NCBI GenBank assembly: GCA_028714855.1
Contig: JAQTLP010000012.1
Location: 1 to 46,893, forward strand
Length of the DNA: 46,893 nt
Direction: 5' to 3'
From: Phycisphaerae bacterium
GTDB taxonomy: Bacteria; Planctomycetota; Phycisphaerae; Sedimentisphaerales; Anaerobacaceae
Part shown: positions 1 through 46,893 of the stretch, piece by piece
Numbering within the stretch: position 1 is the first letter of the stretch
How the letters are laid out: each line of letters opens with the position of its first letter
Notes under the pieces: model-generated
Told to the model about the DNA's origin: nothing
The model's database searches: none
The model's input: only the letters and a program-made list of their open reading frames with translations
Program-made: the position numbers and the translations under genes

Positions 1-127
1 ATTATAAATACCTTCATAATTGTCTTTAACAATTTTATATGCCCTGATTTTGGCGGGCTGGTCGAGAAGTAAGTATAACGGAGTTGTAAGATATTTATTC
101 ACGCCTTTGGCATAGCGAAGGTCGGCA
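1..127. repeat. Terminal direct repeat; bases 1..127 are identical to 46767..46893 (contig self-overlap, i.e. circular or permuted genome)
   Basis: Exact 127-nt identity read by eye. The overlap ends inside the 15-bp tandem array and inside an ORF. Confidence 0.9.
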
Positions 128-495
128 TAGCGAAGGTCGGCATAGCTAAGGTTGGCATAGCGAAGGTTGGCATAGCTAAGGTCGGCATAGCGAAGGTTGG
201 CAGAGCGAAGGTCGGCATAGCGAAGGTCGGCAGAGCGAAGGTCGGCATAGCTAAGGTTGGCAGAGCGAAGGTCGGCAGAGCGAAGGTTGGCAGAGCGAAG
301 GTCGGCAGAGCGAAGGTCGGCAGAGCGAAGGTCGGCAGAGCGAAGGTCGGCAGAGCGAAGGTCGGCAGAGCTAAGGTCGGCCTTCGCTCTTATTGCCGCT
401 TCAATTGCCAAGCGCCAATTTTCCGTTTTGATAGAAAACAAAATACTGTCGGTTAGTTTGTGTTTAATTTCAAATTTCATTGTTAATTTGCTCAT
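1..495 (-). CDS. Pentapeptide-repeat protein, N-terminal part. Start ATG at 495, RBS AAGGAG. The ORF runs off the window start and continues in frame at 46893..46479 (one gene across the circular junction).
   Basis: Minus-strand translation gives MSKLTMKFEIKHKLTDSILFSIKTENWRLAIEAAIRAKADLSSADLRSADLRS...ANLRYADLRYAKGV. The A(D/N)LXX units are in frame with ORF 46479..46868. Confidence 0.75.
   Translation of the reverse strand, partial: MSKLTMKFEIKHKLTDSILFSIKTENWRLAIEAAIRAKADLSSADLRSADLRSADLRSADLRSADLRSANLRSADLRSANLSYADLRSADLRYADLRSANLRYADLSYANLRYANLSYADLRYADLRYAKGVNKYLTTPLYLLLDQPAKIRAYKIVKDNYEGIYN
109..378. repeat. 18 tandem copies of a 15-bp unit (GGCATAGCGAAGGTC and variants GGCAGAGCGAAGGTC / GGCATAGCTAAGGTT); each encodes one pentapeptide A(D/N)L(R/S)(Y/S) on the minus strand
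   Basis: Units counted one by one. Units 13-17 are identical. Variation is confined to 3 positions per unit. Confidence 0.95.
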
Positions 496-496
496 T

Positions 497-724
497 TTAT
501 CTCTCCTTCGGTATCGAGTTTATTATTTCGCGCTCCCTTTTCCTGCCTTCTATCGGCACAAATCCGGCATGGGGTTTCTTGTTTGTAAGCCACACCCAAC
601 CTGTAACTCGACAATAACAATATCTGCACAATGCACCAACATACCAGCGAGTGTTATATTTACATAGCCCCTTTTTCCCGCAAAAAGGGCATTTGCCAAA
701 TTTTCTACCTTTGTTTCGATTCAT
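497..724 (-). CDS. Small Cys-rich (CPFC...CRYCYC) zinc-finger-like protein; its stop overlaps the downstream start (TAAAATG)
   Basis: ORF with CxxC pairs; operon context on the minus strand. Confidence 0.45.
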   Translation of the reverse strand: MNRNKGRKFGKCPFCGKKGLCKYNTRWYVGALCRYCYCRVTGWVWLTNKKPHAGFVPIEGRKREREIINSIPKER

Positions 725-745
725 CTTTTTCCTTCTTTTATCCTT

Positions 746-1327
746 TTATGGGTATTTTAATGCTTGTTTGGCTAATTTGATAAGCGGCAGACGTTTTTTA
801 AACGTATCAGCTGCCGTCCAAGCTGCATATCTCTCTACATCAAATAAATTAGCCGAACAAGCTGCATAAGCCGCATCATTGGCACAAAAAGCCGTACAAT
901 TCATATCAATTGCCGCACGGGCCGCATCAATCGTTCTATCCCTACCATTCAACCAGTTATTAGCCCATTTGTTCCATTTTCTGTTTTTATAGATTTCCTT
1001 AGTAACCAAAATACCAAACGCAATCTTTTGATTCTTTGTTAATTCGGGTAGTGGAATTTCCTGAACCAATCGCATTTTAGTAAAACCAAATTTTAGTCCC
1101 CTATCGGATTTTTTCTCGCCTCCAACCTTTATTTTGAATAATCGGGGGTTTTTTATACCACCGTGGACTGGATTTAAGAATACGGCCAACAATGGAGAAT
1201 TATAGCAATGTAGCCAGTGTTCAGTACACAACTCGCCTTTACCATCGGCTTGTTCCCATTTGCCGATAGTCCATTGAAAACCTCGGTATGTTCCCAAATT
1301 CTGGTCTGTCAGTTTATAATATGGCAT
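746..1327 (-). CDS. Hypothetical protein (193 aa from ATG 1327, RBS GAGGG; longer ORF reaches 1444)
   Basis: ORF; internal Met with SD preferred as start; no recognisable motif. Confidence 0.5.
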   Translation of the reverse strand: MPYYKLTDQNLGTYRGFQWTIGKWEQADGKGELCTEHWLHCYNSPLLAVFLNPVHGGIKNPRLFKIKVGGEKKSDRGLKFGFTKMRLVQEIPLPELTKNQKIAFGILVTKEIYKNRKWNKWANNWLNGRDRTIDAARAAIDMNCTAFCANDAAYAACSANLFDVERYAAWTAADTFKKRLPLIKLAKQALKYP

Positions 1328-1588
1328 TTCAATTCCCTCGGTAAAAAATGCCTGCCGCAGTCGTAAGCTGCGCCGTGCGAGCGGTCGGAGTGATGGACGT
1401 ACGGCAGGCCAACAAGGCTGGTTTGGTTTCAAATTGTCTCGCACGGCTTTTCATAATGTTAGGATTATCGGCGTTCTTCTTAAATCTGTCAAGTGTATTT
1501 TCTTGTTTTTTATGTACTTAACGTCTTAAATATTCATAAGTATTTGCAAAATAACGCAGTTACAATGAGAAAAAATATTTCAAAATAG

Positions 1589-1945
1589 TCAGGAATTTTC
1601 TTGGTTATCTTTTGTGTCGAAAAGAGTTTCCGCTTTTGTAATGGCTGCGCGCATTTCGGATATAGCTATAGCGGAAACAGTTTTGGCGTATTCATCATCA
1701 TCTACACCGCAAATAAACATCGCCTCATCGTGCAATGCCAATAACTTTTTGCACGCTTCCAGCAAATCCGGAGCGGCGGCTATCAATTGGGCGTCAGCTT
1801 CATCGAGTATATAACCTTTTCCTATATCATTTCTGCCGACCACAATGCGGTATCCGCCTTCACTGGGCTTGTCTGATAATTTGGCCAAAATCCCAAGTTG
1901 AGAACCATTTTTGCGTACTTCCCATTTTTCTTTTGTGCGTTTCAT
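1589..1945 (-). CDS. Hypothetical protein, 118 aa
   Basis: ORF with AAGGAG RBS upstream of the ATG at 1945. Confidence 0.55.
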   Translation of the reverse strand: MKRTKEKWEVRKNGSQLGILAKLSDKPSEGGYRIVVGRNDIGKGYILDEADAQLIAAAPDLLEACKKLLALHDEAMFICGVDDDEYAKTVSAIAISEMRAAITKAETLFDTKDNQENS

Positions 1946-1957
1946 TTTTTTCTCCTT

Positions 1958-2197
1958 TTAACATAATTGTTTTGGCTTGACGAAAACATATCTTTTTTGA
2001 TGATAACAACTTAAAAATCGCCCCGCTTTTTGTGTCCAAGGAGGGTATTGGTCAACGGACACTTTCTTTCGCCATATTAACCTGGCTGTTTTTAAGCACC
2101 AACACTCTTTGATGCCGTAAGGATTGTTGCTGTTATAGAAATTATCTTCACAGCCGCTACAGTATTTTAGTTTTTCATAATTTTTCATAATACGCAA
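1958..2197 (-). CDS. Small Cys-rich protein, 79 aa
   Basis: ORF with CSGC / CWC motifs; tightly packed with its neighbours. Confidence 0.4.
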   Translation of the reverse strand: MRIMKNYEKLKYCSGCEDNFYNSNNPYGIKECWCLKTARLIWRKKVSVDQYPPWTQKAGRFLSCYHQKRYVFVKPKQLC

Positions 2198-2338
2198 CTC
2201 CCCTTTTTTTTCTAATATCTTTTTCTATTTTCATTTTTTTCTCCTTTTCTAAAAGATATTTAAACTGTTTTGGGTTTTATTTTTACCAAACTAAACTCGC
2301 CGAGCAATCTCGCAAGTTTTGACCGGCAACGCGCTCTA

Positions 2339-2566
2339 TTACAAACAGGTTGATTTTCTTGGCGTTCTGCGCGGGCTTGTGATGGAGTGTTTGCGTACTG
2401 TGCCAACATTCTTTTCCCAAAAATCTGTATATAGTTTAAGGATAAGTTCGTCGGCTGCTTTAGTTGCGATGATACCGATGTTTTTGTTATAGACCACAGC
2501 ATCCTCGATTGTGTATAAGTCTTTATCGGTCAAAATACCCTCGAATAATTGTTTTTCACGTTTCAT
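2339..2566 (-). CDS. Hypothetical protein, 75 aa
   Basis: ORF with AAGGAG RBS. Confidence 0.5.
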   Translation of the reverse strand: MKREKQLFEGILTDKDLYTIEDAVVYNKNIGIIATKAADELILKLYTDFWEKNVGTVRKHSITSPRRTPRKSTCL

Positions 2567-2581
2567 TTTTTTCTCCTTAGA

Positions 2582-3148
2582 TTATTGCTTTTGGGTTATT
2601 TCATATAAATTGTGGGGGTTTTCTTTACTGAAACAAGCATCTAAGCTTTGGCTTGCGAAAACGCTAATTCTTTTTCTGGAACATCCTTTTTTTCTGCCTT
2701 CTTTTATACGCCGTTTTTCTGCGATGAATTTGTATTTTTTGGGCTTTATAATTCTATCTATTTTAGCCCATTTTTTTCGGTACTCTAAGCGTTGTTCTTT
2801 TAATTTTGGGTATTCCGCAAGCTTAGTTTTTCTCCGCAGATTTGCTAATTTGTTGTAGCATTCTTTGCAATTTTTACGCATATTACCAACTGGGTTATGA
2901 GAAAATTCTTCTATGGGTTTTACAATATGACAGATATTACAAATTCTACTTGTCGTTGGTAACGGTTTTGGTTTTGCACGTTTTCTTTTCCACGCTTTCT
3001 GGTAAAAATTAGTTATCTTTCTTTGGCAGTCTTTGCAAATTTTATGAATAAGGCCACCGTTGTGTTGGTAATAAAAATCCGAAAAAGGTTTTTTCTTTTG
3101 GCAATGCCCACAAACCCTTACAACCAACAGTCGTCCTTTTTCTTTCAC
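2582..3148 (-). CDS. Tandem zinc-ribbon protein (two CxxC-x12-F-x-HN-x-G-x-CxxC modules) with a very basic K/R-rich C-terminal half; probable nucleic-acid binder. GTG start.
   Basis: CGHCQKKKPFSDFYYQHNGGLIHKICKDCQRK and CNICHIVKPIEEFSHNPVGNMRKNCKECYNK read in the translation. Confidence 0.5.
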   Translation of the reverse strand: MKEKGRLLVVRVCGHCQKKKPFSDFYYQHNGGLIHKICKDCQRKITNFYQKAWKRKRAKPKPLPTTSRICNICHIVKPIEEFSHNPVGNMRKNCKECYNKLANLRRKTKLAEYPKLKEQRLEYRKKWAKIDRIIKPKKYKFIAEKRRIKEGRKKGCSRKRISVFASQSLDACFSKENPHNLYEITQKQ

Positions 3149-3291
3149 ACTATCTTTTAAAACAGGTGAAAATAGATTAGGAAAACCATTTTTGATGGCT
3201 ACTTTGATTGTTTCTATTTCTTTATTGTCCGTAGCAATTTCTCCTTTTTTTCATAAAATCCCAGGCAGGCAGTTGCCCGCCATAATTAACC

Positions 3292-3318
3292 GGTCGCCAG
3301 TTAGTATTAACTGGCGGC
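3292..3318. other. Perfect 8-bp hairpin GCCAGTTA-gtat-TAACTGGC in a non-coding patch
   Basis: Inverted repeat read directly. Confidence 0.6.
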
Positions 3319-3332
3319 CTATTGTGCCGTAT

Positions 3333-3352
3333 GGTATGGGAGTCGAACCCAT
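3333..3352 (-). other. tRNA T-arm-like element (minus strand ATGGG-TTCGACT-CCCAT followed by ACCATAC-G); no matching 5' acceptor strand, so not a complete tRNA. Possible tRNA 3' fragment / att-like site.
   Basis: GGGTTCGACTCCC matches the GGTTCGAnTCC T-loop consensus with a 5-bp flanking stem. The complementary GTATGGT was searched for and is absent upstream. Confidence 0.35.
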
Positions 3353-3501
3353 AATCCTCGTCCGCCGCAGCTCGCCACAACCGCTTCCGCAGCTCTTATA
3401 AATGGACGCTGTGCATTCCTTCTTTACACCAAACCATATCCGCCGTTTAGGCGATTTCGTTATCATATAAAAGATTTCAATGATAAGTTTTATTATTACT
3501 T

Positions 3502-3529
3502 CCAGCCCCTGCCAACGCGGCAAGGGGCT
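3502..3529. other. Strong GC-rich hairpin (11 bp with one bulge: CAGCCCCTGCC-aacgc-GGCAAGGGGCTG) just 3' of the small membrane-protein gene on the minus strand
   Basis: Inverted repeat read directly; no U-run follows on either strand. Confidence 0.55.
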
Positions 3530-3539
3530 GAATAGGCGG

Positions 3540-3722
3540 TTAATGTTTGTTGTACAACCCGAAAAATATAGCTGTTAATAATACAAAAAGAAACACAACG
3601 AAGGCGGCAGTCGGCATTTCTGCTTTATTACCCCTAATATAATCAGCCACATATCCTGCCATAAAAAACAAGGTGAACAAAAGGAAGAATACAAAAAAAC
3701 CTGCCGTTATAGCTTCTCTCAT
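3540..3722 (-). CDS. Small membrane protein (60 aa, two hydrophobic helices)
   Basis: ORF; RBS AAAGGAA; hydrophobic sequence FFVFFLLFTLFF...FVVFLFVLLTAIFF. Confidence 0.5.
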   Translation of the reverse strand: MREAITAGFFVFFLLFTLFFMAGYVADYIRGNKAEMPTAAFVVFLFVLLTAIFFGLYNKH

Positions 3723-3767
3723 AATTTATTCCTTTCTTCCCCGCTAACGCAGGGATGGGTTCAAGAA

Positions 3768-3935
3768 TTACCAATCCATTTCGTCCAGTGCATCTTCCGT
3801 AGCCATATCTTTTAATACTTCATCAGTGGCCGGTTCGTTTCCTTCGTGCTTAACTGGGCGGCTGTCATTTAAACAACCAATTATTTGATACTGTTCGTTA
3901 ATAGTTTGATGTGCTTTTGTTTCTTTCTTTGCCAT
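3768..3935 (-). CDS. Small acidic protein, 55 aa (MAKKETKAHQTINEQYQIIGCLNDSRPVKHEGNEPATDEVLKDMATEDALDEMDW); absent from the ORF track because it is under 60 aa
   Basis: Hand-translated; RBS AAAGGGAAA 6 nt upstream of the ATG. Confidence 0.4.
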   Translation of the reverse strand: MAKKETKAHQTINEQYQIIGCLNDSRPVKHEGNEPATDEVLKDMATEDALDEMDW

Positions 3936-3958
3936 TTTAATTTCCCTTTCGCAGATTT

Positions 3959-4156
3959 TTAACTTGTTAATGGGTCTGGCTTAAAATCGTAAAACGCCCA
4001 AGGCGTTTTAAGACTAATTTCCACGTTTCGCTCAAAAATTGATTCTATTGTACCTTTTTCGTAATAACCGTGATGCTCTAAATAATCAACTGCTTGTTCA
4101 GGAGTAATTTCAAAAGGAATTTCACCTTCGTGGTTAAATGTTTTTGTGATTCTCAT
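3959..4156 (-). CDS. Hypothetical protein, 65 aa
   Basis: ORF; weak SD AAAGGCGG. Confidence 0.4.
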   Translation of the reverse strand: MRITKTFNHEGEIPFEITPEQAVDYLEHHGYYEKGTIESIFERNVEISLKTPWAFYDFKPDPLTS

Positions 4157-4289
4157 AGTTTGGCCGCCTTTCTACTTAGCCGCTATTAACTTTAAATATG
4201 TTTTACGTTTTAAATCCTTGTAGCCGACTCGAACGGCCACGCAGGCCGTGCCCTGCAAGGATAATAGCGGTCAAGCTATTTGAAGGTTG

Positions 4290-4679
4290 TTAGTTTTTTC
4301 TTAACAGTTTTCTGCCTCTTGTGCAAACCGGTAAACATTCACATTTATTGCAATTTGGTTTATCGCAGTTCCCGTATGTTTTTGACTCAAAATAAAAACC
4401 GCTTAATCGTATCGGAGCAAGTCTTTTGTCATTAAGTCTCCGAACGATAATCGTATGTATTCCGATACTATACGGCGAAACATTATCATTCAAAGGATAA
4501 GCCAAAACCTGCCATAATTCTTTTTTGCCGTGATAGTATTGGTTTTCTCTGTATCTGTTTGTATTCATAACAAGGTAGCCGATTGAACCAACAGGGGGAA
4601 GTTTTGAATGGTGTAAATTTGTTATTTGTGTTAGCATTGTTTGACCGCTACTTTCCGCCTGACCGCTATTAACTTTCAA
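4290..4679 (-). CDS. Hypothetical protein with a Cys-rich C-terminus (CDKPNCNKCECLPVC); probably the first gene of the leftward operon (alternative ATG at 4637)
   Basis: ORF; position adjacent to the divergent control region. Confidence 0.4.
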   Translation of the reverse strand: MKVNSGQAESSGQTMLTQITNLHHSKLPPVGSIGYLVMNTNRYRENQYYHGKKELWQVLAYPLNDNVSPYSIGIHTIIVRRLNDKRLAPIRLSGFYFESKTYGNCDKPNCNKCECLPVCTRGRKLLRKN

Positions 4680-5171
4680 AAGAGCATTTACTCTTTATGT
4701 ATAATATCGGTTATTCCGCGTGAAAAGTCAAGTACAAAGTCTAATAAAATAAAATAATTATTATTGCTAAGTGCTTGATAATAAAGGATTTAAAAAGGGG
4801 GTAAAAAATAGTTAGGTGGGGACATCATAATAAATAGATTGCAATTCAACTTTCCGGTTTTATCGGGAAATATCAAATTGTTTGATTTGTTATTTCGGGC
4901 TACGTTTACCCCTACCCAGCAAAGATAATCGCTCATATCGCATCGTGGAGCGTTTTTCTTAGATGTTAAGTGCTTGTAAATAAACGACTTAGGGGGTATG
5001 GTCTTTTTTGGGCTAAAAATGAGGGCAGGAAGAACGTAATATGCGGTTTTTAAGGAAGCAATAAAGGCATTATAATTGGCATCTTTAGACCCAAAAAACA
5101 TATCAAAGGATATGTCAAAACAGCCATATTACTCCTTGAATATAAATACCTGTGAATTAAGCAGTTACGTA

Positions 5172-5287
5172 AAATATAGCAAGATAGTGTTATTTTTTGT
5201 AATAACAGGGTTATTTTATGACTATTTTATGTTATTTTGGCTGTTTTCAAGCTAAAAACGCCATAAACAAATATTAGCAAGATAGTG
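5172..5287. promoter_or_regulatory. Two copies of an 18-20 nt box AAATAT(T)AGCAAGATAGTG (5172..5189 and 5267..5287) flanking and overlapping the promoter at 5291
   Basis: Direct repeat read by eye, ~95 bp apart. Confidence 0.5.
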
Positions 5288-5290
5288 CTA

Positions 5291-5318
5291 TTGACAAAAA
5301 AAGCCAAATTGATATAAT
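5291..5318 (+). promoter_or_regulatory. Near-consensus sigma70 promoter: TTGACA(5291-5296), 16 bp, TGaTATAAT (extended -10, 5313-5318), pointing at the late/structural operon
   Basis: Perfect -35 and -10 hexamers with a TG extension. Confidence 0.6.
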
Positions 5319-5475
5319 CTTCTTCAGCTTCTTCTTCCTGAAGGAACGTTATTCTTAACCCATAGACAAGGTTAGAGTTGTCGAAGGGTAAGGAGAAGTA
5401 GGAGTAGTTCTTCGGTAGAAGTAAGGTAAAGTAAAAATGGTGCAAAAAACAAGCAGAAAGACGCCAAAAATTAAA

Positions 5476-5540
5476 GACGTCAACAACTTGTCAACAAGTC
5501 AACCAAATGTCAACACCTGTTATCAATGTCAACCATAAAG
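5476..5540. repeat. Iteron-like array: six direct copies of GTCAAC(A/C) within ~65 bp, plus one inverted GTTGAC at 5585
   Basis: gtcaacaa / gtcaacaa / gtcaacca / gtcaacac / gtcaacca counted in the sequence. Confidence 0.6.
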
Positions 5541-5585
5541 ATAAAGAAGAAGAAAAGAAAAGTATAAAAGAAAAAGATACAAATG

Positions 5586-5613
5586 TTGACAATCCCATTG
5601 AAGGTAATATACT
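5586..5613 (+). promoter_or_regulatory. Second sigma70-like promoter: TTGACA(5586-5591), 16 bp, TATACT(5608-5613)
   Basis: Perfect -35; 5/6 match at -10. Confidence 0.45.
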
Positions 5614-5947
5614 AAAAACCATACCAAAGGCAAAATTATCAAATAAAGAATTCGAGCAACGAAGGCAGAGGAACATTGAAGTATTGAAAGTAAAGTAGTT
5701 TTCTAAAGAAGGACTTTTGCCGCGAATTAGTTAGGGCCTTCATAACTATTTTAGCGAATAGAGGTTAATACGGACAAGAAAGTCTCCAATTTTACAGTTG
5801 GGGACTTTTTTGCTTTACAATTATAAGCATTTCTAAATATTCTATAAGTAAATCTAATTTTTCTCTTGACACGCCGAATATTAGAGTTACACTTAACGTA
5901 AATGATGCCGAAAAGCAACAAAAGGTTGTTTAACAAACAAAAAACAA

Positions 5948-6223
5948 ATGTTTCAAAAAGGAAAATCAGGTAATATACACGGTCGTCCAAAAGGCAGCAG
6001 AGATTTTGGCACTGAGCTTGTAGCAGCTATTAAACGTGCCGAAAAACGCGATAAAGAGTCTTTGCTTGATTATGCCGTTCGGCGCGCGCGAGCGAGTGAT
6101 AAGGTGCTGTGCTCGTTATTGAGCAAGGTCGTTCCTGATTTGTCTATTAACGATATTCCTGCTTTGCGAGAATTTCTTGTAAACATAAGCGTTACAAAGA
6201 CTTATAAACAGAATGATAGTTGA
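5948..6223 (+). CDS. Putative terminase small subunit, 91 aa (basic, with GNIHGRPKGS motif), overlapping the large terminase start
   Basis: GRPKG-type motif common in small terminases / DNA-binding phage proteins; sits immediately upstream of terminase large; no clear SD. Confidence 0.45.
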   Translation: MFQKGKSGNIHGRPKGSRDFGTELVAAIKRAEKRDKESLLDYAVRRARASDKVLCSLLSKVVPDLSINDIPALREFLVNISVTKTYKQNDS

Positions 6224-7655
6224 TTTTAATCCAGTTTTGAGTATAAAGCAGACAGAGGCATTTGACGCCCTTGAGGACTTAGCGATTGATGAGGTGCTTT
6301 TTGGCGGTGCAAAATACGGAGGGAAAAGCTGGTTTTTGTGTGTTTGGGTTTTTTTAACTGCGTGCAGGTTTATCAGGGAACACAATATCCCACAGAGCGA
6401 CCACCCGCTCCCGATTGGCTTTATAGGTCGTAAAATTGCCAAGCATTTCAAAGACACGACATTAGAGACGTGGTTCAAGACTATTCCAGTTGACGGATAT
6501 GTTGTCAAAGACGACCCTGCTTCAATTATAATCGATAATCGGGTTAAGGTTGATACGGGTGGGTTCGATAATCGTGAAACGATTAAGAAGTTTAATTCTG
6601 CCGAATACGCTTTTTATGCGATTGACCAAGCAGAGGAAACGACTGAGGATGATTTAAGTTTATTAAGAGCGGCCACATTTGGCCGGTTGGTGGTAAATGG
6701 CAAGCCAATAGCCGGTAAAGCGTTATACACAGCCAATCCGGCTCAATGCTGGCTAAAAAAAGAATTCATTGATTCGGTTAAGCCAAATAAGCGGTTCATT
6801 TCTGCTCTGCCGAGCGATAATCCGTATTGTACGCAAAGGTATATTGACAATCTTAAAGATAGCTTTAAACATCGTCCGGAGCTATTACAGGCGTACTTAT
6901 ACGGTAACTGGTCTGCCATTGAGGGCGTTAATCAGGTAATCAAGAGTAATTGGGTGTCCGGCGCCGCTGTTCGGTTATGGCACAAGCCGAACATCGTCAA
7001 AAAGGTTATTGCGTGCGACCCTGCGAGATTTGGTGATGATGAGACTGTTATATATTATCTCGAAGATGGTGTTATCGTTGACGAATTGATTTACGGTATG
7101 AAGGACACCATACATACAGCCAATCAAATAGCGTGGCTAATGGACGCTAAGGGGTGCAAGACTGCCATTATTGACGTTATTGGTATTGGTGCTGGTATCG
7201 TGGACTGGCTGAATGAAAGAAACAACACGCCCGACAATGAACATCGGGAAGGCAAAGGTTGGACTATCATCGGGTTTAACAGTGCAGAAAAAGCCGTTGA
7301 CGAGAACAGGTTTTACAATAAGCGTGCTGAGGCGTGGGATTATGCGGCCAAACAATTTAGCGATGGTAAAGTCATATTACGGTCTGATGGTAAAAAAGAT
7401 ATTGTGTTAGAGAACCAATTATGCCTGCCTTGCTATGAGTTTAGAAATGGCCGTATGCTTATCGAGAACAAGGATGACATTAAAAAGCGTTTAAGTTCGA
7501 GTCCCGACAGGGCTGATGCTTACATAATGGGTATTTGGGCAAATGGTATGTTTACTATAAACGATGGTATTTCAGTTAATCACAGAATTGATTTGACCCC
7601 TTCTGCCTATCACGGCAACCCGTTAACACGGGGAATGAGAATAGGAGCGGCGTAA
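6213..7655 (+). CDS. terL: Terminase large subunit (ATPase + nuclease), 480 aa
   Basis: Walker A GGAKYGGKS near the N-terminus; IDQAEE Walker B-like motif; C-terminal ACDPARFGDDETVIYY nuclease-domain signature typical of headful terminases. Confidence 0.85.
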   Translation: MIVDFNPVLSIKQTEAFDALEDLAIDEVLFGGAKYGGKSWFLCVWVFLTACRFIREHNIPQSDHPLPIGFIGRKIAKHFKDTTLETWFKTIPVDGYVVKDDPASIIIDNRVKVDTGGFDNRETIKKFNSAEYAFYAIDQAEETTEDDLSLLRAATFGRLVVNGKPIAGKALYTANPAQCWLKKEFIDSVKPNKRFISALPSDNPYCTQRYIDNLKDSFKHRPELLQAYLYGNWSAIEGVNQVIKSNWVSGAAVRLWHKPNIVKKVIACDPARFGDDETVIYYLEDGVIVDELIYGMKDTIHTANQIAWLMDAKGCKTAIIDVIGIGAGIVDWLNERNNTPDNEHREGKGWTIIGFNSAEKAVDENRFYNKRAEAWDYAAKQFSDGKVILRSDGKKDIVLENQLCLPCYEFRNGRMLIENKDDIKKRLSSSPDRADAYIMGIWANGMFTINDGISVNHRIDLTPSAYHGNPLTRGMRIGAA

Positions 7656-7656
7656 T

Positions 7657-8028
7657 ATGCCTCCGATAATTATAGGTGCTTTAGCTGGCGGAGCATTGTT
7701 CGGCACAACGGCCACTACTGCCGTAGGTGCTGCTTCGGGAACGATGTTGACTATGAGTGCTGCCGGTATGGGTGCTGGTGCGGGTGCGGGCTTTTTGTAT
7801 AACGAGATGGCCAAAAAGAGAAAAGAAGGCAGTAAAACTACTGCTCCTGAAGGAATGAAGTCAATCGAATCTTCGCCGATTGGTAACGCCAAAGTTACGG
7901 CAGGAAAATTAAGTGCGGGGACAACGGAAGATGAGCGAATGAGCAGGAGATTGTCCGGTTCTTTATTGACTAAGGGCTGGGCTTCGCCTACATTGGGAAC
8001 GCCTTCGCTGTTGGGCGGGGGTGGTTAA
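7657..8028 (+). CDS. Gly/Ala-rich glycine-zipper membrane protein, 123 aa (moron between terminase and portal)
   Basis: GALAGGALFG...AAGMGAGAGAGF repeated GxxxG; RBS GGAG. Confidence 0.55.
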   Translation: MPPIIIGALAGGALFGTTATTAVGAASGTMLTMSAAGMGAGAGAGFLYNEMAKKRKEGSKTTAPEGMKSIESSPIGNAKVTAGKLSAGTTEDERMSRRLSGSLLTKGWASPTLGTPSLLGGGG

Positions 8029-8056
8029 TGTTAACAAAAAATGAAAGGAACGAAAA

Positions 8057-8383
8057 ATGAATAAAGTATTGATTTTAACGGTGTTGTTACTTGTCGCTGG
8101 CTGCAAAGAAGTCCATAAGTCAAAAGAGATAGCCACGGCTACAGACCCAAATACAGACCCGATGAGTGTGCTGCTCAAGCCAAACCAGCAGTGGATTGAC
8201 GAGTATGGGGACAGTAAAGAGTCCCAAATCATCTTTACATTGGTTAGAATGAACAAAGTCAACGGGGATTACCACGTTGCTTTGACTAACAAGATACTTG
8301 ATGCAAATGACCCTAACAGCGTGGAAAGTAGATTAAGAAAACTTGAGCCAAAGGATATAAACGACCCAAACACTATAAAATAA
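8057..8383 (+). CDS. Lipoprotein, 108 aa (signal peptide + lipobox LVAGC)
   Basis: MNKVLILTVLLLVAGC; RBS AAAGGAA. Confidence 0.65.
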   Translation: MNKVLILTVLLLVAGCKEVHKSKEIATATDPNTDPMSVLLKPNQQWIDEYGDSKESQIIFTLVRMNKVNGDYHVALTNKILDANDPNSVESRLRKLEPKDINDPNTIK

Positions 8384-8393
8384 CAGGTGTTAA

Positions 8394-10163
8394 ATGACAG
8401 CGTGGGACGACAAGAAACTGTTCGATAAGATTACAGACCTGCTAACACAGTTAAAGGCGGCTTATAATGTTTTCAATCCCTGCCGTGATACTATTGCAAG
8501 TATTTTCAGGCCTGATTTAGGAATAGATACAAGTAAGGACGGCTTCTTTGGTGCAGATATTTATGAAGGTACGCCCGTTTGGGCTTCCCGCGTGTGGGCA
8601 AAGGGATTTCAGGGCAATCTTGTTTCGATGAATATAGACTGGATTTCCTATTCGATGAAACAGTTCGAGCTAAAGGGTATAGACCGGCTTGACCAGTGGT
8701 GTCAGGACGTCCGAGACCACATGAGCGCATCTTATCGGCAGAGCAATTTCTACGAAGTCCAGCCGCAATTCACGCTTGATGGTGGTACTATCGGTTCGCC
8801 CGTAATGTTGTGTGAGGAAAGTTCTGTTCTTGAAAGCCGGACGATGTGGCTTCCACAGCATTATAAGCAGTGTTACGTTTCGTATGATAAGTACAATCGG
8901 CCTAACGGCCTGATAATTGAAGACCCGACTTGGACGGTCAAGAAGGTTTGGGATACGTTCTGTCAAGGAAGGACGAGCGAAGAAAAGGCAACGTGGGCAA
9001 CCGAACATCTTAGTTTGCAATTCAATAATTTTATCAAGAGCGGCAATTTTCATACGAAACTTACTCTTGCCTATGCTATTTTCAGGAAAGATGATTTAGT
9101 ATGGGGTACTTGGAAACCGGCCAATTCAGGCACAGACCATAAATGGATTGGTGTATATTTCGAGAACGGAAGCGATAAAGATAAAGACAATCCATTAAAA
9201 GTTGACAAGTTCTTTGCCAAACCGTTTGTTGTGTGGGATTACGAGAAGAAATATTACGACCCTGTTTCAAGAACACCCGCTTATATGGCTATATGGGACA
9301 ATCAGAGTTTGCAGCAGATAACGAAACAGTATCTTGAGAATTTGCAGCACAAGAACAATCCGCCCCGATATATGCTGAAGGGTATGTTGGGCAGGGTGGA
9401 TTTCTCCCCTTCGGGAATAACTACTGTTGATGCCAGTGAATACCAGACCCCCCCAAAAGCATTAGACACCATTGGCGATATTCAATGGAATTTCGAGGGC
9501 GTTAAAGTAGCTAAGGAAAATGTTGAACGCTGGTTCGAGCTAAAGGCGTTTACAATGTTCAATAATCTTGTCGAGCAGGGTGGGAGTCCGCCTACTGCTG
9601 CGCAGATATGGCAAATGGTAGGTGAGAAGGCAACGTTAGTTACCGGTATAGAATCTCATAGCAAATATCTAAGGGATTGTGATGAGCAGAAGATGGAAAT
9701 TGAGGTTCGGGCCGGTCGTGGGCCTTTTGCCCCTGATGTTTTGGCGAATATATCCGATGTGATTCTGGCTAATAGCAAGATTTATCCTGCCGATAATATG
9801 ATGGATATTGTGCCGGAGTTCATCGGGCCGCTTAACAGGGCGCAGAGAATACAGCAGTCGTTAGCCCCGATAGAGTCTGGCTTTGCGGCAATGTCGCCGA
9901 TATTTGCGGCCTTCCCCGAAGCTAAGTATATTCTCAAAGTTTACGAGTTAGTGGACTATATCAGGAACGCTACGAATTTCCCGATAAGCACGATAAACAC
10001 CAAAGAGGATTGGGAAGCGGTTGTTGATGGTATAAACAAACAGATGCAGCAGGACAAGCAGTTTGCACAGATGATTGAGTCAGCTAAGGCGGCAAAAGGA
10101 GTTTCCGGCAAGGTTGAGCCAGACAGTATTTTAGGCGCATTGTCAGGCGGGAAGGCGGCGTAA
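8394..10163 (+). CDS. Portal protein (assigned by size and position), 589 aa
   Basis: Large ORF immediately after terminase and the morons, before the scaffold/capsid; RBS AGGTG. Confidence 0.6.
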   Translation: MTAWDDKKLFDKITDLLTQLKAAYNVFNPCRDTIASIFRPDLGIDTSKDGFFGADIYEGTPVWASRVWAKGFQGNLVSMNIDWISYSMKQFELKGIDRLDQWCQDVRDHMSASYRQSNFYEVQPQFTLDGGTIGSPVMLCEESSVLESRTMWLPQHYKQCYVSYDKYNRPNGLIIEDPTWTVKKVWDTFCQGRTSEEKATWATEHLSLQFNNFIKSGNFHTKLTLAYAIFRKDDLVWGTWKPANSGTDHKWIGVYFENGSDKDKDNPLKVDKFFAKPFVVWDYEKKYYDPVSRTPAYMAIWDNQSLQQITKQYLENLQHKNNPPRYMLKGMLGRVDFSPSGITTVDASEYQTPPKALDTIGDIQWNFEGVKVAKENVERWFELKAFTMFNNLVEQGGSPPTAAQIWQMVGEKATLVTGIESHSKYLRDCDEQKMEIEVRAGRGPFAPDVLANISDVILANSKIYPADNMMDIVPEFIGPLNRAQRIQQSLAPIESGFAAMSPIFAAFPEAKYILKVYELVDYIRNATNFPISTINTKEDWEAVVDGINKQMQQDKQFAQMIESAKAAKGVSGKVEPDSILGALSGGKAA

Positions 10164-10433
10164 GTGAAACAAAACAAAATACCTTTTGACAAGATAGGCG
10201 AGTTTTTGACGACCTGCTATTTACATTCAGGCGGGGAATTTCTTGCTTATCATTTACAGAGGTTATTTCTGGAGATAAAAGACGAAGGCGACAAGGCGTT
10301 GCACAATGAAACCCGCAACGAGATATTTACGATGATAGCAGGCAGGGAAGATGAGTTTTTAAAGGCAATAGCGGATATTGTTTTGAAGATAGCACAGGAA
10401 ACAAACTTATTAAAGGACTTGAAAAATGAGTGA
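10164..10433 (+). CDS. Hypothetical protein, 89 aa (GTG start)
   Basis: ORF tightly packed between the portal and scaffold genes. Confidence 0.35.
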   Translation: MKQNKIPFDKIGEFLTTCYLHSGGEFLAYHLQRLFLEIKDEGDKALHNETRNEIFTMIAGREDEFLKAIADIVLKIAQETNLLKDLKNE

Positions 10434-11253
10434 AGAAGTAAAGCACTGGACGCAGGAATTTAACCACGAAAAACTGGCTACGCCGGAAGCAAAAGAGGCA
10501 TTTACTAAAGCAATGCACGACTACGCCACACCAGAAGAAGCTATTATTGGCGGATATGAAGCCAAAAAAATCGTAGGCCGTAAAATGCCTGAAAGTCTTG
10601 ACGAGGTCGAGAAGTGGGAACAGAAAGACCGAGATAATTTCAAGTCGTGGCTGCAAAAGGTCAACGGTGCAGTCGGCGATATTAAGGACTTGGAAGACCT
10701 GAACATAAAAGACGGCCTGCCGGAGAATTTACAGACCAGCGATGAAATGATAACTGAGTTCAAGAAATTCGTTGTTGATGAAAAGATACCGAAGGCAAAG
10801 GCACAAAAGCTGGTTACTTTTTATAATAACGCTATGTCGAAAGCAGCACAGCAAATCGAAACGATGATAGCCACACAGAAGAAAGCGGACGAAGATGCCT
10901 TCCACGCCAAGCAGATTGCGACCAATGACGCGCTTATTGCCGTAGAAGGTACGAAGGAAAAGGTTGCCGAAAAGAGCGAGTTGGTCAGGCGTATGTTTGC
11001 GAATGTTATCACCAAAACGCTCAAATTAACAGACAAAGAGATTGAACAATCCTCCTCCGAGCTTGTCAGTTCGGGCATAACCACAAATCCCGTTTTGTGT
11101 CGGGTGTTATTTCATCTTGCCGAGATAACCGAAGGGCAGGGAACGCACGAAGGCGGCGGTGGTGTAGAAAATAAACCAGTATTAAGCCAGTACGAACAGA
11201 ATAAACAAAGATGGCCTAAAAGTCCACAGTTATGGGGCGACCCAAATAAATAA
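10426..11253 (+). CDS. Scaffolding protein candidate, 275 aa (acidic, coiled-coil-like)
   Basis: Charged, low-complexity helical sequence located between portal and major capsid. Confidence 0.5.
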   Translation: MSEEVKHWTQEFNHEKLATPEAKEAFTKAMHDYATPEEAIIGGYEAKKIVGRKMPESLDEVEKWEQKDRDNFKSWLQKVNGAVGDIKDLEDLNIKDGLPENLQTSDEMITEFKKFVVDEKIPKAKAQKLVTFYNNAMSKAAQQIETMIATQKKADEDAFHAKQIATNDALIAVEGTKEKVAEKSELVRRMFANVITKTLKLTDKEIEQSSSELVSSGITTNPVLCRVLFHLAEITEGQGTHEGGGGVENKPVLSQYEQNKQRWPKSPQLWGDPNK

Positions 11254-11264
11254 GGAATATATAA

Positions 11265-11549
11265 ATGCCAGATGAAACAAATGTAGAAACGGAAAAAGAA
11301 ATAAAGACTGAAGTTGTAGTTAAGGAAGAAAAGAAAACATCAGGGTTTTCGCGGATAAGCCGTTACAAATGCAATACCTGTAATTGTGCATTTGAAAGCA
11401 CGGCAGAGCCGGAAGATGTTAAATGCCCTGATAAGTATTGTCCTACTAACGGCTGGAAAGAACCTGAACCAGTGGTAGTGACAGCAAGTGCAGTTGAAGT
11501 GCAGAAGAAACCGGCTAAAAGCTGGGCAACGAGCAGAAAGAACAAATAA
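11265..11549 (+). CDS. Small zinc-ribbon protein, 94 aa (CNTCNC...CPDKYC)
   Basis: Two Cys pairs; ORF. Confidence 0.45.
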   Translation: MPDETNVETEKEIKTEVVVKEEKKTSGFSRISRYKCNTCNCAFESTAEPEDVKCPDKYCPTNGWKEPEPVVVTASAVEVQKKPAKSWATSRKNK

Positions 11550-11771
11550 CCCCTGCGTGATATGCAGTAAAGCAGATACGGTTATAAGTATATAAGTATG
11601 CAGGAAAATAGAGACACCGCACCGCAAGGTTGCGCCTCTTGACAGTCTGCAAAGACAGACTGGCTTAGCGTGTCCACAACACGCAAGGCAGAGGCCGCGT
11701 AAGCGACACCCTCTCCCGAATAATTGTTTTTACTAACGAAGATTTTCTAAAAATTATTTAGGAGACATACA

Positions 11772-12797
11772 ATGGCAGAGTTAGGTTTAGATTCACGCTA
11801 CAATTTGGTGTCCTCGCTGAAATTAGTGAAGGACAACAAATTAGTAAATTTCGCCGAGATATGCACGGAAAAGAACCCTTTTATGCAGGACATTCCGATT
11901 GTTCCGGCAAACGGGGCAATGAGCAATGAGGGTTCGAGAGAAACATCACTTCCCACCCCGCAAATTATCAAGATTGGTGATGGTCATAATTCGTCAACGG
12001 TCAAATGGGACAACTTCACAGAGAACATTTCACTGTTCGTTGACAGGGCGTCCATTCCCAAGCACGTTCTCGATATAATGCCGGATAAAACTGGTTATCG
12101 TTCCAAAATAGAGAACAGGCACATTGAGGGATTCAGTCAGGGCGTTTGCAACCATTTCTTCTACGGCACTTCCGCGGCCACACCTGAAAAGTTCGATGGC
12201 TTGGATGTTCGTTACAAAACACCTGATAACAGTTCCGGCACTTACGACCCGACAAATCCAGACCCTTCTACGGCCGCGAATTTCGGAGTGTTTGACGCTG
12301 CCGGTACGGGTACAGCTACTACTTCAATATGGATGATTCAGCCATCAGTTGACAAATTTTGCGGCATAACACCTGCAAATGACCCGAAGATGGGTATTTC
12401 TCAAGAAGATTCAGGCCTTGTCTACGCCACCGCAGAGAACAGTTTACAGCGTCAGGAATGGCGGACTGAGTTCGAATGGAAAATAGGTCTGAATATCAGC
12501 GATATTCGTTCCGTTGCCAGAATAAGAAACATTGCGGCCGCGATAGCCAGTATAGACGAAAGCATTATCAAACTGATTTATCAGGCACGCAACGAGATAT
12601 TCAAAGGCAGTGAGCCGGTCTTTATGTATATCCCCAAACGTCTTTTGACGCATTTTCAGGTCTTGGGTGAGGCGAAACAGAACGTGATATATGACAGAAA
12701 CAATATCTATGATGTTCCGCTTTACAGGTTTGGCGATATGGTCATTCGCGCGATGGATGCGTTGTCTATCAGCGAAACTGCCGTTACAGCGGTTTAA
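11772..12797 (+). CDS. Major capsid protein candidate, 341 aa
   Basis: Position after the scaffold gene; strong RBS TAGGAGA; long structured upstream leader. Confidence 0.6.
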   Translation: MAELGLDSRYNLVSSLKLVKDNKLVNFAEICTEKNPFMQDIPIVPANGAMSNEGSRETSLPTPQIIKIGDGHNSSTVKWDNFTENISLFVDRASIPKHVLDIMPDKTGYRSKIENRHIEGFSQGVCNHFFYGTSAATPEKFDGLDVRYKTPDNSSGTYDPTNPDPSTAANFGVFDAAGTGTATTSIWMIQPSVDKFCGITPANDPKMGISQEDSGLVYATAENSLQRQEWRTEFEWKIGLNISDIRSVARIRNIAAAIASIDESIIKLIYQARNEIFKGSEPVFMYIPKRLLTHFQVLGEAKQNVIYDRNNIYDVPLYRFGDMVIRAMDALSISETAVTAV

Positions 12798-12850
12798 AGC
12801 AATAACATAACAAACAATAAAATTCCATAGATTTGGAAAGGAAATAGATT

Positions 12851-13336
12851 ATGGGTATGCACGAAAATTTAGGTATTTTTCAGGATGGGGCAACAGCGAT
12901 TTCCGCTGCCGGATACTCCACCAACTTTATCGATTTGGGGGTAACAACCCCGCAAATCGGTGTTGGACAACATTCACCGATGCTCTGTATCAAAACGGCC
13001 GCTGCGCCAACAGGGACGGCAGATACGCTTAGTATTGAGCTAAGGGGTTCGGCGACCAACAATGCCACAAATTTGAGCGGCACGATTAAGTATTACGGTA
13101 TGCTTCTTCACGGTGCGGCCGGTGCTGAAGTTGTCCAGACCGATGCACGGCTTGCAACGGCCGGTGCGTGGATTTGGAGAGGCAGACTGCCTTACGAAAT
13201 AGCCGTGCGCTACATTCAACTGTATTTCAATAACACTACAACCGTTGGAAACTTCTATATCGATGCGTGGCTCGAAGATGAGGCGCAAAGTGATTTTAAC
13301 AAGCAGGTTTTAACATCTGATGTCGGAAATCCGTAG
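12851..13336 (+). CDS. Head decoration / minor capsid protein candidate, 161 aa
   Basis: ORF immediately after the capsid gene; Gly/Ala/Thr-rich. Confidence 0.4.
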   Translation: MGMHENLGIFQDGATAISAAGYSTNFIDLGVTTPQIGVGQHSPMLCIKTAAAPTGTADTLSIELRGSATNNATNLSGTIKYYGMLLHGAAGAEVVQTDARLATAGAWIWRGRLPYEIAVRYIQLYFNNTTTVGNFYIDAWLEDEAQSDFNKQVLTSDVGNP

Positions 13337-13365
13337 ATGTACGAAAATTAAAGATTTTGGGGCAT

Positions 13366-13409
13366 TAGAGAGACGGTTTGAAATACAACCGTCCCTCCTG
13401 TCCCTTTTT
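13366..13409 (+). terminator. Putative intrinsic terminator: stem GAGAGACGGTT/AACCGTCCCTC (one mismatch), with TTTTT 11 nt downstream
   Basis: Inverted repeat plus T-run read directly; the spacing is suboptimal. Confidence 0.4.
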
Positions 13410-13423
13410 GAAAGGAAACACAA

Positions 13424-16400
13424 ATGAAGAAAACAATATTAGTATTCCTGATAATGCTTCTGTTTATGGAAGACATTGTCTTGGGCAATATGACCTACGG
13501 AGGCACTAACTATATTGATAATATAGCTTATGCCAAAAGCGGTCGTAAAAACAGAGACCCTATTTACAAAACCATTAACGAGATAGAGGCGATACTTAAT
13601 GACTCTAATCTTGCCGATGGCGATATGATTTACTTCGATGCCAACACTTACGTTTCAGGTGCTACGGCAAGCACATTGATTTTTGGCGACAACGTAACCG
13701 GTGAGGATTTACGGATTCTTTTCAGTTCTGACAAGGCAACTTTGTACTCCTCTACCGGCGTAACTACCATTGACTTTAACGACCTGATTTTAAAGACAAG
13801 CTACCTTACTGTCGGCTCAACTGCTTACACGTTGCCCGCTACGGATGGCACTAATGGTCAGTTGCTAAAGACCAACGGCTCGGCTGTTTTGTCGTGGACT
13901 TCTGCCGGTGCAGGTGCGGTCAGTGATTTGGACACCGCCTACAATGGTGGTTCTGCCGTAACTGTTGACGGTGATGCTATTACCCTGACCGTTACCAACA
14001 CAAGCAATAACAGGGGTTTGGACGTGGTTCAGAACGACACCACAAACAACCCCGAAACTGTCCGTCTTACCAATACGGGAACGGGTGATACTTTGCAGTT
14101 TGCCTCCTCCGGTGTGGCTGGTAAAGACATAGATGGTTCTGGCTCTACTTGGAGCGTAACGGCCGCAGGTGTGGGTACGTTTACAGGATTAACGGCCGGT
14201 GCGGGTTCTCTTACCGCAGGCACTACCGTTACAAGCGGTACAGGCGGTTTTGTTCTTACTAATGCAGCCACTATAACCAATGCTACCAATACGGAAATAG
14301 CTTTTACCGAAGATAACGGCACGGCCAATGAAACTTTGAGTCTGGATTTTCTTGTTGATGAAGTAGACCTAAAATCCACTACCGGTGTTGTAACTTTGGG
14401 GTTTGGTGATATAGACGACTTGACCGGCATTAACAATATAACCTTTGATGCTGACTACTCGGCAATATCACTTACCGCCAATAGTGATGGAGATAATTTT
14501 GCGATAAGTTTACTTGGTGCGCAAGATGCTCATCTTGCTATTTTCTCAAATGGTACGTCTGATGACGCTCTGACAATTGAAAGTGAAAATGGCGGTATTG
14601 ATATTCTTTGTTCTGGTGCAACTACCGGCGAGGATATTGACATATACAACACTGGCGCAAGTGTCAATGTTACCGCTACCGAGGCCGTTGCTGATGCTAT
14701 TGTATTTTTTGCCAACAACGCTGCTGCTGGAATAGATATAACTGCCGGTGCTGATATTGATATTACCACAACCGGCGCAGCCGGAGAGGACATTACAATA
14801 GCCAATACAGGCGGTTCGATTGACGTTAACGCAACGGAAGCGGTTGCAAACGCCATTAGAATATCCGCATCAAACGCCGCAGGCGGGGTTGATGTAAACT
14901 TCGGTACTGGCAATATGGATATTTTAGGCACGGGTGCAAGCGCAGACTTCGCTTTGGATTGCGACCTTGCAAGTTTCGACTTCACAGGCACGACCAATTT
15001 CAGTATGGCCGGTACTGCCGAAGATATGACAATATCCGTTACTGGCGCAGCCGATAACCATTTGATTGTAGCTTCGTCCGGAACAAGTGCAAACGCTTTG
15101 CAGTTGACGGCCTCGGCAGGTGGAATATCCGAAACAGCACTTGACGATATACTATTGACGTTAACCGCCGCCACAGCGCACGAGGACGTTAATATCTCGA
15201 CTATAGGGGCTGTCGATACCCACGTTGCCGTAAGTTCGACCGGCACAGACGTAAACGCCCTTATTCTAAGGGCTGCCGCCGGTGGAATAGATGTCGATGG
15301 CAAAGACGATGTGATTATCACTTGTGCGTCCACTACTACCAATGACAATCTTGCCATAAATCAGACCGGAGCAGTTGACGCCGGTATAAAACTTTCTGCT
15401 GCCGGTACTGGCGCAGCGGCTATTTCACTTCAAGCCCTTGCAGGCGGTTTAGATGCTGATTTTAAGGACGATATTATCATCACCTGCGCCTCTACGACTA
15501 CTGCCGATGATTTCCGGCTTGTTCAAACCGGTGCGGTTGACGCTTCTATCAGTTTGGAAGCGGCCGGAACGGGTGCTGACGCTATACGGCTTCAATCTCC
15601 TGCCGGTGGTTTGGATATAGATGCTAAAGATGATATTATCATCACGGTAGCTTCTACCACTTCGGGCGATAATTTGGCTTTGCAGCAGACAGGTGCATTT
15701 GCGGCCGGTATTACTTTGGCGGCCGCAGGTACGGGCGATGACGCCATTGATTTGGCGGCAAGTGCCGGTGGCGTTGATATAGATGGTCTTAAATCGGTTA
15801 CTGTAACATCGACCGAGAACACCGTTGACGCCGTTAAAATCAATTCTACAGTCGGCGGGCTTATTATCTCTGCCGATGGTGGTGCTTCGAGTGAAGATGT
15901 CAATATAGTTGCCGCCACTTCCACGCTTGCTCTTTCGGCAGGTGAGGCAGATGCAAATGCTATATGGCTGAAGACCCTTAACGCAGCCGGTGGAATTACA
16001 ATCGGTTATGGTACAGGTAATATGACAATCACCGGAACGGGCGCGAGTGCCGATTTTACCCTTGATGCAGACCTTTTGAGTATTGATGGTACTGGAACAT
16101 CCAATATCACCGTAACAAGCAATGCCGGTGCAGAAGATTTTACCGTTGCTCTTGCCGGTGCTACGGATTCACATTTGGTAGTTAGTTCTACCGGTACTTC
16201 GGCAGATGCACTTCAGCTTACCGCCTCTGCTGGCGGTGTGAAAGTAGCGACTTCCGGTGCTATGGCTAACCAATTCTATGTTACCGCTGTTGGGGCGTTT
16301 GCCGGTGATGTTATCAATATGGCAACTACTGACGGCGGGATAGCTTTAACGGCGGCTGGCGCAGCCAATGGCGATATTACGATTAACGCCGCTGATATTC

Positions 16401-17005
16401 TTACACTGACACAGGCGGACGCAACGGGAATAGTTATCAATGGCGGCAATGCCTCGTTTGTCTTTGAGGGTGTAACTGCCGATGATTACGAAACCACCGT
16501 TACAGTTTCAGACCCGAAAGCAGACCGGACTATTACCCTGCCTGATTATACGGGTTCTGTTCCAATTATAGCCGACCAGAGTACGATACAGACCTCGATA
16601 GTTAACAACACAGCCACCGTTACCGACACTTCAATTGCTTTGCCTGCCGCTTGGTTTAACGGCGGTGAAACTATAAGGTACAGATTATTCGGTACGAAAG
16701 TAGGCGCAAACGCCGCTATGGTAGTCAACCTGTATCTTCTCGATGGTAATGTGCTTACACTTACCGCCGCCGATGCAGACGCGGGCGACTGGACGGCAGA
16801 TATTTACTGTATGTCAACTGCCGCAGCGACACAGGATTGTTTCGGAACGTTTATGCAGACTGCAAATGCAGTAGTATTCGACCACGCCACAGGTGCAAAA
16901 GACTTGGCGGCTGGTGGAAATATTTACTGCACGATTACATCTGCCAACGGTGCTGATACGGTTACTGTCGAAAGTATAATTGTTGAAGTAATAGTTAAGG
17001 ATTAA
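13424..17005 (+). CDS. Giant fiber / adhesin-like structural protein, 1193 aa. It has an N-terminal hydrophobic signal-like segment, about five tandem ~53-aa repeats (KDDIIITCASTTT...AGGLDIDA) and a duplicated ~100-aa module.
   Basis: Repeats read in the translation and at DNA level with ~160-nt period (15309/15471/15630); Thr/Gly/Ala/Asp-rich. Confidence 0.6.
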   Translation: MKKTILVFLIMLLFMEDIVLGNMTYGGTNYIDNIAYAKSGRKNRDPIYKTINEIEAILNDSNLADGDMIYFDANTYVSGATASTLIFGDNVTGEDLRILFSSDKATLYSSTGVTTIDFNDLILKTSYLTVGSTAYTLPATDGTNGQLLKTNGSAVLSWTSAGAGAVSDLDTAYNGGSAVTVDGDAITLTVTNTSNNRGLDVVQNDTTNNPETVRLTNTGTGDTLQFASSGVAGKDIDGSGSTWSVTAAGVGTFTGLTAGAGSLTAGTTVTSGTGGFVLTNAATITNATNTEIAFTEDNGTANETLSLDFLVDEVDLKSTTGVVTLGFGDIDDLTGINNITFDADYSAISLTANSDGDNFAISLLGAQDAHLAIFSNGTSDDALTIESENGGIDILCSGATTGEDIDIYNTGASVNVTATEAVADAIVFFANNAAAGIDITAGADIDITTTGAAGEDITIANTGGSIDVNATEAVANAIRISASNAAGGVDVNFGTGNMDILGTGASADFALDCDLASFDFTGTTNFSMAGTAEDMTISVTGAADNHLIVASSGTSANALQLTASAGGISETALDDILLTLTAATAHEDVNISTIGAVDTHVAVSSTGTDVNALILRAAAGGIDVDGKDDVIITCASTTTNDNLAINQTGAVDAGIKLSAAGTGAAAISLQALAGGLDADFKDDIIITCASTTTADDFRLVQTGAVDASISLEAAGTGADAIRLQSPAGGLDIDAKDDIIITVASTTSGDNLALQQTGAFAAGITLAAAGTGDDAIDLAASAGGVDIDGLKSVTVTSTENTVDAVKINSTVGGLIISADGGASSEDVNIVAATSTLALSAGEADANAIWLKTLNAAGGITIGYGTGNMTITGTGASADFTLDADLLSIDGTGTSNITVTSNAGAEDFTVALAGATDSHLVVSSTGTSADALQLTASAGGVKVATSGAMANQFYVTAVGAFAGDVINMATTDGGIALTAAGAANGDITINAADILTLTQADATGIVINGGNASFVFEGVTADDYETTVTVSDPKADRTITLPDYTGSVPIIADQSTIQTSIVNNTATVTDTSIALPAAWFNGGETIRYRLFGTKVGANAAMVVNLYLLDGNVLTLTAADADAGDWTADIYCMSTAAATQDCFGTFMQTANAVVFDHATGAKDLAAGGNIYCTITSANGADTVTVESIIVEVIVKD

Positions 17006-17016
17006 AGTATTAAAGG

Positions 17017-17064
17017 GTAGGGACAGGCGGGCGTTTTTTCATTTTTCCGCCCGCCGTCCTGCCC
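17017..17064 (+). other. GC-rich hairpin (GGCGGGCG ... CGCCCGCC, plus GAC/GTC outer pairs) with a 14-nt U-rich loop, downstream of the fiber gene; possible terminator or processing site
   Basis: 8-bp perfect GC stem read directly; no U-run after the stem. Confidence 0.45.
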
Positions 17065-17100
17065 TTATATTAAAGATTATAAAGGTGGTAAAGGTGGTAT

Positions 17101-17778
17101 ATGACCGAAACCGAGATTTGCAATTACAGTTTCGTTAAACTTGCCGGTGCGGGCGACCAGATTACGGGCAATTCGTTCATATCCGATATAAACGCCTCTG
17201 ATGGCCTGTCCAAAAAATGTAAATTCTTATATCCGATATGCAGGCGAAAAGTAATTACCGACCTTGCAGTTGTTAAAAGCCCTTTAAGGGAAACCCTGAA
17301 ATATGCCGATTTGGGTGCAGAAATTGCAAGCGCAAGTCTGCCCGAAACAGGTCAGTACGAATACGCCTTTAACGTCCCTTCGGACTGCCTTGTTATCATC
17401 GACCAGATAGCGGAAAGTGATTTGGGATTAGAAGACCAGAGCAAAATCACACGGTATCAATTCACAACAATTCTCAATAAGGTCGGCAATGGTAAAATAT
17501 TATTGACTAATTCGTTATCGAATTATGAAGGCACAAGTGCGTTTATCAGATATTGCATCGACCAGACTAATACCGGTACTTACAGTGCTATGATGGTCGA
17601 ATGTATATCAACACTTCTTGCGGCTGAATTAGCACCCGTTGCCGGAAAGAACACTCAAATAAGACGTGAGTTAATGGTCGAATACAAAGGAATGGTAATT
17701 CCTGATACACAGGGATTTAATCAATCCCAACAGGACAATTTTACGGAAACTAAAACAGATTATTTAGGTGGAAGATAA
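17101..17778 (+). CDS. Tail tubular protein A-like, 225 aa (assigned by T7-like synteny and size)
   Basis: RBS AAGGTGGT (a duplicated aaaggtggt motif); position before a ~760-aa protein. Confidence 0.4.
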   Translation: MTETEICNYSFVKLAGAGDQITGNSFISDINASDGLSKKCKFLYPICRRKVITDLAVVKSPLRETLKYADLGAEIASASLPETGQYEYAFNVPSDCLVIIDQIAESDLGLEDQSKITRYQFTTILNKVGNGKILLTNSLSNYEGTSAFIRYCIDQTNTGTYSAMMVECISTLLAAELAPVAGKNTQIRRELMVEYKGMVIPDTQGFNQSQQDNFTETKTDYLGGR

Positions 17779-17797
17779 ATTTAAAGGAGAACAATAA

Positions 17798-18484
17798 ATG
17801 AGAAATGTTTTGATAAAGATTTTCATTTTAATATGCCTGATATTTTTCAGCACGGCAGTTTACGCCGTTGAAAGCTCTGTTGTCCCTGAAAGCGTTAAAG
17901 ACTTTATTGACAGCATACACAATTCGCCGGTAATTCTTATCACCAATCAGAACGGCTGGCAGGTTCTCGACACTACGACTTCGGCTGGTTTAGAGCCGAA
18001 TGATTTGACTGCCGCAACAGGCACGGGCGGATATGGCGGCAGGACTTATTTAAGCGTTGTCAATGATGCCAATACCGGCGCAGCAGAAGTAAACAGCGTG
18101 ATAATCCCCTGCACTTGGAACGGCGCAAGAATACGATGCGTAGGCATAACGGCAGACCTGACCGTTACTTATCAGGTGTACGGCGGAAGTTTGCCCGTTC
18201 TTGCCGGTGGGAAGGTGGATACTACCGCAAATTGCGCACTTGATTATTACGGCCAGCTTGTATTTACAGTGGGTACACAATTATCAGATATAGCGACTTA
18301 TTATTTTGCAGACCAGATTACTATTACTGACACCAATAGAGACCATACCGCAAGCTGGACGGTAACATCGTCCGATGATAACAGGATTGCAGAATGCAGG
18401 ATAGACTTGTTAGGCGATAATGTACTTGTTCTTGTACCTACTATTTGTAATGTGAACTGTAAATTGCTCGGCAAAGGTTGCTAA
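17798..18484 (+). CDS. Secreted/exported protein, 228 aa (signal peptide MRNVLIKIFILICLIFFSTAVYAV)
   Basis: Classical N-terminal signal; RBS AAAGGAG. Confidence 0.55.
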   Translation: MRNVLIKIFILICLIFFSTAVYAVESSVVPESVKDFIDSIHNSPVILITNQNGWQVLDTTTSAGLEPNDLTAATGTGGYGGRTYLSVVNDANTGAAEVNSVIIPCTWNGARIRCVGITADLTVTYQVYGGSLPVLAGGKVDTTANCALDYYGQLVFTVGTQLSDIATYYFADQITITDTNRDHTASWTVTSSDDNRIAECRIDLLGDNVLVLVPTICNVNCKLLGKGC

Positions 18485-18495
18485 AGGAGATACAT

Positions 18496-19650
18496 ATGAC
18501 AGTTGCCTCGTCCGAATCAATCAGGGAATCATTTGCCTGCGGAACTGGAATAACTACGTTTCTGTTTACTATGCCCTGTTACTCGGCAAGTGATATTGAG
18601 GTGAGAAAACGGCTTATTTCCACCGGAGCAGAAACGACCCTTGCCGAAACTACGGATTACACCATAGCCGCCACCGGCGGGGACTATCTTAACGGCGGCA
18701 CGGTAACTATTCTTGTCGAACTGGCAAACACCTATGAAATCCATATAGTGCGCAAGTTAGTCAAGACGCAGGAGCTTGCAACGGCCTCAGTTACGCATAT
18801 TGCACTTGCCGCTTCCCTCGATAAGTTGACAAGGATTGTTCAGGACTTGCAGGAACGGTTGGACAGGGCAGTCCATCTTAAAAATACCGATGATGTTACC
18901 ACGCTTGAATTGCCTACCGATAGAAACAGTAAATACGCCGCCTTCGATTCAAGTGGAAATATCATAGCTTCTGCCGGGCCGGTAGGTGATAGCGAGATAC
19001 CTGTTAGCTCTTTTATGGAAGATGCTTTGAGTGCTGCCAATGCCGCCGCTTTCATTGCGGCATTAAGTTTGGGAACAGCTTCACTTCTGGCATCTGACAC
19101 CGATGGCACACTTGCGGCAAATTCTGATAGCTCAATAGCTACCCAAAAAGCGGTAAAAACTTATGTTGATACCTTGTCGGCCTTGTGCGCTAAACTTGCA
19201 GGTAATCAGACAATAGCCGGAGTTAAAACATTTTCTTCTTTTCCGGTAACGCCTTCTTCCGCGCCGACAACTGATTATCAGGTTGCCAATAAGAAATACG
19301 CCGATGATGCGGTAGCTACCGGAAGTACATTTACCGCCTATACCACTAAAGACTCAAACAACGATGATATGGTTGCTTCGCACGCCTACAAAGCGACTAT
19401 AAACGGTTTTGTATATGCAGAGGCCGGATTGACCGCCGCACAGACCCTTTACGGCTATGTAGGAACGACTAACGACCCTTATGGGGCAGGTGTCAGGGTA
19501 GGTTATCAGCTTGCGGCAACATCATCGGGCGGAAGTATCGCCTTTGAAGTTGCCATAGATGAATATTTTGAAATAAGAACGACCGGAAGCTCATTAGTGA
19601 TTAGATTTAAAGGCAGAGGAACTTTAGGCAATCCCGTTGACCAAGACTAA
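18496..19650 (+). CDS. Tail fiber-like protein, 385 aa (the ORF-track start at 18478 is TTG; ATG 18496 has an AAGGAG RBS)
   Basis: SSIATQKAVKTYVD resembles the conserved tail-fiber N-terminal motif; Ala/Thr/Ser/Gly-rich. Confidence 0.5.
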   Translation: MTVASSESIRESFACGTGITTFLFTMPCYSASDIEVRKRLISTGAETTLAETTDYTIAATGGDYLNGGTVTILVELANTYEIHIVRKLVKTQELATASVTHIALAASLDKLTRIVQDLQERLDRAVHLKNTDDVTTLELPTDRNSKYAAFDSSGNIIASAGPVGDSEIPVSSFMEDALSAANAAAFIAALSLGTASLLASDTDGTLAANSDSSIATQKAVKTYVDTLSALCAKLAGNQTIAGVKTFSSFPVTPSSAPTTDYQVANKKYADDAVATGSTFTAYTTKDSNNDDMVASHAYKATINGFVYAEAGLTAAQTLYGYVGTTNDPYGAGVRVGYQLAATSSGGSIAFEVAIDEYFEIRTTGSSLVIRFKGRGTLGNPVDQD

Positions 19651-19661
19651 ATAAATAGAAT

Positions 19662-21935
19662 ATGAAAATATCCCCGACAATAACGTCTTTTAATACCGGC
19701 AGGGCGACACCGTTGCTCGATGCGAGAAGTGATTTTCAGAGGTATAAGGCCGCAAGCCGAACATTCAGAAATATATTCACGACCCCGCAAGGCCCGTTCA
19801 CAAGAAGGCCGGGTACTAAATATATCTCATCTACCAAAGATTCCACATACGCAGCCAGACTAATAACTTTCGAGTATTCTACTTCTGATTTTTATGTAAT
19901 AGAAGTCGGCAATCTTTATATGCGTTTTTACCGTAACGGCGCACAGATACTTTCAGGTGCTTCGGCATACGAAATAGTAACGCCTTTTACGACCGCAGAC
20001 CTGCCGTATATTCAATATTCTCAATCTGATAATGTGATGTACCTTGTAGATGGTTCGCACTGGCCGCAAAAACTAACAAGGGTAATGCACGATAACTGGA
20101 CTATTGACGATGCTAATATAATCAATGGCCCGTTTATGAAGGAAAATACAGAGGACATAACTATAACACCTTCCGCGATAACAGGGGCGATAACGCTTGC
20201 GGCAAGTGCGGCGGTATTCAATCCAAGCCACGAGGATTGTCTTTTCGAGATAAATCAGCCCAGAGGCACACCCGTATTAAGCGGCAGTCTGGGCAGTAAT
20301 GCCAATTCGTCAAGCTCGGAGTATTTTACAGGCGGGTACGGATTTACAACGGCCGGAACGTGGGACGCTACTGTAACACTTGAAAGAAGCGAGGACAGTG
20401 GTTCAACGTGGAATCCCGCACTTGCACCGTTAAGCTCAGCTAATTTTGATAACCCATCTGAAGAAGAAGAAACAGGTGCTATCTACCGGATAAAAATGAC
20501 AAATTGGGTTAGCGGTACTTGCACTTATAAATTGATTATCGCAGACCCGTTAAATCATGGTGTTGTGAGGATAACACACGTTTCGGATTCACAGAACGCA
20601 ACGGCTACGGTCATTGCTTCGCTGGTAGATACCGTTGCCACAAGAAGGTGGAGAGAGGGTTACTGGTCTGATTACAGGGGCTATCCTCAAACAGTGGAAT
20701 TTCATCAGCAAAGACTTATTTTCGCCTGTTCGGATAACTATCCTCAAACAATATGGTTCGGCAGGGCAGACCCCGATAATTACGAAAGTTTCTTCGAGGG
20801 TACTTATGACAATTCGGCCTTTACCGTAGCACTTGAAGGACAGAACCCTATACACTGGATTCTTTCACAGGATTATCTTGTTATCGGGACAAGTAACTCC
20901 GTTGGCAAATACGGCGAGCAGGGCAAGCCGATTACTCCTACAAGTCCTAAATATTCGATACAAACAAGAATCGGCTCGACCGCTTTAAGGGCTGTCTATG
21001 CCGAGGAATCTATTTTGTACGCCGAAAGGGGCGGTAAAAAGATAAGGGAATTTACTTATGTTGCGCCGGAAGACAGGGTGCTTTTAAGTGAATCTGATTT
21101 GACCGTTCTTTCAGAGGACATTTTAAGGGAAGGGGGCGGCGTAGAAGATATGCTGTTCCAGAACAGGCCGAACCCTCTTTTATGGTGTATTCTTAATGAT
21201 GGTACTATTGCAGTCTTAACATATCAGAAAAAGCAGGAAGTTATCGCGTGGGCGACACTCGATAGCACAGGCGGGGAATTTCAATACTTTACCAAAGTCC
21301 CTTCAGAAGATGAAGATGAGATTTGGGCTGTTGTCAAACGCAATGTAGATGGTTCTGATGTGTATTACATCGAGCAGTTTCAGCCGATAAACTGGGGTTC
21401 TGACGATGATGATTGCTGGTTTGTGGACTCCGGTCTGTCTTATGACGGCGCACTGGCAAATGTATTTTCAGGACTCGACCATTTAGAGGGTAAAACAGTA
21501 TCAGTTTACGCCGATGGTATTGTTTGTGATAACGTAGTGGTTGATAGCGGCTCGGTAACAATCAATAACGCCGCAAGCAAGGCAATCATCGGCCTGCCTA
21601 TTACTTGGGAATATGAGTCTATGCCTCTTGTCGCCCACCCTATGGACAAGGACATGAGCAAAAAGATAATGGCCATTGATTTTGACTTCTACAAAACAGG
21701 GTATTGTAAATACGGTAATGGTGAGCATGACACTGAGCTTAAGGAAATAAATTTCTTCCCGACTTCACCTACACTTTCGGCGCAGGAATTATACACAAGT
21801 GAATATTCTGTTTTCAGGGTTGCTTATCCCTATGGAAGTATGGGCAAGCAGACGATTTATTTAACGGGTGATAAACCACTGCCGATTACCGTGCGTTCTA
21901 TTACGCCGGTTTATGAGGTAACCCCAATAGGGTAA
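19662..21935 (+). CDS. Tail tubular protein B-like / nozzle protein, 757 aa (assigned by synteny and size)
   Basis: Large ORF between the tubular A-like gene and the internal virion protein genes. Confidence 0.4.
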   Translation: MKISPTITSFNTGRATPLLDARSDFQRYKAASRTFRNIFTTPQGPFTRRPGTKYISSTKDSTYAARLITFEYSTSDFYVIEVGNLYMRFYRNGAQILSGASAYEIVTPFTTADLPYIQYSQSDNVMYLVDGSHWPQKLTRVMHDNWTIDDANIINGPFMKENTEDITITPSAITGAITLAASAAVFNPSHEDCLFEINQPRGTPVLSGSLGSNANSSSSEYFTGGYGFTTAGTWDATVTLERSEDSGSTWNPALAPLSSANFDNPSEEEETGAIYRIKMTNWVSGTCTYKLIIADPLNHGVVRITHVSDSQNATATVIASLVDTVATRRWREGYWSDYRGYPQTVEFHQQRLIFACSDNYPQTIWFGRADPDNYESFFEGTYDNSAFTVALEGQNPIHWILSQDYLVIGTSNSVGKYGEQGKPITPTSPKYSIQTRIGSTALRAVYAEESILYAERGGKKIREFTYVAPEDRVLLSESDLTVLSEDILREGGGVEDMLFQNRPNPLLWCILNDGTIAVLTYQKKQEVIAWATLDSTGGEFQYFTKVPSEDEDEIWAVVKRNVDGSDVYYIEQFQPINWGSDDDDCWFVDSGLSYDGALANVFSGLDHLEGKTVSVYADGIVCDNVVVDSGSVTINNAASKAIIGLPITWEYESMPLVAHPMDKDMSKKIMAIDFDFYKTGYCKYGNGEHDTELKEINFFPTSPTLSAQELYTSEYSVFRVAYPYGSMGKQTIYLTGDKPLPITVRSITPVYEVTPIG

Positions 21936-21938
21936 TAA

Positions 21939-22412
21939 ATGATAACTACTAAGGCAATGACTGTTGACGATTTTGTAACAATTATGATGCAGAATCTATC
22001 TGTTTATCCCGAATTGCCGGTACTATCCGAAGAACAGAAACAGCAGGGTTTGACCGATGAGCAGAAAAATTCGATACTTGACGCACAACTGCGCCTCATG
22101 GCTCATCTTAATATCTGTACGGGTACGGCCTTAAGTTACTTTGATAGTAATAAAAATAATGAATTAGTCGGTGTGGGCGGGATAAGATATACAGGAATAG
22201 GGGAAATCTGGATGATTACTCCGCCCGAAATAAGACAAGAACGAAAACTATCCCTTTTAAAAGAAGCTAAAAGCACCTTTGAAAAACAACGGGACGAACT
22301 TAGTTTATGGCGGGTATTTTCAGAAACGGGATTGAGCGAAAACTTCGTAAGGCACTTAGGATTTACAGACCCGCAAAGTAAAGTTTTATCGTGGGACAGG
22401 AAGGTAATTTAA
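21939..22412 (+). CDS. Hypothetical virion-module protein, 157 aa
   Basis: ORF; RBS AGGGT. Confidence 0.45.
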   Translation: MITTKAMTVDDFVTIMMQNLSVYPELPVLSEEQKQQGLTDEQKNSILDAQLRLMAHLNICTGTALSYFDSNKNNELVGVGGIRYTGIGEIWMITPPEIRQERKLSLLKEAKSTFEKQRDELSLWRVFSETGLSENFVRHLGFTDPQSKVLSWDRKVI

Positions 22413-22413
22413 T

Positions 22414-23007
22414 ATGGGCGAAGCGTTGCTACCTCTTGCAGTCGGCGGTATGATAACAGGCACGGCTATGAGTTTTATCGGCCAGCGTCAGGAAGGCAAA
22501 GAGGCACAAAAGATAGCCAATGCACGCGCTTTAATCGACCTTGACAACGCTAAAATGGCGGAGGAAAACGCCCGCATAGCAAGAGAGCGGGCGAATGAGG
22601 CGGCACTTGTTCAGGCCGAACAGGGACGCAGATTCAAGAACACCCAAAAATCAATATTTGCGGCAGGCAATATAAAACTTAATATAGGCACTCCGCTTGT
22701 CGTAGAGGCACAAACAAACGCCGCAATAGCCAAAGACATAGGATTTACTCTCGAAGAAGGTGAAACAGAAGCTAATTTTTATAACAGACAGGCGGGCGCA
22801 TTCAGGGCGTCAGCAGACATTGAAAGAAGAATGGGCAAATCGGCACGGAAAAATGCCAACTGGTCTTCGTGGGCTTCGCTAATGCAGGGCGGGGGAAGTC
22901 TTGCAATGTTGGGTTATTCTGCTATGCCAAAGAAAATGCCGACAACTGCTTCACCATCTATGTATAAATCGGCCAATTCAGCCAATTTATGGTTAAATGA
23001 GCCATAG
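22414..23007 (+). CDS. Internal virion protein (gp14-like), 197 aa, with a hydrophobic N-terminus
   Basis: MGEALLPLAVGGMITGTAMSFIG; RBS AGGAAGGT; synteny. Confidence 0.45.
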   Translation: MGEALLPLAVGGMITGTAMSFIGQRQEGKEAQKIANARALIDLDNAKMAEENARIARERANEAALVQAEQGRRFKNTQKSIFAAGNIKLNIGTPLVVEAQTNAAIAKDIGFTLEEGETEANFYNRQAGAFRASADIERRMGKSARKNANWSSWASLMQGGGSLAMLGYSAMPKKMPTTASPSMYKSANSANLWLNEP

Positions 23008-24601
23008 AAAAGATAATGTATTAAGGTTAAAAATGCAAATACCTCTTTATACACAACAACAGTTACCGCCGAGTCCAAGAGAACAGCCGTCTATGCCTAA
23101 ACCGCCTTATTCACTTGCCGATAAGAGCGGCCTGATAGCTTTTGGCAATGCAACGGCTGGTGTCAATATGGAGCTAATGGGTAAAATCATCGAGAGCCAG
23201 AGGGATACCCAACTGGCCGCCGCCGATGTTGCCGTTGACAGCCAGTTAACAGTATATTCAAAAAAGGTACAGGAAAGCGGAATTCCTGATTTAGATGGCA
23301 AGATTTTCGATGAAATGTTCGGCGATAATTTCAAAAACACCACGATGAAGGGAATGAATAGTGCGGCTGCCGATATTTTTAATAATAGATTTGATACCGT
23401 TAAAAGCAATCTTAAAATCCACGCCGTAAATCAGGCAATGGTTCAGTCGGCACAGCAGGACGAAGCGGCATTAAAAGCGGGACTGGAATATTGGGGCAAC
23501 AGATGGGCAAATTCAACCGATGAAATAGAATTTAAGAATTACGAATCGCAGATAGATACGCTGATAGCGCACGGCAAAGACAAGAAACTGGCCGGTCTTA
23601 ATATTCCCGAAATGGAATTGCAGATTAAAGAAGAAATCAAAGGCAAGGCGCAGAAGGCGTTTTACGAAAGAGGTGTTGAAAATATCAGAGGTCAAACACA
23701 GTCAATTATTGACGATGCAGTGGTAAATGGCAAAGACGTTGCCGAGGCAAAAAAAGTTGCACAAAAGTTAATTCTCGATGCTAAAACGTCTGGCATTTTG
23801 ACCCCCAAAGATACAGGTTCATTGAATAGCAATCTTAACGACTACACAGCCGGTAAAATAAAACAAGACAAAGACAATAAATACGCTATCGATGTAAAAG
23901 CCACGCAGGATTTGACCCACAATCTAATAAAAGGTGTTGTAACTCCAAACGAAGTCGAATCACTTAATCTTAATAAGGAAATGAAAGCTAAATGGCTTGG
24001 CGGAGACGATAACGAAGGATATTTGCAAAATTCCTACAAACCCGTACCTGAATCAACAACTCCGAAGGGATTTAAGGTTGTTAAAGATACCATTATTAAC
24101 GCGGCGGAGCAGAAAATATCTACTCTCAATGCTTATGATGCACTTTTACAGGCAAGATATATTGACAGAAGCATTACCGATGAGGATTTTAAGTGGGCAG
24201 TTAACAGATTAGACAATCCTTACCCTAAATCTCTTGCGGATATGCTCGATGGCGCAATGGCCGAACACAAAGAGGACATTCAATCCAAGTGGTTTAGCTG
24301 GCACGATGACGAGGACGTTAAAAATATAAATATTCAATTATTTAATTTTGTAGATGATGAGCTTGCCAAAAATCCCAATAAGACGTTCACTCCTAAAGAA
24401 CTTTACGAAATGAAGGCACAAATAGGCGTTACCAATGCCAAACCGAAAGATGTTCGTATGCAGTCAGCACCCGCAATAGAGCTTGATATTTACTGGAAAA
24501 ATCTTGACGAAGACAGCAAAAGACAACTTTGGCGGATATACGAAGACCCTGAAAAAATGAAGATAGCATTGAAAAGACTGAAGGAAAAATTTCCGGAATA
24601 A
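22997..24601 (+). CDS. Internal virion protein (gp15-like), 534 aa (alternative start ATG 23033 with AAGG RBS)
   Basis: Large ORF in the podovirus internal-core position. Confidence 0.45.
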   Translation: MSHRKDNVLRLKMQIPLYTQQQLPPSPREQPSMPKPPYSLADKSGLIAFGNATAGVNMELMGKIIESQRDTQLAAADVAVDSQLTVYSKKVQESGIPDLDGKIFDEMFGDNFKNTTMKGMNSAAADIFNNRFDTVKSNLKIHAVNQAMVQSAQQDEAALKAGLEYWGNRWANSTDEIEFKNYESQIDTLIAHGKDKKLAGLNIPEMELQIKEEIKGKAQKAFYERGVENIRGQTQSIIDDAVVNGKDVAEAKKVAQKLILDAKTSGILTPKDTGSLNSNLNDYTAGKIKQDKDNKYAIDVKATQDLTHNLIKGVVTPNEVESLNLNKEMKAKWLGGDDNEGYLQNSYKPVPESTTPKGFKVVKDTIINAAEQKISTLNAYDALLQARYIDRSITDEDFKWAVNRLDNPYPKSLADMLDGAMAEHKEDIQSKWFSWHDDEDVKNINIQLFNFVDDELAKNPNKTFTPKELYEMKAQIGVTNAKPKDVRMQSAPAIELDIYWKNLDEDSKRQLWRIYEDPEKMKIALKRLKEKFPE

Positions 24602-24616
24602 AGATAGGTTTAAAAG

Positions 24617-27600
24617 ATGGGTTTATTTGACGATTTAGCCGGTTCTAATACTTCGGTTTTGGAAAAACCGCAGGGACAGTTTGTTGGTATGTTCGGCGAT
24701 TTAGAGGAACAGGCCGAAACGGAAATAGTGCCTAAGTCGTTTGAAATAAAACTGCCCGAATCGAACTGGACGCCGCAGCAGGTTGCCGAAAAAGCCAAAA
24801 AGATTTTTGGTGAATCTATACAGCTGGAAGCACCGATAGAATTAGTGGAATTGGCCGATAATAAATATGCCAGCGAGGGGTTTAATTTTTCCGACATTTT
24901 AAGCAGTGCGACAATGACTGCTTATGAAAAACCAACAACTGAAAAAGAACGGGTGCAATTTCATCTTGATTATATCAAGGGCATGAACGATTCTGAACGC
25001 TCTGAATTTATCAAGTGGACAAGACTCGGTAACGTATTCGGTGTTTTCCCTTATTTGAGCAGAAAAGGCGTTCTCAAAAAGATAGGCATAGAAGATGATG
25101 CAGGGGATATTCGCGCTGCAAGTGAAGCGCAGGACATTTATCTTTCACAGTTAAAATTATCCGACCCAGATAAGTGGCGGGGCATAATAGCAGACACCGG
25201 CAGGACTTTGCTTGAATTTGGCCTGATACCGGGCAAAGCCGAAACAATATCCGGAACGGCCTTGAAATTCGCCGAACAGTCTTTACTTCAACTGCCGTCA
25301 AGGGAAATGACGTGGGGGCAGTTAGCGGAACAAAAAGCTAAAGAGGCAGGCAAATCGGCGATAGTTGGCGCGGCCGTTGGTGCGGCGGGTAAATATATCA
25401 AAAATCCATTTTGGGGTTTGGCTGAAAAGGGTGTTGGTAAATATCTACCGGGGCGTATCCCTCTTGTTACTGGTGGCTTTATGGGCTTGACTGCCTTAGA
25501 AGGTGGTACGCGAGAGCAGATAATCGAATCTGGAATCACTATTCTTGGTTTTGAGGCATGGAATATGGCTACTAAGGGATTTTTCCCTGAAGCGGCACGA
25601 AAAGCTAAAGAATTTAATCCAGAACTTAATAAAGTAGCTGATACCGACTTAACAAAGGTTATAGAACAAACCGTAGCAGAAACTAAAGTTTGGGGTTCCG
25701 ATAATAAAGTCGTTACCCTTGATGAATATAATCAAATTAAGGCAAGACGCACCACACAACCCATAGAACCCGCTAAACCCCCTGCCACAGGGGTTATTTC
25801 ATCGCAGGAAGCAAAAATTCCTGCCGAACCTGCCGTAACTACCCCCGAAACGATTGTAGGGCAACCTGAAGTGAAGGGGCAGGGAGAAATAGTAAATATA
25901 CCAGAACCAACCCCCTTGACACAACCAGTTTTTGATACAAGTAAAGTACCTATTTCTGAAGTGTCTGTTGATAAATTAAAACTTTCAAAAGACATACCGA
26001 ACTTCAAAGAATCTGCAAGCTCTGTAACTGGCGAGGTGCTTGGTGGCGAATTGCAGGGTAAGTATGAACGATTAGGAACTGGCCCGATTGTTGTTTGGGA
26101 ACGAGCAAGTGGCGGTTTAGAGGTTATTACGGGTCGTCATAGATGGCGACACGCAATAAGAACAGGTGAAAAAACCATACAGGCACAGATTGTTAAGGAA
26201 GCAGATGGATTTACTAAAGAAATGGCCTTGACAATCGATGCCGAATCTAATATAAGAGAGGGGCAAGGTGGAATAAAAGATTATGCTCAATACTTCAAAA
26301 ACACCGCCATTACCGAACAAGAAGCAAGAGAGAGAGGATTATTATCGCGCACTAAGGGCGAGGTCGGCTTCCGAATTGGTAAAGGTGCGGTCGATGATGT
26401 CTACGCCGCCTTTATCGGCGGAAAACTCAACGAATCAAAAGCCGCAGCAATAGCCAGAGGCGCACCAAATAACGAATCGGCACAACTGGCAGCAATGTCA
26501 GAAGCCGAAAATATGTCGCCGGAAGAACTTGAGCAATTTGCAAAGATACTTGCCAGAACCACACCCTCAGACAAACTAAAATCCACGCAGGGCAATCTAT
26601 TTGGTTATGATGATACATCAATCCGTGAAGCCAGAGCGGTTGCCAGAGAAGTTGGCAAAGAAGTAAAAAATATTAAAGATAGAATATTGTCTGTTAGAGG
26701 CGCGTTAAGAAGGCCGGACACTGCCCGTGAAATGGGATTAGAATTTTCCGATGAAGAAACTATCAAGAAAGAAGTTTCACGTCTTGAACAACGATTAGAT
26801 GAATTAAAACGAACATCAACAACACCCGAATTGTGGAACGAGATGAGAAGACGGGCTGGATTAATTACTGAGGAAGTATCAGAAAAAACAAGACAAACAG
26901 ATTTGCTTGGCCGTCCAATATTAGAAGGTGGAGCAACCGGAAAACAGGAGGAATTTCTTGACAAAGAAGAATATAAATTGCCAGAACCAGACATTGAAGG
27001 GCAAGGACGTCTTTATGGTGGCAGGCAAGCGGGTTCAACCATAATATTCGACCCACAGGAATGGTCGGATATGGTTAAAATAGGGACATTCCATCTCGAA
27101 GCAGGCGCAAGAAAATTTGAAGATTGGTCAACTAAAATGGTGGAGGACTTGGGAAAATCCATCGAACTTAACTTGCCTGATATTTGGAATGATATAAATA
27201 AACCCAAAACCATACCCGAAATCAAAGGGGAAGTCGGCGTTCAATACCCACAGATTCAAGGTGCAGGAGAGCTTAAACAAAGAGGACTTTCAAAGAGTAC
27301 CGAAGAAACGGCAGTAGCCAAACGAATTGAGTTACAAGCTGAACGTTGGCCGGGGTATAGGGTTTTAGATACGGAAAAACAGGCAAAAAAAGTCGTGGAT
27401 TTGATGAACTACGATTTGAAACGTGCCAAACGAATAGCAATGGGCATAGAAGAACCGCGTATTTCTGATGGGGTTTATCCCGAAGATGTTTATGCCGGAA
27501 TAGTCGAAAGAGCCACTAACGAAGGTGATAGTGAAACATTACGAGACTTAGCATTGACCAGCAGATTAAATTCGGTAGCTACGGAAATTGGCAGGAGAAT

Positions 27601-27820
27601 ACAAGCACTCGATACCGGACTCGATAAATCTGAAAGTCCCGTAGCGGCAATAAAGGACATAGTAGTTACTAAAGAAGAATCATTCAAATTACGGACTGGT
27701 AAGGAGGCGAAAGTTGCCAAAAAAGAAGGTGTTGATGAAATCAAAAAATCAATAACAAAAGAAAGCAAGACCAGAACCGTTAAGACGTGGGAAGATTTTA
27801 TAATTAGTATTCAATGTTAA
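24617..27820 (+). CDS. Large internal virion / ejection protein (gp16-like), 1067 aa, with an embedded ParB/Srx-like nuclease domain
   Basis: EVITGRHRWRHAIRTGEKTIQAQIV matches ParB box II (GERRWRAA...IPAIV), around 26080..26290. Confidence 0.55.
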   Translation: MGLFDDLAGSNTSVLEKPQGQFVGMFGDLEEQAETEIVPKSFEIKLPESNWTPQQVAEKAKKIFGESIQLEAPIELVELADNKYASEGFNFSDILSSATMTAYEKPTTEKERVQFHLDYIKGMNDSERSEFIKWTRLGNVFGVFPYLSRKGVLKKIGIEDDAGDIRAASEAQDIYLSQLKLSDPDKWRGIIADTGRTLLEFGLIPGKAETISGTALKFAEQSLLQLPSREMTWGQLAEQKAKEAGKSAIVGAAVGAAGKYIKNPFWGLAEKGVGKYLPGRIPLVTGGFMGLTALEGGTREQIIESGITILGFEAWNMATKGFFPEAARKAKEFNPELNKVADTDLTKVIEQTVAETKVWGSDNKVVTLDEYNQIKARRTTQPIEPAKPPATGVISSQEAKIPAEPAVTTPETIVGQPEVKGQGEIVNIPEPTPLTQPVFDTSKVPISEVSVDKLKLSKDIPNFKESASSVTGEVLGGELQGKYERLGTGPIVVWERASGGLEVITGRHRWRHAIRTGEKTIQAQIVKEADGFTKEMALTIDAESNIREGQGGIKDYAQYFKNTAITEQEARERGLLSRTKGEVGFRIGKGAVDDVYAAFIGGKLNESKAAAIARGAPNNESAQLAAMSEAENMSPEELEQFAKILARTTPSDKLKSTQGNLFGYDDTSIREARAVAREVGKEVKNIKDRILSVRGALRRPDTAREMGLEFSDEETIKKEVSRLEQRLDELKRTSTTPELWNEMRRRAGLITEEVSEKTRQTDLLGRPILEGGATGKQEEFLDKEEYKLPEPDIEGQGRLYGGRQAGSTIIFDPQEWSDMVKIGTFHLEAGARKFEDWSTKMVEDLGKSIELNLPDIWNDINKPKTIPEIKGEVGVQYPQIQGAGELKQRGLSKSTEETAVAKRIELQAERWPGYRVLDTEKQAKKVVDLMNYDLKRAKRIAMGIEEPRISDGVYPEDVYAGIVERATNEGDSETLRDLALTSRLNSVATEIGRRIQALDTGLDKSESPVAAIKDIVVTKEESFKLRTGKEAKVAKKEGVDEIKKSITKESKTRTVKTWEDFIISIQC

Positions 27821-27827
27821 AGTAATT

Positions 27828-29570
27828 ATGTATTGTTTACCAAAATATTTAGCCGATAAATTTCTGGAAGCGTTAAAACGCGGGACTGTAACGCCGGACA
27901 AACTTACTGATATGACCTCTGCCGAAAGAAGGGCGTTTTTTACCGAAATGCTTGGCGAAGAACACGCCGTACAAGTCAATTCGCTGTTTGAGAGCAAGTT
28001 ATTATTAAAAGACCAGCAAAGAGGAATTATCACTTGGGCGAAACAGACTGCCGGAATAAGCAAGCAGGCGCAAAGGGACATTATTTCAAGAGTCGATAAA
28101 ATGACGGAAATTCTTAATCCCGCCACACAGGACGCTTTTCTTGAAGATATAGTAGCTCATAAATTAGATGTTACGGTAACAATGGAACAGGCCGCTAACA
28201 TTTCATCTCTTGGTAAAATAGCCCTCGACAAGAAAATTATTATGGAAGCGTCCGAAAGACGGCTGACCGGCCAGAGGCAGACACCGACCGAGAAAGAATA
28301 CGGTGATGCACGGGTAGCTTTTAGCAATTACATAAGCGACCTCAAAACAAAAGCAAAGCAAAAAAGTGTTTATGAATATTTGCGTATGCCCAGAACGGCA
28401 TTTTCAGAACTGGCGGGACTGGCAAAGGCGTCTAAAGCGTCTTTAGATAACAGTGCAATCCTACGGCAGGGTTTAAAGGTACTTTGGACGCACCCAACAA
28501 TATGGCTTAAAAACTCCGCCAACACTTTTGTGGATATTTGGAAAACGCTCGGCGGTGAAAATGTAATGGACGAAATCAACTCTGATATAGTATCGCGACC
28601 GACTTATGATAATATGATTAAAGATAAACTGGCCGTAGGCGTAATGGAAGAAGCATATCCCACGCACCTGCCCAGCAAAATTCCCGTTCTCGGCAAACTG
28701 TTCAAGGCGAGTGAAGCAGCGTATACGGGATTTATGTATAGAAACAGAGCAGATTTGTATGATTTATATACCGAGATTGCGATAAAATCCGGCTTGCCGA
28801 CAACGACCGATTTGGGTATTGGCAGACTTGTAAATTCCCTAACCAGCAGGGGCAATGTCGGCAGATTAGAACCGATAGCAAGCACTCTTAATAATGTTTT
28901 CTTTGCACCAAGAAACCTTAAAGCAAACTTCGATATTTTAATGGCACACACATTCGATAAAAATCTGAGTCCTTTTGTAAGGAAGCAAGCGGCCATAAAT
29001 CTGGTAAAAATAATAAGTGGAACGGCTGCTATTCTTGTTATTGCAAAAGCAATTGACCCTGACAGTGTAGAGGTTGACCCCCGCAGTGCAAACTTCGGAA
29101 AAATAAGAGTAGGTGATACGAGATTTGACGTTACCGGTGGAATGGCGGGAATAGTTACATTGGCTTCACGTTTAATAGTTACATTGGCTTCACGTTTAAT
29201 AACGATGAAAAGCAAAAGCAGTATTACAGGTAAAACGGTTGATTTATGGTCGCGCAAATACGGTGCGCAAACCGGCAAAGATGTTGTTTATGATTTTTTT
29301 GAGAATAAGTTTTCACCCGCAGCGCAATTAGCTAAGAATATTTTAGAGGGCAGTGATTATCGCGGCAATAAAATAACATTCACGGGAGAGCTTAATACTT
29401 TTATAACACCGCTGCCGGTTACTACTTATCAGGAATTGGCAAACAATCCGAACTCCGCCAATATAATTTTATCTATGATTTTTGAGGAATTGGGTGTCAG
29501 TACGAATACATATTCTAAAAAGAAAAAAGGCAGTAATGTTATTAAGCAACCGAAAACTAAATCGGATTAG
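27828..29570 (+). CDS. Virion-associated protein, 580 aa, containing an exact 24-bp in-frame tandem duplication (IVTLASRL x2)
   Basis: atagttacattggcttcacgttta occurs twice in tandem at 29151..29198. Confidence 0.45.
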   Translation: MYCLPKYLADKFLEALKRGTVTPDKLTDMTSAERRAFFTEMLGEEHAVQVNSLFESKLLLKDQQRGIITWAKQTAGISKQAQRDIISRVDKMTEILNPATQDAFLEDIVAHKLDVTVTMEQAANISSLGKIALDKKIIMEASERRLTGQRQTPTEKEYGDARVAFSNYISDLKTKAKQKSVYEYLRMPRTAFSELAGLAKASKASLDNSAILRQGLKVLWTHPTIWLKNSANTFVDIWKTLGGENVMDEINSDIVSRPTYDNMIKDKLAVGVMEEAYPTHLPSKIPVLGKLFKASEAAYTGFMYRNRADLYDLYTEIAIKSGLPTTTDLGIGRLVNSLTSRGNVGRLEPIASTLNNVFFAPRNLKANFDILMAHTFDKNLSPFVRKQAAINLVKIISGTAAILVIAKAIDPDSVEVDPRSANFGKIRVGDTRFDVTGGMAGIVTLASRLIVTLASRLITMKSKSSITGKTVDLWSRKYGAQTGKDVVYDFFENKFSPAAQLAKNILEGSDYRGNKITFTGELNTFITPLPVTTYQELANNPNSANIILSMIFEELGVSTNTYSKKKKGSNVIKQPKTKSD

Positions 29571-29574
29571 GTAA

Positions 29575-30081
29575 ATGAAAATCAAGTACCAAAACTACAA
29601 AGGCAGACGCTCGGACTCGATTGGTGATAATAGTATCTATACCGAAGAAGAATCTATTTTCCTTGCCAGAGTAGAGCATTTCAGAACAACTGAAAACCGC
29701 AATCAAACACCGACAGTTACACAGATATTCAGACTGGCTAAGGAATTTTTAGGCGTTACGGTTTTGCTTGTTTTCCTCTGTCTTACTGCACAGGCGGATT
29801 GCATCACGGACGGCAAAGACTTAAAAGCAATTCACCAACGATGGACGAAGCCGTATAATTTAAGAGACTATGCCTTTCTTGCTAACAACTGGCAGAAAAG
29901 AGACCCACTTTGCGAAATGCAGAGAAACTATTTCAGGGTACAGGAAATCAGGTTTTTAAACCCTTGGGACTTTAGCGTAATGATGAGCAAAATGGGCGGG
30001 TTCATAAAATACCAAAGAATAAGAAATGACGTTACTAAATCAGTAGGTACAAATCTAACTAATATAGGAGTTTACAAATGA
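29575..30081 (+). CDS. Hypothetical protein, 168 aa
   Basis: ORF; RBS AGGT. Confidence 0.4.
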   Translation: MKIKYQNYKGRRSDSIGDNSIYTEEESIFLARVEHFRTTENRNQTPTVTQIFRLAKEFLGVTVLLVFLCLTAQADCITDGKDLKAIHQRWTKPYNLRDYAFLANNWQKRDPLCEMQRNYFRVQEIRFLNPWDFSVMMSKMGGFIKYQRIRNDVTKSVGTNLTNIGVYK

Positions 30082-31535
30082 AAAAGTCATTGTTGGCGGT
30101 ATTGTTTTTAACCTCTATTTGTTTTGGTGCAGACAGAAGCAGGTATGCGCCTGATACTATCGTGCCGTATCTTGTCGCTTCCGTGAATGCACCTTCATAT
30201 ATCAGGGACATTGCGCAATACAAGTGTGATGGTATCAGGGACGATTATGAGATTAACCTTGCCATTACCGATTCAAATACGGCAGGGTACGGTTTAATTC
30301 CTCTGTCTGAAGGCACATTTAATCTTCGAGCCCCGATAAAGCCGGACAGGAATATCACACTGGAAGGGGTCGGGCAAAGGTCGGTTGTCAAAAAACCGTC
30401 TGGTTTATGGTCGGCATTAACAGTAAACGCCGCAAATGCAGATACGCACGTCCACGTTGCAGATTCTAACGGTTTTCAGGCAAATGATGAAGTCTATCTG
30501 GCCGCAAATAATAAAACCGATTTTAGTGCAGAATATTATACAATCACTTCGGTAGTCGGCAATATTATAAACCTGACACCAAGCGTAGACGATGCTTATA
30601 CTACCGCTCAATCAGCTATTCTTACAAATGAGTTTCCTGCGATTCGTATAGGAAAAACCGGACTCGGAAGTTATAACCGAAGCAATGTAGAGATTAAAGG
30701 TATTAAGATTGAGGGTAACTATGCCAACAGAAATAGTGATAATAAATTGGCATACAGAAATTCCCTTATCGAGATTGAGGCGTCCTCGGCTACCGAAAGC
30801 AATAACATTAGAATAACCGATGTTCAACTTTATAATGCAACAGCGTGCAGTATATATAGCCACTATGCCAAGAGGGTATTCGTACACGGCCTTATTGCCA
30901 ATAATACCAAAGGCAAAGCGAATTGGGGCATACAGATAGGCGGGGCAAGCCGTGATGTTGTGGTAGAAAACTGCCACGAAGTAGACAGCAACTATGGATT
31001 CTACGCGTGCGAGGAAGTGAACAATCTTTCGGTTACGGATTGCTCTTTCGGCTCTAACCAGACATCGGCTTTACTTATCGGATTGAATGACGGTCCAATG
31101 ACGTTTTCCGCCTGTAACTTCTACGACTTTGAGAAGGTCGGTATGACCTCTACGCAAGCAGGTTCGTTTGGCACACTAATCGGCTGCAACTTTACGCAAC
31201 TTTCATCTTCGGCTTATCCCATTATGAATTTGACCGGCGCATCAACTTACACCCTAATCGGCAATAGACTAATCAAAGGCACTCCTTATGCAGAAACAAG
31301 CTCTGTAAATATCTCCGGTGATGATTGTATTCTTCTCGGCAACTATATCCGGCACAAGTTTACTGGAACAGCCAAGACCTCGGCTGCGGTGAATATAGCA
31401 TCAACAGCAGACGACACGACAGTTGCACTTAACAGGATATTTGACGGCGGCGGCTTAGATATAAATGATTTGGGAACAAGTAGCTTTGTTTTAACTCCGG
31501 CTGCGGGTGCGGCTATAAACGACAATACAGATTAA
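30078..31535 (+). CDS. Tailspike / polysaccharide depolymerase candidate, 485 aa, with a right-handed parallel beta-helix (pectate-lyase-like) fold and N-terminal signal-like segment
   Basis: MKKSLLAVLFLTSICFGA; repeated N-x-x-I-x-D / VVENC / NLSVTDC beta-helix rung motifs; RBS TAGGAGT. Confidence 0.55.
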   Translation: MKKSLLAVLFLTSICFGADRSRYAPDTIVPYLVASVNAPSYIRDIAQYKCDGIRDDYEINLAITDSNTAGYGLIPLSEGTFNLRAPIKPDRNITLEGVGQRSVVKKPSGLWSALTVNAANADTHVHVADSNGFQANDEVYLAANNKTDFSAEYYTITSVVGNIINLTPSVDDAYTTAQSAILTNEFPAIRIGKTGLGSYNRSNVEIKGIKIEGNYANRNSDNKLAYRNSLIEIEASSATESNNIRITDVQLYNATACSIYSHYAKRVFVHGLIANNTKGKANWGIQIGGASRDVVVENCHEVDSNYGFYACEEVNNLSVTDCSFGSNQTSALLIGLNDGPMTFSACNFYDFEKVGMTSTQAGSFGTLIGCNFTQLSSSAYPIMNLTGASTYTLIGNRLIKGTPYAETSSVNISGDDCILLGNYIRHKFTGTAKTSAAVNIASTADDTTVALNRIFDGGGLDINDLGTSSFVLTPAAGAAINDNTD

Positions 31536-31547
31536 AGGATTGCAATC

Positions 31548-31853
31548 ATGGTTGAGAACGGCAATAGCAAAAAAACGTGGTTTGAGATAACTCATTTTTC
31601 ACTAACTACATTAGCATCTATACTGGTGCTTGCTGTTGGTATTTATGTTGGCTCTGTTGATAAAGACATTGAGAAGATAGACGAAAAGTTATTCAAACAC
31701 CTAACCAACGATGAAATACACGCTCCTACTCAGCAACTTGTCAATCGAAGTGAATTTAATATCTATCAAAAAATGAGGGACGACCAGATGAACACTGTCA
31801 AAGAATCCCTCGATAGAATTGAAAAGGCGTTGGAAACTAAAGATGGACATTAA
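31548..31853 (+). CDS. Holin-like membrane protein, 101 aa (single TM, charged C-terminus)
   Basis: FSLTTLASILVLAVGIYVGSV; RBS AAGGA. Confidence 0.4.
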   Translation: MVENGNSKKTWFEITHFSLTTLASILVLAVGIYVGSVDKDIEKIDEKLFKHLTNDEIHAPTQQLVNRSEFNIYQKMRDDQMNTVKESLDRIEKALETKDGH

Positions 31854-32037
31854 GGAACATCTTGACAATCTTGACGAAACATACGAAGATTTAGAAAATG
31901 AAATCAAGGTTATGCACACTGAAGGGCATTTTGCTGATGATATAGTTTTACGGGAAGTTGTGAATATAAAACTGGCAATAGCAAAGGCCAGAAAGAACAT
32001 TTTAGGAAAAGTTAATTTTAAGGAGAACAGATTATGA
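31846..32037 (+). CDS. Small coiled-coil protein (~63 aa from ATG 31846)
   Basis: ORF; weak RBS. Confidence 0.3.
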   Translation, partial: DIKEHLDNLDETYEDLENEIKVMHTEGHFADDIVLREVVNIKLAIAKARKNILGKVNFKENRL

Positions 32038-32267
32038 TTGATTACATTATTTCAAACCTGCCCGCTTTACTCGGAGCGTTGTTGGCTATCGGCGTGGTGT
32101 GGGCTTATGCCAGCAAGATTTTGGTCGTAGTTAAAGAGGTCGCTGATTTGCTTAATGCTATACTGGTAGCCCTTGCCGATAGAAACTTGACCAAAGAGGA
32201 AATTAACACTATCATAGAAGAAGCGAAGCATATTCCGATAGCGATTAAAGGACTTCTGAAAAAGTAA
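32034..32267 (+). CDS. Holin-like small membrane protein, 77 aa
   Basis: N-terminal TM LPALLGALLAIGVVWAYA, charged tail; RBS AAGGAG. Confidence 0.45.
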   Translation: MIDYIISNLPALLGALLAIGVVWAYASKILVVVKEVADLLNAILVALADRNLTKEEINTIIEEAKHIPIAIKGLLKK

Positions 32268-32287
32268 CCTGAAACAAGAGGTGGCTT

Positions 32288-32731
32288 ATGTTGGCTCTTT
32301 TAACGGCAGCATTTCAAGCTATTGCGGCTGTATTTGGTTATATGACCAAAAGTATAATAAGTCTGGCAGATAAGGTCTATAAAGAATATTTCTCGGCAGA
32401 AGTCAAACGCAAAAAAGCCGCCCTCAAAAAAGCTGATGAAGCTATCGACAAAGGCGACCGGCAGGGCTTATTAGACGCAATCAACGATATGAAACGAATC
32501 TTTATTGTTGCAGCACTGTTGATTATTTCCGGTTGCAATCCTTTTGAGCAGGACACTTTAACACCAATATACGCAATTAAAGGTGAAGAACTTCAATTCG
32601 TTAAAACAGTTTATGATGTTAATGACCCTAATAAGGTTGACTATTACAGGATAGAAACAACGGGCAAGCATACAGGGGCGTATCTAAGCAATCGAGTTCT
32701 TAAAAAGATTTTTAAGGTTGAAATAAAATGA
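32288..32731 (+). CDS. Spanin-like protein, 147 aa. It has an N-terminal TM plus charged helix (i-spanin-like) and an in-frame internal signal + lipobox (MKRIFIVAALLIISGC, o-spanin-like).
   Basis: Both features read in the translation; RBS AAGAGGTGG. Confidence 0.45.
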   Translation: MLALLTAAFQAIAAVFGYMTKSIISLADKVYKEYFSAEVKRKKAALKKADEAIDKGDRQGLLDAINDMKRIFIVAALLIISGCNPFEQDTLTPIYAIKGEELQFVKTVYDVNDPNKVDYYRIETTGKHTGAYLSNRVLKKIFKVEIK

Positions 32732-32910
32732 TATTACTAAAAACGACAATTAAGCAATTAAAAAGTGAAAACCAGAAACTCAAACGAAAACTTAAAGACG
32801 TTGCTAAGTTTCTGGAAAGTGATGAGGTTAAGGAAGCCAAAGGCAAATACTGGCCTTCGAGAATCGCCGGATATATACTGGAGTTTCTGGAGAAACTACC
32901 CAAGAGGTAA
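32728..32910 (+). CDS. Small coiled-coil protein, 60 aa
   Basis: ORF with ATGA overlap with the upstream gene. Confidence 0.35.
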   Translation: MILLKTTIKQLKSENQKLKRKLKDVAKFLESDEVKEAKGKYWPSRIAGYILEFLEKLPKR

Positions 32911-32913
32911 ACT

Positions 32914-33009
32914 ATGTACTGCAAAAAATGCCCAAAGAAAAAGTGTCGTAATCGGGAAAAAGACGGATGGTGCTTAAAATGTTTTTCCAAAATAAAAGAT
33001 AAGAAGTAA
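32914..33009 (+). CDS. 31-aa zinc-ribbon microprotein MYCKKCPKKKCRNREKDGWCLKCFSKIKDKK (not in the ORF track)
   Basis: Hand-translated; RBS AAGAGGT 5 nt upstream; CxxC-x13-CxxC. Confidence 0.45.
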   Translation: MYCKKCPKKKCRNREKDGWCLKCFSKIKDKK

Positions 33010-33032
33010 AATCATTTTTCCTCCTCCTCCCG

Positions 33033-33070
33033 ACAGCCCAAGACTGAAAACGTCAAGGGCTGTTTTTATT
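33033..33070 (+). terminator. Intrinsic terminator at the point where the two arms converge: ACAGCCC-17 nt loop-GGGCTGT, then TTTTTATT
   Basis: 7-bp stem + T-run read directly. The T-run overlaps the stop of the minus-strand gene; there is an A-run on the other side. Confidence 0.5.
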
Positions 33071-33623
33071 GCAATACCTTTTCTGCTTCAAACAAGTTGT
33101 CAACATTTGGATAATCAGTTCTAACTATATCCGCACATTGAGCAAGAGTTTCTTTTCTGGCGTAGGCGGCGGCGGCGGCGTAGTCGGCGGCGTAGGCGGC
33201 GTAGTCGGCGGCGGCGGCGGCGGCGGCGGCGTAGGCGGCGGCATAGTCGGCGGCGTAGTCGGCGGCGTAGGCGGCGGTGTTGGCGGCGGCGGCGGCGGCG
33301 TAGGCGGCGTGCCTTACATCATCGAGAGTTACGCCATTTTCACCCCTCGCCCATTGCTCTGCCGTTTCAATAGCTTTTAGTGGTCGCAATTCACCTTTTT
33401 CTATATAAGGCAAAGCAAGTCTGGCACACTTGCAAGCCGTCAAAACCAACTGTTTTCGCTTATCACAGCCCGGTTCGCCGGATAGTTTACCAATTAGCCA
33501 GAGCATGTGGTCTCCTCTTTCACAGACCAACCACGCAGCTTGCATTGAACTAAACCTTTTCCCCCATTCAATAGCTTCTTGGCAAGCACCTAATTTTACA
33601 AGTTTATCAGTCCAGTGTTTCAT
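33066..33623 (-). CDS. Ala-rich heptad-repeat protein (185 aa from ATG 33623, RBS AAAGGAAA). It has an N-terminal Cys/Trp-containing domain followed by (AAYAADY)-type repeats.
   Basis: ...RHAAYAAAAAANTAAYAADYAADYAAAYAAAAAAAADYAAYAADYAAAAAYA...; the longer ORF reaches 33716. Confidence 0.6.
   Translation of the reverse strand: MKHWTDKLVKLGACQEAIEWGKRFSSMQAAWLVCERGDHMLWLIGKLSGEPGCDKRKQLVLTACKCARLALPYIEKGELRPLKAIETAEQWARGENGVTLDDVRHAAYAAAAAANTAAYAADYAADYAAAYAAAAAAAADYAAYAADYAAAAAYARKETLAQCADIVRTDYPNVDNLFEAEKVLQ
33170..33310. repeat. GCC/GGC-based microsatellite-like coding repeat ((GCC)n interspersed with TAC/GAC) encoding the AAYAADY array
   Basis: ggcggcggcggcggcgtaggcggcgtagtcggc... read directly. 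Confidence 0.85.
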
Positions 33624-33734
33624 TTTTTTTCCTTTCTTAAAATTGTTAATAATATCAGGGCGTTGCTTCGGCCTATGAGAAATTGGCATTAGCATATTTT
33701 TATTGGCAACCCACAACGCCCTGCGCTCATTTTG

Positions 33735-34607
33735 TTATTTCTTGTCAATCGCAAAGGGGAGTTCTCGCTTTCTTATACTTTCGGGCAAATCTGTGAAATT
33801 ATGGATTATCTTAAAATGGTCTTTTGTGCCTTTGTGGTATGCCTTGACCCACACCGGCACGCCAGCGGCCTTGCATTGTTCCACTACGCTTTCAATCCAT
33901 TCGCGCGGACAATAACGAGCGTTGGGGCCGGTCTCTGCGCCGACAATACAAAGACTTAGCGAAGATATACCCAACTTTTCCCCCTGCGAATACAACTTAC
34001 CGCAGCTTGTGTTATTCCGAACAACGCCGCTATTTCTCTTTGCCGTAATTCCCTCTTCCGTAGCAATTGGCGTATTTCCAATTTTATTCCATTCTAACAA
34101 ATCTATTGTAGAAATCAAGGGTTCAAATGAAATAAATTTATGTGCCGCCGGTATCTGTAAAAGTATCGGTATTCTTTCGTTTGCATACTGTTGGTTTTCC
34201 GCTGTTACGCCGAGCCAGAGGTTTTTAGGGGGGCATATATCCTTAAAACATTCCGTTATTCTTTCGGCTCTTTTTGTCAACCCTAAAAAGATATGCTGGG
34301 GACATTTTTCTACCGTTACCATTGCGTCAGTGAAAAAAGTATAAGGCACTTCACTATGCCAAAGGTCGTTCCAGATTGAAAATACTGTCGGTTTTCGAGT
34401 ATGCAGGGGAAGGTCAAGATTACCGTGACGGAATTTAATTAACCCCTTCCAGTTGTAACTTTTTATCAAGGCAAATTTATGAAACCTTTTCGCCATTGCC
34501 TCCGACCAACAGTTATCACACGCAGGACTTACTTTGGTGCAACCATCAACCAACTGCCACGCCTTTTGCCAGTAACGCCCTGCCTGTTTCATCTGTTCAA
34601 AATTCAT
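33735..34607 (-). CDS. DUF5131 / phage Gp37-Gp68 family protein, 290 aa
   Basis: N-terminal GCTKVSPACDNCW signature; RBS AAGGAG. Confidence 0.55.
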   Translation of the reverse strand: MNFEQMKQAGRYWQKAWQLVDGCTKVSPACDNCWSEAMAKRFHKFALIKSYNWKGLIKFRHGNLDLPLHTRKPTVFSIWNDLWHSEVPYTFFTDAMVTVEKCPQHIFLGLTKRAERITECFKDICPPKNLWLGVTAENQQYANERIPILLQIPAAHKFISFEPLISTIDLLEWNKIGNTPIATEEGITAKRNSGVVRNNTSCGKLYSQGEKLGISSLSLCIVGAETGPNARYCPREWIESVVEQCKAAGVPVWVKAYHKGTKDHFKIIHNFTDLPESIRKRELPFAIDKK

Positions 34608-34631
34608 TTTTCTGTCTCCTTTATTATCAGG

Positions 34632-35174
34632 TCAAACCAACTTTAAGGCCAGTTTGCCTATCTGCTCTTTTTTCCTGTGGTCTATTTCTTCCGGTGATAA
34701 TATTTCCGGTTTTTTACGGTGCATTAGCTCGTCAAACTGTTTGCGTAGTTCGGCTTTTTCTTCCGGAGTAGGCGGGACAACGGGCGGCTCTATCTTCTTG
34801 TAACTTTCCTGCCGCTTTGCCGCACGCGCCTTAATTGCTTCAATGGTCATATAATCATCAATTATAAAATTGTTTTCCAAGAACCGCCAAAACTGCTTTT
34901 CCTGTCTGTTATCAGGTCTACTTCGTATTAGAAATTGGTATAGAGTCCACGCATAACTCCAAATGCAATTTTTACTTAATAGTACAAGGGCATAATTGTC
35001 TATGGCTTTGCATATTTGCTCAACAGTATAATGCTTAAGGACATCTTTAATGGCAGTTTCCGTTTCGTAGGTTAATTCCCTATGGCTTTTCCAGTTGCCT
35101 TGACCTTTATATCTATTCCAAGAGCTAAAAACGGTTTGAATTTCTTCCGGAGTCGGCGGTTTAAATTTCTTCAT
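34632..35174 (-). CDS. Hypothetical protein, 180 aa
   Basis: ORF. Confidence 0.45.
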   Translation of the reverse strand: MKKFKPPTPEEIQTVFSSWNRYKGQGNWKSHRELTYETETAIKDVLKHYTVEQICKAIDNYALVLLSKNCIWSYAWTLYQFLIRSRPDNRQEKQFWRFLENNFIIDDYMTIEAIKARAAKRQESYKKIEPPVVPPTPEEKAELRKQFDELMHRKKPEILSPEEIDHRKKEQIGKLALKLV

Positions 35175-35238
35175 TTTCCTACCAATAATCTCTCTTACCT
35201 ACTTTACGACCTTTTCCCGCAAAGTCAAAATCTATGTG

Positions 35239-36507
35239 TTATTTACCGTCAGTTGTAACCATTATATTTGGAGGGTTATTACCAGTAGTCCACAGATTTT
35301 GCGGCAAAAGTCCTTGCCATTTGTCAATCCATTTTGCCTGATTCTCAAGCTCTTTAAGTTTTATGAAAGCAGGATTACTGTTGGCTTTGGCGGCAGCATC
35401 GGCAACAAGCTGGATACCCTTTGCTTCTCCCTCGGCTCGTTTTATACGTGCCTGTGCTTCAGCATCGGCAGCCATAACGATAACTTTATTTTTGTCGTCC
35501 TGTGCTTGTTTTAAAGCAAGAGCCACATTCTTTTGCTGTTGGGATACAAAGACATCATCAATGGCTTTTTGAATATCCTTATTCTCGTATTCAAAGCCGC
35601 CAAACATACCAATATTCTGAACTGTTATTCCGCGTTGGGTAAAAAACTCCGTAATTTCCTTAACGACCGCATCACTAATAGTATTCTTAATATTGCGGAG
35701 TTCGTCCATTTTATATCCAGCGGCAACCTGTTGGACTACTTTTTGAATTTTGCCACGAACCTCTAAATCCATAACAGTCGCAAGCGAACCCGTAGGATAC
35801 CAATACAGGAATGTTGCGGCGTCTTTTTCCTGAACGTAAGCAGTACAGGTAAAGCCGGTACTAAACCCGATACTGTCCTGTGATTCTACCCAAATAGCTT
35901 CATTTTTTCCGGTTGTTCCCGTTGTTTCGTTGACTGTCCACTCGCGGGTAACGGGAGTTCTGTCCACCTTGATTACAACGATGTTTGGAATCCAATTGCC
36001 ATTTCGGTTAAAGCGACCCGTTTTCTGCCAGCGATGTGATATTTGAATACGTTTAGTAGCTACCTGCATTTTTTGTAGAGATTCTACTGACTGCATTTTT
36101 TGTTGCAAATCAGTTTTGTTTTCGAGTGGTATTACAAAAGCTGTTTCATTATTTTTAACTTCAACAAATTCTTCTTTGTCGTATGGCTTCGGACAACCCG
36201 TTAATACAAATGACGAGACAGACAAAATAGCCAAAATAGCAATTTTAGCAAGGTGTTTTTGAATTAGTTCTTTTGCCGGTTTCCACCAAACCAAAAGCAA
36301 GATAACGATACAAACAAACCACCCCCATGAACCTGCGCCGGATTGAAGTTGTTGAATAAGACGCAGAGCTTCTCTTGAACCATCTTCGTTCATTTGGCCA
36401 AGAGCAAGGTTTGCGGTAGTGTTGGGCAACACGCCCTGATACAAAGCGATATTTATTGTCGCTACCATTACTACAAATACAGTAGTTAATACAATTCTCG
36501 TTTTCAT
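35239..36507 (-). CDS. Membrane-anchored SPFH / band-7 (stomatin/prohibitin/HflK-C-like) protein, 422 aa
   Basis: N-terminal hydrophobic segments plus a lipobox-like FVLTGC; C-terminal AEAQARIKRAEGEAKGIQLVADA typical of SPFH; RBS AGGAG. Confidence 0.55.
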   Translation of the reverse strand: MKTRIVLTTVFVVMVATINIALYQGVLPNTTANLALGQMNEDGSREALRLIQQLQSGAGSWGWFVCIVILLLVWWKPAKELIQKHLAKIAILAILSVSSFVLTGCPKPYDKEEFVEVKNNETAFVIPLENKTDLQQKMQSVESLQKMQVATKRIQISHRWQKTGRFNRNGNWIPNIVVIKVDRTPVTREWTVNETTGTTGKNEAIWVESQDSIGFSTGFTCTAYVQEKDAATFLYWYPTGSLATVMDLEVRGKIQKVVQQVAAGYKMDELRNIKNTISDAVVKEITEFFTQRGITVQNIGMFGGFEYENKDIQKAIDDVFVSQQQKNVALALKQAQDDKNKVIVMAADAEAQARIKRAEGEAKGIQLVADAAAKANSNPAFIKLKELENQAKWIDKWQGLLPQNLWTTGNNPPNIMVTTDGK

Positions 36508-36544
36508 TTTTTAATCTCCTAAAAAAGGTTAATAATTTTCCACA

Positions 36545-37291
36545 TTATTTAACGCCAAAAGAAAACTTGCCCTGACTACGCTCTTTGGCTAAGCGTTTGT
36601 CGCCAATCTCGCAATACTTTTCAGAAATATCAGCACAAATCCACCTTCGGCCTAATTGCTCGGCGGCAAGGGCGGTAGTGAAAGAACCCGCAAAGGGGTC
36701 GAAAATAAGGTCGTCAGGTTTTGAATGTATTTCAATAAGACGTTTCATCAATTCAAGGGGCTTTTGTGTGGGGTGTTCGTCAAATTGTGGTATGTCTTGA
36801 TTTATTCCCTCAATTACGTTTGAGCATTTTTTGCTTTCGTCATAAAAACTGTAACCATCTTTGCTTTTTGATAGAACAACAATATTTTCATAAGACGGCC
36901 TATATCGCCAACCCAAGCCGATAAATTTCTTCCAAACCAACGTCTGGATTAAGTTAAAATGTTTTATGGCCTCAATCGTGAAAATAGCAGTAACAGGAGT
37001 TTTTCCGCCGCCGCAGCAGCAGCAGCAGCAGCAAGCAATATCTGACAATACCCGCTTGATTTCCGGCAAAGTATCGGCCAATAACAAAAGCCAGTCATTA
37101 TAATCATCGTTTTGTAATCTCTCTTTCCGGTTCGTCCGGTTAGAACAGAAGTTTATCCCGTAAGGGGGGTCTGTTAATGTGAGGTCAATCGCCTTGTCGG
37201 GAATAAGGGACATCAAGTCAATGCAGTCGCAACACACCACGTTGCCAATGGCCTTTGTCCAATCACCTTGCAAATCGTCAATTCTTAACAT
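36545..37291 (-). CDS. Orphan DNA amino-methyltransferase, beta class (motif IV DPPY N-terminal, motif I FDPFAGSFTT C-terminal), with an internal poly-Cys (7xC + GGG) tract
   Basis: TLTDPPYGINF and LIFDPFAGSFTT read in the translation; no adjacent restriction enzyme; RBS GGAGAG. Confidence 0.75.
   Translation of the reverse strand: MLRIDDLQGDWTKAIGNVVCCDCIDLMSLIPDKAIDLTLTDPPYGINFCSNRTNRKERLQNDDYNDWLLLLADTLPEIKRVLSDIACCCCCCCGGGKTPVTAIFTIEAIKHFNLIQTLVWKKFIGLGWRYRPSYENIVVLSKSKDGYSFYDESKKCSNVIEGINQDIPQFDEHPTQKPLELMKRLIEIHSKPDDLIFDPFAGSFTTALAAEQLGRRWICADISEKYCEIGDKRLAKERSQGKFSFGVK
37005..37033. repeat. (GCA)7(CCG)3 on the + strand, equivalent to (TGC)7(GGC)3 in the coding strand of the methyltransferase
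   Basis: Trinucleotide repeat read directly. Confidence 0.9.
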
Positions 37292-37466
37292 TCAAAACTC
37301 TCCACAATCACGCAGGTTCGTTTTAGCCGTATTTCCTGCTGCCAATAACCAAGAAAACAGCACCAGCGAAGGCGTATGCGTTATTTCAGCCGTTTAAACC
37401 ATACCTCTTGTTAAATCCCGCAATAATACAACCCTTTTGCATCGGCAAGTGGCCCGAACACCCAAT

Positions 37467-37958
37467 TTAGTTAAAATTAAGATTCGCATATTCACCAAAT
37501 AATTCCTTTGCTTTTTTGTCGTATACCAATGCAGCTTCTTTTTCTGTTTTGTGATAACCAAGATAAACAGTTTTGTAATTATAGGTCAAAACAGACATCC
37601 AATACTTGTCTTGTACCAAAGCGACACCCTTATATTTGCTATGTATATTTTTACCAACCTTCTTTTTTTGGTTTCGCATATTCTCGGCATGAGAACAAAC
37701 CCGTAAATTGCATCTACGATTGTCGAGGCGATTACCATTACGATGGTCAACTTCCTTACTGGGTGGACAATCCATAATTAACCGAGACATAATAATAGTT
37801 ACTTTTTGCCTATCTATTTTACCTCTCCACATCACACATTCCCGTTTGTGTCCTTTGCGGCCAACCAAACAGTATTGCCATTTTAATTTTGAGACTTTAC
37901 CAAAATCTGAATTGCTAATAATTGATGTTTTTCCTTGTGTTAATTGAATTGTTTTCAT
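37467..37958 (-). CDS. HNH homing endonuclease with a C-terminal AP2 DNA-binding domain, 163 aa
   Basis: EVDHRNGNRLDNRRCNLRVCSHAENMRN HNH motif; YKGVALVQDKYWMSVLTYNYKTVYLGYHKTEKEAALVYDKKAKELFGEYANLN AP2-like; RBS GAGAGGT. Confidence 0.8.
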   Translation of the reverse strand: MKTIQLTQGKTSIISNSDFGKVSKLKWQYCLVGRKGHKRECVMWRGKIDRQKVTIIMSRLIMDCPPSKEVDHRNGNRLDNRRCNLRVCSHAENMRNQKKKVGKNIHSKYKGVALVQDKYWMSVLTYNYKTVYLGYHKTEKEAALVYDKKAKELFGEYANLNFN

Positions 37959-37999
37959 TTAATACCTCTCGTAGTATTTCTCGAAATTGAGACACAGCA

Positions 38000-38026
38000 G
38001 GGCGGGTCGAGATGCCCCGCCTTTTC
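38000..38026 (+). terminator. GC hairpin GGCGGG-9 nt-CCCGCC followed by TTTT, in + orientation between two minus-strand genes (possible antisense or bidirectional terminator insulating the HNH gene)
   Basis: Read directly. Confidence 0.35.
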
Positions 38027-38055
38027 GGTAGCTAACCTATCTGTGTTAAAGTATA

Positions 38056-38550
38056 TCATATATTGAATTTTTCTGTAACACTTTTATCTAAAATTGTTTG
38101 TATCCCATTTTTAGTCAAAATACATATTTTATTAAGATACTTTTTTGACAATTTGACCTTTTTGGCGTTATTTTTGGAGTTAAAAACCATTGTTATTTTG
38201 ACCTCTGGCTGATACTTATTGAGTAATTTTAACTTCCGCCGTGTATCAGCTTCAAAAAGCCCTTTTCCTTCCCAGTATTCTAAGGTATCATTATTGTTGC
38301 GTATGTCAAAATCTACAAGCCAAGTATCATCGGGAAACTTAAACGTGGTTTGTTCATACCACCAATCTTTAATCTCGCCGGCTGTTTTCAAGAATTGGAG
38401 ATATTTAGCAATCCGCCAATCCAGTTTTGAACGAAAGTCATATTCTTTGCTGCCAATAGTATCGTGGATTCGCTGGTTATTGTATTCTTTAACCAGTGGC
38501 CCTTCACAAAAACCCAATTTTCTTGCCTCCTGTAGGGATAGTTTTGCCAT
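38056..38550 (-). CDS. DUF1064-family phage protein, 164 aa (predicted PD-(D/E)xK-like fold)
   Basis: SKEYDFRSKLDW...LKTAGEIKDWWYEQTTFKFPDD...DFDIRN...EYWEGKG...DTRRKLKLLNKYQPEVKITMV pattern; RBS AAGGAG. Confidence 0.5.
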   Translation of the reverse strand: MAKLSLQEARKLGFCEGPLVKEYNNQRIHDTIGSKEYDFRSKLDWRIAKYLQFLKTAGEIKDWWYEQTTFKFPDDTWLVDFDIRNNNDTLEYWEGKGLFEADTRRKLKLLNKYQPEVKITMVFNSKNNAKKVKLSKKYLNKICILTKNGIQTILDKSVTEKFNI

Positions 38551-38569
38551 ACGATTCCTTCTTTCTCCT

Positions 38570-39165
38570 TTTACTGATTCGCTACGCCTTCGCTTTGCTA
38601 TACCTCACGTTGCCATACGCTACCATACCTTTGCTCAACAATACATTGCCATACCGCACCCCGCCATAGCGTTGCGATACGTTACTATGCCTTCACATTG
38701 CCCGACTTCACCATGCCACTGCCTTACTTTGCCGAACGCTGCCGCGCCTTTGCAAAACAAAACTTTACATTACTTTACGTTGCCATTGCAATACTGTGCG
38801 CTACTTCGCCTGCGCCTTGTTATACAGCACCTTACGCTACCATACCTTAGCTAAGCTAAGCTAAACAAAGCATTGCCGCTGCGTTGCGATACGTTACTAC
38901 GCCTTCACATTGCCCAACTACGCCTTGCGCTACTTCGCCTTCGCTCAACAGTACATCACCATGCCTTTGCTATACTTTACGCGACGCTGCCTTTGCTCGA
39001 CAATACATCACGACACAACACAACGCCCTCGCGAAACCATACTCCACCTTACGCCACGCTGCCCTTGCAATACAATACCATGCTTAACCTTTACAACACA
39101 TTGCGTTACAATCTCCACTTTGCCTCTGCGATACTTCGCCTTGCAAAACTCTGCCTTTGCATCAC
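38570..39165. repeat. ~600-bp intergenic block that is strongly G-depleted on the + strand. It consists of degenerate nested repeats: the motif TTGCTCAACAATACAT occurs five or more times, a ~40-bp segment GCGTTGCGATACGTTACTAYGCCTTCACATTGCCC is duplicated 222 bp apart, and there is a (CTAAG)3-4 run.
   Basis: Read directly; the + strand ORFs over it are compositional artefacts. Confidence 0.8.
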
Positions 39166-39767
39166 AAAACCTCATATACAAAAGAACCCATTCCAGAATT
39201 TCGCCATTGCAGTAGACCTCTTAACGCACCATAGTCGAGCCACGGTTTCAGAAAATCTTCAAGTTTTTTATCGAGTAACATTATCTCTGCTTCAAAGGTC
39301 GTACCGGCAGGCAACATTTCGGAACGTGCCAGAGATATTCTTTCACCCCGCATCGTTTGTCCCCGCAAAGGTCTTTCACAAAACTCTATCTTACCGCCTT
39401 CAGGTATCGTTAAAAACATCTTTCGAGGTCTGACAAATAACATCATATCAATGGTTCGTTTATACAGATATTTCGTCAGGCCGATTTTCTTTAATTCCTC
39501 CTGTGTCATTTTGCCGGACATTATCAATGCCAAGCAGGAATCTTTGAAAAATCCTTTTAATTGGTAATCCCAAATAAACGGCCTTCCGTCCTCTCTGGGG
39601 AATATCGTGCTGGACTTTTCGAGGGCTTCATCTTCAGGCAACGCCTCGATTTCGTCCTGTGCCGGTACTTTGGCAGGATTTTTTGAGAGAATAAAGTCCG
39701 TTGCGGCGTCCTTATTTCCCGACAATGTTCCTAAAACCGGCTCTACAAATTTAATTCTTACTTTCAT
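39162..39767 (-). CDS. Hypothetical protein, 201 aa
   Basis: ORF. Confidence 0.5.
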   Translation of the reverse strand: MKVRIKFVEPVLGTLSGNKDAATDFILSKNPAKVPAQDEIEALPEDEALEKSSTIFPREDGRPFIWDYQLKGFFKDSCLALIMSGKMTQEELKKIGLTKYLYKRTIDMMLFVRPRKMFLTIPEGGKIEFCERPLRGQTMRGERISLARSEMLPAGTTFEAEIMLLDKKLEDFLKPWLDYGALRGLLQWRNSGMGSFVYEVL

Positions 39768-40014
39768 TTTTCGCTCCTTTAGTGTTAAAATTTACGGTGG
39801 TTCTAATAATTTCTTGGTAAGCTTCAAAAGCTTTTGTGTAAGCCATATAAGCCCTATAAGCTTTCCAATAAGCCGTATTAGCTTCATTTTTACGGGCTTT
39901 GGAATAAACCTCACGGGCTATCTCAAAATTCTTTCGGGCTTTATTGAGAGCATTATGAGCTTTTTCAAATGCTTTTGTCTTTTTCTCGTCCATTTCTATT
40001 GTTATGTATTTCAT
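39751..40014 (-). CDS. Small basic helical protein, 87 aa
   Basis: ORF. Confidence 0.4.
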   Translation of the reverse strand: MKYITIEMDEKKTKAFEKAHNALNKARKNFEIAREVYSKARKNEANTAYWKAYRAYMAYTKAFEAYQEIIRTTVNFNTKGAKNESKN

Positions 40015-40308
40015 CTATTTTTTTCTCATAATTTTTTCAGCGGCTTTTTTGTGTTTATCCTCTACAAGATTTTTGGAAGGCCACCCAACCCAAGTTCCCC
40101 ATTCATCGTAACCGAGTCCCCTTGTGTCGCTTTCTATTATTGCCAAGTCGGGTTCGTCTTTTTTAAGTTCCATTTTTACTATATGCCGAGCGGCACGGTG
40201 GGATTTTTCATCGCAAGGACGGGTAATCCAAACAATCGGTTTTTTTTTATAACTCCGACTCATATCAACTTTACCTCGATTCCGGTATTTCTGTTTCCCT
40301 TTAGCCAT
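40015..40308 (-). CDS. Small basic protein, 97 aa
   Basis: ORF. Confidence 0.4.
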   Translation of the reverse strand: MAKGKQKYRNRGKVDMSRSYKKKPIVWITRPCDEKSHRAARHIVKMELKKDEPDLAIIESDTRGLGYDEWGTWVGWPSKNLVEDKHKKAAEKIMRKK

Positions 40309-40484
40309 AAATATTCGTTAAACCTTCTGCAAATCTCACCGGCTATCTCCTTGCGTATCCCGCACGCAACTACGGTCTTGCCGAGCAGGATATTGCCTAC
40401 CTCGTTTTTGTTTTCGTCAAAGGTTACTGCTGCGTAGCTAAGTTGCAACGGTGTCCTTGCAAGGGTATTGGTATTGTAGTGCAT
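40260..40484 (-). CDS. Hypothetical protein, 74 aa (overlaps its neighbour)
   Basis: ORF. Confidence 0.3.
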   Translation of the reverse strand: MHYNTNTLARTPLQLSYAAVTFDENKNEVGNILLGKTVVACGIRKEIAGEICRRFNEYLWLKGNRNTGIEVKLI

Positions 40485-40511
40485 TAGCTTTTTATCCTTA
40501 ATTTAATTCCT

Positions 40512-40976
40512 TTAAGGTGTTAATCCGGTTAAAATCAAATTCGACATTTTGCCCGTTTCTATTGCCTTATTTATCTGTGGTAAAATTTCCTCTGAGACAG
40601 TACGTCCATTTGGTAAATAAGTGTATGCCATAAACTCATCTTCAAAAGCAGCAATTCCGCTTTCAACAGCTTCTAATTTTGCAAGAATAACCAGATGTAA
40701 CGCCCTCCAGTTTGACCTGCACGCTTGCTCCCACGCCGCAAGCATATCCTCGTTACTGCGCCGCTTTCGTCCGCTTGGTGTTGTTTGATAATTATCAGGA
40801 TTAGGTAAAATCAATTTAAGCTTGATAGCCATTCCTTTGTACGCAAATGCTATTATTGCTTTTTGATGGTCTGTTTGATAGGCAAAATGAGACGCTCCGT
40901 ATCTTGATAAAGTTTTCTCGATAGCAGCTTTTGACCGTTCTATACTTACCCCGCTTGTTTTTGCATATATGCTCAT
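40512..40976 (-). CDS. Hypothetical protein, 154 aa
   Basis: ORF. Confidence 0.5.
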   Translation of the reverse strand: MSIYAKTSGVSIERSKAAIEKTLSRYGASHFAYQTDHQKAIIAFAYKGMAIKLKLILPNPDNYQTTPSGRKRRSNEDMLAAWEQACRSNWRALHLVILAKLEAVESGIAAFEDEFMAYTYLPNGRTVSEEILPQINKAIETGKMSNLILTGLTP

Positions 40977-41055
40977 TTTTCACTACTCCTTTTTCGTATC
41001 AACCATTCTCATCTTAATTCCTTCAATCAGTTTGCAACCTTCCTCGTAATCAGGA

Positions 41056-41427
41056 TTAAGTTTCTGATAAATGTCTATTCAGAGATTGTAAAGCGTTCAA
41101 TTCTGCCTCTACGCTTTGCAATTTTGATACGCCATTTTTGTATGCTGCTTCTGACTGTTCGAGTCGCAATTTGCTTTCCCAAACGATACCTTTGGCTATT
41201 TTTTCACAAGTAGAGGCGGGGGGGTCTTTGATAATCTCATCTTCAAGGGATAACGCCTTCCCATTTTTTAATCTCATCAAAGTAATAGCAAGTTCTTTGT
41301 CATAAAGGGCTATCGCCAACGCCTTGTCATTGCCTAATCCTTCAAGTAATCCCCTGCCGGTTTCGAGTAGTTTTATCTTACTTTTGATTTTTTCTGCGAC
41401 AATATATGGACTTTCTTCTTTTGACAT
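41056..41427 (-). CDS. Coiled-coil hypothetical protein, 123 aa (contains a G7 homopolymer at 41218..41224)
   Basis: ORF. Confidence 0.45.
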   Translation of the reverse strand: MSKEESPYIVAEKIKSKIKLLETGRGLLEGLGNDKALAIALYDKELAITLMRLKNGKALSLEDEIIKDPPASTCEKIAKGIVWESKLRLEQSEAAYKNGVSKLQSVEAELNALQSLNRHLSET

Positions 41428-41480
41428 ATTTACCTCATAACTTATATTTAGCTTTAAATTCCTCTACTTGCCGTTGACGC

Positions 41481-42101
41481 TCAAAAGGGCGAATCATCCA
41501 CCTCGTCCGGTCTATGCCTATTGCCAACGGCATCAATATCGTCTTGACCGCCTTCCGTTATGCTTGGGTCTGGTTCGGGGGTAAAATACTTTTCGCCTTC
41601 CTTGATAAACTTAACATCTTGCAGGACTAATTCGTAAAGTCCTTGTCCTAAAGCCCGTTCGCCCTGTATATATGCACACAATACTTTGCACCTTGCCCAG
41701 TCCTCACTAATAGTCCCTAAATTGCTTTGGGGGGTAGGCGAATATAATGGATTTGACGGCGGAATAGACGCTCTGGCGGGGGTTTTAGCGGGTTCAACGG
41801 TTACCCTCTCATTCCAAAACCCACCGTAATACATTATATTCTTGAACGGGTTCGGGGCAATGTTAAACGCTAACCGGCGATTTATAAAACCATCCCCTAT
41901 GGTTTTGTCCTTGCCAAGCCATATTTTGACCTTTTGCCGCTCATTATTATCGTCCGTAATTATCACTTGCTGGAAACGTTTGCCATCTTTTGTGAATTGT
42001 ACCGGCTCAAAACTATTGACCGTGCCAAACATAGCTATTTTTATCTGGTAGCCCTTTTCATCTTTTTTGCCGTCCGCCAATCTAATTTGCTCAAAGTTCA
42101 T
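41481..42101 (-). CDS. SSB-like single-stranded DNA-binding protein candidate, 206 aa
   Basis: OB-fold-like N-terminus; acidic C-terminal tail ending EVDDSPF, reminiscent of the SSB DDDIPF tip. Confidence 0.45.
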   Translation of the reverse strand: MNFEQIRLADGKKDEKGYQIKIAMFGTVNSFEPVQFTKDGKRFQQVIITDDNNERQKVKIWLGKDKTIGDGFINRRLAFNIAPNPFKNIMYYGGFWNERVTVEPAKTPARASIPPSNPLYSPTPQSNLGTISEDWARCKVLCAYIQGERALGQGLYELVLQDVKFIKEGEKYFTPEPDPSITEGGQDDIDAVGNRHRPDEVDDSPF

Positions 42102-42417
42102 TTTTCACCTTCTTTCCTTTCAGTTCTTGTTTCAATTCTTCAACCCTATTCATATTTTGTAAAATACACGATTCGCACATTTCTATCTCGCAGGTAGGAC
42201 ATAATCTATTGCCTTTGAGTTTATCGCACTTTTCGCAACCAGTACTTTCTATTTCTTCTTGGGTTATCTGGGCAAACGAATCTGCTCTTTGAAAATATCT
42301 TAATCCCCAATCGCATCGGCAACATCGACATTCATATTGCGGGGGATTGCTTGCAAGGCAGTCTACAATTATTCTGGCCTTACATTTAGGACAATGCAAA
42401 TCATCTCTTATGCTCAT
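42091..42417 (-). CDS. Cys-rich multi-CxxC zinc-binding protein, 108 aa
   Basis: CPKC...CRCCRCDWG...CEKC...CPTC...CESC. Confidence 0.45.
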   Translation of the reverse strand: MSIRDDLHCPKCKARIIVDCLASNPPQYECRCCRCDWGLRYFQRADSFAQITQEEIESTGCEKCDKLKGNRLCPTCEIEMCESCILQNMNRVEELKQELKGKKVKNEL

Positions 42418-42430
42418 TTAATCTCCCAAT

Positions 42431-43252
42431 TTAAATCCCATAACGGCGGTGAAAATTTTCTCTATCTTTAAGAAACATTTGTTTGTACTGGTTAATTTCT
42501 ATTGAGATAACCGGCCTTGAAAATCCTTGTTGTGTTTTATCATTCAAAGGAATCACCATCATTTGCTCATAGGGACTTTCGCCGTTTTCTTCCTCTGCAA
42601 TAATATAGGCGGCAATCTGCTTGAAATCTTTAAGTTTTTGCGGAGTTCGCTTAACATCGGCAAGCGTTTTTTTGCCTTCATAATAGCAAATTCTTATATC
42701 TGGCGTACCACCGAAACGATGTTCTTTGCTTATAATCGACTCGCCACAAATCATTTTCTCGATAGGATATTTTTTGAGGAAATCAGGGAAACTCCATCCT
42801 TCAATAGGTAGTTGTAATTTGCCTTGTTTCACAATAACCAAATCAGACCAAGTGCCGTCTATCTTTTCAACAGGTTTCCATTCACCGGTCTTTATAAATT
42901 CGGCGACTTGAGCGTGAATTAGACTTCCTTGCGAAGCATATTGCTGTAACTCAATCGCAGTTACCCAAAAGTCAGTGTCCCAATTAAGGATAGATGTTAC
43001 AGACGGGAAATCACCGTACATTCTGAAATCCGTGCGCTCCCGTTGTATTTTTTCGATAGTCAGGGCTTGTTCGTCCCGTTTAAAGTTTTGGTAGCAAATT
43101 TTCTGAAGTTCTTTCTGCCAATCATCTATAATATTAGTTACCATAGACACATCCGTTTCAATTTCTACTTTTGCCGTATAACTCGGTCGTGCATTTTGAA
43201 AAGAACCCGTTGCAATTACTCCCGAAAATCCTGCTGATATTTTAATCTTCAT
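42431..43252 (-). CDS. PD-(D/E)xK-family nuclease candidate (recombination exonuclease-like), 273 aa
   Basis: FGGTPDIRICYYEGKKTLADVKRT (D...DxK arrangement); sits next to the SSB-like gene. Confidence 0.4.
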   Translation of the reverse strand: MKIKISAGFSGVIATGSFQNARPSYTAKVEIETDVSMVTNIIDDWQKELQKICYQNFKRDEQALTIEKIQRERTDFRMYGDFPSVTSILNWDTDFWVTAIELQQYASQGSLIHAQVAEFIKTGEWKPVEKIDGTWSDLVIVKQGKLQLPIEGWSFPDFLKKYPIEKMICGESIISKEHRFGGTPDIRICYYEGKKTLADVKRTPQKLKDFKQIAAYIIAEEENGESPYEQMMVIPLNDKTQQGFSRPVISIEINQYKQMFLKDRENFHRRYGI

Positions 43253-43469
43253 TTATTTCCTCGCATTCCTGTTTGCCAATAATTTCTATCATTTCTACGC
43301 TGGTTATGCACTGACTATCAATATCTTGCTTATCATACCCTTCGCCTTTGGTTATCATATTGCACACTTCGTCCTCGCTGTCGGTGATAATGTGGACATA
43401 GCCAGTGCCCACAAATTCTACTTTTACCAAATGGTCTGTTTGCATTATTTCACCTCTTTCACATACCAT
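43242..43469 (-). CDS. Small acidic protein, 75 aa
   Basis: ORF. Confidence 0.35.
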   Translation of the reverse strand: MVCERGEIMQTDHLVKVEFVGTGYVHIITDSEDEVCNMITKGEGYDKQDIDSQCITSVEMIEIIGKQECEEINED

Positions 43470-43786
43470 ATTATTCTTTTCTCGCCCTTGTAATTCTTAA
43501 ACATTGCAAGGGTACACACATTACAGATTTCTCTACCGCAAGGGTGTGCGCAATTCTGGACTGCACCGTATCTTCGCAAATCAGGTAATCTTCTTGCACA
43601 AACAGCATAATCAATGCCCGACTTTTCAGACAGTTCAAGACTTGTAACGCCATTATGTTCGGTCAATGCTTTAAGCACCTTAAACGCCTGTTCATTTATA
43701 GTCGGCCTGTTCTTCTCGGCAGTTTCAAAACTGCTTATCGGGTCGGTGTTTGCTGATAAAGGTTTAATGTCAAAAAGAGTTTTCAT
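43445..43786 (-). CDS. Winged-helix DNA-binding protein, 113 aa (MarR-like wHTH)
   Basis: GVTSLELSEKSGIDYAVCARRLPDLRRYGAV. Confidence 0.45.
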   Translation of the reverse strand: MKTLFDIKPLSANTDPISSFETAEKNRPTINEQAFKVLKALTEHNGVTSLELSEKSGIDYAVCARRLPDLRRYGAVQNCAHPCGREICNVCTLAMFKNYKGEKRIIWYVKEVK

Positions 43787-43789
43787 TGT

Positions 43790-44191
43790 TTACTCCTTTA
43801 TTTCCTCAAATTCATCGCCAATAATATATTTAACTTTATCCGTCTCTGCTGTTCCATATTCAGCGTCTAAACTCATATCTTGGAATATGTATTTTACTGC
43901 CTTTTTCCACCTCTCGCGGCTGGCTCGCAAGTCTTTGTTTTCTAATGTCATATTATCTTTATCTTCAAGGTGTGCTGTCCTAAATTGCTGATATTCTCCT
44001 CTAATCTCTTTGTTTTCCGCCGATAAGCGGTCGATAAAGGCGAGTGCTTCGTGCAAATCCTTCATAAGTTTGTTTGGCAAACTTGTAGAAACAGGAGCAT
44101 TATCTGGCTTAATCTGTATTGTTGCATTGTGCCACTTTATCTTCATTCTTTCTGCAAACTCTTCCGCCGTTTCCTTCTTATCGTTCTTCAT
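43790..44191 (-). CDS. Hypothetical protein, 133 aa
   Basis: ORF. Confidence 0.45.
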   Translation of the reverse strand: MKNDKKETAEEFAERMKIKWHNATIQIKPDNAPVSTSLPNKLMKDLHEALAFIDRLSAENKEIRGEYQQFRTAHLEDKDNMTLENKDLRASRERWKKAVKYIFQDMSLDAEYGTAETDKVKYIIGDEFEEIKE

Positions 44192-44409
44192 TTTTTCTCC
44201 AATTCTTTTTTTGCTTCCTGCAAAGCGGTGATAAGCTCATCAATTTGTTTAGGTGCATACCGAAAACAATATGTTATTCCAGTTCTTATCTCTAAATACT
44301 TCTTGGATTTATGTATGTCCAAAAACAATTTATTTCCTTCTTTGTCTTTAATCACTCTTTCCATTTGGCTCTCCACTTGCCATGTGCATATACACATCGG
44401 CGTATTCAT
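44188..44409 (-). CDS. Hypothetical protein, 73 aa
   Basis: ORF overlapping its neighbours by 4 nt. Confidence 0.4.
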   Translation of the reverse strand: MNTPMCICTWQVESQMERVIKDKEGNKLFLDIHKSKKYLEIRTGITYCFRYAPKQIDELITALQEAKKELEKK

Positions 44410-44683
44410 TGGCTAATTCCCTGTCAACAGCCGTGTTTACTTTTTCCATTGTTTCCCTGCCAATTTTGCCGTCCGGTTTTGCTTTGACGAGGTTCTGTAA
44501 TTCTATTACCTTCGCTCTGATGCTCACCTTCTCAATCACCGGCTGCGGGGTATTGCATAGCGACAACACATACCAGCAGGTAGCCATTACAAGGACGAAT
44601 ACGCCAATCACGCCTATTGTGCGGTGCGTTTGTTTGGGTCTGTAATTAACCTTCATATCGTTATCTCCTTTGTCTATGCACAT
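44348..44683 (-). CDS. Small membrane protein (TM VIGVFVLVMATCWYVL)
   Basis: ORF. Confidence 0.4.
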   Translation of the reverse strand: MCIDKGDNDMKVNYRPKQTHRTIGVIGVFVLVMATCWYVLSLCNTPQPVIEKVSIRAKVIELQNLVKAKPDGKIGRETMEKVNTAVDRELANEYADVYMHMASGEPNGKSD

Positions 44684-44991
44684 TTTTTGCTCAGGCGGAT
44701 TTTGTTCAATTCCTCAAGTTTGGCAAGGAATAGGTCGGGGTGGAAAAGATAGTCGTATTCTTCTTTCCCGCACTCAAATTCTGCATCAATTTCTTTGGCG
44801 GGACAAGCATCACACGTAAGACCTCCCCCCCTATGTTGTTTTGCCCATTCACAAAAGAAACAATTATTATACAGTTCATCTTCGTATCCGCTTTTTTCAA
44901 GCCATTCCTCTTTAAAGTATCCACTATGGACAATATCCCTCCACATCCTTAGACATTCATACCAAGTTTTGTCTAAAGTAAGTTTTTTCAT
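44674..44991 (-). CDS. Cys-containing hypothetical protein, 105 aa (contains a G7 tract at 44825..44831)
   Basis: ORF. Confidence 0.4.
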   Translation of the reverse strand: MKKLTLDKTWYECLRMWRDIVHSGYFKEEWLEKSGYEDELYNNCFFCEWAKQHRGGGLTCDACPAKEIDAEFECGKEEYDYLFHPDLFLAKLEELNKIRLSKKCA

Positions 44992-45103
44992 TGTTCAGTT
45001 TCCTTTCAAAAGCGGGCAGTTGGATTTATCCTGTTATTATAATGTTGCATTCAGAGTTTTCTATTTTGCGTCCCTGCACGTAATCCACCAACTGCCAGCA
45101 AAT

Positions 45104-45316
45104 TTAGTTTTTCCAGCACTTATCAAGTAGGTTGTGGTATTGCATATAACCAGAACTTTTGTATCTTATCAGCAATTGCCACATATTTTCGAGACCAATA
45201 AGGTTCTGGAGTGGCGCAAGATTGGCTATTGCATAAAGTTTATCCACTTCATCTTGTGTTTCCAAAACAAGTTTGACTGGTTGAAACTTTTTAGGTTCTA
45301 TTTCTTCTACTTTCAT
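45104..45316 (-). CDS. Hypothetical protein, 70 aa
   Basis: ORF. Confidence 0.35.
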   Translation of the reverse strand: MKVEEIEPKKFQPVKLVLETQDEVDKLYAIANLAPLQNLIGLENMWQLLIRYKSSGYMQYHNLLDKCWKN

Positions 45317-45629
45317 TTTTCATTCTCCTTTTTGCCCATTTAAGTAAAATAGCTTCTTGTGCCTCTACAAAACCTGTCGGAATCGTCCAACCAGTTAATT
45401 TTACAATGCCAGCTTTTTCAAGAGCATTTGGTATTCCTTCATTTTCTCCCCAACCCTTCAAAAAGACGTGGTTTTTAGGTGGAATCAGTTCAAGTGCAAC
45501 GGTAGCAATGAATAGAGGTTCTTCGTCTTCAACGCTTACACCTTTAATCGATACACTGCCATTGTCGTAGTGGCTAAATTGCAGGTCAACAGCTTCATCG
45601 ACATACTTAGCTTTTATATAAACTTTCAT
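45291..45629 (-). CDS. Hypothetical protein, 112 aa
   Basis: ORF. Confidence 0.45.
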   Translation of the reverse strand: MKVYIKAKYVDEAVDLQFSHYDNGSVSIKGVSVEDEEPLFIATVALELIPPKNHVFLKGWGENEGIPNALEKAGIVKLTGWTIPTGFVEAQEAILLKWAKRRMKNESRRNRT

Positions 45630-45839
45630 ACTTCTGTCCTTTTATATAAAGTTATAATTCCAAAAAGTGCGGGGCTGCGGAGGGAGGGTGAAAGGATTAT
45701 ACCCCGCACTTAAAACTGCTACTTAAATATATCCCACTTCCTAATATGTTTCCAAAATACAACAAATGCACAAGCAGTTTCGATAACACCTGCTATAAAA
45801 AATACAATACAATCAAGATAATTATGTTCCATAATATCT

Positions 45840-46085
45840 TTACTTAATAGGGCTACTTTGTAAAATCACTAATAACGCCGATGCGGTGATAACCACATCG
45901 AAACTCCGTCCACCTTCCCTGAGTTTTTGTAACAATTCTTTGAAAGAATCATCTTGTTCTTTTTTGATACCCAATAAGTCCAGAAGTGCCATACAAAGTT
46001 TTTGTTCCTGTTCGGGAGTAAGTGGTATTTCTTTTCCGTCAACGTCTAAAACTATTTTCTTAATCAGGTTTACTTCTTTTGCCAT
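45840..46085 (-). CDS. Hypothetical protein, 81 aa
   Basis: ORF. Confidence 0.4.
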   Translation of the reverse strand: MAKEVNLIKKIVLDVDGKEIPLTPEQEQKLCMALLDLLGIKKEQDDSFKELLQKLREGGRSFDVVITASALLVILQSSPIK

Positions 46086-46099
46086 TGGCTATTGCTCCT

Positions 46100-46486
46100 T
46101 TAATTGTCTAAAATATGATTATAGTATGATTGCAGTATGGGTTTGTGCTGAATCGGACAGAAAAGGACATCTATTATATTTATGCACTCTTCTGCCGACA
46201 AAGACCGTGAATCTTTGACAACTACCCTGCCGCACCTGATACATTTGTATGTATAATTTGGCTGGTAGTCAGAAGTTTTGTTTTTCCATCTGGATTGTGC
46301 TGCCTTTTTGATAGTTACTCCTTTTAGCTCTAAGCAGCACCCGCTGTTTTGCAGGCAGACTATCTCTTTTTGCATTTGATATAGCTTTCGATTGGCATAA
46401 CCAACCCCTATAAAAGTAGTAATCAACATCGATATAAATATTACAAATGCTATCTCACTTAAATATGTTTTGGCTTCTTTAATCAT
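46100..46486 (-). CDS. Membrane + Cys-cluster protein, 128 aa
   Basis: TM FVIFISMLITTFIGVGYA; CIRCGRVV...C; RBS AAGGAG; its start overlaps the upstream stop. Confidence 0.5.
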   Translation of the reverse strand: MIKEAKTYLSEIAFVIFISMLITTFIGVGYANRKLYQMQKEIVCLQNSGCCLELKGVTIKKAAQSRWKNKTSDYQPNYTYKCIRCGRVVVKDSRSLSAEECINIIDVLFCPIQHKPILQSYYNHILDN

Positions 46487-46893
46487 TGTTTCTCCTTGCT
46501 TTTATTTTTCTTAATCCGATTTTTACGAGGTCAATCTCTTTAATAACTTTACATTTTTTGACTCTGAATTTGCCATCAGAGCCAATAGGTATGGCCACAA
46601 TATCTTTAGCGGTAAATTCGCACAGCATAATTCTATATCCGTCTTTGTATTCTTTGATACACCAGTCGAGGGTTGCAAGATTTATACCGCTACCACATTG
46701 CTCCTTTTCACTGCTATTATAATCAGTAACTTTAAGAGCCATTCCCTTTTTATATATCAAACCTCCATTATAAATACCTTCATAATTGTCTTTAACAATT
46801 TTATATGCCCTGATTTTGGCGGGCTGGTCGAGAAGTAAGTATAACGGAGTTGTAAGATATTTATTCACGCCTTTGGCATAGCGAAGGTCGGCA
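46479..46893 (-). CDS. C-terminal globular domain (~129 aa) of the pentapeptide-repeat protein. Reading upstream of the GTG at 46868 continues in frame as ...ADLRYAKG, so this is the 3' part of the gene that starts at 495 across the junction.
   Basis: Frame continuity verified codon by codon across 46869..46893 = 103..127. Confidence 0.7.
   Translation of the reverse strand, partial: ADLRYAKGVNKYLTTPLYLLLDQPAKIRAYKIVKDNYEGIYNGGLIYKKGMALKVTDYNSSEKEQCGSGINLATLDWCIKEYKDGYRIMLCEFTAKDIVAIPIGSDGKFRVKKCKVIKEIDLVKIGLRKIKARRNND

Follow-up and report, generated by a model that had tools for sequence, protein, structure and literature searches.

The stretch of DNA analysed here (the window, 46,893 nucleotides) represents a podovirus-like genome of 46,766 bp from an uncultivated tailed phage, and a 127-bp overlap between the contig ends indicates that the assembly is circular. 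The phage comes from a poorly sampled lineage and was binned with a Phycisphaerae MAG. The rightward (+ strand) arm is structural, and contains terS, terL, a T7-type portal and tail genes. An earlier note on this DNA had proposed that both arms of the genome start at this locus, which agrees with the circular assembly: the arms diverge at 4637/5948, and the non-coding stretch between them (4638-5947) is supported as the main divergent control region of the phage.

On its left, this region is bordered by the gene that opens the leftward arm (4290..4637, - strand), encoding a 115-aa protein of a conserved family without known function. Ten homologues with 49-64% identity were found, all of them beginning with MLTQITN.HHSKLP at a start equivalent to ATG 4637, which places the beginning of the arm at this codon and not at 4679. 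The AlphaFold model of the protein is a small, SH3-like beta-barrel of low confidence (mean pLDDT 59), with no significant match in the PDB, and the homologous genes occur in unrelated contexts. The right border is terS (5948..6223, + strand), the first gene of the rightward arm, which encodes a DUF5681-type small terminase (Pfam PF18932, 29.5 bits) and overlaps terL (6213-7655; PHROG 2). Most genes of the phage have strong Shine-Dalgarno (SD) sequences, suggesting a host with classical sigma70-type promoters; terS has no SD, and its leader is CA-rich. A 103-aa ORF within the region (4790-5101, - strand) was dismissed, as it has no SD and a coding score near zero, and a gene for its product was absent from the assembly collection.

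A genome-wide scan for sigma70-type promoters placed its three best + strand sites in this region, here named P1, P2 and P3, all with spacers of 16 nt. P1 (5291..5318, TTGACA-16-TGaTATAAT) has an extended -10 and a 12/12 match to the consensus, and is the sole site of this kind in the genome, where ~0.02-0.05 would be expected by chance. P2 (5586..5613, TTGACA-16-TATACT) has an 11/12 match. Both had been described previously at these positions, and both are statistically outstanding at the genome scale; the promoter prediction suggested as a check ranked them among the top three + strand sites and added a third that had not been listed, P3 (5866..5893, TTGACA-16-TACACT, 10/12 match). P3 is the promoter closest to terS, and an ATGATG is located at 5902, 8 nt downstream. 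Five distant relatives (L004, L008, L016, L017 and L234) have a TTGACA/T element, a 16-19 nt spacer and a -10 element followed 6-8 nt on by the ATG of terS, suggesting that P3 may be a promoter for terS and the structural operon of a type common to these phages.

P1, P2 and P3 are all directed into terS, terL and the portal, that is, into the structural (late) arm, so the term early promoter that the earlier note gave to this region does not fit them. The best candidate for a leftward, early-arm promoter is weaker (4703..4731, - strand, TTGACT-17-GATATT, 9/12 match) and had not been mentioned; it is placed 66 nt upstream of ATG 4637 and would serve the early arm. We infer that any of these promoters may fire.

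The earlier description also overlooked a strong + strand terminator and a leader hairpin. Together with P3, these indicate that P1 heads a closed unit of ~490 nt, and that P3 is the terS promoter shared with relatives. The unit is composed of the leader hairpin, a GTCAAC array, a 63-codon ORFan ORF, P2 and the terminator (5775-5812), with a GC content of 32.6%, against ~42% for the genome. The P1 transcript would carry the leader stem-loop at its 5' end (5322..5431, + strand; MFE -33.1 kcal/mol, z = -2.5 vs shuffled controls); in it a pyrimidine-rich 5' arm pairs with a purine-rich, AGGAG-like arm, and the whole P1 RNA also folds below shuffled controls (z = -3.8). No Rfam family matched the stem-loop, even at E <= 10, and none of the Rfam 15 covariance models reached its threshold in 4600-6000; the best hit (22.3 bits vs 55) was on the terminator hairpin, where the weak hits reflect the hairpin only. 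A tRNA scan of the region found nothing.

The intrinsic terminator that closes the P1/P2 unit (5775..5818, + strand) has a 17-bp stem (5775-5812) followed by the T-run TTTTTTGCTTT. The stem is predicted at -21.6 kcal/mol (z = -7.05) on the + strand and at -12.9 on the - strand, its strand specificity being due to G-U pairs. A simple terminator scan missed it, since the hairpin lies outside the pattern of that scan. Tandem 21-mers, TATAAGCATTTCTAAATATTC and TATAAGTAAATCTAATTTTTC (5822..5863, + strand), are found within the most AT-rich 50-mer of the genome (5813-5862).

Two overlapping small ORFs are present in the P1 unit, both on the + strand. The ORF of 33 aa (5437..5538) scores as non-coding. 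The ORF of 63 aa (5507..5698; GenBank PHG53_09475) is 3-periodic, with a coding score of +0.13 bits/codon, typical of real genes. It has no SD pairing (0.0 kcal/mol) and no homologue among 5.8e9 and 1.84e9 proteins, and its structure model consists of a disordered N-terminal part and one helix, without a globular fold.

The GTCAAC array (5479..5533, + strand) contains five exact copies in one orientation, at 5479, 5490, 5498, 5509 and 5528, and a degenerate copy, GTTATC, at 5519, which together give the count of six direct repeats reported before. The copies are spaced 11, 8, 11, 10 and 9 bp apart (mean 9.8 bp). An inverted copy, reported to overlap the -35 of P2, was also confirmed (5585-5590, GTTGAC on the + strand), fused to this element and 50 bp from the array. 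Between the array and the inverted copy is an AT-rich polypurine tract of 50 bp (5537..5586, + strand; 86% purine), which shows the strongest + strand purine bias in the genome and could equally be explained as the Lys/Glu-rich part of the 63-aa ORF.

The five exact copies, contained in 55 bp, are the densest hexamer cluster of the genome and its sole cluster of this kind, and 0/100 Markov-1 simulated genomes exceeded four copies. All 30 hexamer positions are conserved between the copies and the spacers are not; the copies also do not share a reading frame in either of the two small ORFs, and the array is therefore not a peptide repeat. The possibility of a - strand promoter cluster (TTGACA x3) was discarded, since no -10 partner was found at 15-18 nt. 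Along the genome GTTGAC has a polar bias, mostly from Val-Asp codon pairs, with a modest excess (23 observed vs 12 expected from codon shuffles). A literature search on the hexamer found nothing relevant. The array looks like a selected, putative multi-site protein-binding field, in which the six copies, separated by about one turn and exposed on the same helix face, would form a cooperative field for an oligomeric DNA-binding protein. Such a field had been proposed in the earlier note for a wHTH protein (43445-43786) or a host factor; it is kept here as putative, and no link to the wHTH protein was found.

The promoter-ORF-terminator architecture and the GC content of the P1 unit are reminiscent of a moron-like cassette, acquired horizontally and expressing the 63-aa protein or an RNA of ~490 nt (or ~190 nt from P2), an origin for the unit that we consider improbable. 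The GUCAAC copies would then act as a CA-rich, SD-independent translation enhancer, as alternative pairing partners of the GUUGAC copy, or as a protein-titrating repeat. This would be consistent with the coding score of the 63-aa ORF, with the stability of the P1 RNA fold, with the lack of a counterpart of the P1-terminator unit in relatives, and with the SD-less translation that terS shows to occur in this phage. In the folded P1 RNA, moreover, the inverted copy is paired with the copy at 5509, which contains the start codon of the 63-aa ORF (P(unpaired) 0.00 for both). However, the orphan status of this ORF, its poorly structured model and the lack of an Rfam family for the P1 unit argue against a cassette, perfect hexamers with variable spacers are more typical of DNA-protein sites, and the predicted RNA ensemble leaves the copies just partly accessible. 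It is very doubtful that the P1 unit is a regulatory RNA of ~490 nt whose five GUCAAC repeats, together with the GUUGAC copy able to pair with each of them, act by titrating an oligomeric protein that binds nucleic acids or by being remodelled by it, following a TRAP- or CsrB-like sponge logic; if true, this RNA would set when the phage passes from its early to its structural arm.

Several other short repeats were found around P1. Box A (5172-5189, + strand; AAATATAGCAAGATAGTG) and Box B (5269-5287, + strand; AAATATTAGCAAGATAGTG) share the exact 13-nt core TAGCAAGATAGTG and are the only near-exact matches in the window (0 and 1 mismatch); a box-like match at 43319, inside a small coding ORF, was taken as chance. 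The two boxes had been recognized previously and their sites hold, but they do not bracket P1 as was then described: both are upstream, with centres at about -143 and -45, and Box B ends 3 nt before the P1 -35. Read on the - strand, both boxes give TGCTA(A)TAT(T), which resembles an extended -10 and may add to the leftward promoter. The sequence between the boxes contains phased T-tracts (5195-5245), whose ~10 bp phasing is tied as the second strongest in the genome.

A 28-nt repeat, T(G/A)(C/T)TAAGTGCTTG..AATAAA, is present in two copies (4765-4792 and 4964-4991; 82% identical), with no further matches in the window (0.2 expected). The pattern AAAA(C/A)AGCCA(A/T)AT, which was defined post hoc, has just three matches in the window, all within 200 bp, at 5117-5129 (+), 5235-5247 (-) and 5297-5309 (+), the latter in the P1 spacer. 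The spacer motif (AGCCAAATTGA) reappears as AGCCCAAATTGA in the terS promoter spacer of the relative L016, and an IMG/VR scan for it gave chance matches alone, without a TerL homologue nearby. The boxes and T-tracts are likely to represent regulator sites and/or curved upstream DNA for P1: the boxes upstream of the promoter and the AGCCAAAT motif within it would most likely be regulator sites, and the T-tract DNA would be curved.

These elements could belong to an operator, in which a phage regulator would bind the array cooperatively (at +154 to +208 relative to P1), block elongation from P1 as a roadblock, and act on P2, as a repressor or an activator, via the inverted copy at its -35, so that the rightward unit and the late genes are timed; the boxes and AGCCAAAT motifs would be additional operators of P1. 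Promoters of perfect consensus usually have to be repressed, not activated; the inverted copy and the P2 -35 overlap exactly; three separate short-repeat families surround P1, one of them in its spacer; and the terS promoter of L016 has the spacer motif as well. Nevertheless we regard this role as unlikely. GTTGAC includes the -35 core TTGAC, and the inverted copy may be merely the P2 -35 after a G. The position would be unusual for an operator, 150-200 bp downstream of one start or 90-140 bp upstream of another, and no repressor-like or Q-like gene was detected by Pfam or PHROGs, the Q family being absent among the ~45 proteins scanned against one or both. The wHTH gene is placed directly behind the preceding gene, and its nearest GTCAAC (44423) is inside a gene ~640 bp upstream.

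The arrangement can also be compared with lambda PR'-6S RNA-tR', in which a strong promoter gives a short terminated transcript and the late genes are under Q antitermination. Both have a constitutive-looking strong promoter, a short terminated transcript and terminase-first late genes downstream. In contrast to lambda PR', no Q-like protein was found here, P3 lies between the terminator and terS, and the first 30 bases lack a pause element (no TAnnnT-type, -10-like sequence in 5319-5350, cttcttcagcttcttcttcctgaagg...).

The same region has the anatomy of a replication origin, and a transcription-activated origin was considered, in which the GTCAAC copies would be iterons for an unrecognised phage or host initiator, the polypurine tract an unwinding or R-loop element, and P1 the source of an activating or priming non-coding transcript, with the terminator shielding terS. 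We regard this possibility as somewhat unlikely; its logic would match that of the lambda ori and of the Ceduovirus c2 origin, where the PE1-T transcript lies between early and late blocks that diverge. It is suggested by the direct repeats of iteron type, the AT-rich, strand-asymmetric tract and the inverted copy, by the least stable 500-bp window of the genome, which is found here, and by the location where the arms diverge, with the cumulative skew minima 0.8-1 kb away. P1 is not followed by a functional RBS, and the ORF there is an ORFan. No replication gene is recognisable in the genome, making host-dependent priming conceivable, and in other viral contigs Toprim/VapE primase genes are immediately followed by GTTGAC arrays.

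Other observations count against an origin. The cumulative GC skew minimum (4529) and AT minimum (4721), as well as the maxima near 33.1-33.3 kb, all fall at gene-orientation switches; the minima, 0.8-1 kb from the array, are thus not independent evidence, and GC skew, which had been suggested as an origin test, was dropped as confounded by gene orientation. The previous view of a combined early-promoter, operator and origin region is partly supported: it stands for the main divergent control region, the anatomy fits an origin, and the early promoter does not fit. DnaA boxes within one mismatch of TTATCCACA are absent from 4638-5947, and the 2-mismatch matches in the array (5488 and 5584) are the TTGTCAACA repeat copies themselves. 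An initiator was not found in Pfam, PHROGs or PDB sequence searches of the early-arm proteins: the sole hint is a weak PHROG match (E = 0.005) of the protein at 34632-35174, and PDB sequence searches with four early proteins without known function gave nothing; a divergent initiator may still be present. AT-richness and purine bias also occur in other intergenic or Lys/Glu-coding stretches, and no sequence similarity to phage or plasmid origins was found.

In Ceduovirus the origin is a non-coding stretch flanked by two tandem promoters, in the region where early and late genes diverge; it differs from phage to phage and does not depend on phage proteins (PMC7150918). As in c2, the region described here is AT-rich, highly variable and non-coding, lies between the early and late blocks, and has tandem promoters of the same direction, the first of them without an RBS downstream. 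The two differ in that the tandem promoters are directed to the early arm in c2 and to the late arm here, and in that the c2 ori has no ORF >=100 bp whereas this region contains one of 192 bp with a gene-like score; there is no sequence similarity between them. Iteron-type origins include the lambda ori and the P4 ori, the latter with TGTTCACC octamers. These share with the present locus phased direct repeats beside an AT-rich, strand-asymmetric tract, with transcription through them. However, the repeats here have just 6-7 bp and are beside terS instead of in a replication module, and a cognate initiator was not identified.

We tentatively favour reading the array as a field recognized by the terminase for packaging, placed within a composite region of late promoters. 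The array-binding protein would be the small terminase of the phage, and the array a pac/cosB-like packaging recognition site, ~415-470 bp before terS in the late-operon leader; both the identity of this protein and the site of DNA cutting are presumptive. The earlier note had left out packaging recognition, which is no less likely than an origin. The array is found inside the sole large non-coding region of the genome, upstream of terS, a position expected for pac/cos repeats; on the other hand, P2, the terminator and P3 are interposed between the array and terS, which counts against this function. The gene-like score of the 63-aa ORF, which also counts against it, could account for the purine tract and could put the array in a 5' UTR/start region.

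In SPP1 the pac region (pacL-pacC-pacR) contains short direct repeats, candidate small-terminase sites, amid the promoters of the terminase operon (PMC4737164). The SPP1 region spans the terminase promoters, and the array described here is likewise placed with promoters upstream of terS. The SPP1 repeats span the start of terS, whereas here they are 415-470 bp upstream of it, with a terminator and a promoter between. TerS here is also of the DUF5681 type.

The hexamer was also found in other viral contigs. An IMG/VR scan detected seven contigs in which 4-5 GTTGAC repeats, with spacings of 7-23 bp (mostly 8-14 bp), end 6-25 bp before the gene that occupies the terS position, beside a lambda-gpA-type terL. 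These contigs belong to a lambda-gpA-type Pseudomonas phage lineage, and their cultured relatives Lodos and LPPA36 have four GTTAAC repeats at the same place. Between relatives, then, the hexamer varies at a constant position, the behaviour to be expected of a site recognized by a protein; position and changing hexamer together suggest that the arrays of the Pseudomonas lineage are cosB, and no experimental report of them as cosB was found. The cosB-type repeats, including the lambda R sites and the arrays of Lodos, LPPA36 and the IMG/VR contigs, likewise consist of 4-5 hexamers in non-coding DNA before terS. The IMG/VR contigs have a hexamer identical to that of this phage, with similar short spacing and one orientation in 6/7. 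They differ in that the arrays of the Pseudomonas lineage abut the start of terS in the opposite orientation, while the array of this phage is far from it, and in that they have a gpA-type terminase, with a protein in the terS position unrelated to the one of this phage. The primase-adjacent arrays support a replication origin equally.

This phage has no close relatives in the collections searched. The DNA of the region was compared with 72,556 plasmids and 50,697 phage records and matched none of them. TerL served as the query for relatives in IMG/VR, JGI metagenomes, GTDB genomes and a 5.8e9-protein index; the closest TerL have 54-57% full-length identity (71-72% over two N-terminal fragments), and none of these relatives has an alignable counterpart of the region, their upstream layouts being different. 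Four assemblies of this phage, independent of one another, have contig breaks within the region, at 4825, 4964, 5843 and 5854; one independent contig begins exactly at 4964, and two Logan contigs at 5843 and 5854. As a hint of a genome terminus these breaks are suggestive at most; none is at the array, and they may reflect only the extreme AT-richness.

Taken as a whole, the region may, tentatively, be a composite of three modules. The first would be the leftward promoter region for the early/DNA-metabolism arm, with its candidate at 4731-4703. The second would be the closed rightward unit, in which P1 would transcribe the structured leader, the GTCAAC array and the 63-codon ORF, stopping at the intrinsic terminator, with P2 nested inside. 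The third would be P3, driving terS and the structural operon. The region is ordinary in kind, a well-built example of its type, and overturns nothing in current knowledge.

The transcription of both arms would start in this region, which probably also initiates or controls packaging or replication. To establish which of these processes uses the region would help to define the genome ends and the early/late switch of this phage. GTYRAC-type arrays with a spacing of about one helical turn were met repeatedly, beside terS or primase genes, in viral contigs that are unrelated, and such arrays are usable as a sequence-only marker of candidate terminase or initiator recognition sites.

The non-coding stretch at 4638-5947 is a divergent control region between the two gene arms of this phage. 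The earlier note's observation was confirmed and its interpretation supported in part: the divergent control region is secure, the function of the GTCAAC array is not. Both arms do start here, as it had claimed: the + arm runs from 5948 to ~32.7 kb, and the - arm from 4637 leftwards, across the contig junction, to 33,066. Ten homologues place the start of the first leftward gene at ATG 4637, which makes the non-coding stretch ~1.3 kb long. The window is one complete contig of 46,893 bp, and its 127-base ends are identical (1-127 = 46767-46893), so the assembly closes into a circle of 46,766 bp. The junction lies inside the gene for a 260-aa pentapeptide-repeat (ADLRS) protein, with a 15-nt tandem array at 49-438.

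The + strand encodes a DUF5681-type small terminase (terS, 5948-6223), a large terminase (6213-7655), a T7-type portal (8394-10163) and tail proteins; a perfect 24-nt tandem duplication was found in a tail-region gene (29150-29197). Besides many genes of unknown function, the - strand encodes a methylase, nucleases of the HNH and endonuclease I/VII types and a winged-helix protein. Pfam, PHROGs and PDB sequence searches of the - arm (33066-46893 plus 1-4637) recognised no DNA polymerase, helicase, primase, SSB, initiator, integrase or repressor. An Rfam int-alpA RNA match (RF02996; 37.9 bits, gathering threshold 35.8) lies at 37979-38047 (-), in the coding orientation of the arm, between an HNH endonuclease gene and an endonuclease I gene; no integrase was recognised among the proteins scanned. 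The same arm has GGC-rich 9/12-nt repeats inside an Imm5-like gene (33141-33327), at which one Logan contig appears to end, as calculated from contig start plus length, and degenerate ~36-nt repeats (38607-38997) within 611 bp that lack a confident gene. The proteins are named 'MAG: Phycisphaerae bacterium' in GenBank. Most genes carry strong AGGAG-type ribosome-binding sites (median anti-SD pairing -5.9 kcal/mol), which we read as a hint that the host uses classical sigma70-type promoters.

All the motifs listed in the earlier note were found in the control region. P1 (5291-5318) matches the consensus perfectly (TTGACA-16-TATAAT, TG at -15/-14), P2 (5586-5613) does so at 11/12 positions, and a third promoter absent from that list, P3 (5866-5893), reads TTGACA-16-TACACT. 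They are the top three + strand promoter matches genome-wide, each with a 16-nt spacer. The best leftward candidate is merely a 9/12 site (4731-4703), and a promoter-like TTGACA-17-AATAGT with TG (6480-6508, -; 10/12) lies antisense within terL, facing terS and the control region. At 5775-5818 a strong hairpin with a T-run behind it forms a predicted + strand-specific intrinsic terminator (-21.6 kcal/mol on + versus -12.9 on -), so that P1 heads a closed unit of ~490 nt containing a leader hairpin, the GTCAAC array, a 33-codon ORF, a 63-codon ORF and P2. The 63-codon ORF is annotated in GenBank, lacks an SD and had zero homologues among 5.8e9 and among 1.84e9 proteins; its structure model has a disordered N-terminal part and then a single helix. 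Its three-periodic coding score resembles that of real genes, and it may yet be one. That the unit is a moron-like cassette with an RNA- or protein-level role seems improbable. A lambda-type Q antitermination module found no support: no Q-like protein appeared among the roughly 45 proteins scanned with Pfam and/or PHROGs, a pause element is absent, and P3 follows the terminator.

Box A (5172-5189) and Box B (5269-5287) have an exact 13-mer in common, and the window has no further near-exact match; the two boxes are located upstream of P1 rather than bracketing it, as had been stated, with phased T-tracts between them. The motif AAAA(C/A)AGCCA(A/T)AT occurs three times upstream of or around P1, once within the P1 spacer. 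A ~29-45-nt element with AAAGTTAATAGCGG is repeated before the first two leftward-arm genes (4651-4679 and 4168-4196, -), the copies being separated by a structured GC-rich hairpin (4215-4290, -28.2 kcal/mol).

The array comprises five exact GTCAAC copies within 55 bp (5479-5533) and a degenerate sixth, and GTCAAC is the most clustered hexamer genome-wide; the maximum in 100 simulated genomes was four copies. The hexamers are perfectly kept, the spacers (5, 2, 5 and 13 nt) are unrelated to each other, and the copies occupy different frames of overlapping ORFs, which together point to a putative binding site under selection, and away from a peptide repeat or a decaying tandem duplication. The reverse complement, GTTGAC, occurs on the sense strand of both arms at ~2x the codon-shuffle prediction (23 versus 12.0 +/- 3.4 over the whole window), mostly as in-frame Val-Asp, and its + strand orientation therefore flips at the control region. 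The array could act as an operator or roadblock controlling P1/P2, which we consider unlikely; nothing was found tying it to the winged-helix protein (43445-43786).

Within the genome, the control region is also the least stable 500-bp segment, and it holds the most AT-rich 50-mer. A replication origin is possible, if doubtful: the iterons, the inverted copy, the AT-rich purine tract and a promoter that reads through them give the region a fitting anatomy, and a close precedent exists in the Ceduovirus c2 origin (PMC7150918), but skew is confounded by gene orientation, no DnaA box occurs within one mismatch and no initiator is recognisable.

No close relatives were found, the best full-length TerL identity being 54-57%; two short contigs reach 71-72%, over N-terminal TerL fragments. 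The control region DNA had no match in the phage and plasmid collections. Upstream layouts differ among distant relatives, some being collinear and some divergent with just a 200-300 bp spacer. In five of them (L004, L008, L016, L017, L234) a TTGACA/T -35 and a -10 element directly precede terS, whose ATG lies 6-8 nt past the -10, a leaderless geometry. P3 has this geometry, though relative to ATGATG at 5902 and not to the terS start, and is thus of the promoter type common to the relatives; P1, P2 and the intervening sequence appear specific to this phage. ATGATG opens a basic 23-codon ORF (5902-5973), out of frame with terS and overlapping its SD-less start (5948); loss of a single A in the A6 run (5939-5944) would join the two. 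The P1 spacer motif AGCCAAATTGA reappears as AGCCCAAATTGA in the L016 terS promoter and was not traceable beyond L016 in further search.

Scanning IMG/VR for three GTCAAC copies with gaps of 2-5 nt gave at least 120 loci. Among the matches listed, at least 37 had no fewer than four copies, set at non-triplet distances of mostly ~8-11 bp, and three contexts recurred: terS, primase and giant-virus bins. In at least seven contigs of one lineage (L058, L067, L070, L079, L090, L115, L136), four or five GTTGAC copies lie 6-25 bp ahead of the gene that occupies the terS position and is followed by a lambda-gpA-type large terminase. Two cultured Pseudomonas phages related to them, LPPA36 (L146, 300-360) and Lodos (L147, 760-815), have four GTTAAC copies there instead, behind the same conserved flank. 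A hexamer that differs while its place is kept is what a protein-recognition site of the cosB kind should show, and these arrays are candidate cosB sites whose hexamer varies between relatives. In the primase context (L028, L083, L141, L042) a GTTGAC array directly follows a Toprim/VapE primase gene, with an SNF2 helicase gene next in L083 and L141; these are candidate iterons of a replication module. In the giant-virus bins the arrays are perfect 11-bp tandems, located within or next to a zinc-finger protein gene. Given this recurrence beside terS and primase, GTCAAC arrays are taken as real, recurrent putative binding fields, in packaging and replication contexts alike.

The identical phage was assembled four more times (GCA_043956695.1 and Logan SRR22315505/07/08), and each of these assemblies stops within the control region, at 4825, 4964, 5843 and 5854; two of the stops, 4964 and 5843, coincide exactly with the beginning of a repeat copy. 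Population variants, physical ends of the genome or merely AT-rich low coverage could explain them. Packaging sites almost always adjoin terS. A packaging recognition site is our leading, still tentative, reading of the array, because the genome has no other cluster of this kind and the array sits in the leader of terS, because the Pseudomonas lineage has hexamer arrays at terS, and because four independent assemblies of the same phage break inside the region. Repeats and terminase promoters are likewise intermixed in SPP1 (PMC4737164). The control region is well equipped yet ordinary in kind for a phage, the kind being already known.

Follow-up and report, generated by a model that had tools for sequence, protein, structure and literature searches.

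Zhang et al. (2012, PMC3482391) describe the Imm5 proteins as mostly alpha-helical and link them to DYW deaminases and CdiA-CT toxins. According to prediction, Imm5-type proteins bind DYW-like deaminase toxins and CdiA-CT toxins and thereby neutralise them. The functions of the Imm5 and Imm5_like families rest on computational prediction only; our literature search on Imm5_like/PF21805 found nothing relevant, and no experimental paper on Imm5 or Imm5_like was found.

Classical bacterial contingency loci use repeat variation for on/off switching through frameshifts. Diversity-generating retroelements (DGRs) do not generate unit-sized insertions and deletions. Type I antifreeze proteins of fish have an 11-residue periodicity, with regularly spaced Thr residues on an Ala helix. 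Their genes use a single Ala codon in each lineage, which has been attributed to high mutability by unequal recombination (PMC3855684). No relevant paper emerged from a literature search on the hypervariability of Ala or triplet repeats in phages.

An Imm5-like gene in the non-structural arm of a phage genome

The window, i.e. the whole stretch of 46,893 nucleotides that was analysed, is a complete podovirus-like phage genome. Its plus strand carries terminase, portal, GP7 capsid and tail genes, and its minus strand methylase, HNH, endonuclease I, DUF5131 and SPFH genes; a 127-nt terminal overlap indicates a circular assembly. The Imm5-like gene (33066..33623, minus strand) is the last gene of the non-structural arm before the convergent late block, with DUF5131 and the end of the late block as its neighbours. 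It encodes 185 aa and ends with a TAA stop codon at 33066-33068. The ATG start codon, placed at 33623-33621 from the ORF and from reading of the sequence, is favoured over an in-frame upstream TTG at 33716 because homologues begin at the same MK.W. A Shine-Dalgarno-like AAGGA (33630..33634, minus strand) lies 6 nt 5' of the ATG and may function as such. A sequence-only reading of this DNA had already given the ORF and its protein sequence correctly, and an identical protein is deposited as MDD5381875.1 ('hypothetical protein PHG53_09615 [Phycisphaerae bacterium]').

The protein matches the Pfam family PF21805 (Imm5_like) with 42.7 bits, against a gathering cut-off of 25 (E=6.3e-11). The match spans aa 55-165 and profile positions 7-117 of 129, and 17 of 28 close homologues match the same family; PF14423 (Imm5) gave no match for the query at E<=1. 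The query also has a weak direct match to PHROG 18326 (E=8.4e-5), a family of unknown function that is annotated on vir526_00023 of Caudoviricetes sp. vir526 (BK063670.1, host Methanomicrobiales), the sole matching GenBank phage record. The two proteins share the motifs GAC...W..C.R.DWMLW...C.C and the possession of an Ala-rich tandem array, but they are only 39% identical over 59 residues, vir526_00023 is without C163, and its array consists of the 12-nt units GCC-GCT-AGT-GCC and GCC-GCT-AGG-GAC (AASA/AARD), in contrast to the GCC, TAC and GAC codons found here.

A word-indexed protein search returned more than 2,200 homologue matches. Counted as 50%-identity clusters, the matches number 7,124 at E<=1e-3, 3,608 at E<=1e-10 and 758 at E<=1e-30, nearly all of them from uncultured phages and MAGs. 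Relatives are present on 188 IMG/VR contigs, and contigs carrying the family have been binned with many bacterial phyla and include at least one archaeal virus. Within a very large family of phage 'dark matter', the gene is nothing out of the ordinary; its Ala-rich helix had earlier been called unusual, but the protein is not unique, being a member of Imm5_like (PF21805) and PHROG 18326 with arrays throughout the family. Pfam and PHROGs hold this family without an assigned function, and what the comparison of its members adds is a built-in segment that mutates fast and preserves the reading frame.

Within a collection of 50,697 GenBank phage records, neither blastn with positions 32000-36000 nor tblastn with the full protein gave a match, and tblastn with the N-terminal 105 aa gave one weak match, to an archaeal virus; the family thus appears to be essentially absent from this collection. 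A PDB sequence search with a 120-sequence profile yielded nothing meaningful even at E<=10, and PADLOC and NCBIfam gave no match for the protein. SsdAI, the immunity protein of the DYW-like ssDNA deaminase SsdA (PDB 7JTU chain B; PMC7901873), showed no sequence match to the family profile even at E<=10, and such similarity as it has is not statistically significant.

A conserved helical fold interrupted by an Ala-rich array

The conserved N-terminal part of the protein (aa 1-105; 33309..33623, minus strand) is rich in Cys and Trp and is predicted with a pLDDT of about 85-96. It carries C14, W31, C34, W42, C64, C66 and R68 together with the motif E78-x-R80-P81...W91-A-R-G-E, and the columns of these motifs are invariant or at least 90% conserved among 120 homologues; R68 shows no variation, and the conservation of D38 and E78 is 90% or more. 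C14, C34, C64 and C66 may form a metal site. The N-terminal domain had been put at about 75 aa in the sequence-only reading, which proved too short, the conserved part being about 105 aa. The C-terminal segment (aa 156-185, RKETLAQCADIVRTDYPNVD...; 33069..33158, minus strand) is a helix that contains C163, and at least 90% of the 120 homologues retain L160, C163, A164, I166, V167, R168, Y171 and P172. This conserved 30-aa segment (RKETLAQCADIVRTDYP...) was absent from the sequence-only reading.

The AlphaFold2 model of the whole protein (pLDDT 81.3, pTM 0.79) has 11 helices and no strands. The pLDDT reaches 97 around aa 160-170 and is below 50 for aa 119-149, within the array that separates the two conserved parts. 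A homologue with a 105-aa array was also predicted to be all-helical, with array helices of 26-35 residues, and the predicted helices lengthen with the array. In the resulting model, the array may form antiparallel helices that protrude from a conserved, Cys/Trp-rich base made up of the N-terminal 105 residues and the C-terminal helix. The helical-hairpin geometry of the array is tentative, since its pLDDT is below 50 both here and in the long-array homologue.

The all-helical predicted fold matches the 'mostly alpha' description of Imm5. The protein also has a conserved Arg (R68) as well as acidic residues, although their equivalence to the R and D signature residues listed for Imm5 is putative. 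The locus differs from Imm5 and Imm5_like in that the gene is phage-borne, lies neither next to a toxin nor in a polyimmunity locus, is not fused to other Imm domains, and encodes an extra conserved N-terminal extension of 54 aa. In addition, the Ala-rich part is here a triplet-derived tandem array.

The array is built from a single Ala codon

The Ala-X array (aa 106-155; 33159..33308, minus strand) comprises 50 aa encoded in 9- and 12-nt units. It contains 35 Ala, 9 Tyr, 4 Asp, 1 Asn and 1 Thr residues, encoded by 35 GCC, 8 TAC, 1 TAT, 4 GAC, 1 AAC and 1 ACC codons, so that 49 of the 50 codons end in C. All 35 Ala codons of the array are GCC, versus 1 of 13 in the rest of the gene. The 21 long ORFs examined in this genome have 809 Ala codons, 31% of them GCC, and an all-GCC array is therefore far beyond chance (0.31^35, about 2e-18). 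The G+C content of the array, calculated from the codon counts, is about 83%, versus roughly 36-50% for the genome. Tandem Repeats Finder detected the array at 33165..33310 with periods of 9, 12 and 21 and a score of up to 146, and a repeat search found copy spacings of only 9 and 12 nt, i.e. units of three and four codons. The G-rich strand of the array is predicted to form strong DNA hairpins (-61 kcal/mol, z=-6.1). The earlier suggestion of a GCC triplet-repeat origin with TAC and GAC interruptions is borne out by the codon table. Of the (AAYAADY)n heptad array that had been proposed, the Ala/Tyr array stands and the heptad does not, as three- and four-residue units are mixed.

Fourier analysis of the non-Ala residues placed the peak for the window at 100 degrees per residue and that for the family at 105 degrees, which means that these residues come round every 3.4-3.6 residues. 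The array had been described as a helix with periodic Tyr and Asp, and this agrees with the AlphaFold2 and Fourier results, in which it is predicted to be helical with the non-Ala residues on one face.

Array length and pattern vary between relatives with identical flanks

In 55 arrays of the family, the dominant Ala codon has a median share of 0.98 per array and is GCC in 33, GCT in 15, GCG in 4 and GCA in 3; some arrays have position-specific unit codons, e.g. GCA-GCC-NAC or GCT-GCG-NGG. Arrays as short as 14 aa and as long as 105 aa occur in the 120 closest homologues, with both flanks kept, and every full-length homologue retains an array. The reading frame is preserved, as allele lengths are all multiples of 3 and the C-terminal segment is in frame in 120 of 120 homologues. 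The use of one Ala codon per lineage, combined with differing lengths and differing Tyr/Asp/Asn patterns, points to rapid in-frame turnover of the units.

Length alleles were found in one relative lineage, where three loci (L128, L129 and L132) have arrays of 99, 66 and 57 nt, upstream flanks identical at 1400 of 1400 positions, and downstream flanks identical at 1400 of 1400 or 410 of 410 positions. A further locus, L131, has an array of 132 nt that arose by a 33-nt duplication, and its upstream sequence is 99% identical. Copy-number alleles of the VNTR type thus occur between otherwise identical genomes of this homologous lineage. At the protein level, 90%-identity clusters contain alleles that are 7 to 32 aa apart in the array only, and in eight pairs the 88-aa anchors are 100% identical and the arrays different. 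These sequence comparisons identify the array as an in-frame, slippage-driven hypervariable cassette, with length alleles seen in the relative lineage. The sequence-only reading had suggested a repeat-driven hypervariable accessory gene, and this stands for the family, given the 57-, 66- and 99-nt alleles with identical flanks in the relative lineage; the window's own array comes from a single contig and is the single member of its 90%-identity cluster.

In the mechanism that we propose, the tandem 9- and 12-nt units would have descended from a single Ala codon, and the array would evolve via slipped-strand mispairing or unequal recombination, with in-frame gain, loss and shuffling of units far outpacing substitution in the flanks. 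The array resembles VNTR and contingency repeats and poly-alanine (GCN)n tracts in its short units, its multiple-of-three alleles in the relative lineage and its hairpin-forming G-rich strand. In contrast to contingency loci, the changes here never break the frame but alter the size and the pattern of a protein segment, and the gene is a phage non-structural gene rather than one for a surface antigen.

Selection on the array and alternative explanations of its variation

As a whole, the locus is probably, though by no means certainly, best explained as a phage Imm5-like gene with a slippage-evolved helical array, the product of which may act as a binder or inhibitor. Selection would keep the array helical and Tyr-rich, with Tyr dominant among the non-Ala residues and Pro and Gly nearly absent. 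Over 256 arrays, the composition is 65% Ala, 13% Tyr, 7% Asp and 0.25% Pro, and among the non-Ala residues Tyr accounts for 37%, Gly for 2.8% and Pro for 0.7%. Tyr is two mutational steps away from any Ala codon; Pro and Gly are one-step neighbours and are depleted. An adaptive value of the variation would follow if the array were a selected, slippage-driven diversity generator, an in-frame 'contingency cassette' that continually retunes the length of the helical hairpin and its Tyr/Asp surface on a phage inhibitor of a fast-evolving effector of the host or of a competitor, a proposal that we put forward tentatively and with more doubt than confidence.

Alternatively, the array may be an unstable but neutral low-complexity linker, the variation of which is a by-product of the triplet repeat without an adaptive role. 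The instability itself is well supported, the wide range of array lengths is tolerated without loss of the flanks, the pLDDT is low across the array, and no partner or phenotype is on record. However, a neutral linker is hard to reconcile with the presence of an array in every full-length homologue, with the non-random composition given above, in particular the excess of Tyr over Pro and Gly, with the alpha-helical period of about 3.4 residues maintained by the non-Ala residues, and with a Pfam model that itself covers the array region. We consider neutrality to be unlikely, though a serious candidate.

The alleles could also be artefacts of short-read assembly, produced by collapsed or chimeric repeat paths through an array that is in truth stable. 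Internal 9- and 12-nt repeats can mislead de Bruijn graphs, and at least 8 of 58 gene-bearing IMG/VR contigs end in or at the array; in the window, the 150-nt array exceeds the 127-nt terminal overlap, which hints at the assembler's k-mer. However, the contig names (k141_...) point to k=141, which exceeds the 57-132 nt of the alleles in the relative lineage, so that single k-mers or reads should span them. Identical alleles were, moreover, obtained from separate records (L129 and L130, from ENA and JGI, respectively; L132 and L133, from two samples), and an assembly artefact cannot create lineage-specific homogeneity of a single codon. This explanation is improbable. The arrays do break metagenomic phage assemblies, with contigs often ending within them, and they could be natural strain-level markers for phage populations.

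Even less credence can be given to an antifreeze-like or DNA-mimic role of the Ala-rich helix, or to a purely structural role as a coiled coil. The array is indeed an Ala-rich amphipathic helix by prediction, and the genes of type I fish antifreeze proteins have the same lineage-specific Ala-codon bias, using, like the Imm5-like arrays, a single Ala codon per lineage (PMC3855684). However, the non-Ala spacing is mainly 3 and 4 and Thr makes up 2% of the array residues, so that an antifreeze-like helix, as suggested from the sequence, is contradicted by a Tyr/Asp period of about 3.5 residues in place of an 11-residue Thr repeat, and by the location of the gene in the non-structural arm of a phage. 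For the structural mimic suggested in the same place we found no evidence; with only 4 acidic residues in 50, the array is not a DNA-like charge array. A conserved globular base, membership of an intracellular immunity-type family and a position amid phage replication and recombination genes also speak against this reading.

A diversity-generating retroelement, or another form of templated hypermutation, would likewise place a localised hypervariable segment on the conserved scaffold of a phage protein, and the codons of GCC-type arrays are NNC (GCC, TAC, GAC, AAC, ACC), superficially like the set produced from AAC by adenine mutagenesis. However, a Pfam/PHROGs scan of most, not all, long ORFs revealed no reverse transcriptase, neither a second copy of the region nor a template repeat occurs in the window, and the alleles differ by unit-sized indels and not by adenine-specific substitutions; arrays of other lineages are NNT or NNG. 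With no reverse transcriptase, no template, indel alleles and NNT/NNG arrays elsewhere, this reading is effectively refuted.

Genomic context and putative function

By analogy with Imm5, the protein may act stoichiometrically, binding or inhibiting an effector of the host or of a competitor, and the array would then be its variable contact or reach element. A binder or inhibitor role, in immunity or anti-defence, is our best guess by this analogy. Among 150 neighbours at about 80 loci, the immediate neighbours of the relatives include ERF, RecT, RecA, methylases, Lar, ligase and exonuclease, and no toxin-type family is present among the 25 Pfam families listed of the 50 matched. A tblastn search of 127 loci with 19 proteins of the window brought up no conserved partner, and when 1,131 neighbour ORFs were clustered, no cluster was common to more than 6 of 126 loci. 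As no toxin-type neighbour family was listed and no neighbour is conserved, the genomic context that defines an immunity protein is absent. The position in the genome makes an 'early' timing and a role in anti-defence plausible.

A hypervariable segment of constrained composition on a conserved scaffold usually marks a molecular arms race, and the family is therefore a promising candidate for a function in anti-defence or immunity that has gone unrecognised. The family would also exemplify simple-sequence-repeat hypervariation in prokaryotic viruses. If the array is the diversity generator proposed above, phages would have a route to localised protein hypervariation distinct from DGRs and invertible tail-fibre cassettes, and the diversity generator would be active in thousands of uncultured phage lineages.

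The opposite strand, the gene junction and other repeats of the window

Expression of the plus-strand poly-Gly/Val ORF (33069..33380), or a non-coding spacer in place of the array, has next to no chance of being correct: the plus strand is open there for 103 aa, but this entry of a mechanical ORF listing, which the sequence-only reading had noted, is merely the antisense of the array and not a gene, as the Pfam match and both flanks conserved in thousands of homologues (more than 2,200 matches) are all in the minus-strand frame, and as its product would lack conservation and be wholly different in lineages with GCT, GCG or GCA arrays, the antisense of which codes for other residues. The minus strand had been taken as the coding one, and rightly so.

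A hairpin directly 3' of the stop codon (33033..33063) lies at the junction of the convergent gene blocks and may act as a terminator; taken alone, its RNA fold does not reach significance (-17.9 kcal/mol, z=-1.6). The plus-strand sequence continues after the stem with TTTTTATT, and it is this strand that carries the T-run. A promoter/terminator scan around the Imm5-like gene gave nothing better than shuffled sequences. The DUF7666 protein of the window (746-1444), for which hhalign against the family profile gave a probability of 7% and no demonstrable homology, shares a similar W..G...T[IL]D..R.AA motif with the Imm5-like family. The two other coding repeats that had been reported in this genome are real: a 15-nt array of 18 copies at 109..381, which encodes ADLRS/ANLRY pentapeptides on the minus strand, and a (GCA)7 tract at 37013..37033, which corresponds to a run of seven Cys residues within a DNA methylase.

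The repeat-bearing gene and its protein

Read on the minus strand, 33066..33623 carries the Imm5_like gene, whose frame stays open for 185 codons up to a TAA stop. The ATG at 33623-33621, with AAGGA-N6 upstream, is its likely start rather than the upstream TTG at 33716 in the mechanical ORF listing, because the homologues likewise start with MK.W. Three segments make up the protein: residues 1-105 of normal complexity, an Ala-X array at residues 106-155 (AAYAAAAAANTAAYAADYAADYAAAYAAAAAAAADYAAYAADYAAAAAYA; nt 33159..33308, minus strand), and residues 156-185 (RKETLAQCADIVRTDYPNVDNLFEAEKVLQ), which are again normal. The sequence-only reading had described a repeat-built minus-strand protein derived from GCC triplets, and the open frame, the tandem array and its codons confirm this; the N-terminal domain also exists, but is about 105 residues long and not 75 as claimed, and the conserved C-terminal segment had been overlooked. 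Tandem Repeats Finder placed the array at 33165..33310 with periods of 9, 12 and 21, and in a repeat search the copies were spaced by 9 or 12 nt and by no other distance. Of the 50 codons in the array, 35 are GCC, 8 TAC, 1 TAT, 4 GAC, 1 AAC and 1 ACC. Across 21 long ORFs from this genome, with 809 Ala codons in total, the GCC share is 31%, and beyond the array the gene itself has GCC at 1 of its 13 Ala codons; the probability of 35 GCC out of 35 was calculated as ~2e-18, hence the bias is real and far from chance.

Residues 55-165 match PF21805, ‘Imm-5 like putative immunity protein’, in Pfam (42.7 bits, cut-off 25, E=6.3e-11), and a weak match to phrog_18326, a family of unassigned function, was found in PHROGs. 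A word-indexed protein search returned more than 2,200 matches, the closest being 50-66% identical over the full length, and when 1.84 billion cluster representatives were searched exhaustively with a profile, 7,124 clusters matched at E<=1e-3, 3,608 at E<=1e-10 and 758 at E<=1e-30. The protein is therefore a further member of a family that is known, yet experimentally uncharacterised; our literature search turned up no paper on PF21805, nor any that reports arrays of this kind for phage genes. C14, W31, W42, C66 and R68 are invariant across 120 aligned homologues, and C34, C64, C163 and the motifs GDWMLW, E-x-R-P-L...I..AE.WA and, at the C-terminus, L..CA.IVR..YP are at least 90% conserved, whereas the Ala-rich middle is unalignable and variable in length. 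All of the flank conservation falls in the minus-strand frame, which argues against both plus-strand expression and a non-coding spacer. The plus-strand ORF 33069..33380 was rejected as a product: it is merely the antisense of the array, and what it encodes would not be conserved, since the Ala codon of the array is GCT, GCG or GCA in other lineages.

Codon homogeneity of the arrays

To compare arrays at the DNA level, we fetched 80 IMG/VR loci (of 188 matching contigs), 45 loci from GTDB species genomes and several exact-protein loci; the codon survey covered 55 arrays (54 loci and the window). Each array uses nearly a single Ala codon (median share of the dominant codon 0.98), but which codon dominates depends on the lineage: GCC in 33, GCT in 15, GCG in 4 and GCA in 3. 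Outside the array, the Ala codons of the same genes are mixed. The non-Ala codons mostly match the third base, with TAC/GAC/AAC accompanying GCC and TAT/GAT/ACT accompanying GCT. Some arrays consist of 9-nt units with position-specific codons, such as GCA-GCC-[C/T/G]AC, GCT-GCC-NNT and GCT-GCG-[G/A/T]GG, the last coding AAG/AAR/AAW. The sole match in 50,697 GenBank phage records (2471-2998 of locus L134; BK063670.1, Caudoviricetes sp. vir526, host Methanomicrobiales), a homologue from an archaeal virus annotated as phrog_18326, carries 12-nt units GCC-GCT-AGT-GCC / GCC-GCT-AGG-GAC coding AASA/AARD. Homogeneity within arrays combined with difference between lineages is the signature of concerted evolution by repeated contraction and re-expansion, because synonymous third-position differences would otherwise build up at least as fast as the many changes at first and second positions by which Ala, Asp and Tyr codons differ. 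This reasoning has also been put forward for the Ala-rich type I antifreeze genes of fish, where the preferred Ala codon differs by lineage and the authors invoke high mutability via unequal recombination (PMC3855684).

Array alleles between identical flanks

Among the 120 closest homologues, array length ranges from 14 to 105 residues (median 48). In eight non-trivial protein pairs, an 88-residue N-terminal anchor is 100% identical and the C-terminal tail is the same, while the arrays are different. Clusters at 90% identity hold alleles that differ in the array alone: six alleles of 148-173 residues in the cluster of homologue P0084, and changes of +32 residues between P0036 and P0141, -11 in P0124 and +7 in P0144; single Tyr/Asp/Asn exchanges also occur. 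DNA was retrieved for the P0084 lineage. Loci L128 and L129 are identical over 1400/1400 nt upstream and 1400/1400 nt downstream, and their arrays measure 99 and 66 nt. The array of L132 is 57 nt long, with flanks identical to those of L128 (1400/1400 upstream, 410/410 downstream), and the 132-nt array of L131, with a 99%-identical upstream flank, reflects a 33-nt duplication of AAAAYAADAAY. All allele lengths in this lineage are multiples of three. These data support the earlier proposal of a hypervariable accessory gene.

Assembly artefact is an unlikely source of these alleles, since the contig names point to k=141, which exceeds the length of these arrays; the 66-nt allele is present in records from both ENA and JGI, and two samples share the 57-nt allele. 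Metagenomic assemblies of phages do appear to be interrupted by the array: in IMG/VR, at least 8 of the 58 contigs with the gene stop in or at it (L005, L008, L010, L013, L018, L027, L057 and L063), which fits repeat-induced graph breaks and/or population heterogeneity. As a check of mechanistic plausibility, the strands of the window's array were folded; the G-rich strand forms imperfect DNA hairpins (-61 kcal/mol, z=-6.1), and no such folding was found for the C-rich strand. The 90%-identity cluster of the window's protein has a single member, and we infer from the signature shared with its relatives that its own array is probably hypervariable as well.

Composition and predicted structure of the array

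Across 256 arrays the composition is 65% Ala, 13% Tyr, 7.3% Asp, 3.8% Ser, 2.2% Val, 2.0% Thr, 1.8% Asn, 1.0% Gly and 0.25% Pro. Tyr makes up 37% of the non-Ala residues, though it is two nucleotide changes away from any Ala codon, whereas Pro and Gly, one-step neighbours of Ala codons, are nearly absent; this composition points to selection in favour of a helix that bears aromatic and acidic residues. Non-Ala residues are spaced chiefly by 3, next by 4, and the Fourier peak of the Ala/non-Ala pattern lies at 105 degrees per residue for the family as a whole and at 100 degrees for the window's array, an alpha-helical or heptad period that places a non-Ala stripe on one helix face. The array is kept in every full-length homologue and is probably not mere junk.

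An AlphaFold2 model built with the 120-sequence alignment is all-helical (mean pLDDT 81.3, pTM 0.79), with pLDDT of 85-97 in the N-terminal part and the C-terminal helix and below 50 at residues 119-149. In a homologue with a 105-residue array, the corresponding helices are predicted to span 35, 26 and 33 residues, the distal part again being of low confidence. This lengthening fits an antiparallel helical excursion that follows the array in length and is anchored in the conserved base. The conserved cysteines C14, C34, C64 and C66, with or without C163, suggest a putative structural metal site.

Genomic context

A protein identical to that of the Imm5_like gene has been deposited, as hypothetical, from a Phycisphaerae MAG, so the window is a phage contig binned with that MAG. 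A plus-strand block at 6.2-32.7 kb encodes the large terminase, a T7-type head-tail connector, a GP7-type major capsid protein and tail proteins; the minus-strand block encodes an N6/N4 DNA methylase, an HNH endonuclease, endonuclease I, a DUF5131 protein and an SPFH protein. Identical contig ends are the usual sign of circular assembly, and 1-127 and 46767-46893 are the same sequence, an assembler overlap; the window is therefore probably a complete circular genome of ~46.8 kb. The Imm5_like gene is the final one in the minus-strand, non-structural arm, and a hairpin with a T-run on the plus strand directly follows its stop codon. Putative ‘early’ expression is plausible.

When 127 loci of relatives were searched with 19 window proteins, no conserved partner gene was found; the methylase recurred in 7, DUF5131 and HNH in 2 each, and a few others also recurred. 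When 1,131 neighbouring ORFs were clustered, even the most widespread cluster reached at most 6 of 126 loci. Pfam families among 150 immediate neighbours included ERF, RecT, RecA, exonucleases, ligases, methylases, an integrase, Lar and HTH proteins, with no toxin domain among those listed, and in inspected examples the gene lies amid small early genes, beside recombination and replication modules. The genome matches are all MAGs from many phyla, one labelled an archaeon; most sit on contigs of phage size and a few on large contigs or a chromosome. The gene is thus an accessory gene of phage non-structural regions that stands alone and moves horizontally. The genomic context that marks an immunity protein, an adjacent toxin or a polyimmunity locus, was not found around it, although its sequence qualifies for the Pfam family.

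The upstream neighbour, the DUF5131 protein (33735-34607, minus; Pfam E=1.3e-51), resembles TIGR04471, ‘radical SAM mobile pair protein A’, weakly and below threshold, and is also adjacent to the gene in L022 and L086. Two genes beyond it lies a 422-residue SPFH/Band-7 protein (35239-36507, minus) that matches a PHROG ‘lipoprotein’ family; both are unusual as phage cargo. At the end of the late block, a 147-residue ORF (32288-32731, plus) weakly matches a Cor superinfection-exclusion PHROG (E=2e-4). A 188-residue ORF (2582-3148, minus) contains an Stc1 domain (PF12898, E=4e-6), which is Cys-rich and not commonly noted in phages.

Origin and possible role of the variation

The gene is a real Imm5_like member in a phage accessory position, with a triplet-derived array of lineage-specific codon homogeneity, helical periodicity and constrained composition, and with in-frame length and pattern alleles in relatives with identical flanks. 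Of its identity and hypervariability taken together we are highly confident. A diversity-generating retroelement was rejected as an explanation of the array, since most of the long ORFs were scanned and none encodes a reverse transcriptase, the window has no second copy of the region, and the alleles differ by indels. So was an antifreeze function, because the array has a period of about 3.5 residues with Tyr/Asp and not an 11-residue Thr repeat; the earlier view of the helix as unusual, antifreeze-like or a mimic found no support. In-frame simple-sequence-repeat instability is a variation mechanism of a known kind, and slipped-strand mispairing or unequal recombination may drive evolution of the array; the hypervariability of the family as a whole is apparently undescribed and is the interesting part. 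The main alternative is that the variation is a tolerated by-product of such instability. We tentatively propose instead that the array folds as a helical hairpin, its length variable, on top of a conserved base that a metal may stabilise, that the protein might bind and neutralise a host or competitor effector in immunity or anti-defence, and that array variation could be adaptive; binding, neutralisation and adaptive variation we consider possible, yet somewhat less probable than the contrary.

Other coding repeats

A perfect 24-nt tandem repeat (2.2 copies, 29150-29201, plus) lies within a 580-residue ORF (27828-29570), presumably a tail fibre or spike. The C-terminus of a 232-residue DUF7666 protein (746-1444, minus), NNWLNGRDRTIDAARAA...DAAYAA...YAAWTAAD, has no DNA repeat and resembles the W-A-R-G-E-x-x-V-T-L-D-D-V-R-H-A-A-Y-A-A junction and Ala-X pattern of the Imm5_like protein; hhalign against the family profile gave a probability of only 7%, and kinship is unproven. 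An 18-copy array of 15 nt at 109-381 has an open minus-strand frame that encodes canonical pentapeptide repeats (ADLRS/ANLRY) and continues past the first base of the window; the ORF is absent from the ORF list because it probably wraps the junction of the circular assembly. Within the N6/N4 methyltransferase gene (36545-37291, minus), (GCA)7 on the plus strand at 37013-37033 corresponds to a run of seven Cys (DIACCCCCCCGGGK), odd for this enzyme family, in a protein that otherwise looks intact, with DPPY present.

Follow-up and report, generated by a model that had tools for sequence, protein, structure and literature searches.

The 422-aa ORF at 35239..36507 (minus strand) of the window, that is, the whole 46,893-nt stretch of DNA analysed, encodes a divergent SPFH-family scaffold protein, in which the SPFH body is followed by two helices, the first of them long, and by a conserved C-terminal tail. 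At the N-terminus, two units have been fused that elsewhere are encoded by separate adjacent genes, namely a protein of approximately 85 aa with two transmembrane (TM) helices and a classical lipoprotein precursor. SPFH proteins (stomatin, prohibitin, flotillin, HflK/C) build membrane-partitioning cages, and their roles in bacteria are poorly understood. The two-part architecture, in which a two-TM module and an SPFH lipoprotein are found in one protein, is new here. As a whole, the evidence tips slightly towards the explanation that the protein is an SPFH lipoprotein with a fused two-TM partner and works as a membrane-organising module of a phage. The sequence-only reading had placed the ORF exactly; it begins with ATG and ends with a stop codon at 35239-35241. 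The ATG at 36507 is preceded, at a distance of 8 nt, by a Shine-Dalgarno sequence, AGGAG (36516..36520, minus strand), which anchors the start codon of the long, fused form. The module junction (aa 75-90) has neither an RBS nor a start codon, which ruled out an internal translation start that releases the lipoprotein separately. Given the strong RBS and no internal start, the predicted product is one polypeptide translated from M1. Three hydrophobic segments are located in the N-terminal part (about aa 5-23, 56-74 and 86-104), and the lipobox LTGC is at aa 102-105. Hydrophobic helices and this lipobox had been pointed out before, and both are real features; the Cys is invariant across fused homologs. 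What had been missed is that the N-terminal helices form a conserved partner module in their own right, which has been joined to a lipoprotein precursor.

HMM, sequence and fold analyses bore out the SPFH/band-7 identity proposed from the sequence. Pfam Band_7 (PF01145, clan CL0433) matched aa 184-336 (35500-35958; profile positions 41-175 of 176) with 26.7 bits against a gathering cutoff of 23.6 (E 6.8e-6). This search had been chosen beforehand as the one that could refute the SPFH reading, and the reading stands. PF01145 was also precomputed for most of 120 homologs among the matches listed. The PHROG family phrog_200, 'lipoprotein', matched aa 68-415 (profile positions 56-357 of 379) with E 7.5e-23. 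With phmmer, the prohibitin 9urz_B was matched at aa 254-388 (E 2e-5) and HflC was matched weakly along the long helix; the alignments to both proteins span aa 310-376. The AF2 monomer model (pLDDT 78.5, pTM 0.57), in which confidence is low beyond aa 397, gave Foldseek probability 1.0 to prohibitin, stomatin, erlin, HflK/C, flotillin and QmcA, with E values of 1e-10 to 1e-8 for the prohibitin, stomatin, erlin and HflK/C matches. The top 50 matches were SPFH or vault proteins throughout, and the mouse stomatin SPFH domain (4fvj) superposed on the model with a TM score of 0.75 and an rmsd of 2.9 A. The profile match, the model and Foldseek delimit the SPFH alpha/beta body at aa 113-307 (35587..36171, minus strand, as are all features of the ORF). 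It is followed by a long helix rich in Ala, Glu, Arg and Lys at aa 310-376 (35380..35580; AF2 and phmmer), which corresponds to coiled-coil 1 (CC1) in SPFH proteins that assemble into cages, and by a second helix at aa 379-396 (35320..35373; AF2), which corresponds to CC2. The C-terminal tail, aa 397-422 (35242..35319), has short predicted strands in a region of low model confidence, and its residues W397, G399 and P402 are invariant in homolog alignment A1. The tail is a candidate for a cap or oligomerisation element. The Band_7 score exceeds the cutoff by 3 bits and covers part of the domain, and the family profile had no match in the PDB at E <= 0.01. For these reasons the kinship with SPFH proteins of solved structure is thinly supported by sequence and rests largely on the predicted fold.

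The two-TM module occupies aa 1-85 (36253..36507). It comprises TM1 (about aa 5-25), a loop (aa 26-55), TM2 (about aa 56-74) and a basic tail, and the loop, predicted to be extracytoplasmic, carries a conserved ALGQMNEDGS motif. We built an HMM of the module from 51 fused homologs and searched 10,274 ORFs from 127 loci (1.37 Mb). Matches were found in the SPFH ORF itself or in a small ORF abutting the SPFH gene, and nowhere else: 82 were fused, 26 were split, and in two the two-TM ORF lay immediately downstream of the SPFH gene. A gene of its own encodes the module in phage G (gp64), in loci L003, L013, L026 and L039 and in others, and in these five named cases the upstream two-TM ORF is closed by its own stop codon. 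An independent profile search found 133 standalone two-TM proteins of 75-109 aa, and the Band_7 gene begins 2-3 nt downstream of the standalone gene in 3/3 spot checks. Split, fused and reversed gene orders coexist, which suggests that the two parts work as separable products. The module belongs to no Pfam or PHROG family. When 21 partner modules were scanned against Pfam, no NfeD was found among scattered chance TM matches, and the best holin match was a single chance one (E 0.046). A holin was therefore ruled out by the lack of a credible match, by the lack of lysis-gene neighbours and by fused forms among chromosomal housekeeping genes. An Imm or NfeD protein was likewise rejected, as no credible Pfam or PHROG match was found.

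The second unit begins with a signal of the signal peptidase II type (aa 75-105; 36193..36285), in which Cys105 is encoded at 36193-36195. It consists of a basic n-region, KPAKELIQKHLAK, an h-region, IAILAILSVSSFV, and the lipobox. LTGC fits the lipobox rule [LVI][ASTVI][GAS]C, with a hydrophobic h-region and a basic n-region before it. Among 136 unique fused forms, all keep the lipobox Cys (invariant also in alignment A1), all have G, S or A at position -1, and all have an n-region with a net charge of at least +1. Fused and unfused forms do not differ in the length of the uncharged stretch (median 16). The Cys of the window protein, residue 105, comes behind two TM helices and not at the extreme N-terminus, whereas unfused relatives have the signal at the N-terminus with a median Cys position of 21. 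The relative L011 is anchored by a plain TM segment and lacks the Cys, suggesting that the lipid anchor is not indispensable. Position +2 after the Cys is never Asp in the family. Under the +2 rule, such a lipoprotein would end up in the outer membrane and be parted from the two-TM unit, although this rule is that of the E. coli Lol system and may not be that of Planctomycetota.

The gene is carried by a phage. The window encodes a terminase, a portal, a major capsid protein, internal virion proteins and T7-like tail tubular proteins A and B. Its first 127 nt are identical to its last 127 nt, indicating a complete circular assembly of approximately 46.77 kb. The sequence was deposited as Phycisphaerae bacterium, though it is a phage genome. 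Megablast with 24 kb of the window found no close relatives among GenBank phages, and no integrase or repressor was noticed among the subset of ORFs scanned. The SPFH gene is located close to the 3' end of a long leftward array of non-structural genes. Nearby is a DUF5131 gene (33735..34607, minus strand; profile match E 1.3e-51), and between this gene and the SPFH gene lies a 180-aa ORF with no assigned function (34632..35174). The SPFH gene had been described as lying next to DUF5131; a DUF5131 gene is indeed nearby, but one ORF intervenes and the pairing is absent in 39 compared loci (35 IMG/VR viral contigs and four others), so the pairing is incidental and DUF5131 was ruled out as a functional partner. 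No other window neighbour is conserved beside related SPFH genes in these 39 loci either. L011 is the sole related locus that shares other genes with the window, a methylase and one other ORF. A link to lysis was also ruled out: no lysis families occur beside the SPFH gene in 30 viral loci, and in the window the holin-like and spanin-like ORFs lie elsewhere, at 31.5-32.7 kb on the plus strand, opposite to the SPFH gene.

The family is frequent on chromosomes of Verrucomicrobiota and Planctomycetota. To call the gene an unusual accessory gene was an overstatement, because viral relatives were found in Bacillus phage G and in at least 35 IMG/VR contigs (the assignment may be wrong for some of these 'viral' contigs, as for some MAG contigs taken to be cellular), and BFVD contains 27 viral SPFH-fold proteins. 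The nearest relatives are two chromosomal genes of Sedimentisphaerales, L043 and L041 (P0002), which share 80-81% aa identity over all 422 aa and have the same fused architecture; Sedimentisphaerales is likely the host of the phage. The two genes are at two different loci in housekeeping-gene surroundings, and similarity to the window ends at the gene borders. Their GC3 is 0.45-0.47 versus 0.54-0.70 in flanking genes, which makes these copies, too, look horizontally acquired. The window gene has a GC3 of 0.355 versus 0.41-0.51 in phage genes, and is thus AT-rich relative to both the phage genes and the bacterial flanks. Between the window gene and the Sedimentisphaerales copies, synonymous sites are saturated, which rules out recent capture from the host; dN is 0.08 in the mature part and dN/dS is about 0.03-0.04. 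Cellular homologs are embedded among housekeeping genes with no conserved third gene (the top neighbour family is present in at most 12/82 loci), and neighbours at viral loci are heterogeneous. The module may be a selected, self-contained accessory cassette that is exchanged between phages and their Planctomycetota and Verrucomicrobiota hosts and stands apart from the functions of lysis, replication and DUF5131, although this is among the weakest steps of our explanation.

From these results, the following mechanism can be proposed. By the positive-inside rule, the N-terminus would be cytoplasmic, TM1 would run outwards, the loop would be outside and TM2 would return; the basic loop would then be inside and the third hydrophobic segment would run out again. 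With this topology, Cys105 and all of the SPFH part would be at the periplasmic face of the cytoplasmic membrane, which is the side of HflK/C. Lgt would lipidate Cys105, and cleavage in front of it by signal peptidase II would yield a small polytopic membrane protein and a lipid-anchored SPFH subunit, equivalent to the products of the split genes. By homology, the long helices of the lipoprotein might drive its oligomerisation into a ring or dome by which a patch of membrane is fenced off, and the two-TM protein would be a membrane-embedded partner or client of the SPFH subunit. The phage would express the module from its non-structural gene array and might use it to give order or stability to the outer face of the host cytoplasmic membrane, or to govern access to a membrane client during infection. 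This role in infection is the weakest step of the explanation.

Cleavage is the point at which another interpretation of the N-terminus departs. The third segment may be the anchor of an uncleaved three-TM SPFH protein, in which the Cys has another purpose or is a relic and the fused gene yields no separate two-TM product. We consider this unlikely. In its favour, AF2 models a continuous helical N-terminal region, the L011 relative is anchored without a Cys, and no precedent for a lipobox, or for cleavage by signal peptidase II, after two TM helices was found in the searchable literature. However, the conservation of the Cys, of position -1 and of the positive n-region in every one of the diverged fused forms argues against it, since at an overall identity of about 40% a relic would be expected to have drifted. 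The h-region has the length of a signal peptide, not of a TM segment, and is identical in this respect to that of the unfused forms, and the coexistence of split, fused and reversed gene orders also speaks for two products. The function of these products has been considered in two further ways. Llp, Cor, Ltp, Imm and Sp are phage lipoproteins or small membrane proteins with a role in exclusion, and the module at the periplasmic face could similarly keep the DNA of competing phages out or impair their receptor function. In favour of this, the phage encodes a lipoprotein together with a small two-TM protein in the non-structural arm, and the module is exchanged widely among unrelated phages, as 'moron' genes usually are; a 2026 paper speculates that a phage SPFH lipoprotein has a role in adsorption or DNA entry (PMC13239085). 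We nevertheless find a function in superinfection exclusion quite improbable, because the protein has no similarity to known exclusion proteins (EexN model, 15.1 bits against a cutoff of 33) and PADLOC gave no match, which also ruled out known defence systems. The abortive-infection-like control that had been suggested as well gains no support from gene context. The 'sie' gene of PhiSH19 adjoins a different SPFH gene, and its product is unrelated and has no TM segment, so that the 'superinfection exclusion' protein of Vi01/PhiSH19 was rejected as a homolog of the two-TM module. Furthermore, the phage looks lytic by the ORFs scanned, and the module is conserved in chromosomal housekeeping surroundings in many Verrucomicrobiota and Planctomycetota, which favours a membrane function of a general kind.

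Control of FtsH was the first role suggested from the sequence. Classically, the action of FtsH on lambda CII is regulated by HflK/C, and a phage cage like it might enclose or exclude host FtsH on the periplasmic side and so alter the turnover of membrane and regulatory proteins. The predicted membrane side and the domain order agree with those of HflK/C, the fold matches include the FtsH-HflK/C structures 7vhq, 7wi3 and 9cz2, the weak HflC sequence match lies on the long helix, and ftsH is two genes upstream in L041, the closest bacterial locus. Yet ftsH is present within +-6 kb in only 1/85 cellular loci, by which a conserved gene linkage to ftsH was ruled out, and the HflC equivalog model of NCBIfam (NF008259; cutoff 427 bits) gives the protein a score of 15.8 bits. 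A single SPFH gene stands in place of a K/C paralog pair, prohibitin, stomatin and erlin match at least as well as HflK/C in Foldseek, and the family is also found in a Bacillus phage and as a stand-alone bacterial gene. Modulation of FtsH is thus very unlikely in our judgement.

Returning to the fused SPFH lipoprotein, a wider proposal can be formulated, which is possible but rather doubtful: that the family is a hitherto undescribed two-component extracytoplasmic SPFH system, made of a lipid-anchored subunit and an obligate two-TM mini-protein. In this phage and in most Verrucomicrobiota and Planctomycetota it would be made as a fused precursor, which signal peptidase II would cut at the internal lipobox to free both parts. 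It would be a phage-borne membrane-remodelling cassette with repeated moves between phages and bacteria, and its greatest diversity would be in phages, among them the jumbo phage G. If true, the fused-precursor route would be a form of lipoprotein biogenesis for which we found no described precedent. To our knowledge, current lipoprotein predictors inspect only the N-terminus, and thus cleavage at an internal lipobox, if true, would extend the rules of lipoprotein prediction. It would also be a clean case in which gene fusion and fission report a protein-protein partnership, and would suggest that a phage deliberately remodels the outer face of its host's cytoplasmic membrane during infection. 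The family is a compact, defined system open to genetics, as the two parts are always together, sometimes fused, and under strong selection. Besides many uncultured phages, a cultivable phage-host pair carries it, phage G and Bacillus megaterium.

Among known systems, E. coli HflK/HflC (7vhq, 7wi3, 9cz2) has the same order of SPFH body, long helix, second helix and tail, an N-terminal membrane anchor and a periplasmic SPFH part, which is predicted here, and Foldseek aligned about 330 columns with E 7e-9 to 8e-6. In contrast to this paralog pair, which is anchored by a TM helix, the window protein is a single SPFH protein with a predicted lipid anchor and a two-TM mini-protein as partner, and ftsH is not a regular neighbour of its gene. 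Prohibitin PHB1/PHB2 (8rrh, 9urz, 9o9z) is the best match both in sequence, by phmmer, and in Foldseek (E 2.3e-10), but it is a mitochondrial hetero-oligomer with TM-helix anchors, identity is only 12-15%, and the family profile does not reach it. In the stomatin-NfeD operon (E. coli QmcA-YbbJ, 8z5g), an SPFH gene is likewise paired with a gene for a small membrane protein, and QmcA was matched by Foldseek with E 3.6e-7. However, QmcA is on the cytoplasmic face, and NfeD carries an OB-fold domain, whereas the partner here consists of two TM helices and a loop of ~30 aa. SPFH lipoproteins of Vi01-like, Schitoviridae and jumbo phages have already been annotated with an unclear role (PMC3220722, PMC10892097, PMC13239085, PMC7760394), and SPFH proteins in phages have been called unexplained (PMC7760394, PMC13239085). 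Those of Vi01-like phages (PhiSH19 AER70219; Sajous1 gp200) and of Schitoviridae GIB1 resemble the window protein in that they are phage-encoded and carry an SPFH domain behind an N-terminal lipobox, LLSGC. The PhiSH19 type is shorter (263 aa), has the 'sie' gene and no two-TM gene upstream, and is not detected by the family profile (E 0.16). This type belongs to a different SPFH subfamily. Bacillus phage G differs from the phage described here in that it is a 498-kb myovirus of a Gram-positive host and has the split, two-gene form. Its gp64 and gp65 are annotated by number only, but both are true members of the family: gp65 has 38% identity over aa 82-422, and gp64 is an 84-aa two-TM protein with the loop motif AMGQLENS, whose gene ends 2 nt before that of gp65.

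The 422-codon ORF on the minus strand (ATG at 36507, stop at 35239-35241), which has an AGGAG Shine-Dalgarno sequence 8 nt upstream of its ATG, encodes an SPFH protein. The sequence-only reading had made this assignment and proposed a Band_7 HMM search as its test; the Pfam model PF01145 matched aa 184-336 with 26.7 bits (gathering cutoff 23.6, E 6.8e-6), so the gene was correctly identified. The N-terminal hydrophobic helices and LTGC motif noticed at the same time were also found, as three segments (about aa 5-23, 56-74 and 86-104) and a lipobox at aa 102-105. PHROG 200 ('lipoprotein') matched aa 68-415 (E 7.5e-23), and phmmer against PDB sequences found prohibitin (E 2e-5, aa 254-388) and, weakly, HflC. 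The sequence link to SPFH proteins is thin, because a profile of the SPFH-lipoprotein family had no match in the PDB at E <= 0.01. The structure was modelled by AlphaFold2 with 30 homologs as input (mean pLDDT 78.5). The model consists of a beta/alpha body (aa 113-307), a 67-residue helix (aa 310-376), a second helix (aa 379-396) and short terminal strands. Its top Foldseek matches in the PDB, with probability 1.0, were prohibitin, stomatin, erlin, HflK/C, flotillin, QmcA and major vault protein, and only SPFH cage proteins and major vault protein stood at the top of the list. This shows that the protein has the SPFH fold and helix architecture.

Homologs of this protein occur in two lengths. 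In short forms (about 340 aa), a classical lipoprotein signal peptide stands at the N-terminus and the Cys is near residue 20. Long forms (about 420-450 aa), including the window protein, have two extra transmembrane (TM) helices ahead of that same signal. In several viral loci this extra part is a separate small gene, whose stop codon precedes the 'MK...' start of the lipoprotein gene by a few codons. We found such a small ORF, closed by a stop, upstream of the lipoprotein gene in four loci (L003, L013, L026 and L039) and in Bacillus phage G, in which gp64, an 84-aa protein with two TM segments and the loop motif AMGQLENS, ends 2 nt upstream of gp65. An HMM of the two-TM module, built from 51 fused homologs, was searched against 10,274 six-frame ORFs from 127 loci (1.37 Mb). 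All matches were within the SPFH ORF or in an abutting small ORF, and none was away from an SPFH gene. The module was fused in 82 cases, split upstream in 26 and immediately downstream in 2. These last two are Planctomycetota bins, L044 (4718-6172) and L051 (6013-7313), with a loop (ALRQMNEDGSREQLR) almost identical to that of the window protein; therefore, the pair has three arrangements: fused, upstream and downstream. When a module profile was used to search the database separately, it yielded 133 proteins, all of 75-109 aa, and a Band_7 gene begins 2-3 nt downstream in all three standalone genes that were spot-checked. No family in Pfam or PHROG matches the module. In summary, pairing of the SPFH lipoprotein with the two-TM module is obligatory, and the pattern of fusion and fission strongly suggests that the two function together.

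The lipoprotein signal is conserved even where it is internal. Cys105 is invariant in a 30-sequence alignment covering short and long forms. We surveyed the lipobox in 228 unique family sequences, of which 136 are fused forms; every one of these keeps the Cys and has G, S or A at position -1, and the segment ahead of the Cys always has a positive net charge (minimum +1, mean +3.3). Fused and unfused forms do not differ in the length distribution of the uncharged stretch that precedes the Cys (median 16, IQR 15-17), and this stretch is shorter than TM1 and TM2 (median 19). No internal start codon or RBS was found in the window gene. The simplest reading of these sequences is that Lgt and signal peptidase II still act at the internal lipobox. 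We found no precedent in the literature for a lipobox placed after TM helices. Only one full-length family member (L011, 5869-6891) lacks the lipobox Cys, and it has a plain N-terminal TM anchor instead. L011 is also the only related locus with other genes of the window, a methylase and the ORF at 40512-40976.

We infer the following arrangement. The positive-inside rule would put the N-terminus and the basic loop (KPAKELIQKHLAK) in the cytoplasm, and the conserved loop (ALGQMNEDGS...) and all residues past Cys105 on the extracytoplasmic side. Lipidation by Lgt and cleavage by signal peptidase II would produce a small polytopic protein and an SPFH subunit with a lipid anchor. The subunits may oligomerise into a ring or dome like that of HflK/C at the outer surface of the cytoplasmic membrane, with the two-TM protein as its membrane-embedded partner or client. 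The weakest step is the benefit to the phage, for which we favor organisation or stabilisation of the membrane, or gating of a membrane client. More specific roles, in FtsH regulation, lysis, or defence and exclusion, gain no support from gene context: ftsH is near the family gene in 1 of 85 cellular loci, no lysis genes were found beside the viral family genes, and the SPFH protein matched no known defence or exclusion protein. A lead from 'sie' of PhiSH19 proved unrelated.

The candidate lysis genes of the window lie away from the SPFH gene, at 31.5-32.7 kb on the plus strand. In a 147-aa ORF (32288-32731), an N-terminal TM segment is followed by charged helical sequence and, in the same frame, by an internal 'MKRIFIVAALLIISGC' lipoprotein signal; aa 68-122 weakly match a Cor-like PHROG. 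The ORF resembles a spanin pair read through in a single frame, or an o-spanin translated from an internal ATG. With the two small TM proteins encoded upstream on the same strand (31548-31853 and 32034-32267), it probably makes up the lysis cassette. No endolysin was recognised.

The window is a complete circular assembly, because its first 127 nt equal its last 127 nt (1-127 and 46767-46893); a k=127 assembly typically leaves such an exact overlap at the ends of a circular contig. The complete phage genome has about 46,766 bp, though it is deposited as a Phycisphaerae MAG contig. It is podovirus-like, with terminase, portal, major capsid, T7-type tail tubular proteins A and B and internal virion proteins, and no close relatives were found among GenBank phages. 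The SPFH gene is near the distal end of a long leftward non-structural array, in the order endonuclease I, HNH, N6/N4 DNA methylase, SPFH, 180-aa ORF, DUF5131 and Imm5-like protein. The DUF5131 gene, which had been placed next to the SPFH gene, is indeed present (E 1.3e-51), but it is one gene away and the pairing is incidental. Its product (33735-34607, minus strand) matches the PADLOC candidate-defence components PDC-M41B and PDC-M30B (E about 1e-47) and, weakly, TIGR04471 ('radical SAM mobile pair protein A'), which hints that the family was seen earlier in candidate defence islands. The Imm5-like protein (33066-33716, minus strand; PF21805, E 1.8e-10) contains a long Ala/Tyr/Asp repeat (AAYAADYAADYAAAYAAAAAAAADYAAYAADY...), coded by a GGC-type tandem repeat on the opposite strand (33165-33310). 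An ORF-poor region of about 600 nt (38544-39175), which separates the endonuclease I gene from the following minus-strand gene, consists of short degenerate repeats in an array. The window has 15 copies of the motif TTGCNNTAC versus 6.7 +- 2.6 by chance (none of 100 shuffles reached 15), and 11 of the 15 copies are in this array, all on the plus strand. The array may serve as an iteron-type origin or as a set of protein-binding sites. The phage is very sparsely annotated. None of the ORFs scanned was recognised as a DNA or RNA polymerase; of two large plus-strand ORFs, the 1193-aa one (13424-17005) has no PHROG match and the 1067-aa one (24617-27820) only a weak ParB-like match; and in the arm at 39162-46868, none of the seven minus-strand ORFs scanned between 39162 and 46486 matched Pfam.

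The family comprises more than 455 clusters in the protein database. Among bacteria sampled at one genome per species it was found at 178 loci, the great majority in Verrucomicrobiota and Planctomycetota; it was also found on at least 35 IMG/VR viral contigs of 14-248 kb and, among GenBank phages, in Bacillus phage G and one faecal phage. Cellular copies are solitary and surrounded by housekeeping genes, with no neighbour recurring in more than 12 of 82 loci. The SPFH and two-TM unit is a self-contained cassette. Most similar to the window protein, with 80-81% identity over its full length, are the products of chromosomal genes in Sedimentisphaerales (class Phycisphaerae; L043, and L041 encoding P0002), in keeping with this group as the likely host. 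Nucleotide similarity to these copies is about 76% and ends at the gene borders. L041 and L043 carry the gene at different chromosomal sites, their 94.5% identity is restricted to the gene, and its GC3 (0.45-0.47) is far below that of flanking bacterial genes (0.54-0.70). A rough NJ tree has viral sequences on its deepest and most diverse branches, and the window clade is apart from the main Planctomycetota clade. Together, these results show that the gene has moved between phages and bacteria, in one direction or the other. The exchange is old, because synonymous sites between the window and Sedimentisphaerales copies are saturated (pS about 0.75). With dN of 0.08 in the mature part, dN/dS is about 0.03-0.04, showing that the phage copy is kept by purifying selection.

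The description of this gene as an unusual accessory gene was overstated, as SPFH genes are a known phenomenon in phages. A phage SPFH lipoprotein as such is not new, because SPFH proteins have been annotated in several phage groups, including Schitoviridae phage GIB1 (PMC13239085) and RaK2-like jumbo phages (PMC7760394), and 27 BFVD entries have the SPFH fold; the authors call the role unclear. The window protein resembles HflK/C in layout and predicted membrane side. However, it does not belong to HflK/C on three counts: it scores 15.8 bits against the HflC equivalog model (cutoff 427), its system has no paralog pair, and its family has no ftsH linkage. The pairing of an SPFH gene with a small membrane-protein gene is also seen in stomatin-NfeD operons, but the two-TM partner lacks the NfeD OB-fold and the predicted orientation of the window protein is opposite. 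Two features of this subfamily appear undescribed: its obligate two-TM partner, and a fused precursor whose lipobox is internal. The architecture is neat and open to experiment.

Follow-up and report, generated by a model that had tools for sequence, protein, structure and literature searches.

A predicted VIPR guide-RNA array beside a minimal Cas7-like RAMP gene in a 46,893-bp contig binned to Phycisphaerae

The window, meaning the whole stretch of DNA analysed here, is a complete contig of 46,893 bp binned to a Phycisphaerae MAG. Its long run of plus-strand ORFs at 6.2–32.7 kb is taken to be a putative structural arm. The feature of interest is a G-poor block that occupies the whole intergenic stretch 38551–39161, between two minus-strand ORFs, 39162–39767 on its upstream side and 38056–38550 on its downstream side; a reading made from the sequence alone had placed such a block here, and that placement was borne out. 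The upstream gene (39162–39767, minus strand), here termed vipr-like, encodes a 201-aa minimal RAMP protein, Cas7/Csm3-like, in which a thumb hairpin is combined with a glycine-rich loop at the C-terminus (GLLQWRNSGMGSF). The downstream gene (38056–38550, minus strand) encodes a 164-aa nuclease of the PD-(D/E)XK type resembling T7 endonuclease I (Pfam PF05367, E = 4.6e-7; phrog_945). It had been called DUF1064 in the sequence-only reading, a name that its Pfam match, Phage_endo_I (PF05367), replaces. An int-alpA RNA motif (Rfam RF02996) was also noted at 37979–38047 on the minus strand, with the endonuclease I-like gene on one side and the HNH gene on the other; it is full length, and its 37.9 bits exceed the gathering score of 35.8.

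Base counts on the plus strand of the block are C 211, T 172, A 141 and G 87, i.e., 35% C and 14% G. GC skew in 400-bp windows is about −0.37 to −0.44, the strongest in the arm. The reported strand asymmetry is therefore real, although with G at 14% the plus strand is not "almost entirely C/T/A" as had been written. The block is richer in GC than its flanks, at 0.45–0.50 compared with ∼0.40 nearby. Each of the three minus-strand frames holds 11–13 stops of two or three types, which agrees with the earlier view that no minus-strand protein is possible and rules out a hidden or recoded ORF; stop-codon recoding is not the explanation, because stops of mixed types occur in all the minus-strand frames. 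The long plus-strand ORFs mentioned earlier are there as well, with lengths of 211, 186 and 101 aa (38219–38854, 38873–39433 and 38910–39215), and 3-nt periodicity in the block is at background (Fourier power 1.67 at period 3.0). No Rfam family, hammerhead included, matched within the block, where a tRNA search was also empty, and its minus strand gave no promoter or terminator matches. The sense RNA of the block folds no better than shuffled sequences (z-score 0.09).

Recurring motifs do occur in the block, although not in the copy numbers first given. TTGCTCAACAATACAT, described as present five or more times, has 3 copies when up to 3 mismatches are allowed, and CGCTACTTCGCCTTCGC likewise has 3 copies. 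A duplicated segment was correctly seen but misdimensioned, as ∼40 bp repeated 222 bp apart; it is a 48-nt stretch (repeat family D3) on the minus strand, whose copies at 38669–38716, spanning two modules of the array described below, and at 38881–38928 are 90% identical and 212 bp apart. Where three to four CTAAG copies had been listed, the tandem run found is AGCTA × 3.2 at 38849–38864 in mid-array, reading GCTTA GCTTA GCTAAG in the sense direction as three near-identical units, and this core puts stops into all six frames. The longest repeat families of the block are degenerate, at 60–78% identity.

The sequence-only reading had suggested a periodicity analysis without naming any period. 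We found a single sharp Fourier line at 5.16 nt with a power of 26.05, where 200 shuffles averaged 2.5 and none exceeded 4.2. Autocorrelation of the block peaks at 5, 10, 15/16, 21, 26, 31 and 36 nt. Unit boundaries were assigned by dynamic programming on the sense (minus) strand together with a position weight matrix. Periodicity, parse and matrix define an array at 38578–39170 on the minus strand, of ∼115 units and ∼590 nt. The parse consists of 101 pentamers of the form G-Y-(A/G)-N-N and 19 hexamers of the form G-(C/T)-R-A-A-G, roughly GC(A/G)AAG, each followed by G. Of the 101 pentamers, 97 have G at position 1 and 97 have C or T at position 2; at position 3, 60 have A and 24 have G. Position 4 is A, T or G, and position 5 is uniform. 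The composition of positions 3 and 4 is biased, being A-rich and C-poor. The hexamers divide the array into ∼20 modules, mostly of 26, 31 or 36 nt (5n + 1), with runs of 4–8 units between hexamers. This grammar accounts for both the non-integer period and the scarcity of G on the plus strand.

The first units of the array overlap the final codons and the stop codon of the RAMP gene, and 27 nt separate its end from the start codon of the next gene. Its 3′ end is marked by a non-periodic leader (38551–38577, minus strand) carrying the ribosome-binding site of the next gene (AAAGGAGAAAGAAGG). Because it starts in the RAMP gene and reaches the next ribosome-binding site with no internal promoter or terminator match, the simplest reading of the array is that it belongs to the operon transcript. 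Elsewhere in the window a period of ∼5 nt is found only in a coding 15-bp tandem repeat at 105–381. We rejected a kinship between that repeat and the block: it encodes a pentapeptide-repeat protein, (ADLRS)n, and the period of 5 that the two have in common is a coincidence because the repeat codes for pentapeptides.

Searches of Pfam, PHROG and PADLOC placed the 201-aa protein in no family. Modelled by AlphaFold with 35 homologues (pLDDT 87, pTM 0.79), it is predicted to have a ferredoxin-like core, a long beta-hairpin (residues 128–152) and the C-terminal glycine-rich loop. Foldseek comparison with the PDB gave 126 hits at E ≤ 1e-3, the best of them to Csm3 and type VII Cas7, with E values down to 1.9e-7. 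A sequence profile search of the PDB returned a Cas7 protein of 200 aa (E = 0.0025), and the closest structure in BFVD is an annotated RAMP superfamily protein of a gut siphovirus.

We detected 2457 relatives of the 201-aa protein, ranging from Planctomycetota phages to prophages of gut Firmicutes and Actinobacteria. Hundreds of IMG/VR viral contigs carry them; these were found by searching with an alignment, where single-protein pattern scans had failed. A DNA-level search of GenBank phages found no close relatives. Among 87 metagenomic and viral loci (from IMG/VR, ENA, NCBI and Logan, the window included), 79 have an array adjoining the gene, its start usually within ∼50 nt of the stop codon. 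The comparison with homologous phages that the sequence-only reading had proposed showed the same type of array beside the gene. In genomes from GTDB, the array lies downstream or just upstream of the gene at ∼36 of 51 loci (32–68% protein identity), which come from Planctomycetota, Clostridia, Eggerthellaceae, Prevotella and others. Array periods across relatives are 5.04–5.24 nt (5.06–5.22 nt at the metagenomic and viral loci), and the linkage holds down to ∼32% protein identity. In 64 distinct arrays taken together, 3014 pentamers and 575 hexamers average 5.160 nt per unit; G stands at 96% of first positions, module lengths peak at 31, 26 and 36 nt, and the hexamers are GCAAAG, GCAATG, GCAACG and GCTAAG. 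Apparent "long modules" of 9–16 units in gut-phage arrays were discarded as parser artefacts arising from back-to-back hexamers. In every relative, the strand asymmetry of the array is oriented with the RAMP gene.

Comparison of close relatives shows how the arrays change. Whole modules are swapped with the frame retained, indels are of 5n + 1 nt, and in near-identical modules the substitutions fall at positions 2–5 and almost never at the G. This is a guide-like turnover, in which modules change, the frame is kept and substitutions spare the G. The relative at locus L003 (88% identical) has an array of ∼605 nt after the gene, and that at L005 (68% identical) has one of ∼320 nt; the genes downstream of the array differ in both, and the endonuclease I-like gene is not consistently paired with the module. 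The sequence-only reading had looked to neighbouring wHTH and DUF1064 proteins as binding partners of the block. The conserved partner is instead the upstream 201-aa RAMP, and the downstream genes vary.

Some loci depart from the simple order of gene followed by array. In four of them (L023, L045, L073 and L079) an identical 205-aa HNH/AP2-like ORF (5632–6249) separates the vipr homologue from the array, which is shifted ∼640 nt downstream; the arrangement suggests that a homing endonuclease has inserted into the module. At L008 (59% identity) arrays lie on either side of the vipr gene, at 4104–4925 and 5626–6207. The upstream one contains a 26-nt module (GCAAAG GCAAA GCAGA GCAAC GCAAT) in three tandem copies, and we conclude from these copies that arrays grow by module duplication. 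The array is directly upstream of the vipr homologue at L139, L142, L144, L146–L148, L155, L157 and L168, all on MAG contigs of Clostridia or Coriobacteriales.

A system with these components, termed Viral Interference Programmable Repeat (VIPR), is described in the available text of two 2026 bioRxiv preprints from one group (10.64898/2026.04.26.720920 and 10.64898/2026.04.26.720927). As set out in that text, Vipr is a phage-encoded minimal RAMP of ∼20 kDa, and its guide RNAs (vrRNAs) are built of YNNGG pentanucleotide repeats, with NNNGG, YNNNG and NNNNG variants, at least 4 units and seven VIPR types (10.64898/2026.04.26.720920). The same text states that dsDNA is targeted through the variable NN with a one-nucleotide skip, that natural targets lie in competing phages, that silencing of transcription through dsDNA recognition was demonstrated for type II, and that some Vipr genes stand alone, without vap (10.64898/2026.04.26.720920). 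Its methods and the legends of figures S17 and S18 include among the array forms "staggered arrays" of non-type-II systems, in which vrRNAs without tails overlap by 1 nt; going by the available text, small-RNA sequencing confirmed other architectures but not these (10.64898/2026.04.26.720920). Cryo-EM of the SUSP1 and P. fulva systems places one Vipr protomer on each repeat, in a right-handed helix with six subunits per turn, or five when bound to DNA (10.64898/2026.04.26.720927). In the Vipr of Escherichia phage SUSP1, H17 and D177 read G1, whereas R138 of the thumb and W178 of the G-loop hold G2, the latter by stacking; the Y3 pocket includes R179 (10.64898/2026.04.26.720927). We located the SUSP1 locus directly; agp039 (195 aa) and agp038 are flanked by gaps (27499–28031 and 29061–29511) that contain GGTNN repeats with hairpin tails.

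The RAMP fold match of our protein exceeds the threshold that the authors of the VIPR preprint themselves used. Its sequence similarity to the SUSP1 Vipr family is weak and confined to the C-terminus; hhalign gave E = 3.7e-4 with a probability of only 36% over 47 C-terminal columns, covering the C-terminal strand, the helix and the G-loop. Within that same weak 47-column match the invariant Q187-W188-R189 align with D177-W178-R179 of SUSP1. An R-P motif in the thumb, outside the hhalign alignment, is found in both families. Judged from this alignment, the residues that hold G2 and Y3 appear to be kept (W188 and R189), and the residue that reads G1 appears to be changed from D to Q. That substitution is in keeping with a repeat that lacks the first G, xGYNN here, in which only the second G and the pyrimidine survive.

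The locus resembles type II VIPR (SUSP1 and the P. fulva prophage) in having a stand-alone phage RAMP of ∼200 aa with a thumb and G-loop, in what appears to be a conserved W-R pair in that loop, and in flanking non-coding pentanucleotide repeats on the strand of the gene, with an invariant G, then a pyrimidine, then variable bases; both also occur without cas genes or a CRISPR array. Our array places 101 G-Y-N-N-N pentamers, equivalent to YNNNG, right after the stop codon. A viral context, which rests mainly on the IMG/VR contigs that carry relatives, is joined by a lack of Cas hits among the 20 neighbouring proteins scanned and of any CRISPR-like repeat in tandem-repeat and repeat scans of the window. 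Other features differ from type II. The repeat is xGYNN (YNNNG/NNNNG type) rather than GGYNN, and the Asp that reads G1 appears to be replaced by Gln. Where type II has separate transcripts of ∼100 nt, each with 9–16 units and a hairpin/pseudoknot tail of ∼40 nt, here there is one array of ∼590 nt with GCAANG hexamers and runs of 4–8 units, continuing without a structured 3′ tail to the ribosome-binding site of the next gene. Across relatives there is no conserved accessory (vap) neighbour: flanking genes differ, and the next ORF upstream belongs to a different, unrelated cluster from one clade to another. The lack of a tail and of a conserved vap gene excludes type II and leaves VIPR as a whole open, because tail-less staggered arrays and stand-alone Vipr genes are described in the available text. 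To those staggered arrays, as far as that text describes them, ours is similar in being contiguous and tail-less, in a relaxed consensus, and in a 1-nt offset or overlap resembling its 5n + 1 modules.

Taken together, these observations make it very likely that the block is a VIPR guide-RNA (vrRNA) array and that the 201-aa gene upstream encodes its Vipr, a minimal Cas7-like RAMP. Points that weigh against this are the weak match to SUSP1 Vipr, the lack of a structured tail and of a conserved vap gene, the failure to find a target with any of the decoding rules described below, and the biased composition of positions 3 and 4, which by structural analogy would be the NN. The locus is probably a member of a non-type-II branch of VIPR that is experimentally uncharacterised. 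We infer, by matching to the text and legends of the preprint and not to its figures, that the hexamer-punctuated array may correspond to the "staggered array" named there.

On this VIPR interpretation, the leftward operon transcript would run from the vipr gene directly into the array, as the lack of a terminator or promoter match between them suggests. If the SUSP1 and P. fulva cryo-EM structures are a guide, Vipr protomers would each occupy one 5-nt unit of the G-rich sense RNA, and the thumb and glycine-rich loop would hold the invariant G and the next pyrimidine, leaving the variable bases exposed. The GCAANG hexamer, by adding one nucleotide every 4–6 units, would shift the register and yield ∼20 short guides of 26–36 nt. 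From the +1 shift we infer either that each filament ends there or that the site is marked for processing. By extension from type II, the filaments would recognise dsDNA of competing phages or mobile elements through a gapped code and silence its transcription. The commonest module, of 31 nt, holds six units, as many as there are subunits per turn in the SUSP1 binary filament; this is a bare correlation.

By analogy with the published systems, the guide bases should lie at unit positions 3–4. We searched for targets with the position sets (4,5), (3,4), (2,3), (3,4,5), (2,3,4) and (2,3,4,5), with skips of 0–3, and with or without the extra hexamer base. In the window and related loci (0.63–0.86 Mb, arrays masked) there were only trivial self-matches, with no excess over unit-shuffled controls. 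Set (3,4) with a skip of 1 matched 69 modules compared with 46–60 in shuffles, an excess that vanished for patterns of at least 12 nt. An exact scan of IMG/VR with a 16-base single-module pattern gave 31 hits, about the chance level, and exact scans there with three patterns of 21–22 bases gave zero. Locus L096 had two extra module hits, which were not significant after 31 tests. Guides of 4–7 units, with 8–14 informative bases, are too short for meaningful exact-pattern searching. A tentative elaboration, which we consider possible but on balance doubtful, is that this Vipr clade uses a grammar of its own: ∼20 tail-less mini-guides per transcript, each of 4–7 pentamers plus GCAANG, with the G1 pocket lost. 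One invariant base would then be left per unit, the GCAANG hexamer could be a ruler or a processing signal, and the decoding rule could differ from the published NNx code. A different rule would explain the absence of targets under that code.

The block had been offered in the sequence-only reading as a replication origin or iteron field, a structured leader or non-coding RNA, or a protein-binding array. Its judgement of a non-coding, strand-specific, functional element was right in outline. The non-coding RNA proposal survives broadly, without the structure, and protein binding survives as a prediction at the level of RNA, without the centromere or partition role. As for an element acting as DNA, whether an iteron origin, a centromere-like site or a helix-phased array of protein-binding sites, the unit spacing is half a helical turn (2 × 5.16 = 10.3 bp), and neighbours of recombination or replication type occur, ERF and SSB in L003 and a resolvase-like nuclease downstream of our block. 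Against this, cumulative GC skew, which that reading had thought might inflect at the block, turns instead at ∼4 kb and ∼33 kb, where gene orientation switches; the block is GC-richer than its flanks and has no AT-rich unwinding region, and in place of the direct repeats of 17–22 bp and the adjacent initiator gene of an iteron origin it has degenerate repeat families and a RAMP neighbour. Asymmetry that in every relative tracks the orientation of the RAMP gene, a sole conserved partner of RNA-binding type, and turnover around one invariant base per 5 bp, unlike iterons, also argue against it, and we regard a DNA-level element as extremely unlikely. Loading of Rho by the C-rich plus strand, on antisense transcripts entering the early operon, has in its favour a classic rut-like composition (35% C, 14% G) over 600 nt. 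Rho prefers the YC dinucleotide. The periodic plus-strand dinucleotide is RC, however, and Rho would leave the 5.16-nt period, the GCAANG punctuation and the RAMP linkage unexplained; we give it hardly any credence. Equally hard to credit is a functionless, decaying pentanucleotide microsatellite or a real plus-strand coding region, despite the perfect AGCTA × 3 core and the long plus-strand ORFs. A decaying repeat would lose all five positions alike, whereas here G is 96% conserved and the others vary; a coding region should show the 3-nt periodicity that is missing here, and 5n + 1 indels would break any frame; and neither reading fits an array kept beside the gene from 88% down to ∼32% protein identity.

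Other systems in which a protein meets a periodic RNA share some of these traits. TRAP binds arrays of (G/U)AG triplets in the trp leader, 11 triplets on a closed ring, and CsrB, of the CsrB/RsmZ sponge RNAs, shows GGA in hairpin loops. Like our array, these have short conserved RNA motifs, 2–3 variable nucleotides between them and an oligomeric protein; unlike it, they have no RAMP and no run of ∼115 units. On the strength of the RAMP linkage we dropped TRAP-like binding, together with a Rho rut, primase sites, a Chi array and nucleosome-like phasing. A type III toxin–antitoxin (ToxI-like repeats of ∼36 nt) was rejected because near-identical tandem units are lacking and PADLOC found no ToxN or AbiQ among the neighbours. 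Closest in structure are the Cas7 filaments of Class 1 CRISPR systems (Csm3/Cmr4, type IV Csf2 and type VII Cas7), which provide the best structural matches to the 201-aa protein and in which helical RAMP subunits on single-stranded guide RNA use a thumb to flip bases periodically. Their register is 6 nt, with unique spacers and repeats of 25–40 nt, whereas here the unit is 5 nt with 6-nt punctuation. They also need Cas5, Cas6, Cas10 or Cas11 partners and an adaptation module; none was found here, nor were Cas8 or 25–40-bp repeats at this locus. The protein might instead coat the periodic RNA as an anti-CRISPR decoy, forming aberrant filaments that sequester Cas subunits of a host type III, I or IV system. 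Its nearest solved structures are indeed type III and type VII Cas7 subunits, its variable bases have no target that we could find, and RNA-based anti-CRISPRs that mimic repeats are known in phages (PMC10651486). We nonetheless think a decoy very unlikely. The 5-nt unit does not suit the 6-nt register of class 1 complexes, module turnover and hypervariable positions suit guides and not a mimic of one constant host repeat, the spread of the family over many phyla speaks against mimicry of the CRISPR of one host, and the published VIPR mechanism already covers the anatomy of the array.

VIPR is a recent addition to the classes of RNA-guided DNA recognition. It has been proposed to be older than CRISPR, and its mechanism has been studied only for type II. 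This locus points to a large and phylogenetically broad branch with long, continuous, hexamer-punctuated arrays and a relaxed xGYNN repeat. Such a branch would serve as a natural experiment on how Vipr filaments are measured, on array processing in the absence of tails and ribozymes, and on the minimum length of a gapped guide. It also suggests a rule for annotation, a periodicity of 5.1–5.2 nt beside a RAMP gene of ∼200 aa. Without it such regions are miscalled as ORFs, because gene callers put spurious genes on the G-poor strand.

Long ORFs arise on the antisense strand of the array, and in some relatives on the sense strand, and gene callers annotate some of them as proteins. A 64-aa "gene" is called inside the array of L005 (6632–6826), and L003 likewise has antisense ORFs. 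ORF calls inside arrays are a systematic annotation artefact for the vipr-like family.

Several other features of the window were noted. The divergent intergenic region between the leftward and rightward arms (5102–5947, especially 5479–5579) is AT-rich, with a GC content of ∼0.34, and carries direct repeats of GTCAACA type and ATAAAG repeats; cumulative GC skew turns nearby. It is a more plausible site for operators or an origin than the G-poor block. At the left end, the tandem repeat at 105–381 has 18 copies of 15 bp with 92% matches and encodes the pentapeptide-repeat protein (…ADLRSADLRSANLRYADLSY…) on the minus strand in ORF 1–480, a phage-carried protein of the Qnr/MfpA-like DNA-mimic fold. 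This ORF runs off the start of the window; the contig is probably circular, so that the ORF would finish at the window end. The gene for an N6/N4 DNA methyltransferase (36545–37291, minus strand) contains a perfect (GCA)7 at 37013–37033, an unusual insertion that encodes seven cysteines followed by GGG (…DIACCCCCCCGGGK…). Finally, a GGC-rich repeat, GGCGGCGGC in 16 copies at 33165–33310, lies in a 216-aa minus-strand ORF (33066–33716) and encodes a low-complexity sequence that is Ala/Pro-rich or Gly-rich depending on the frame.
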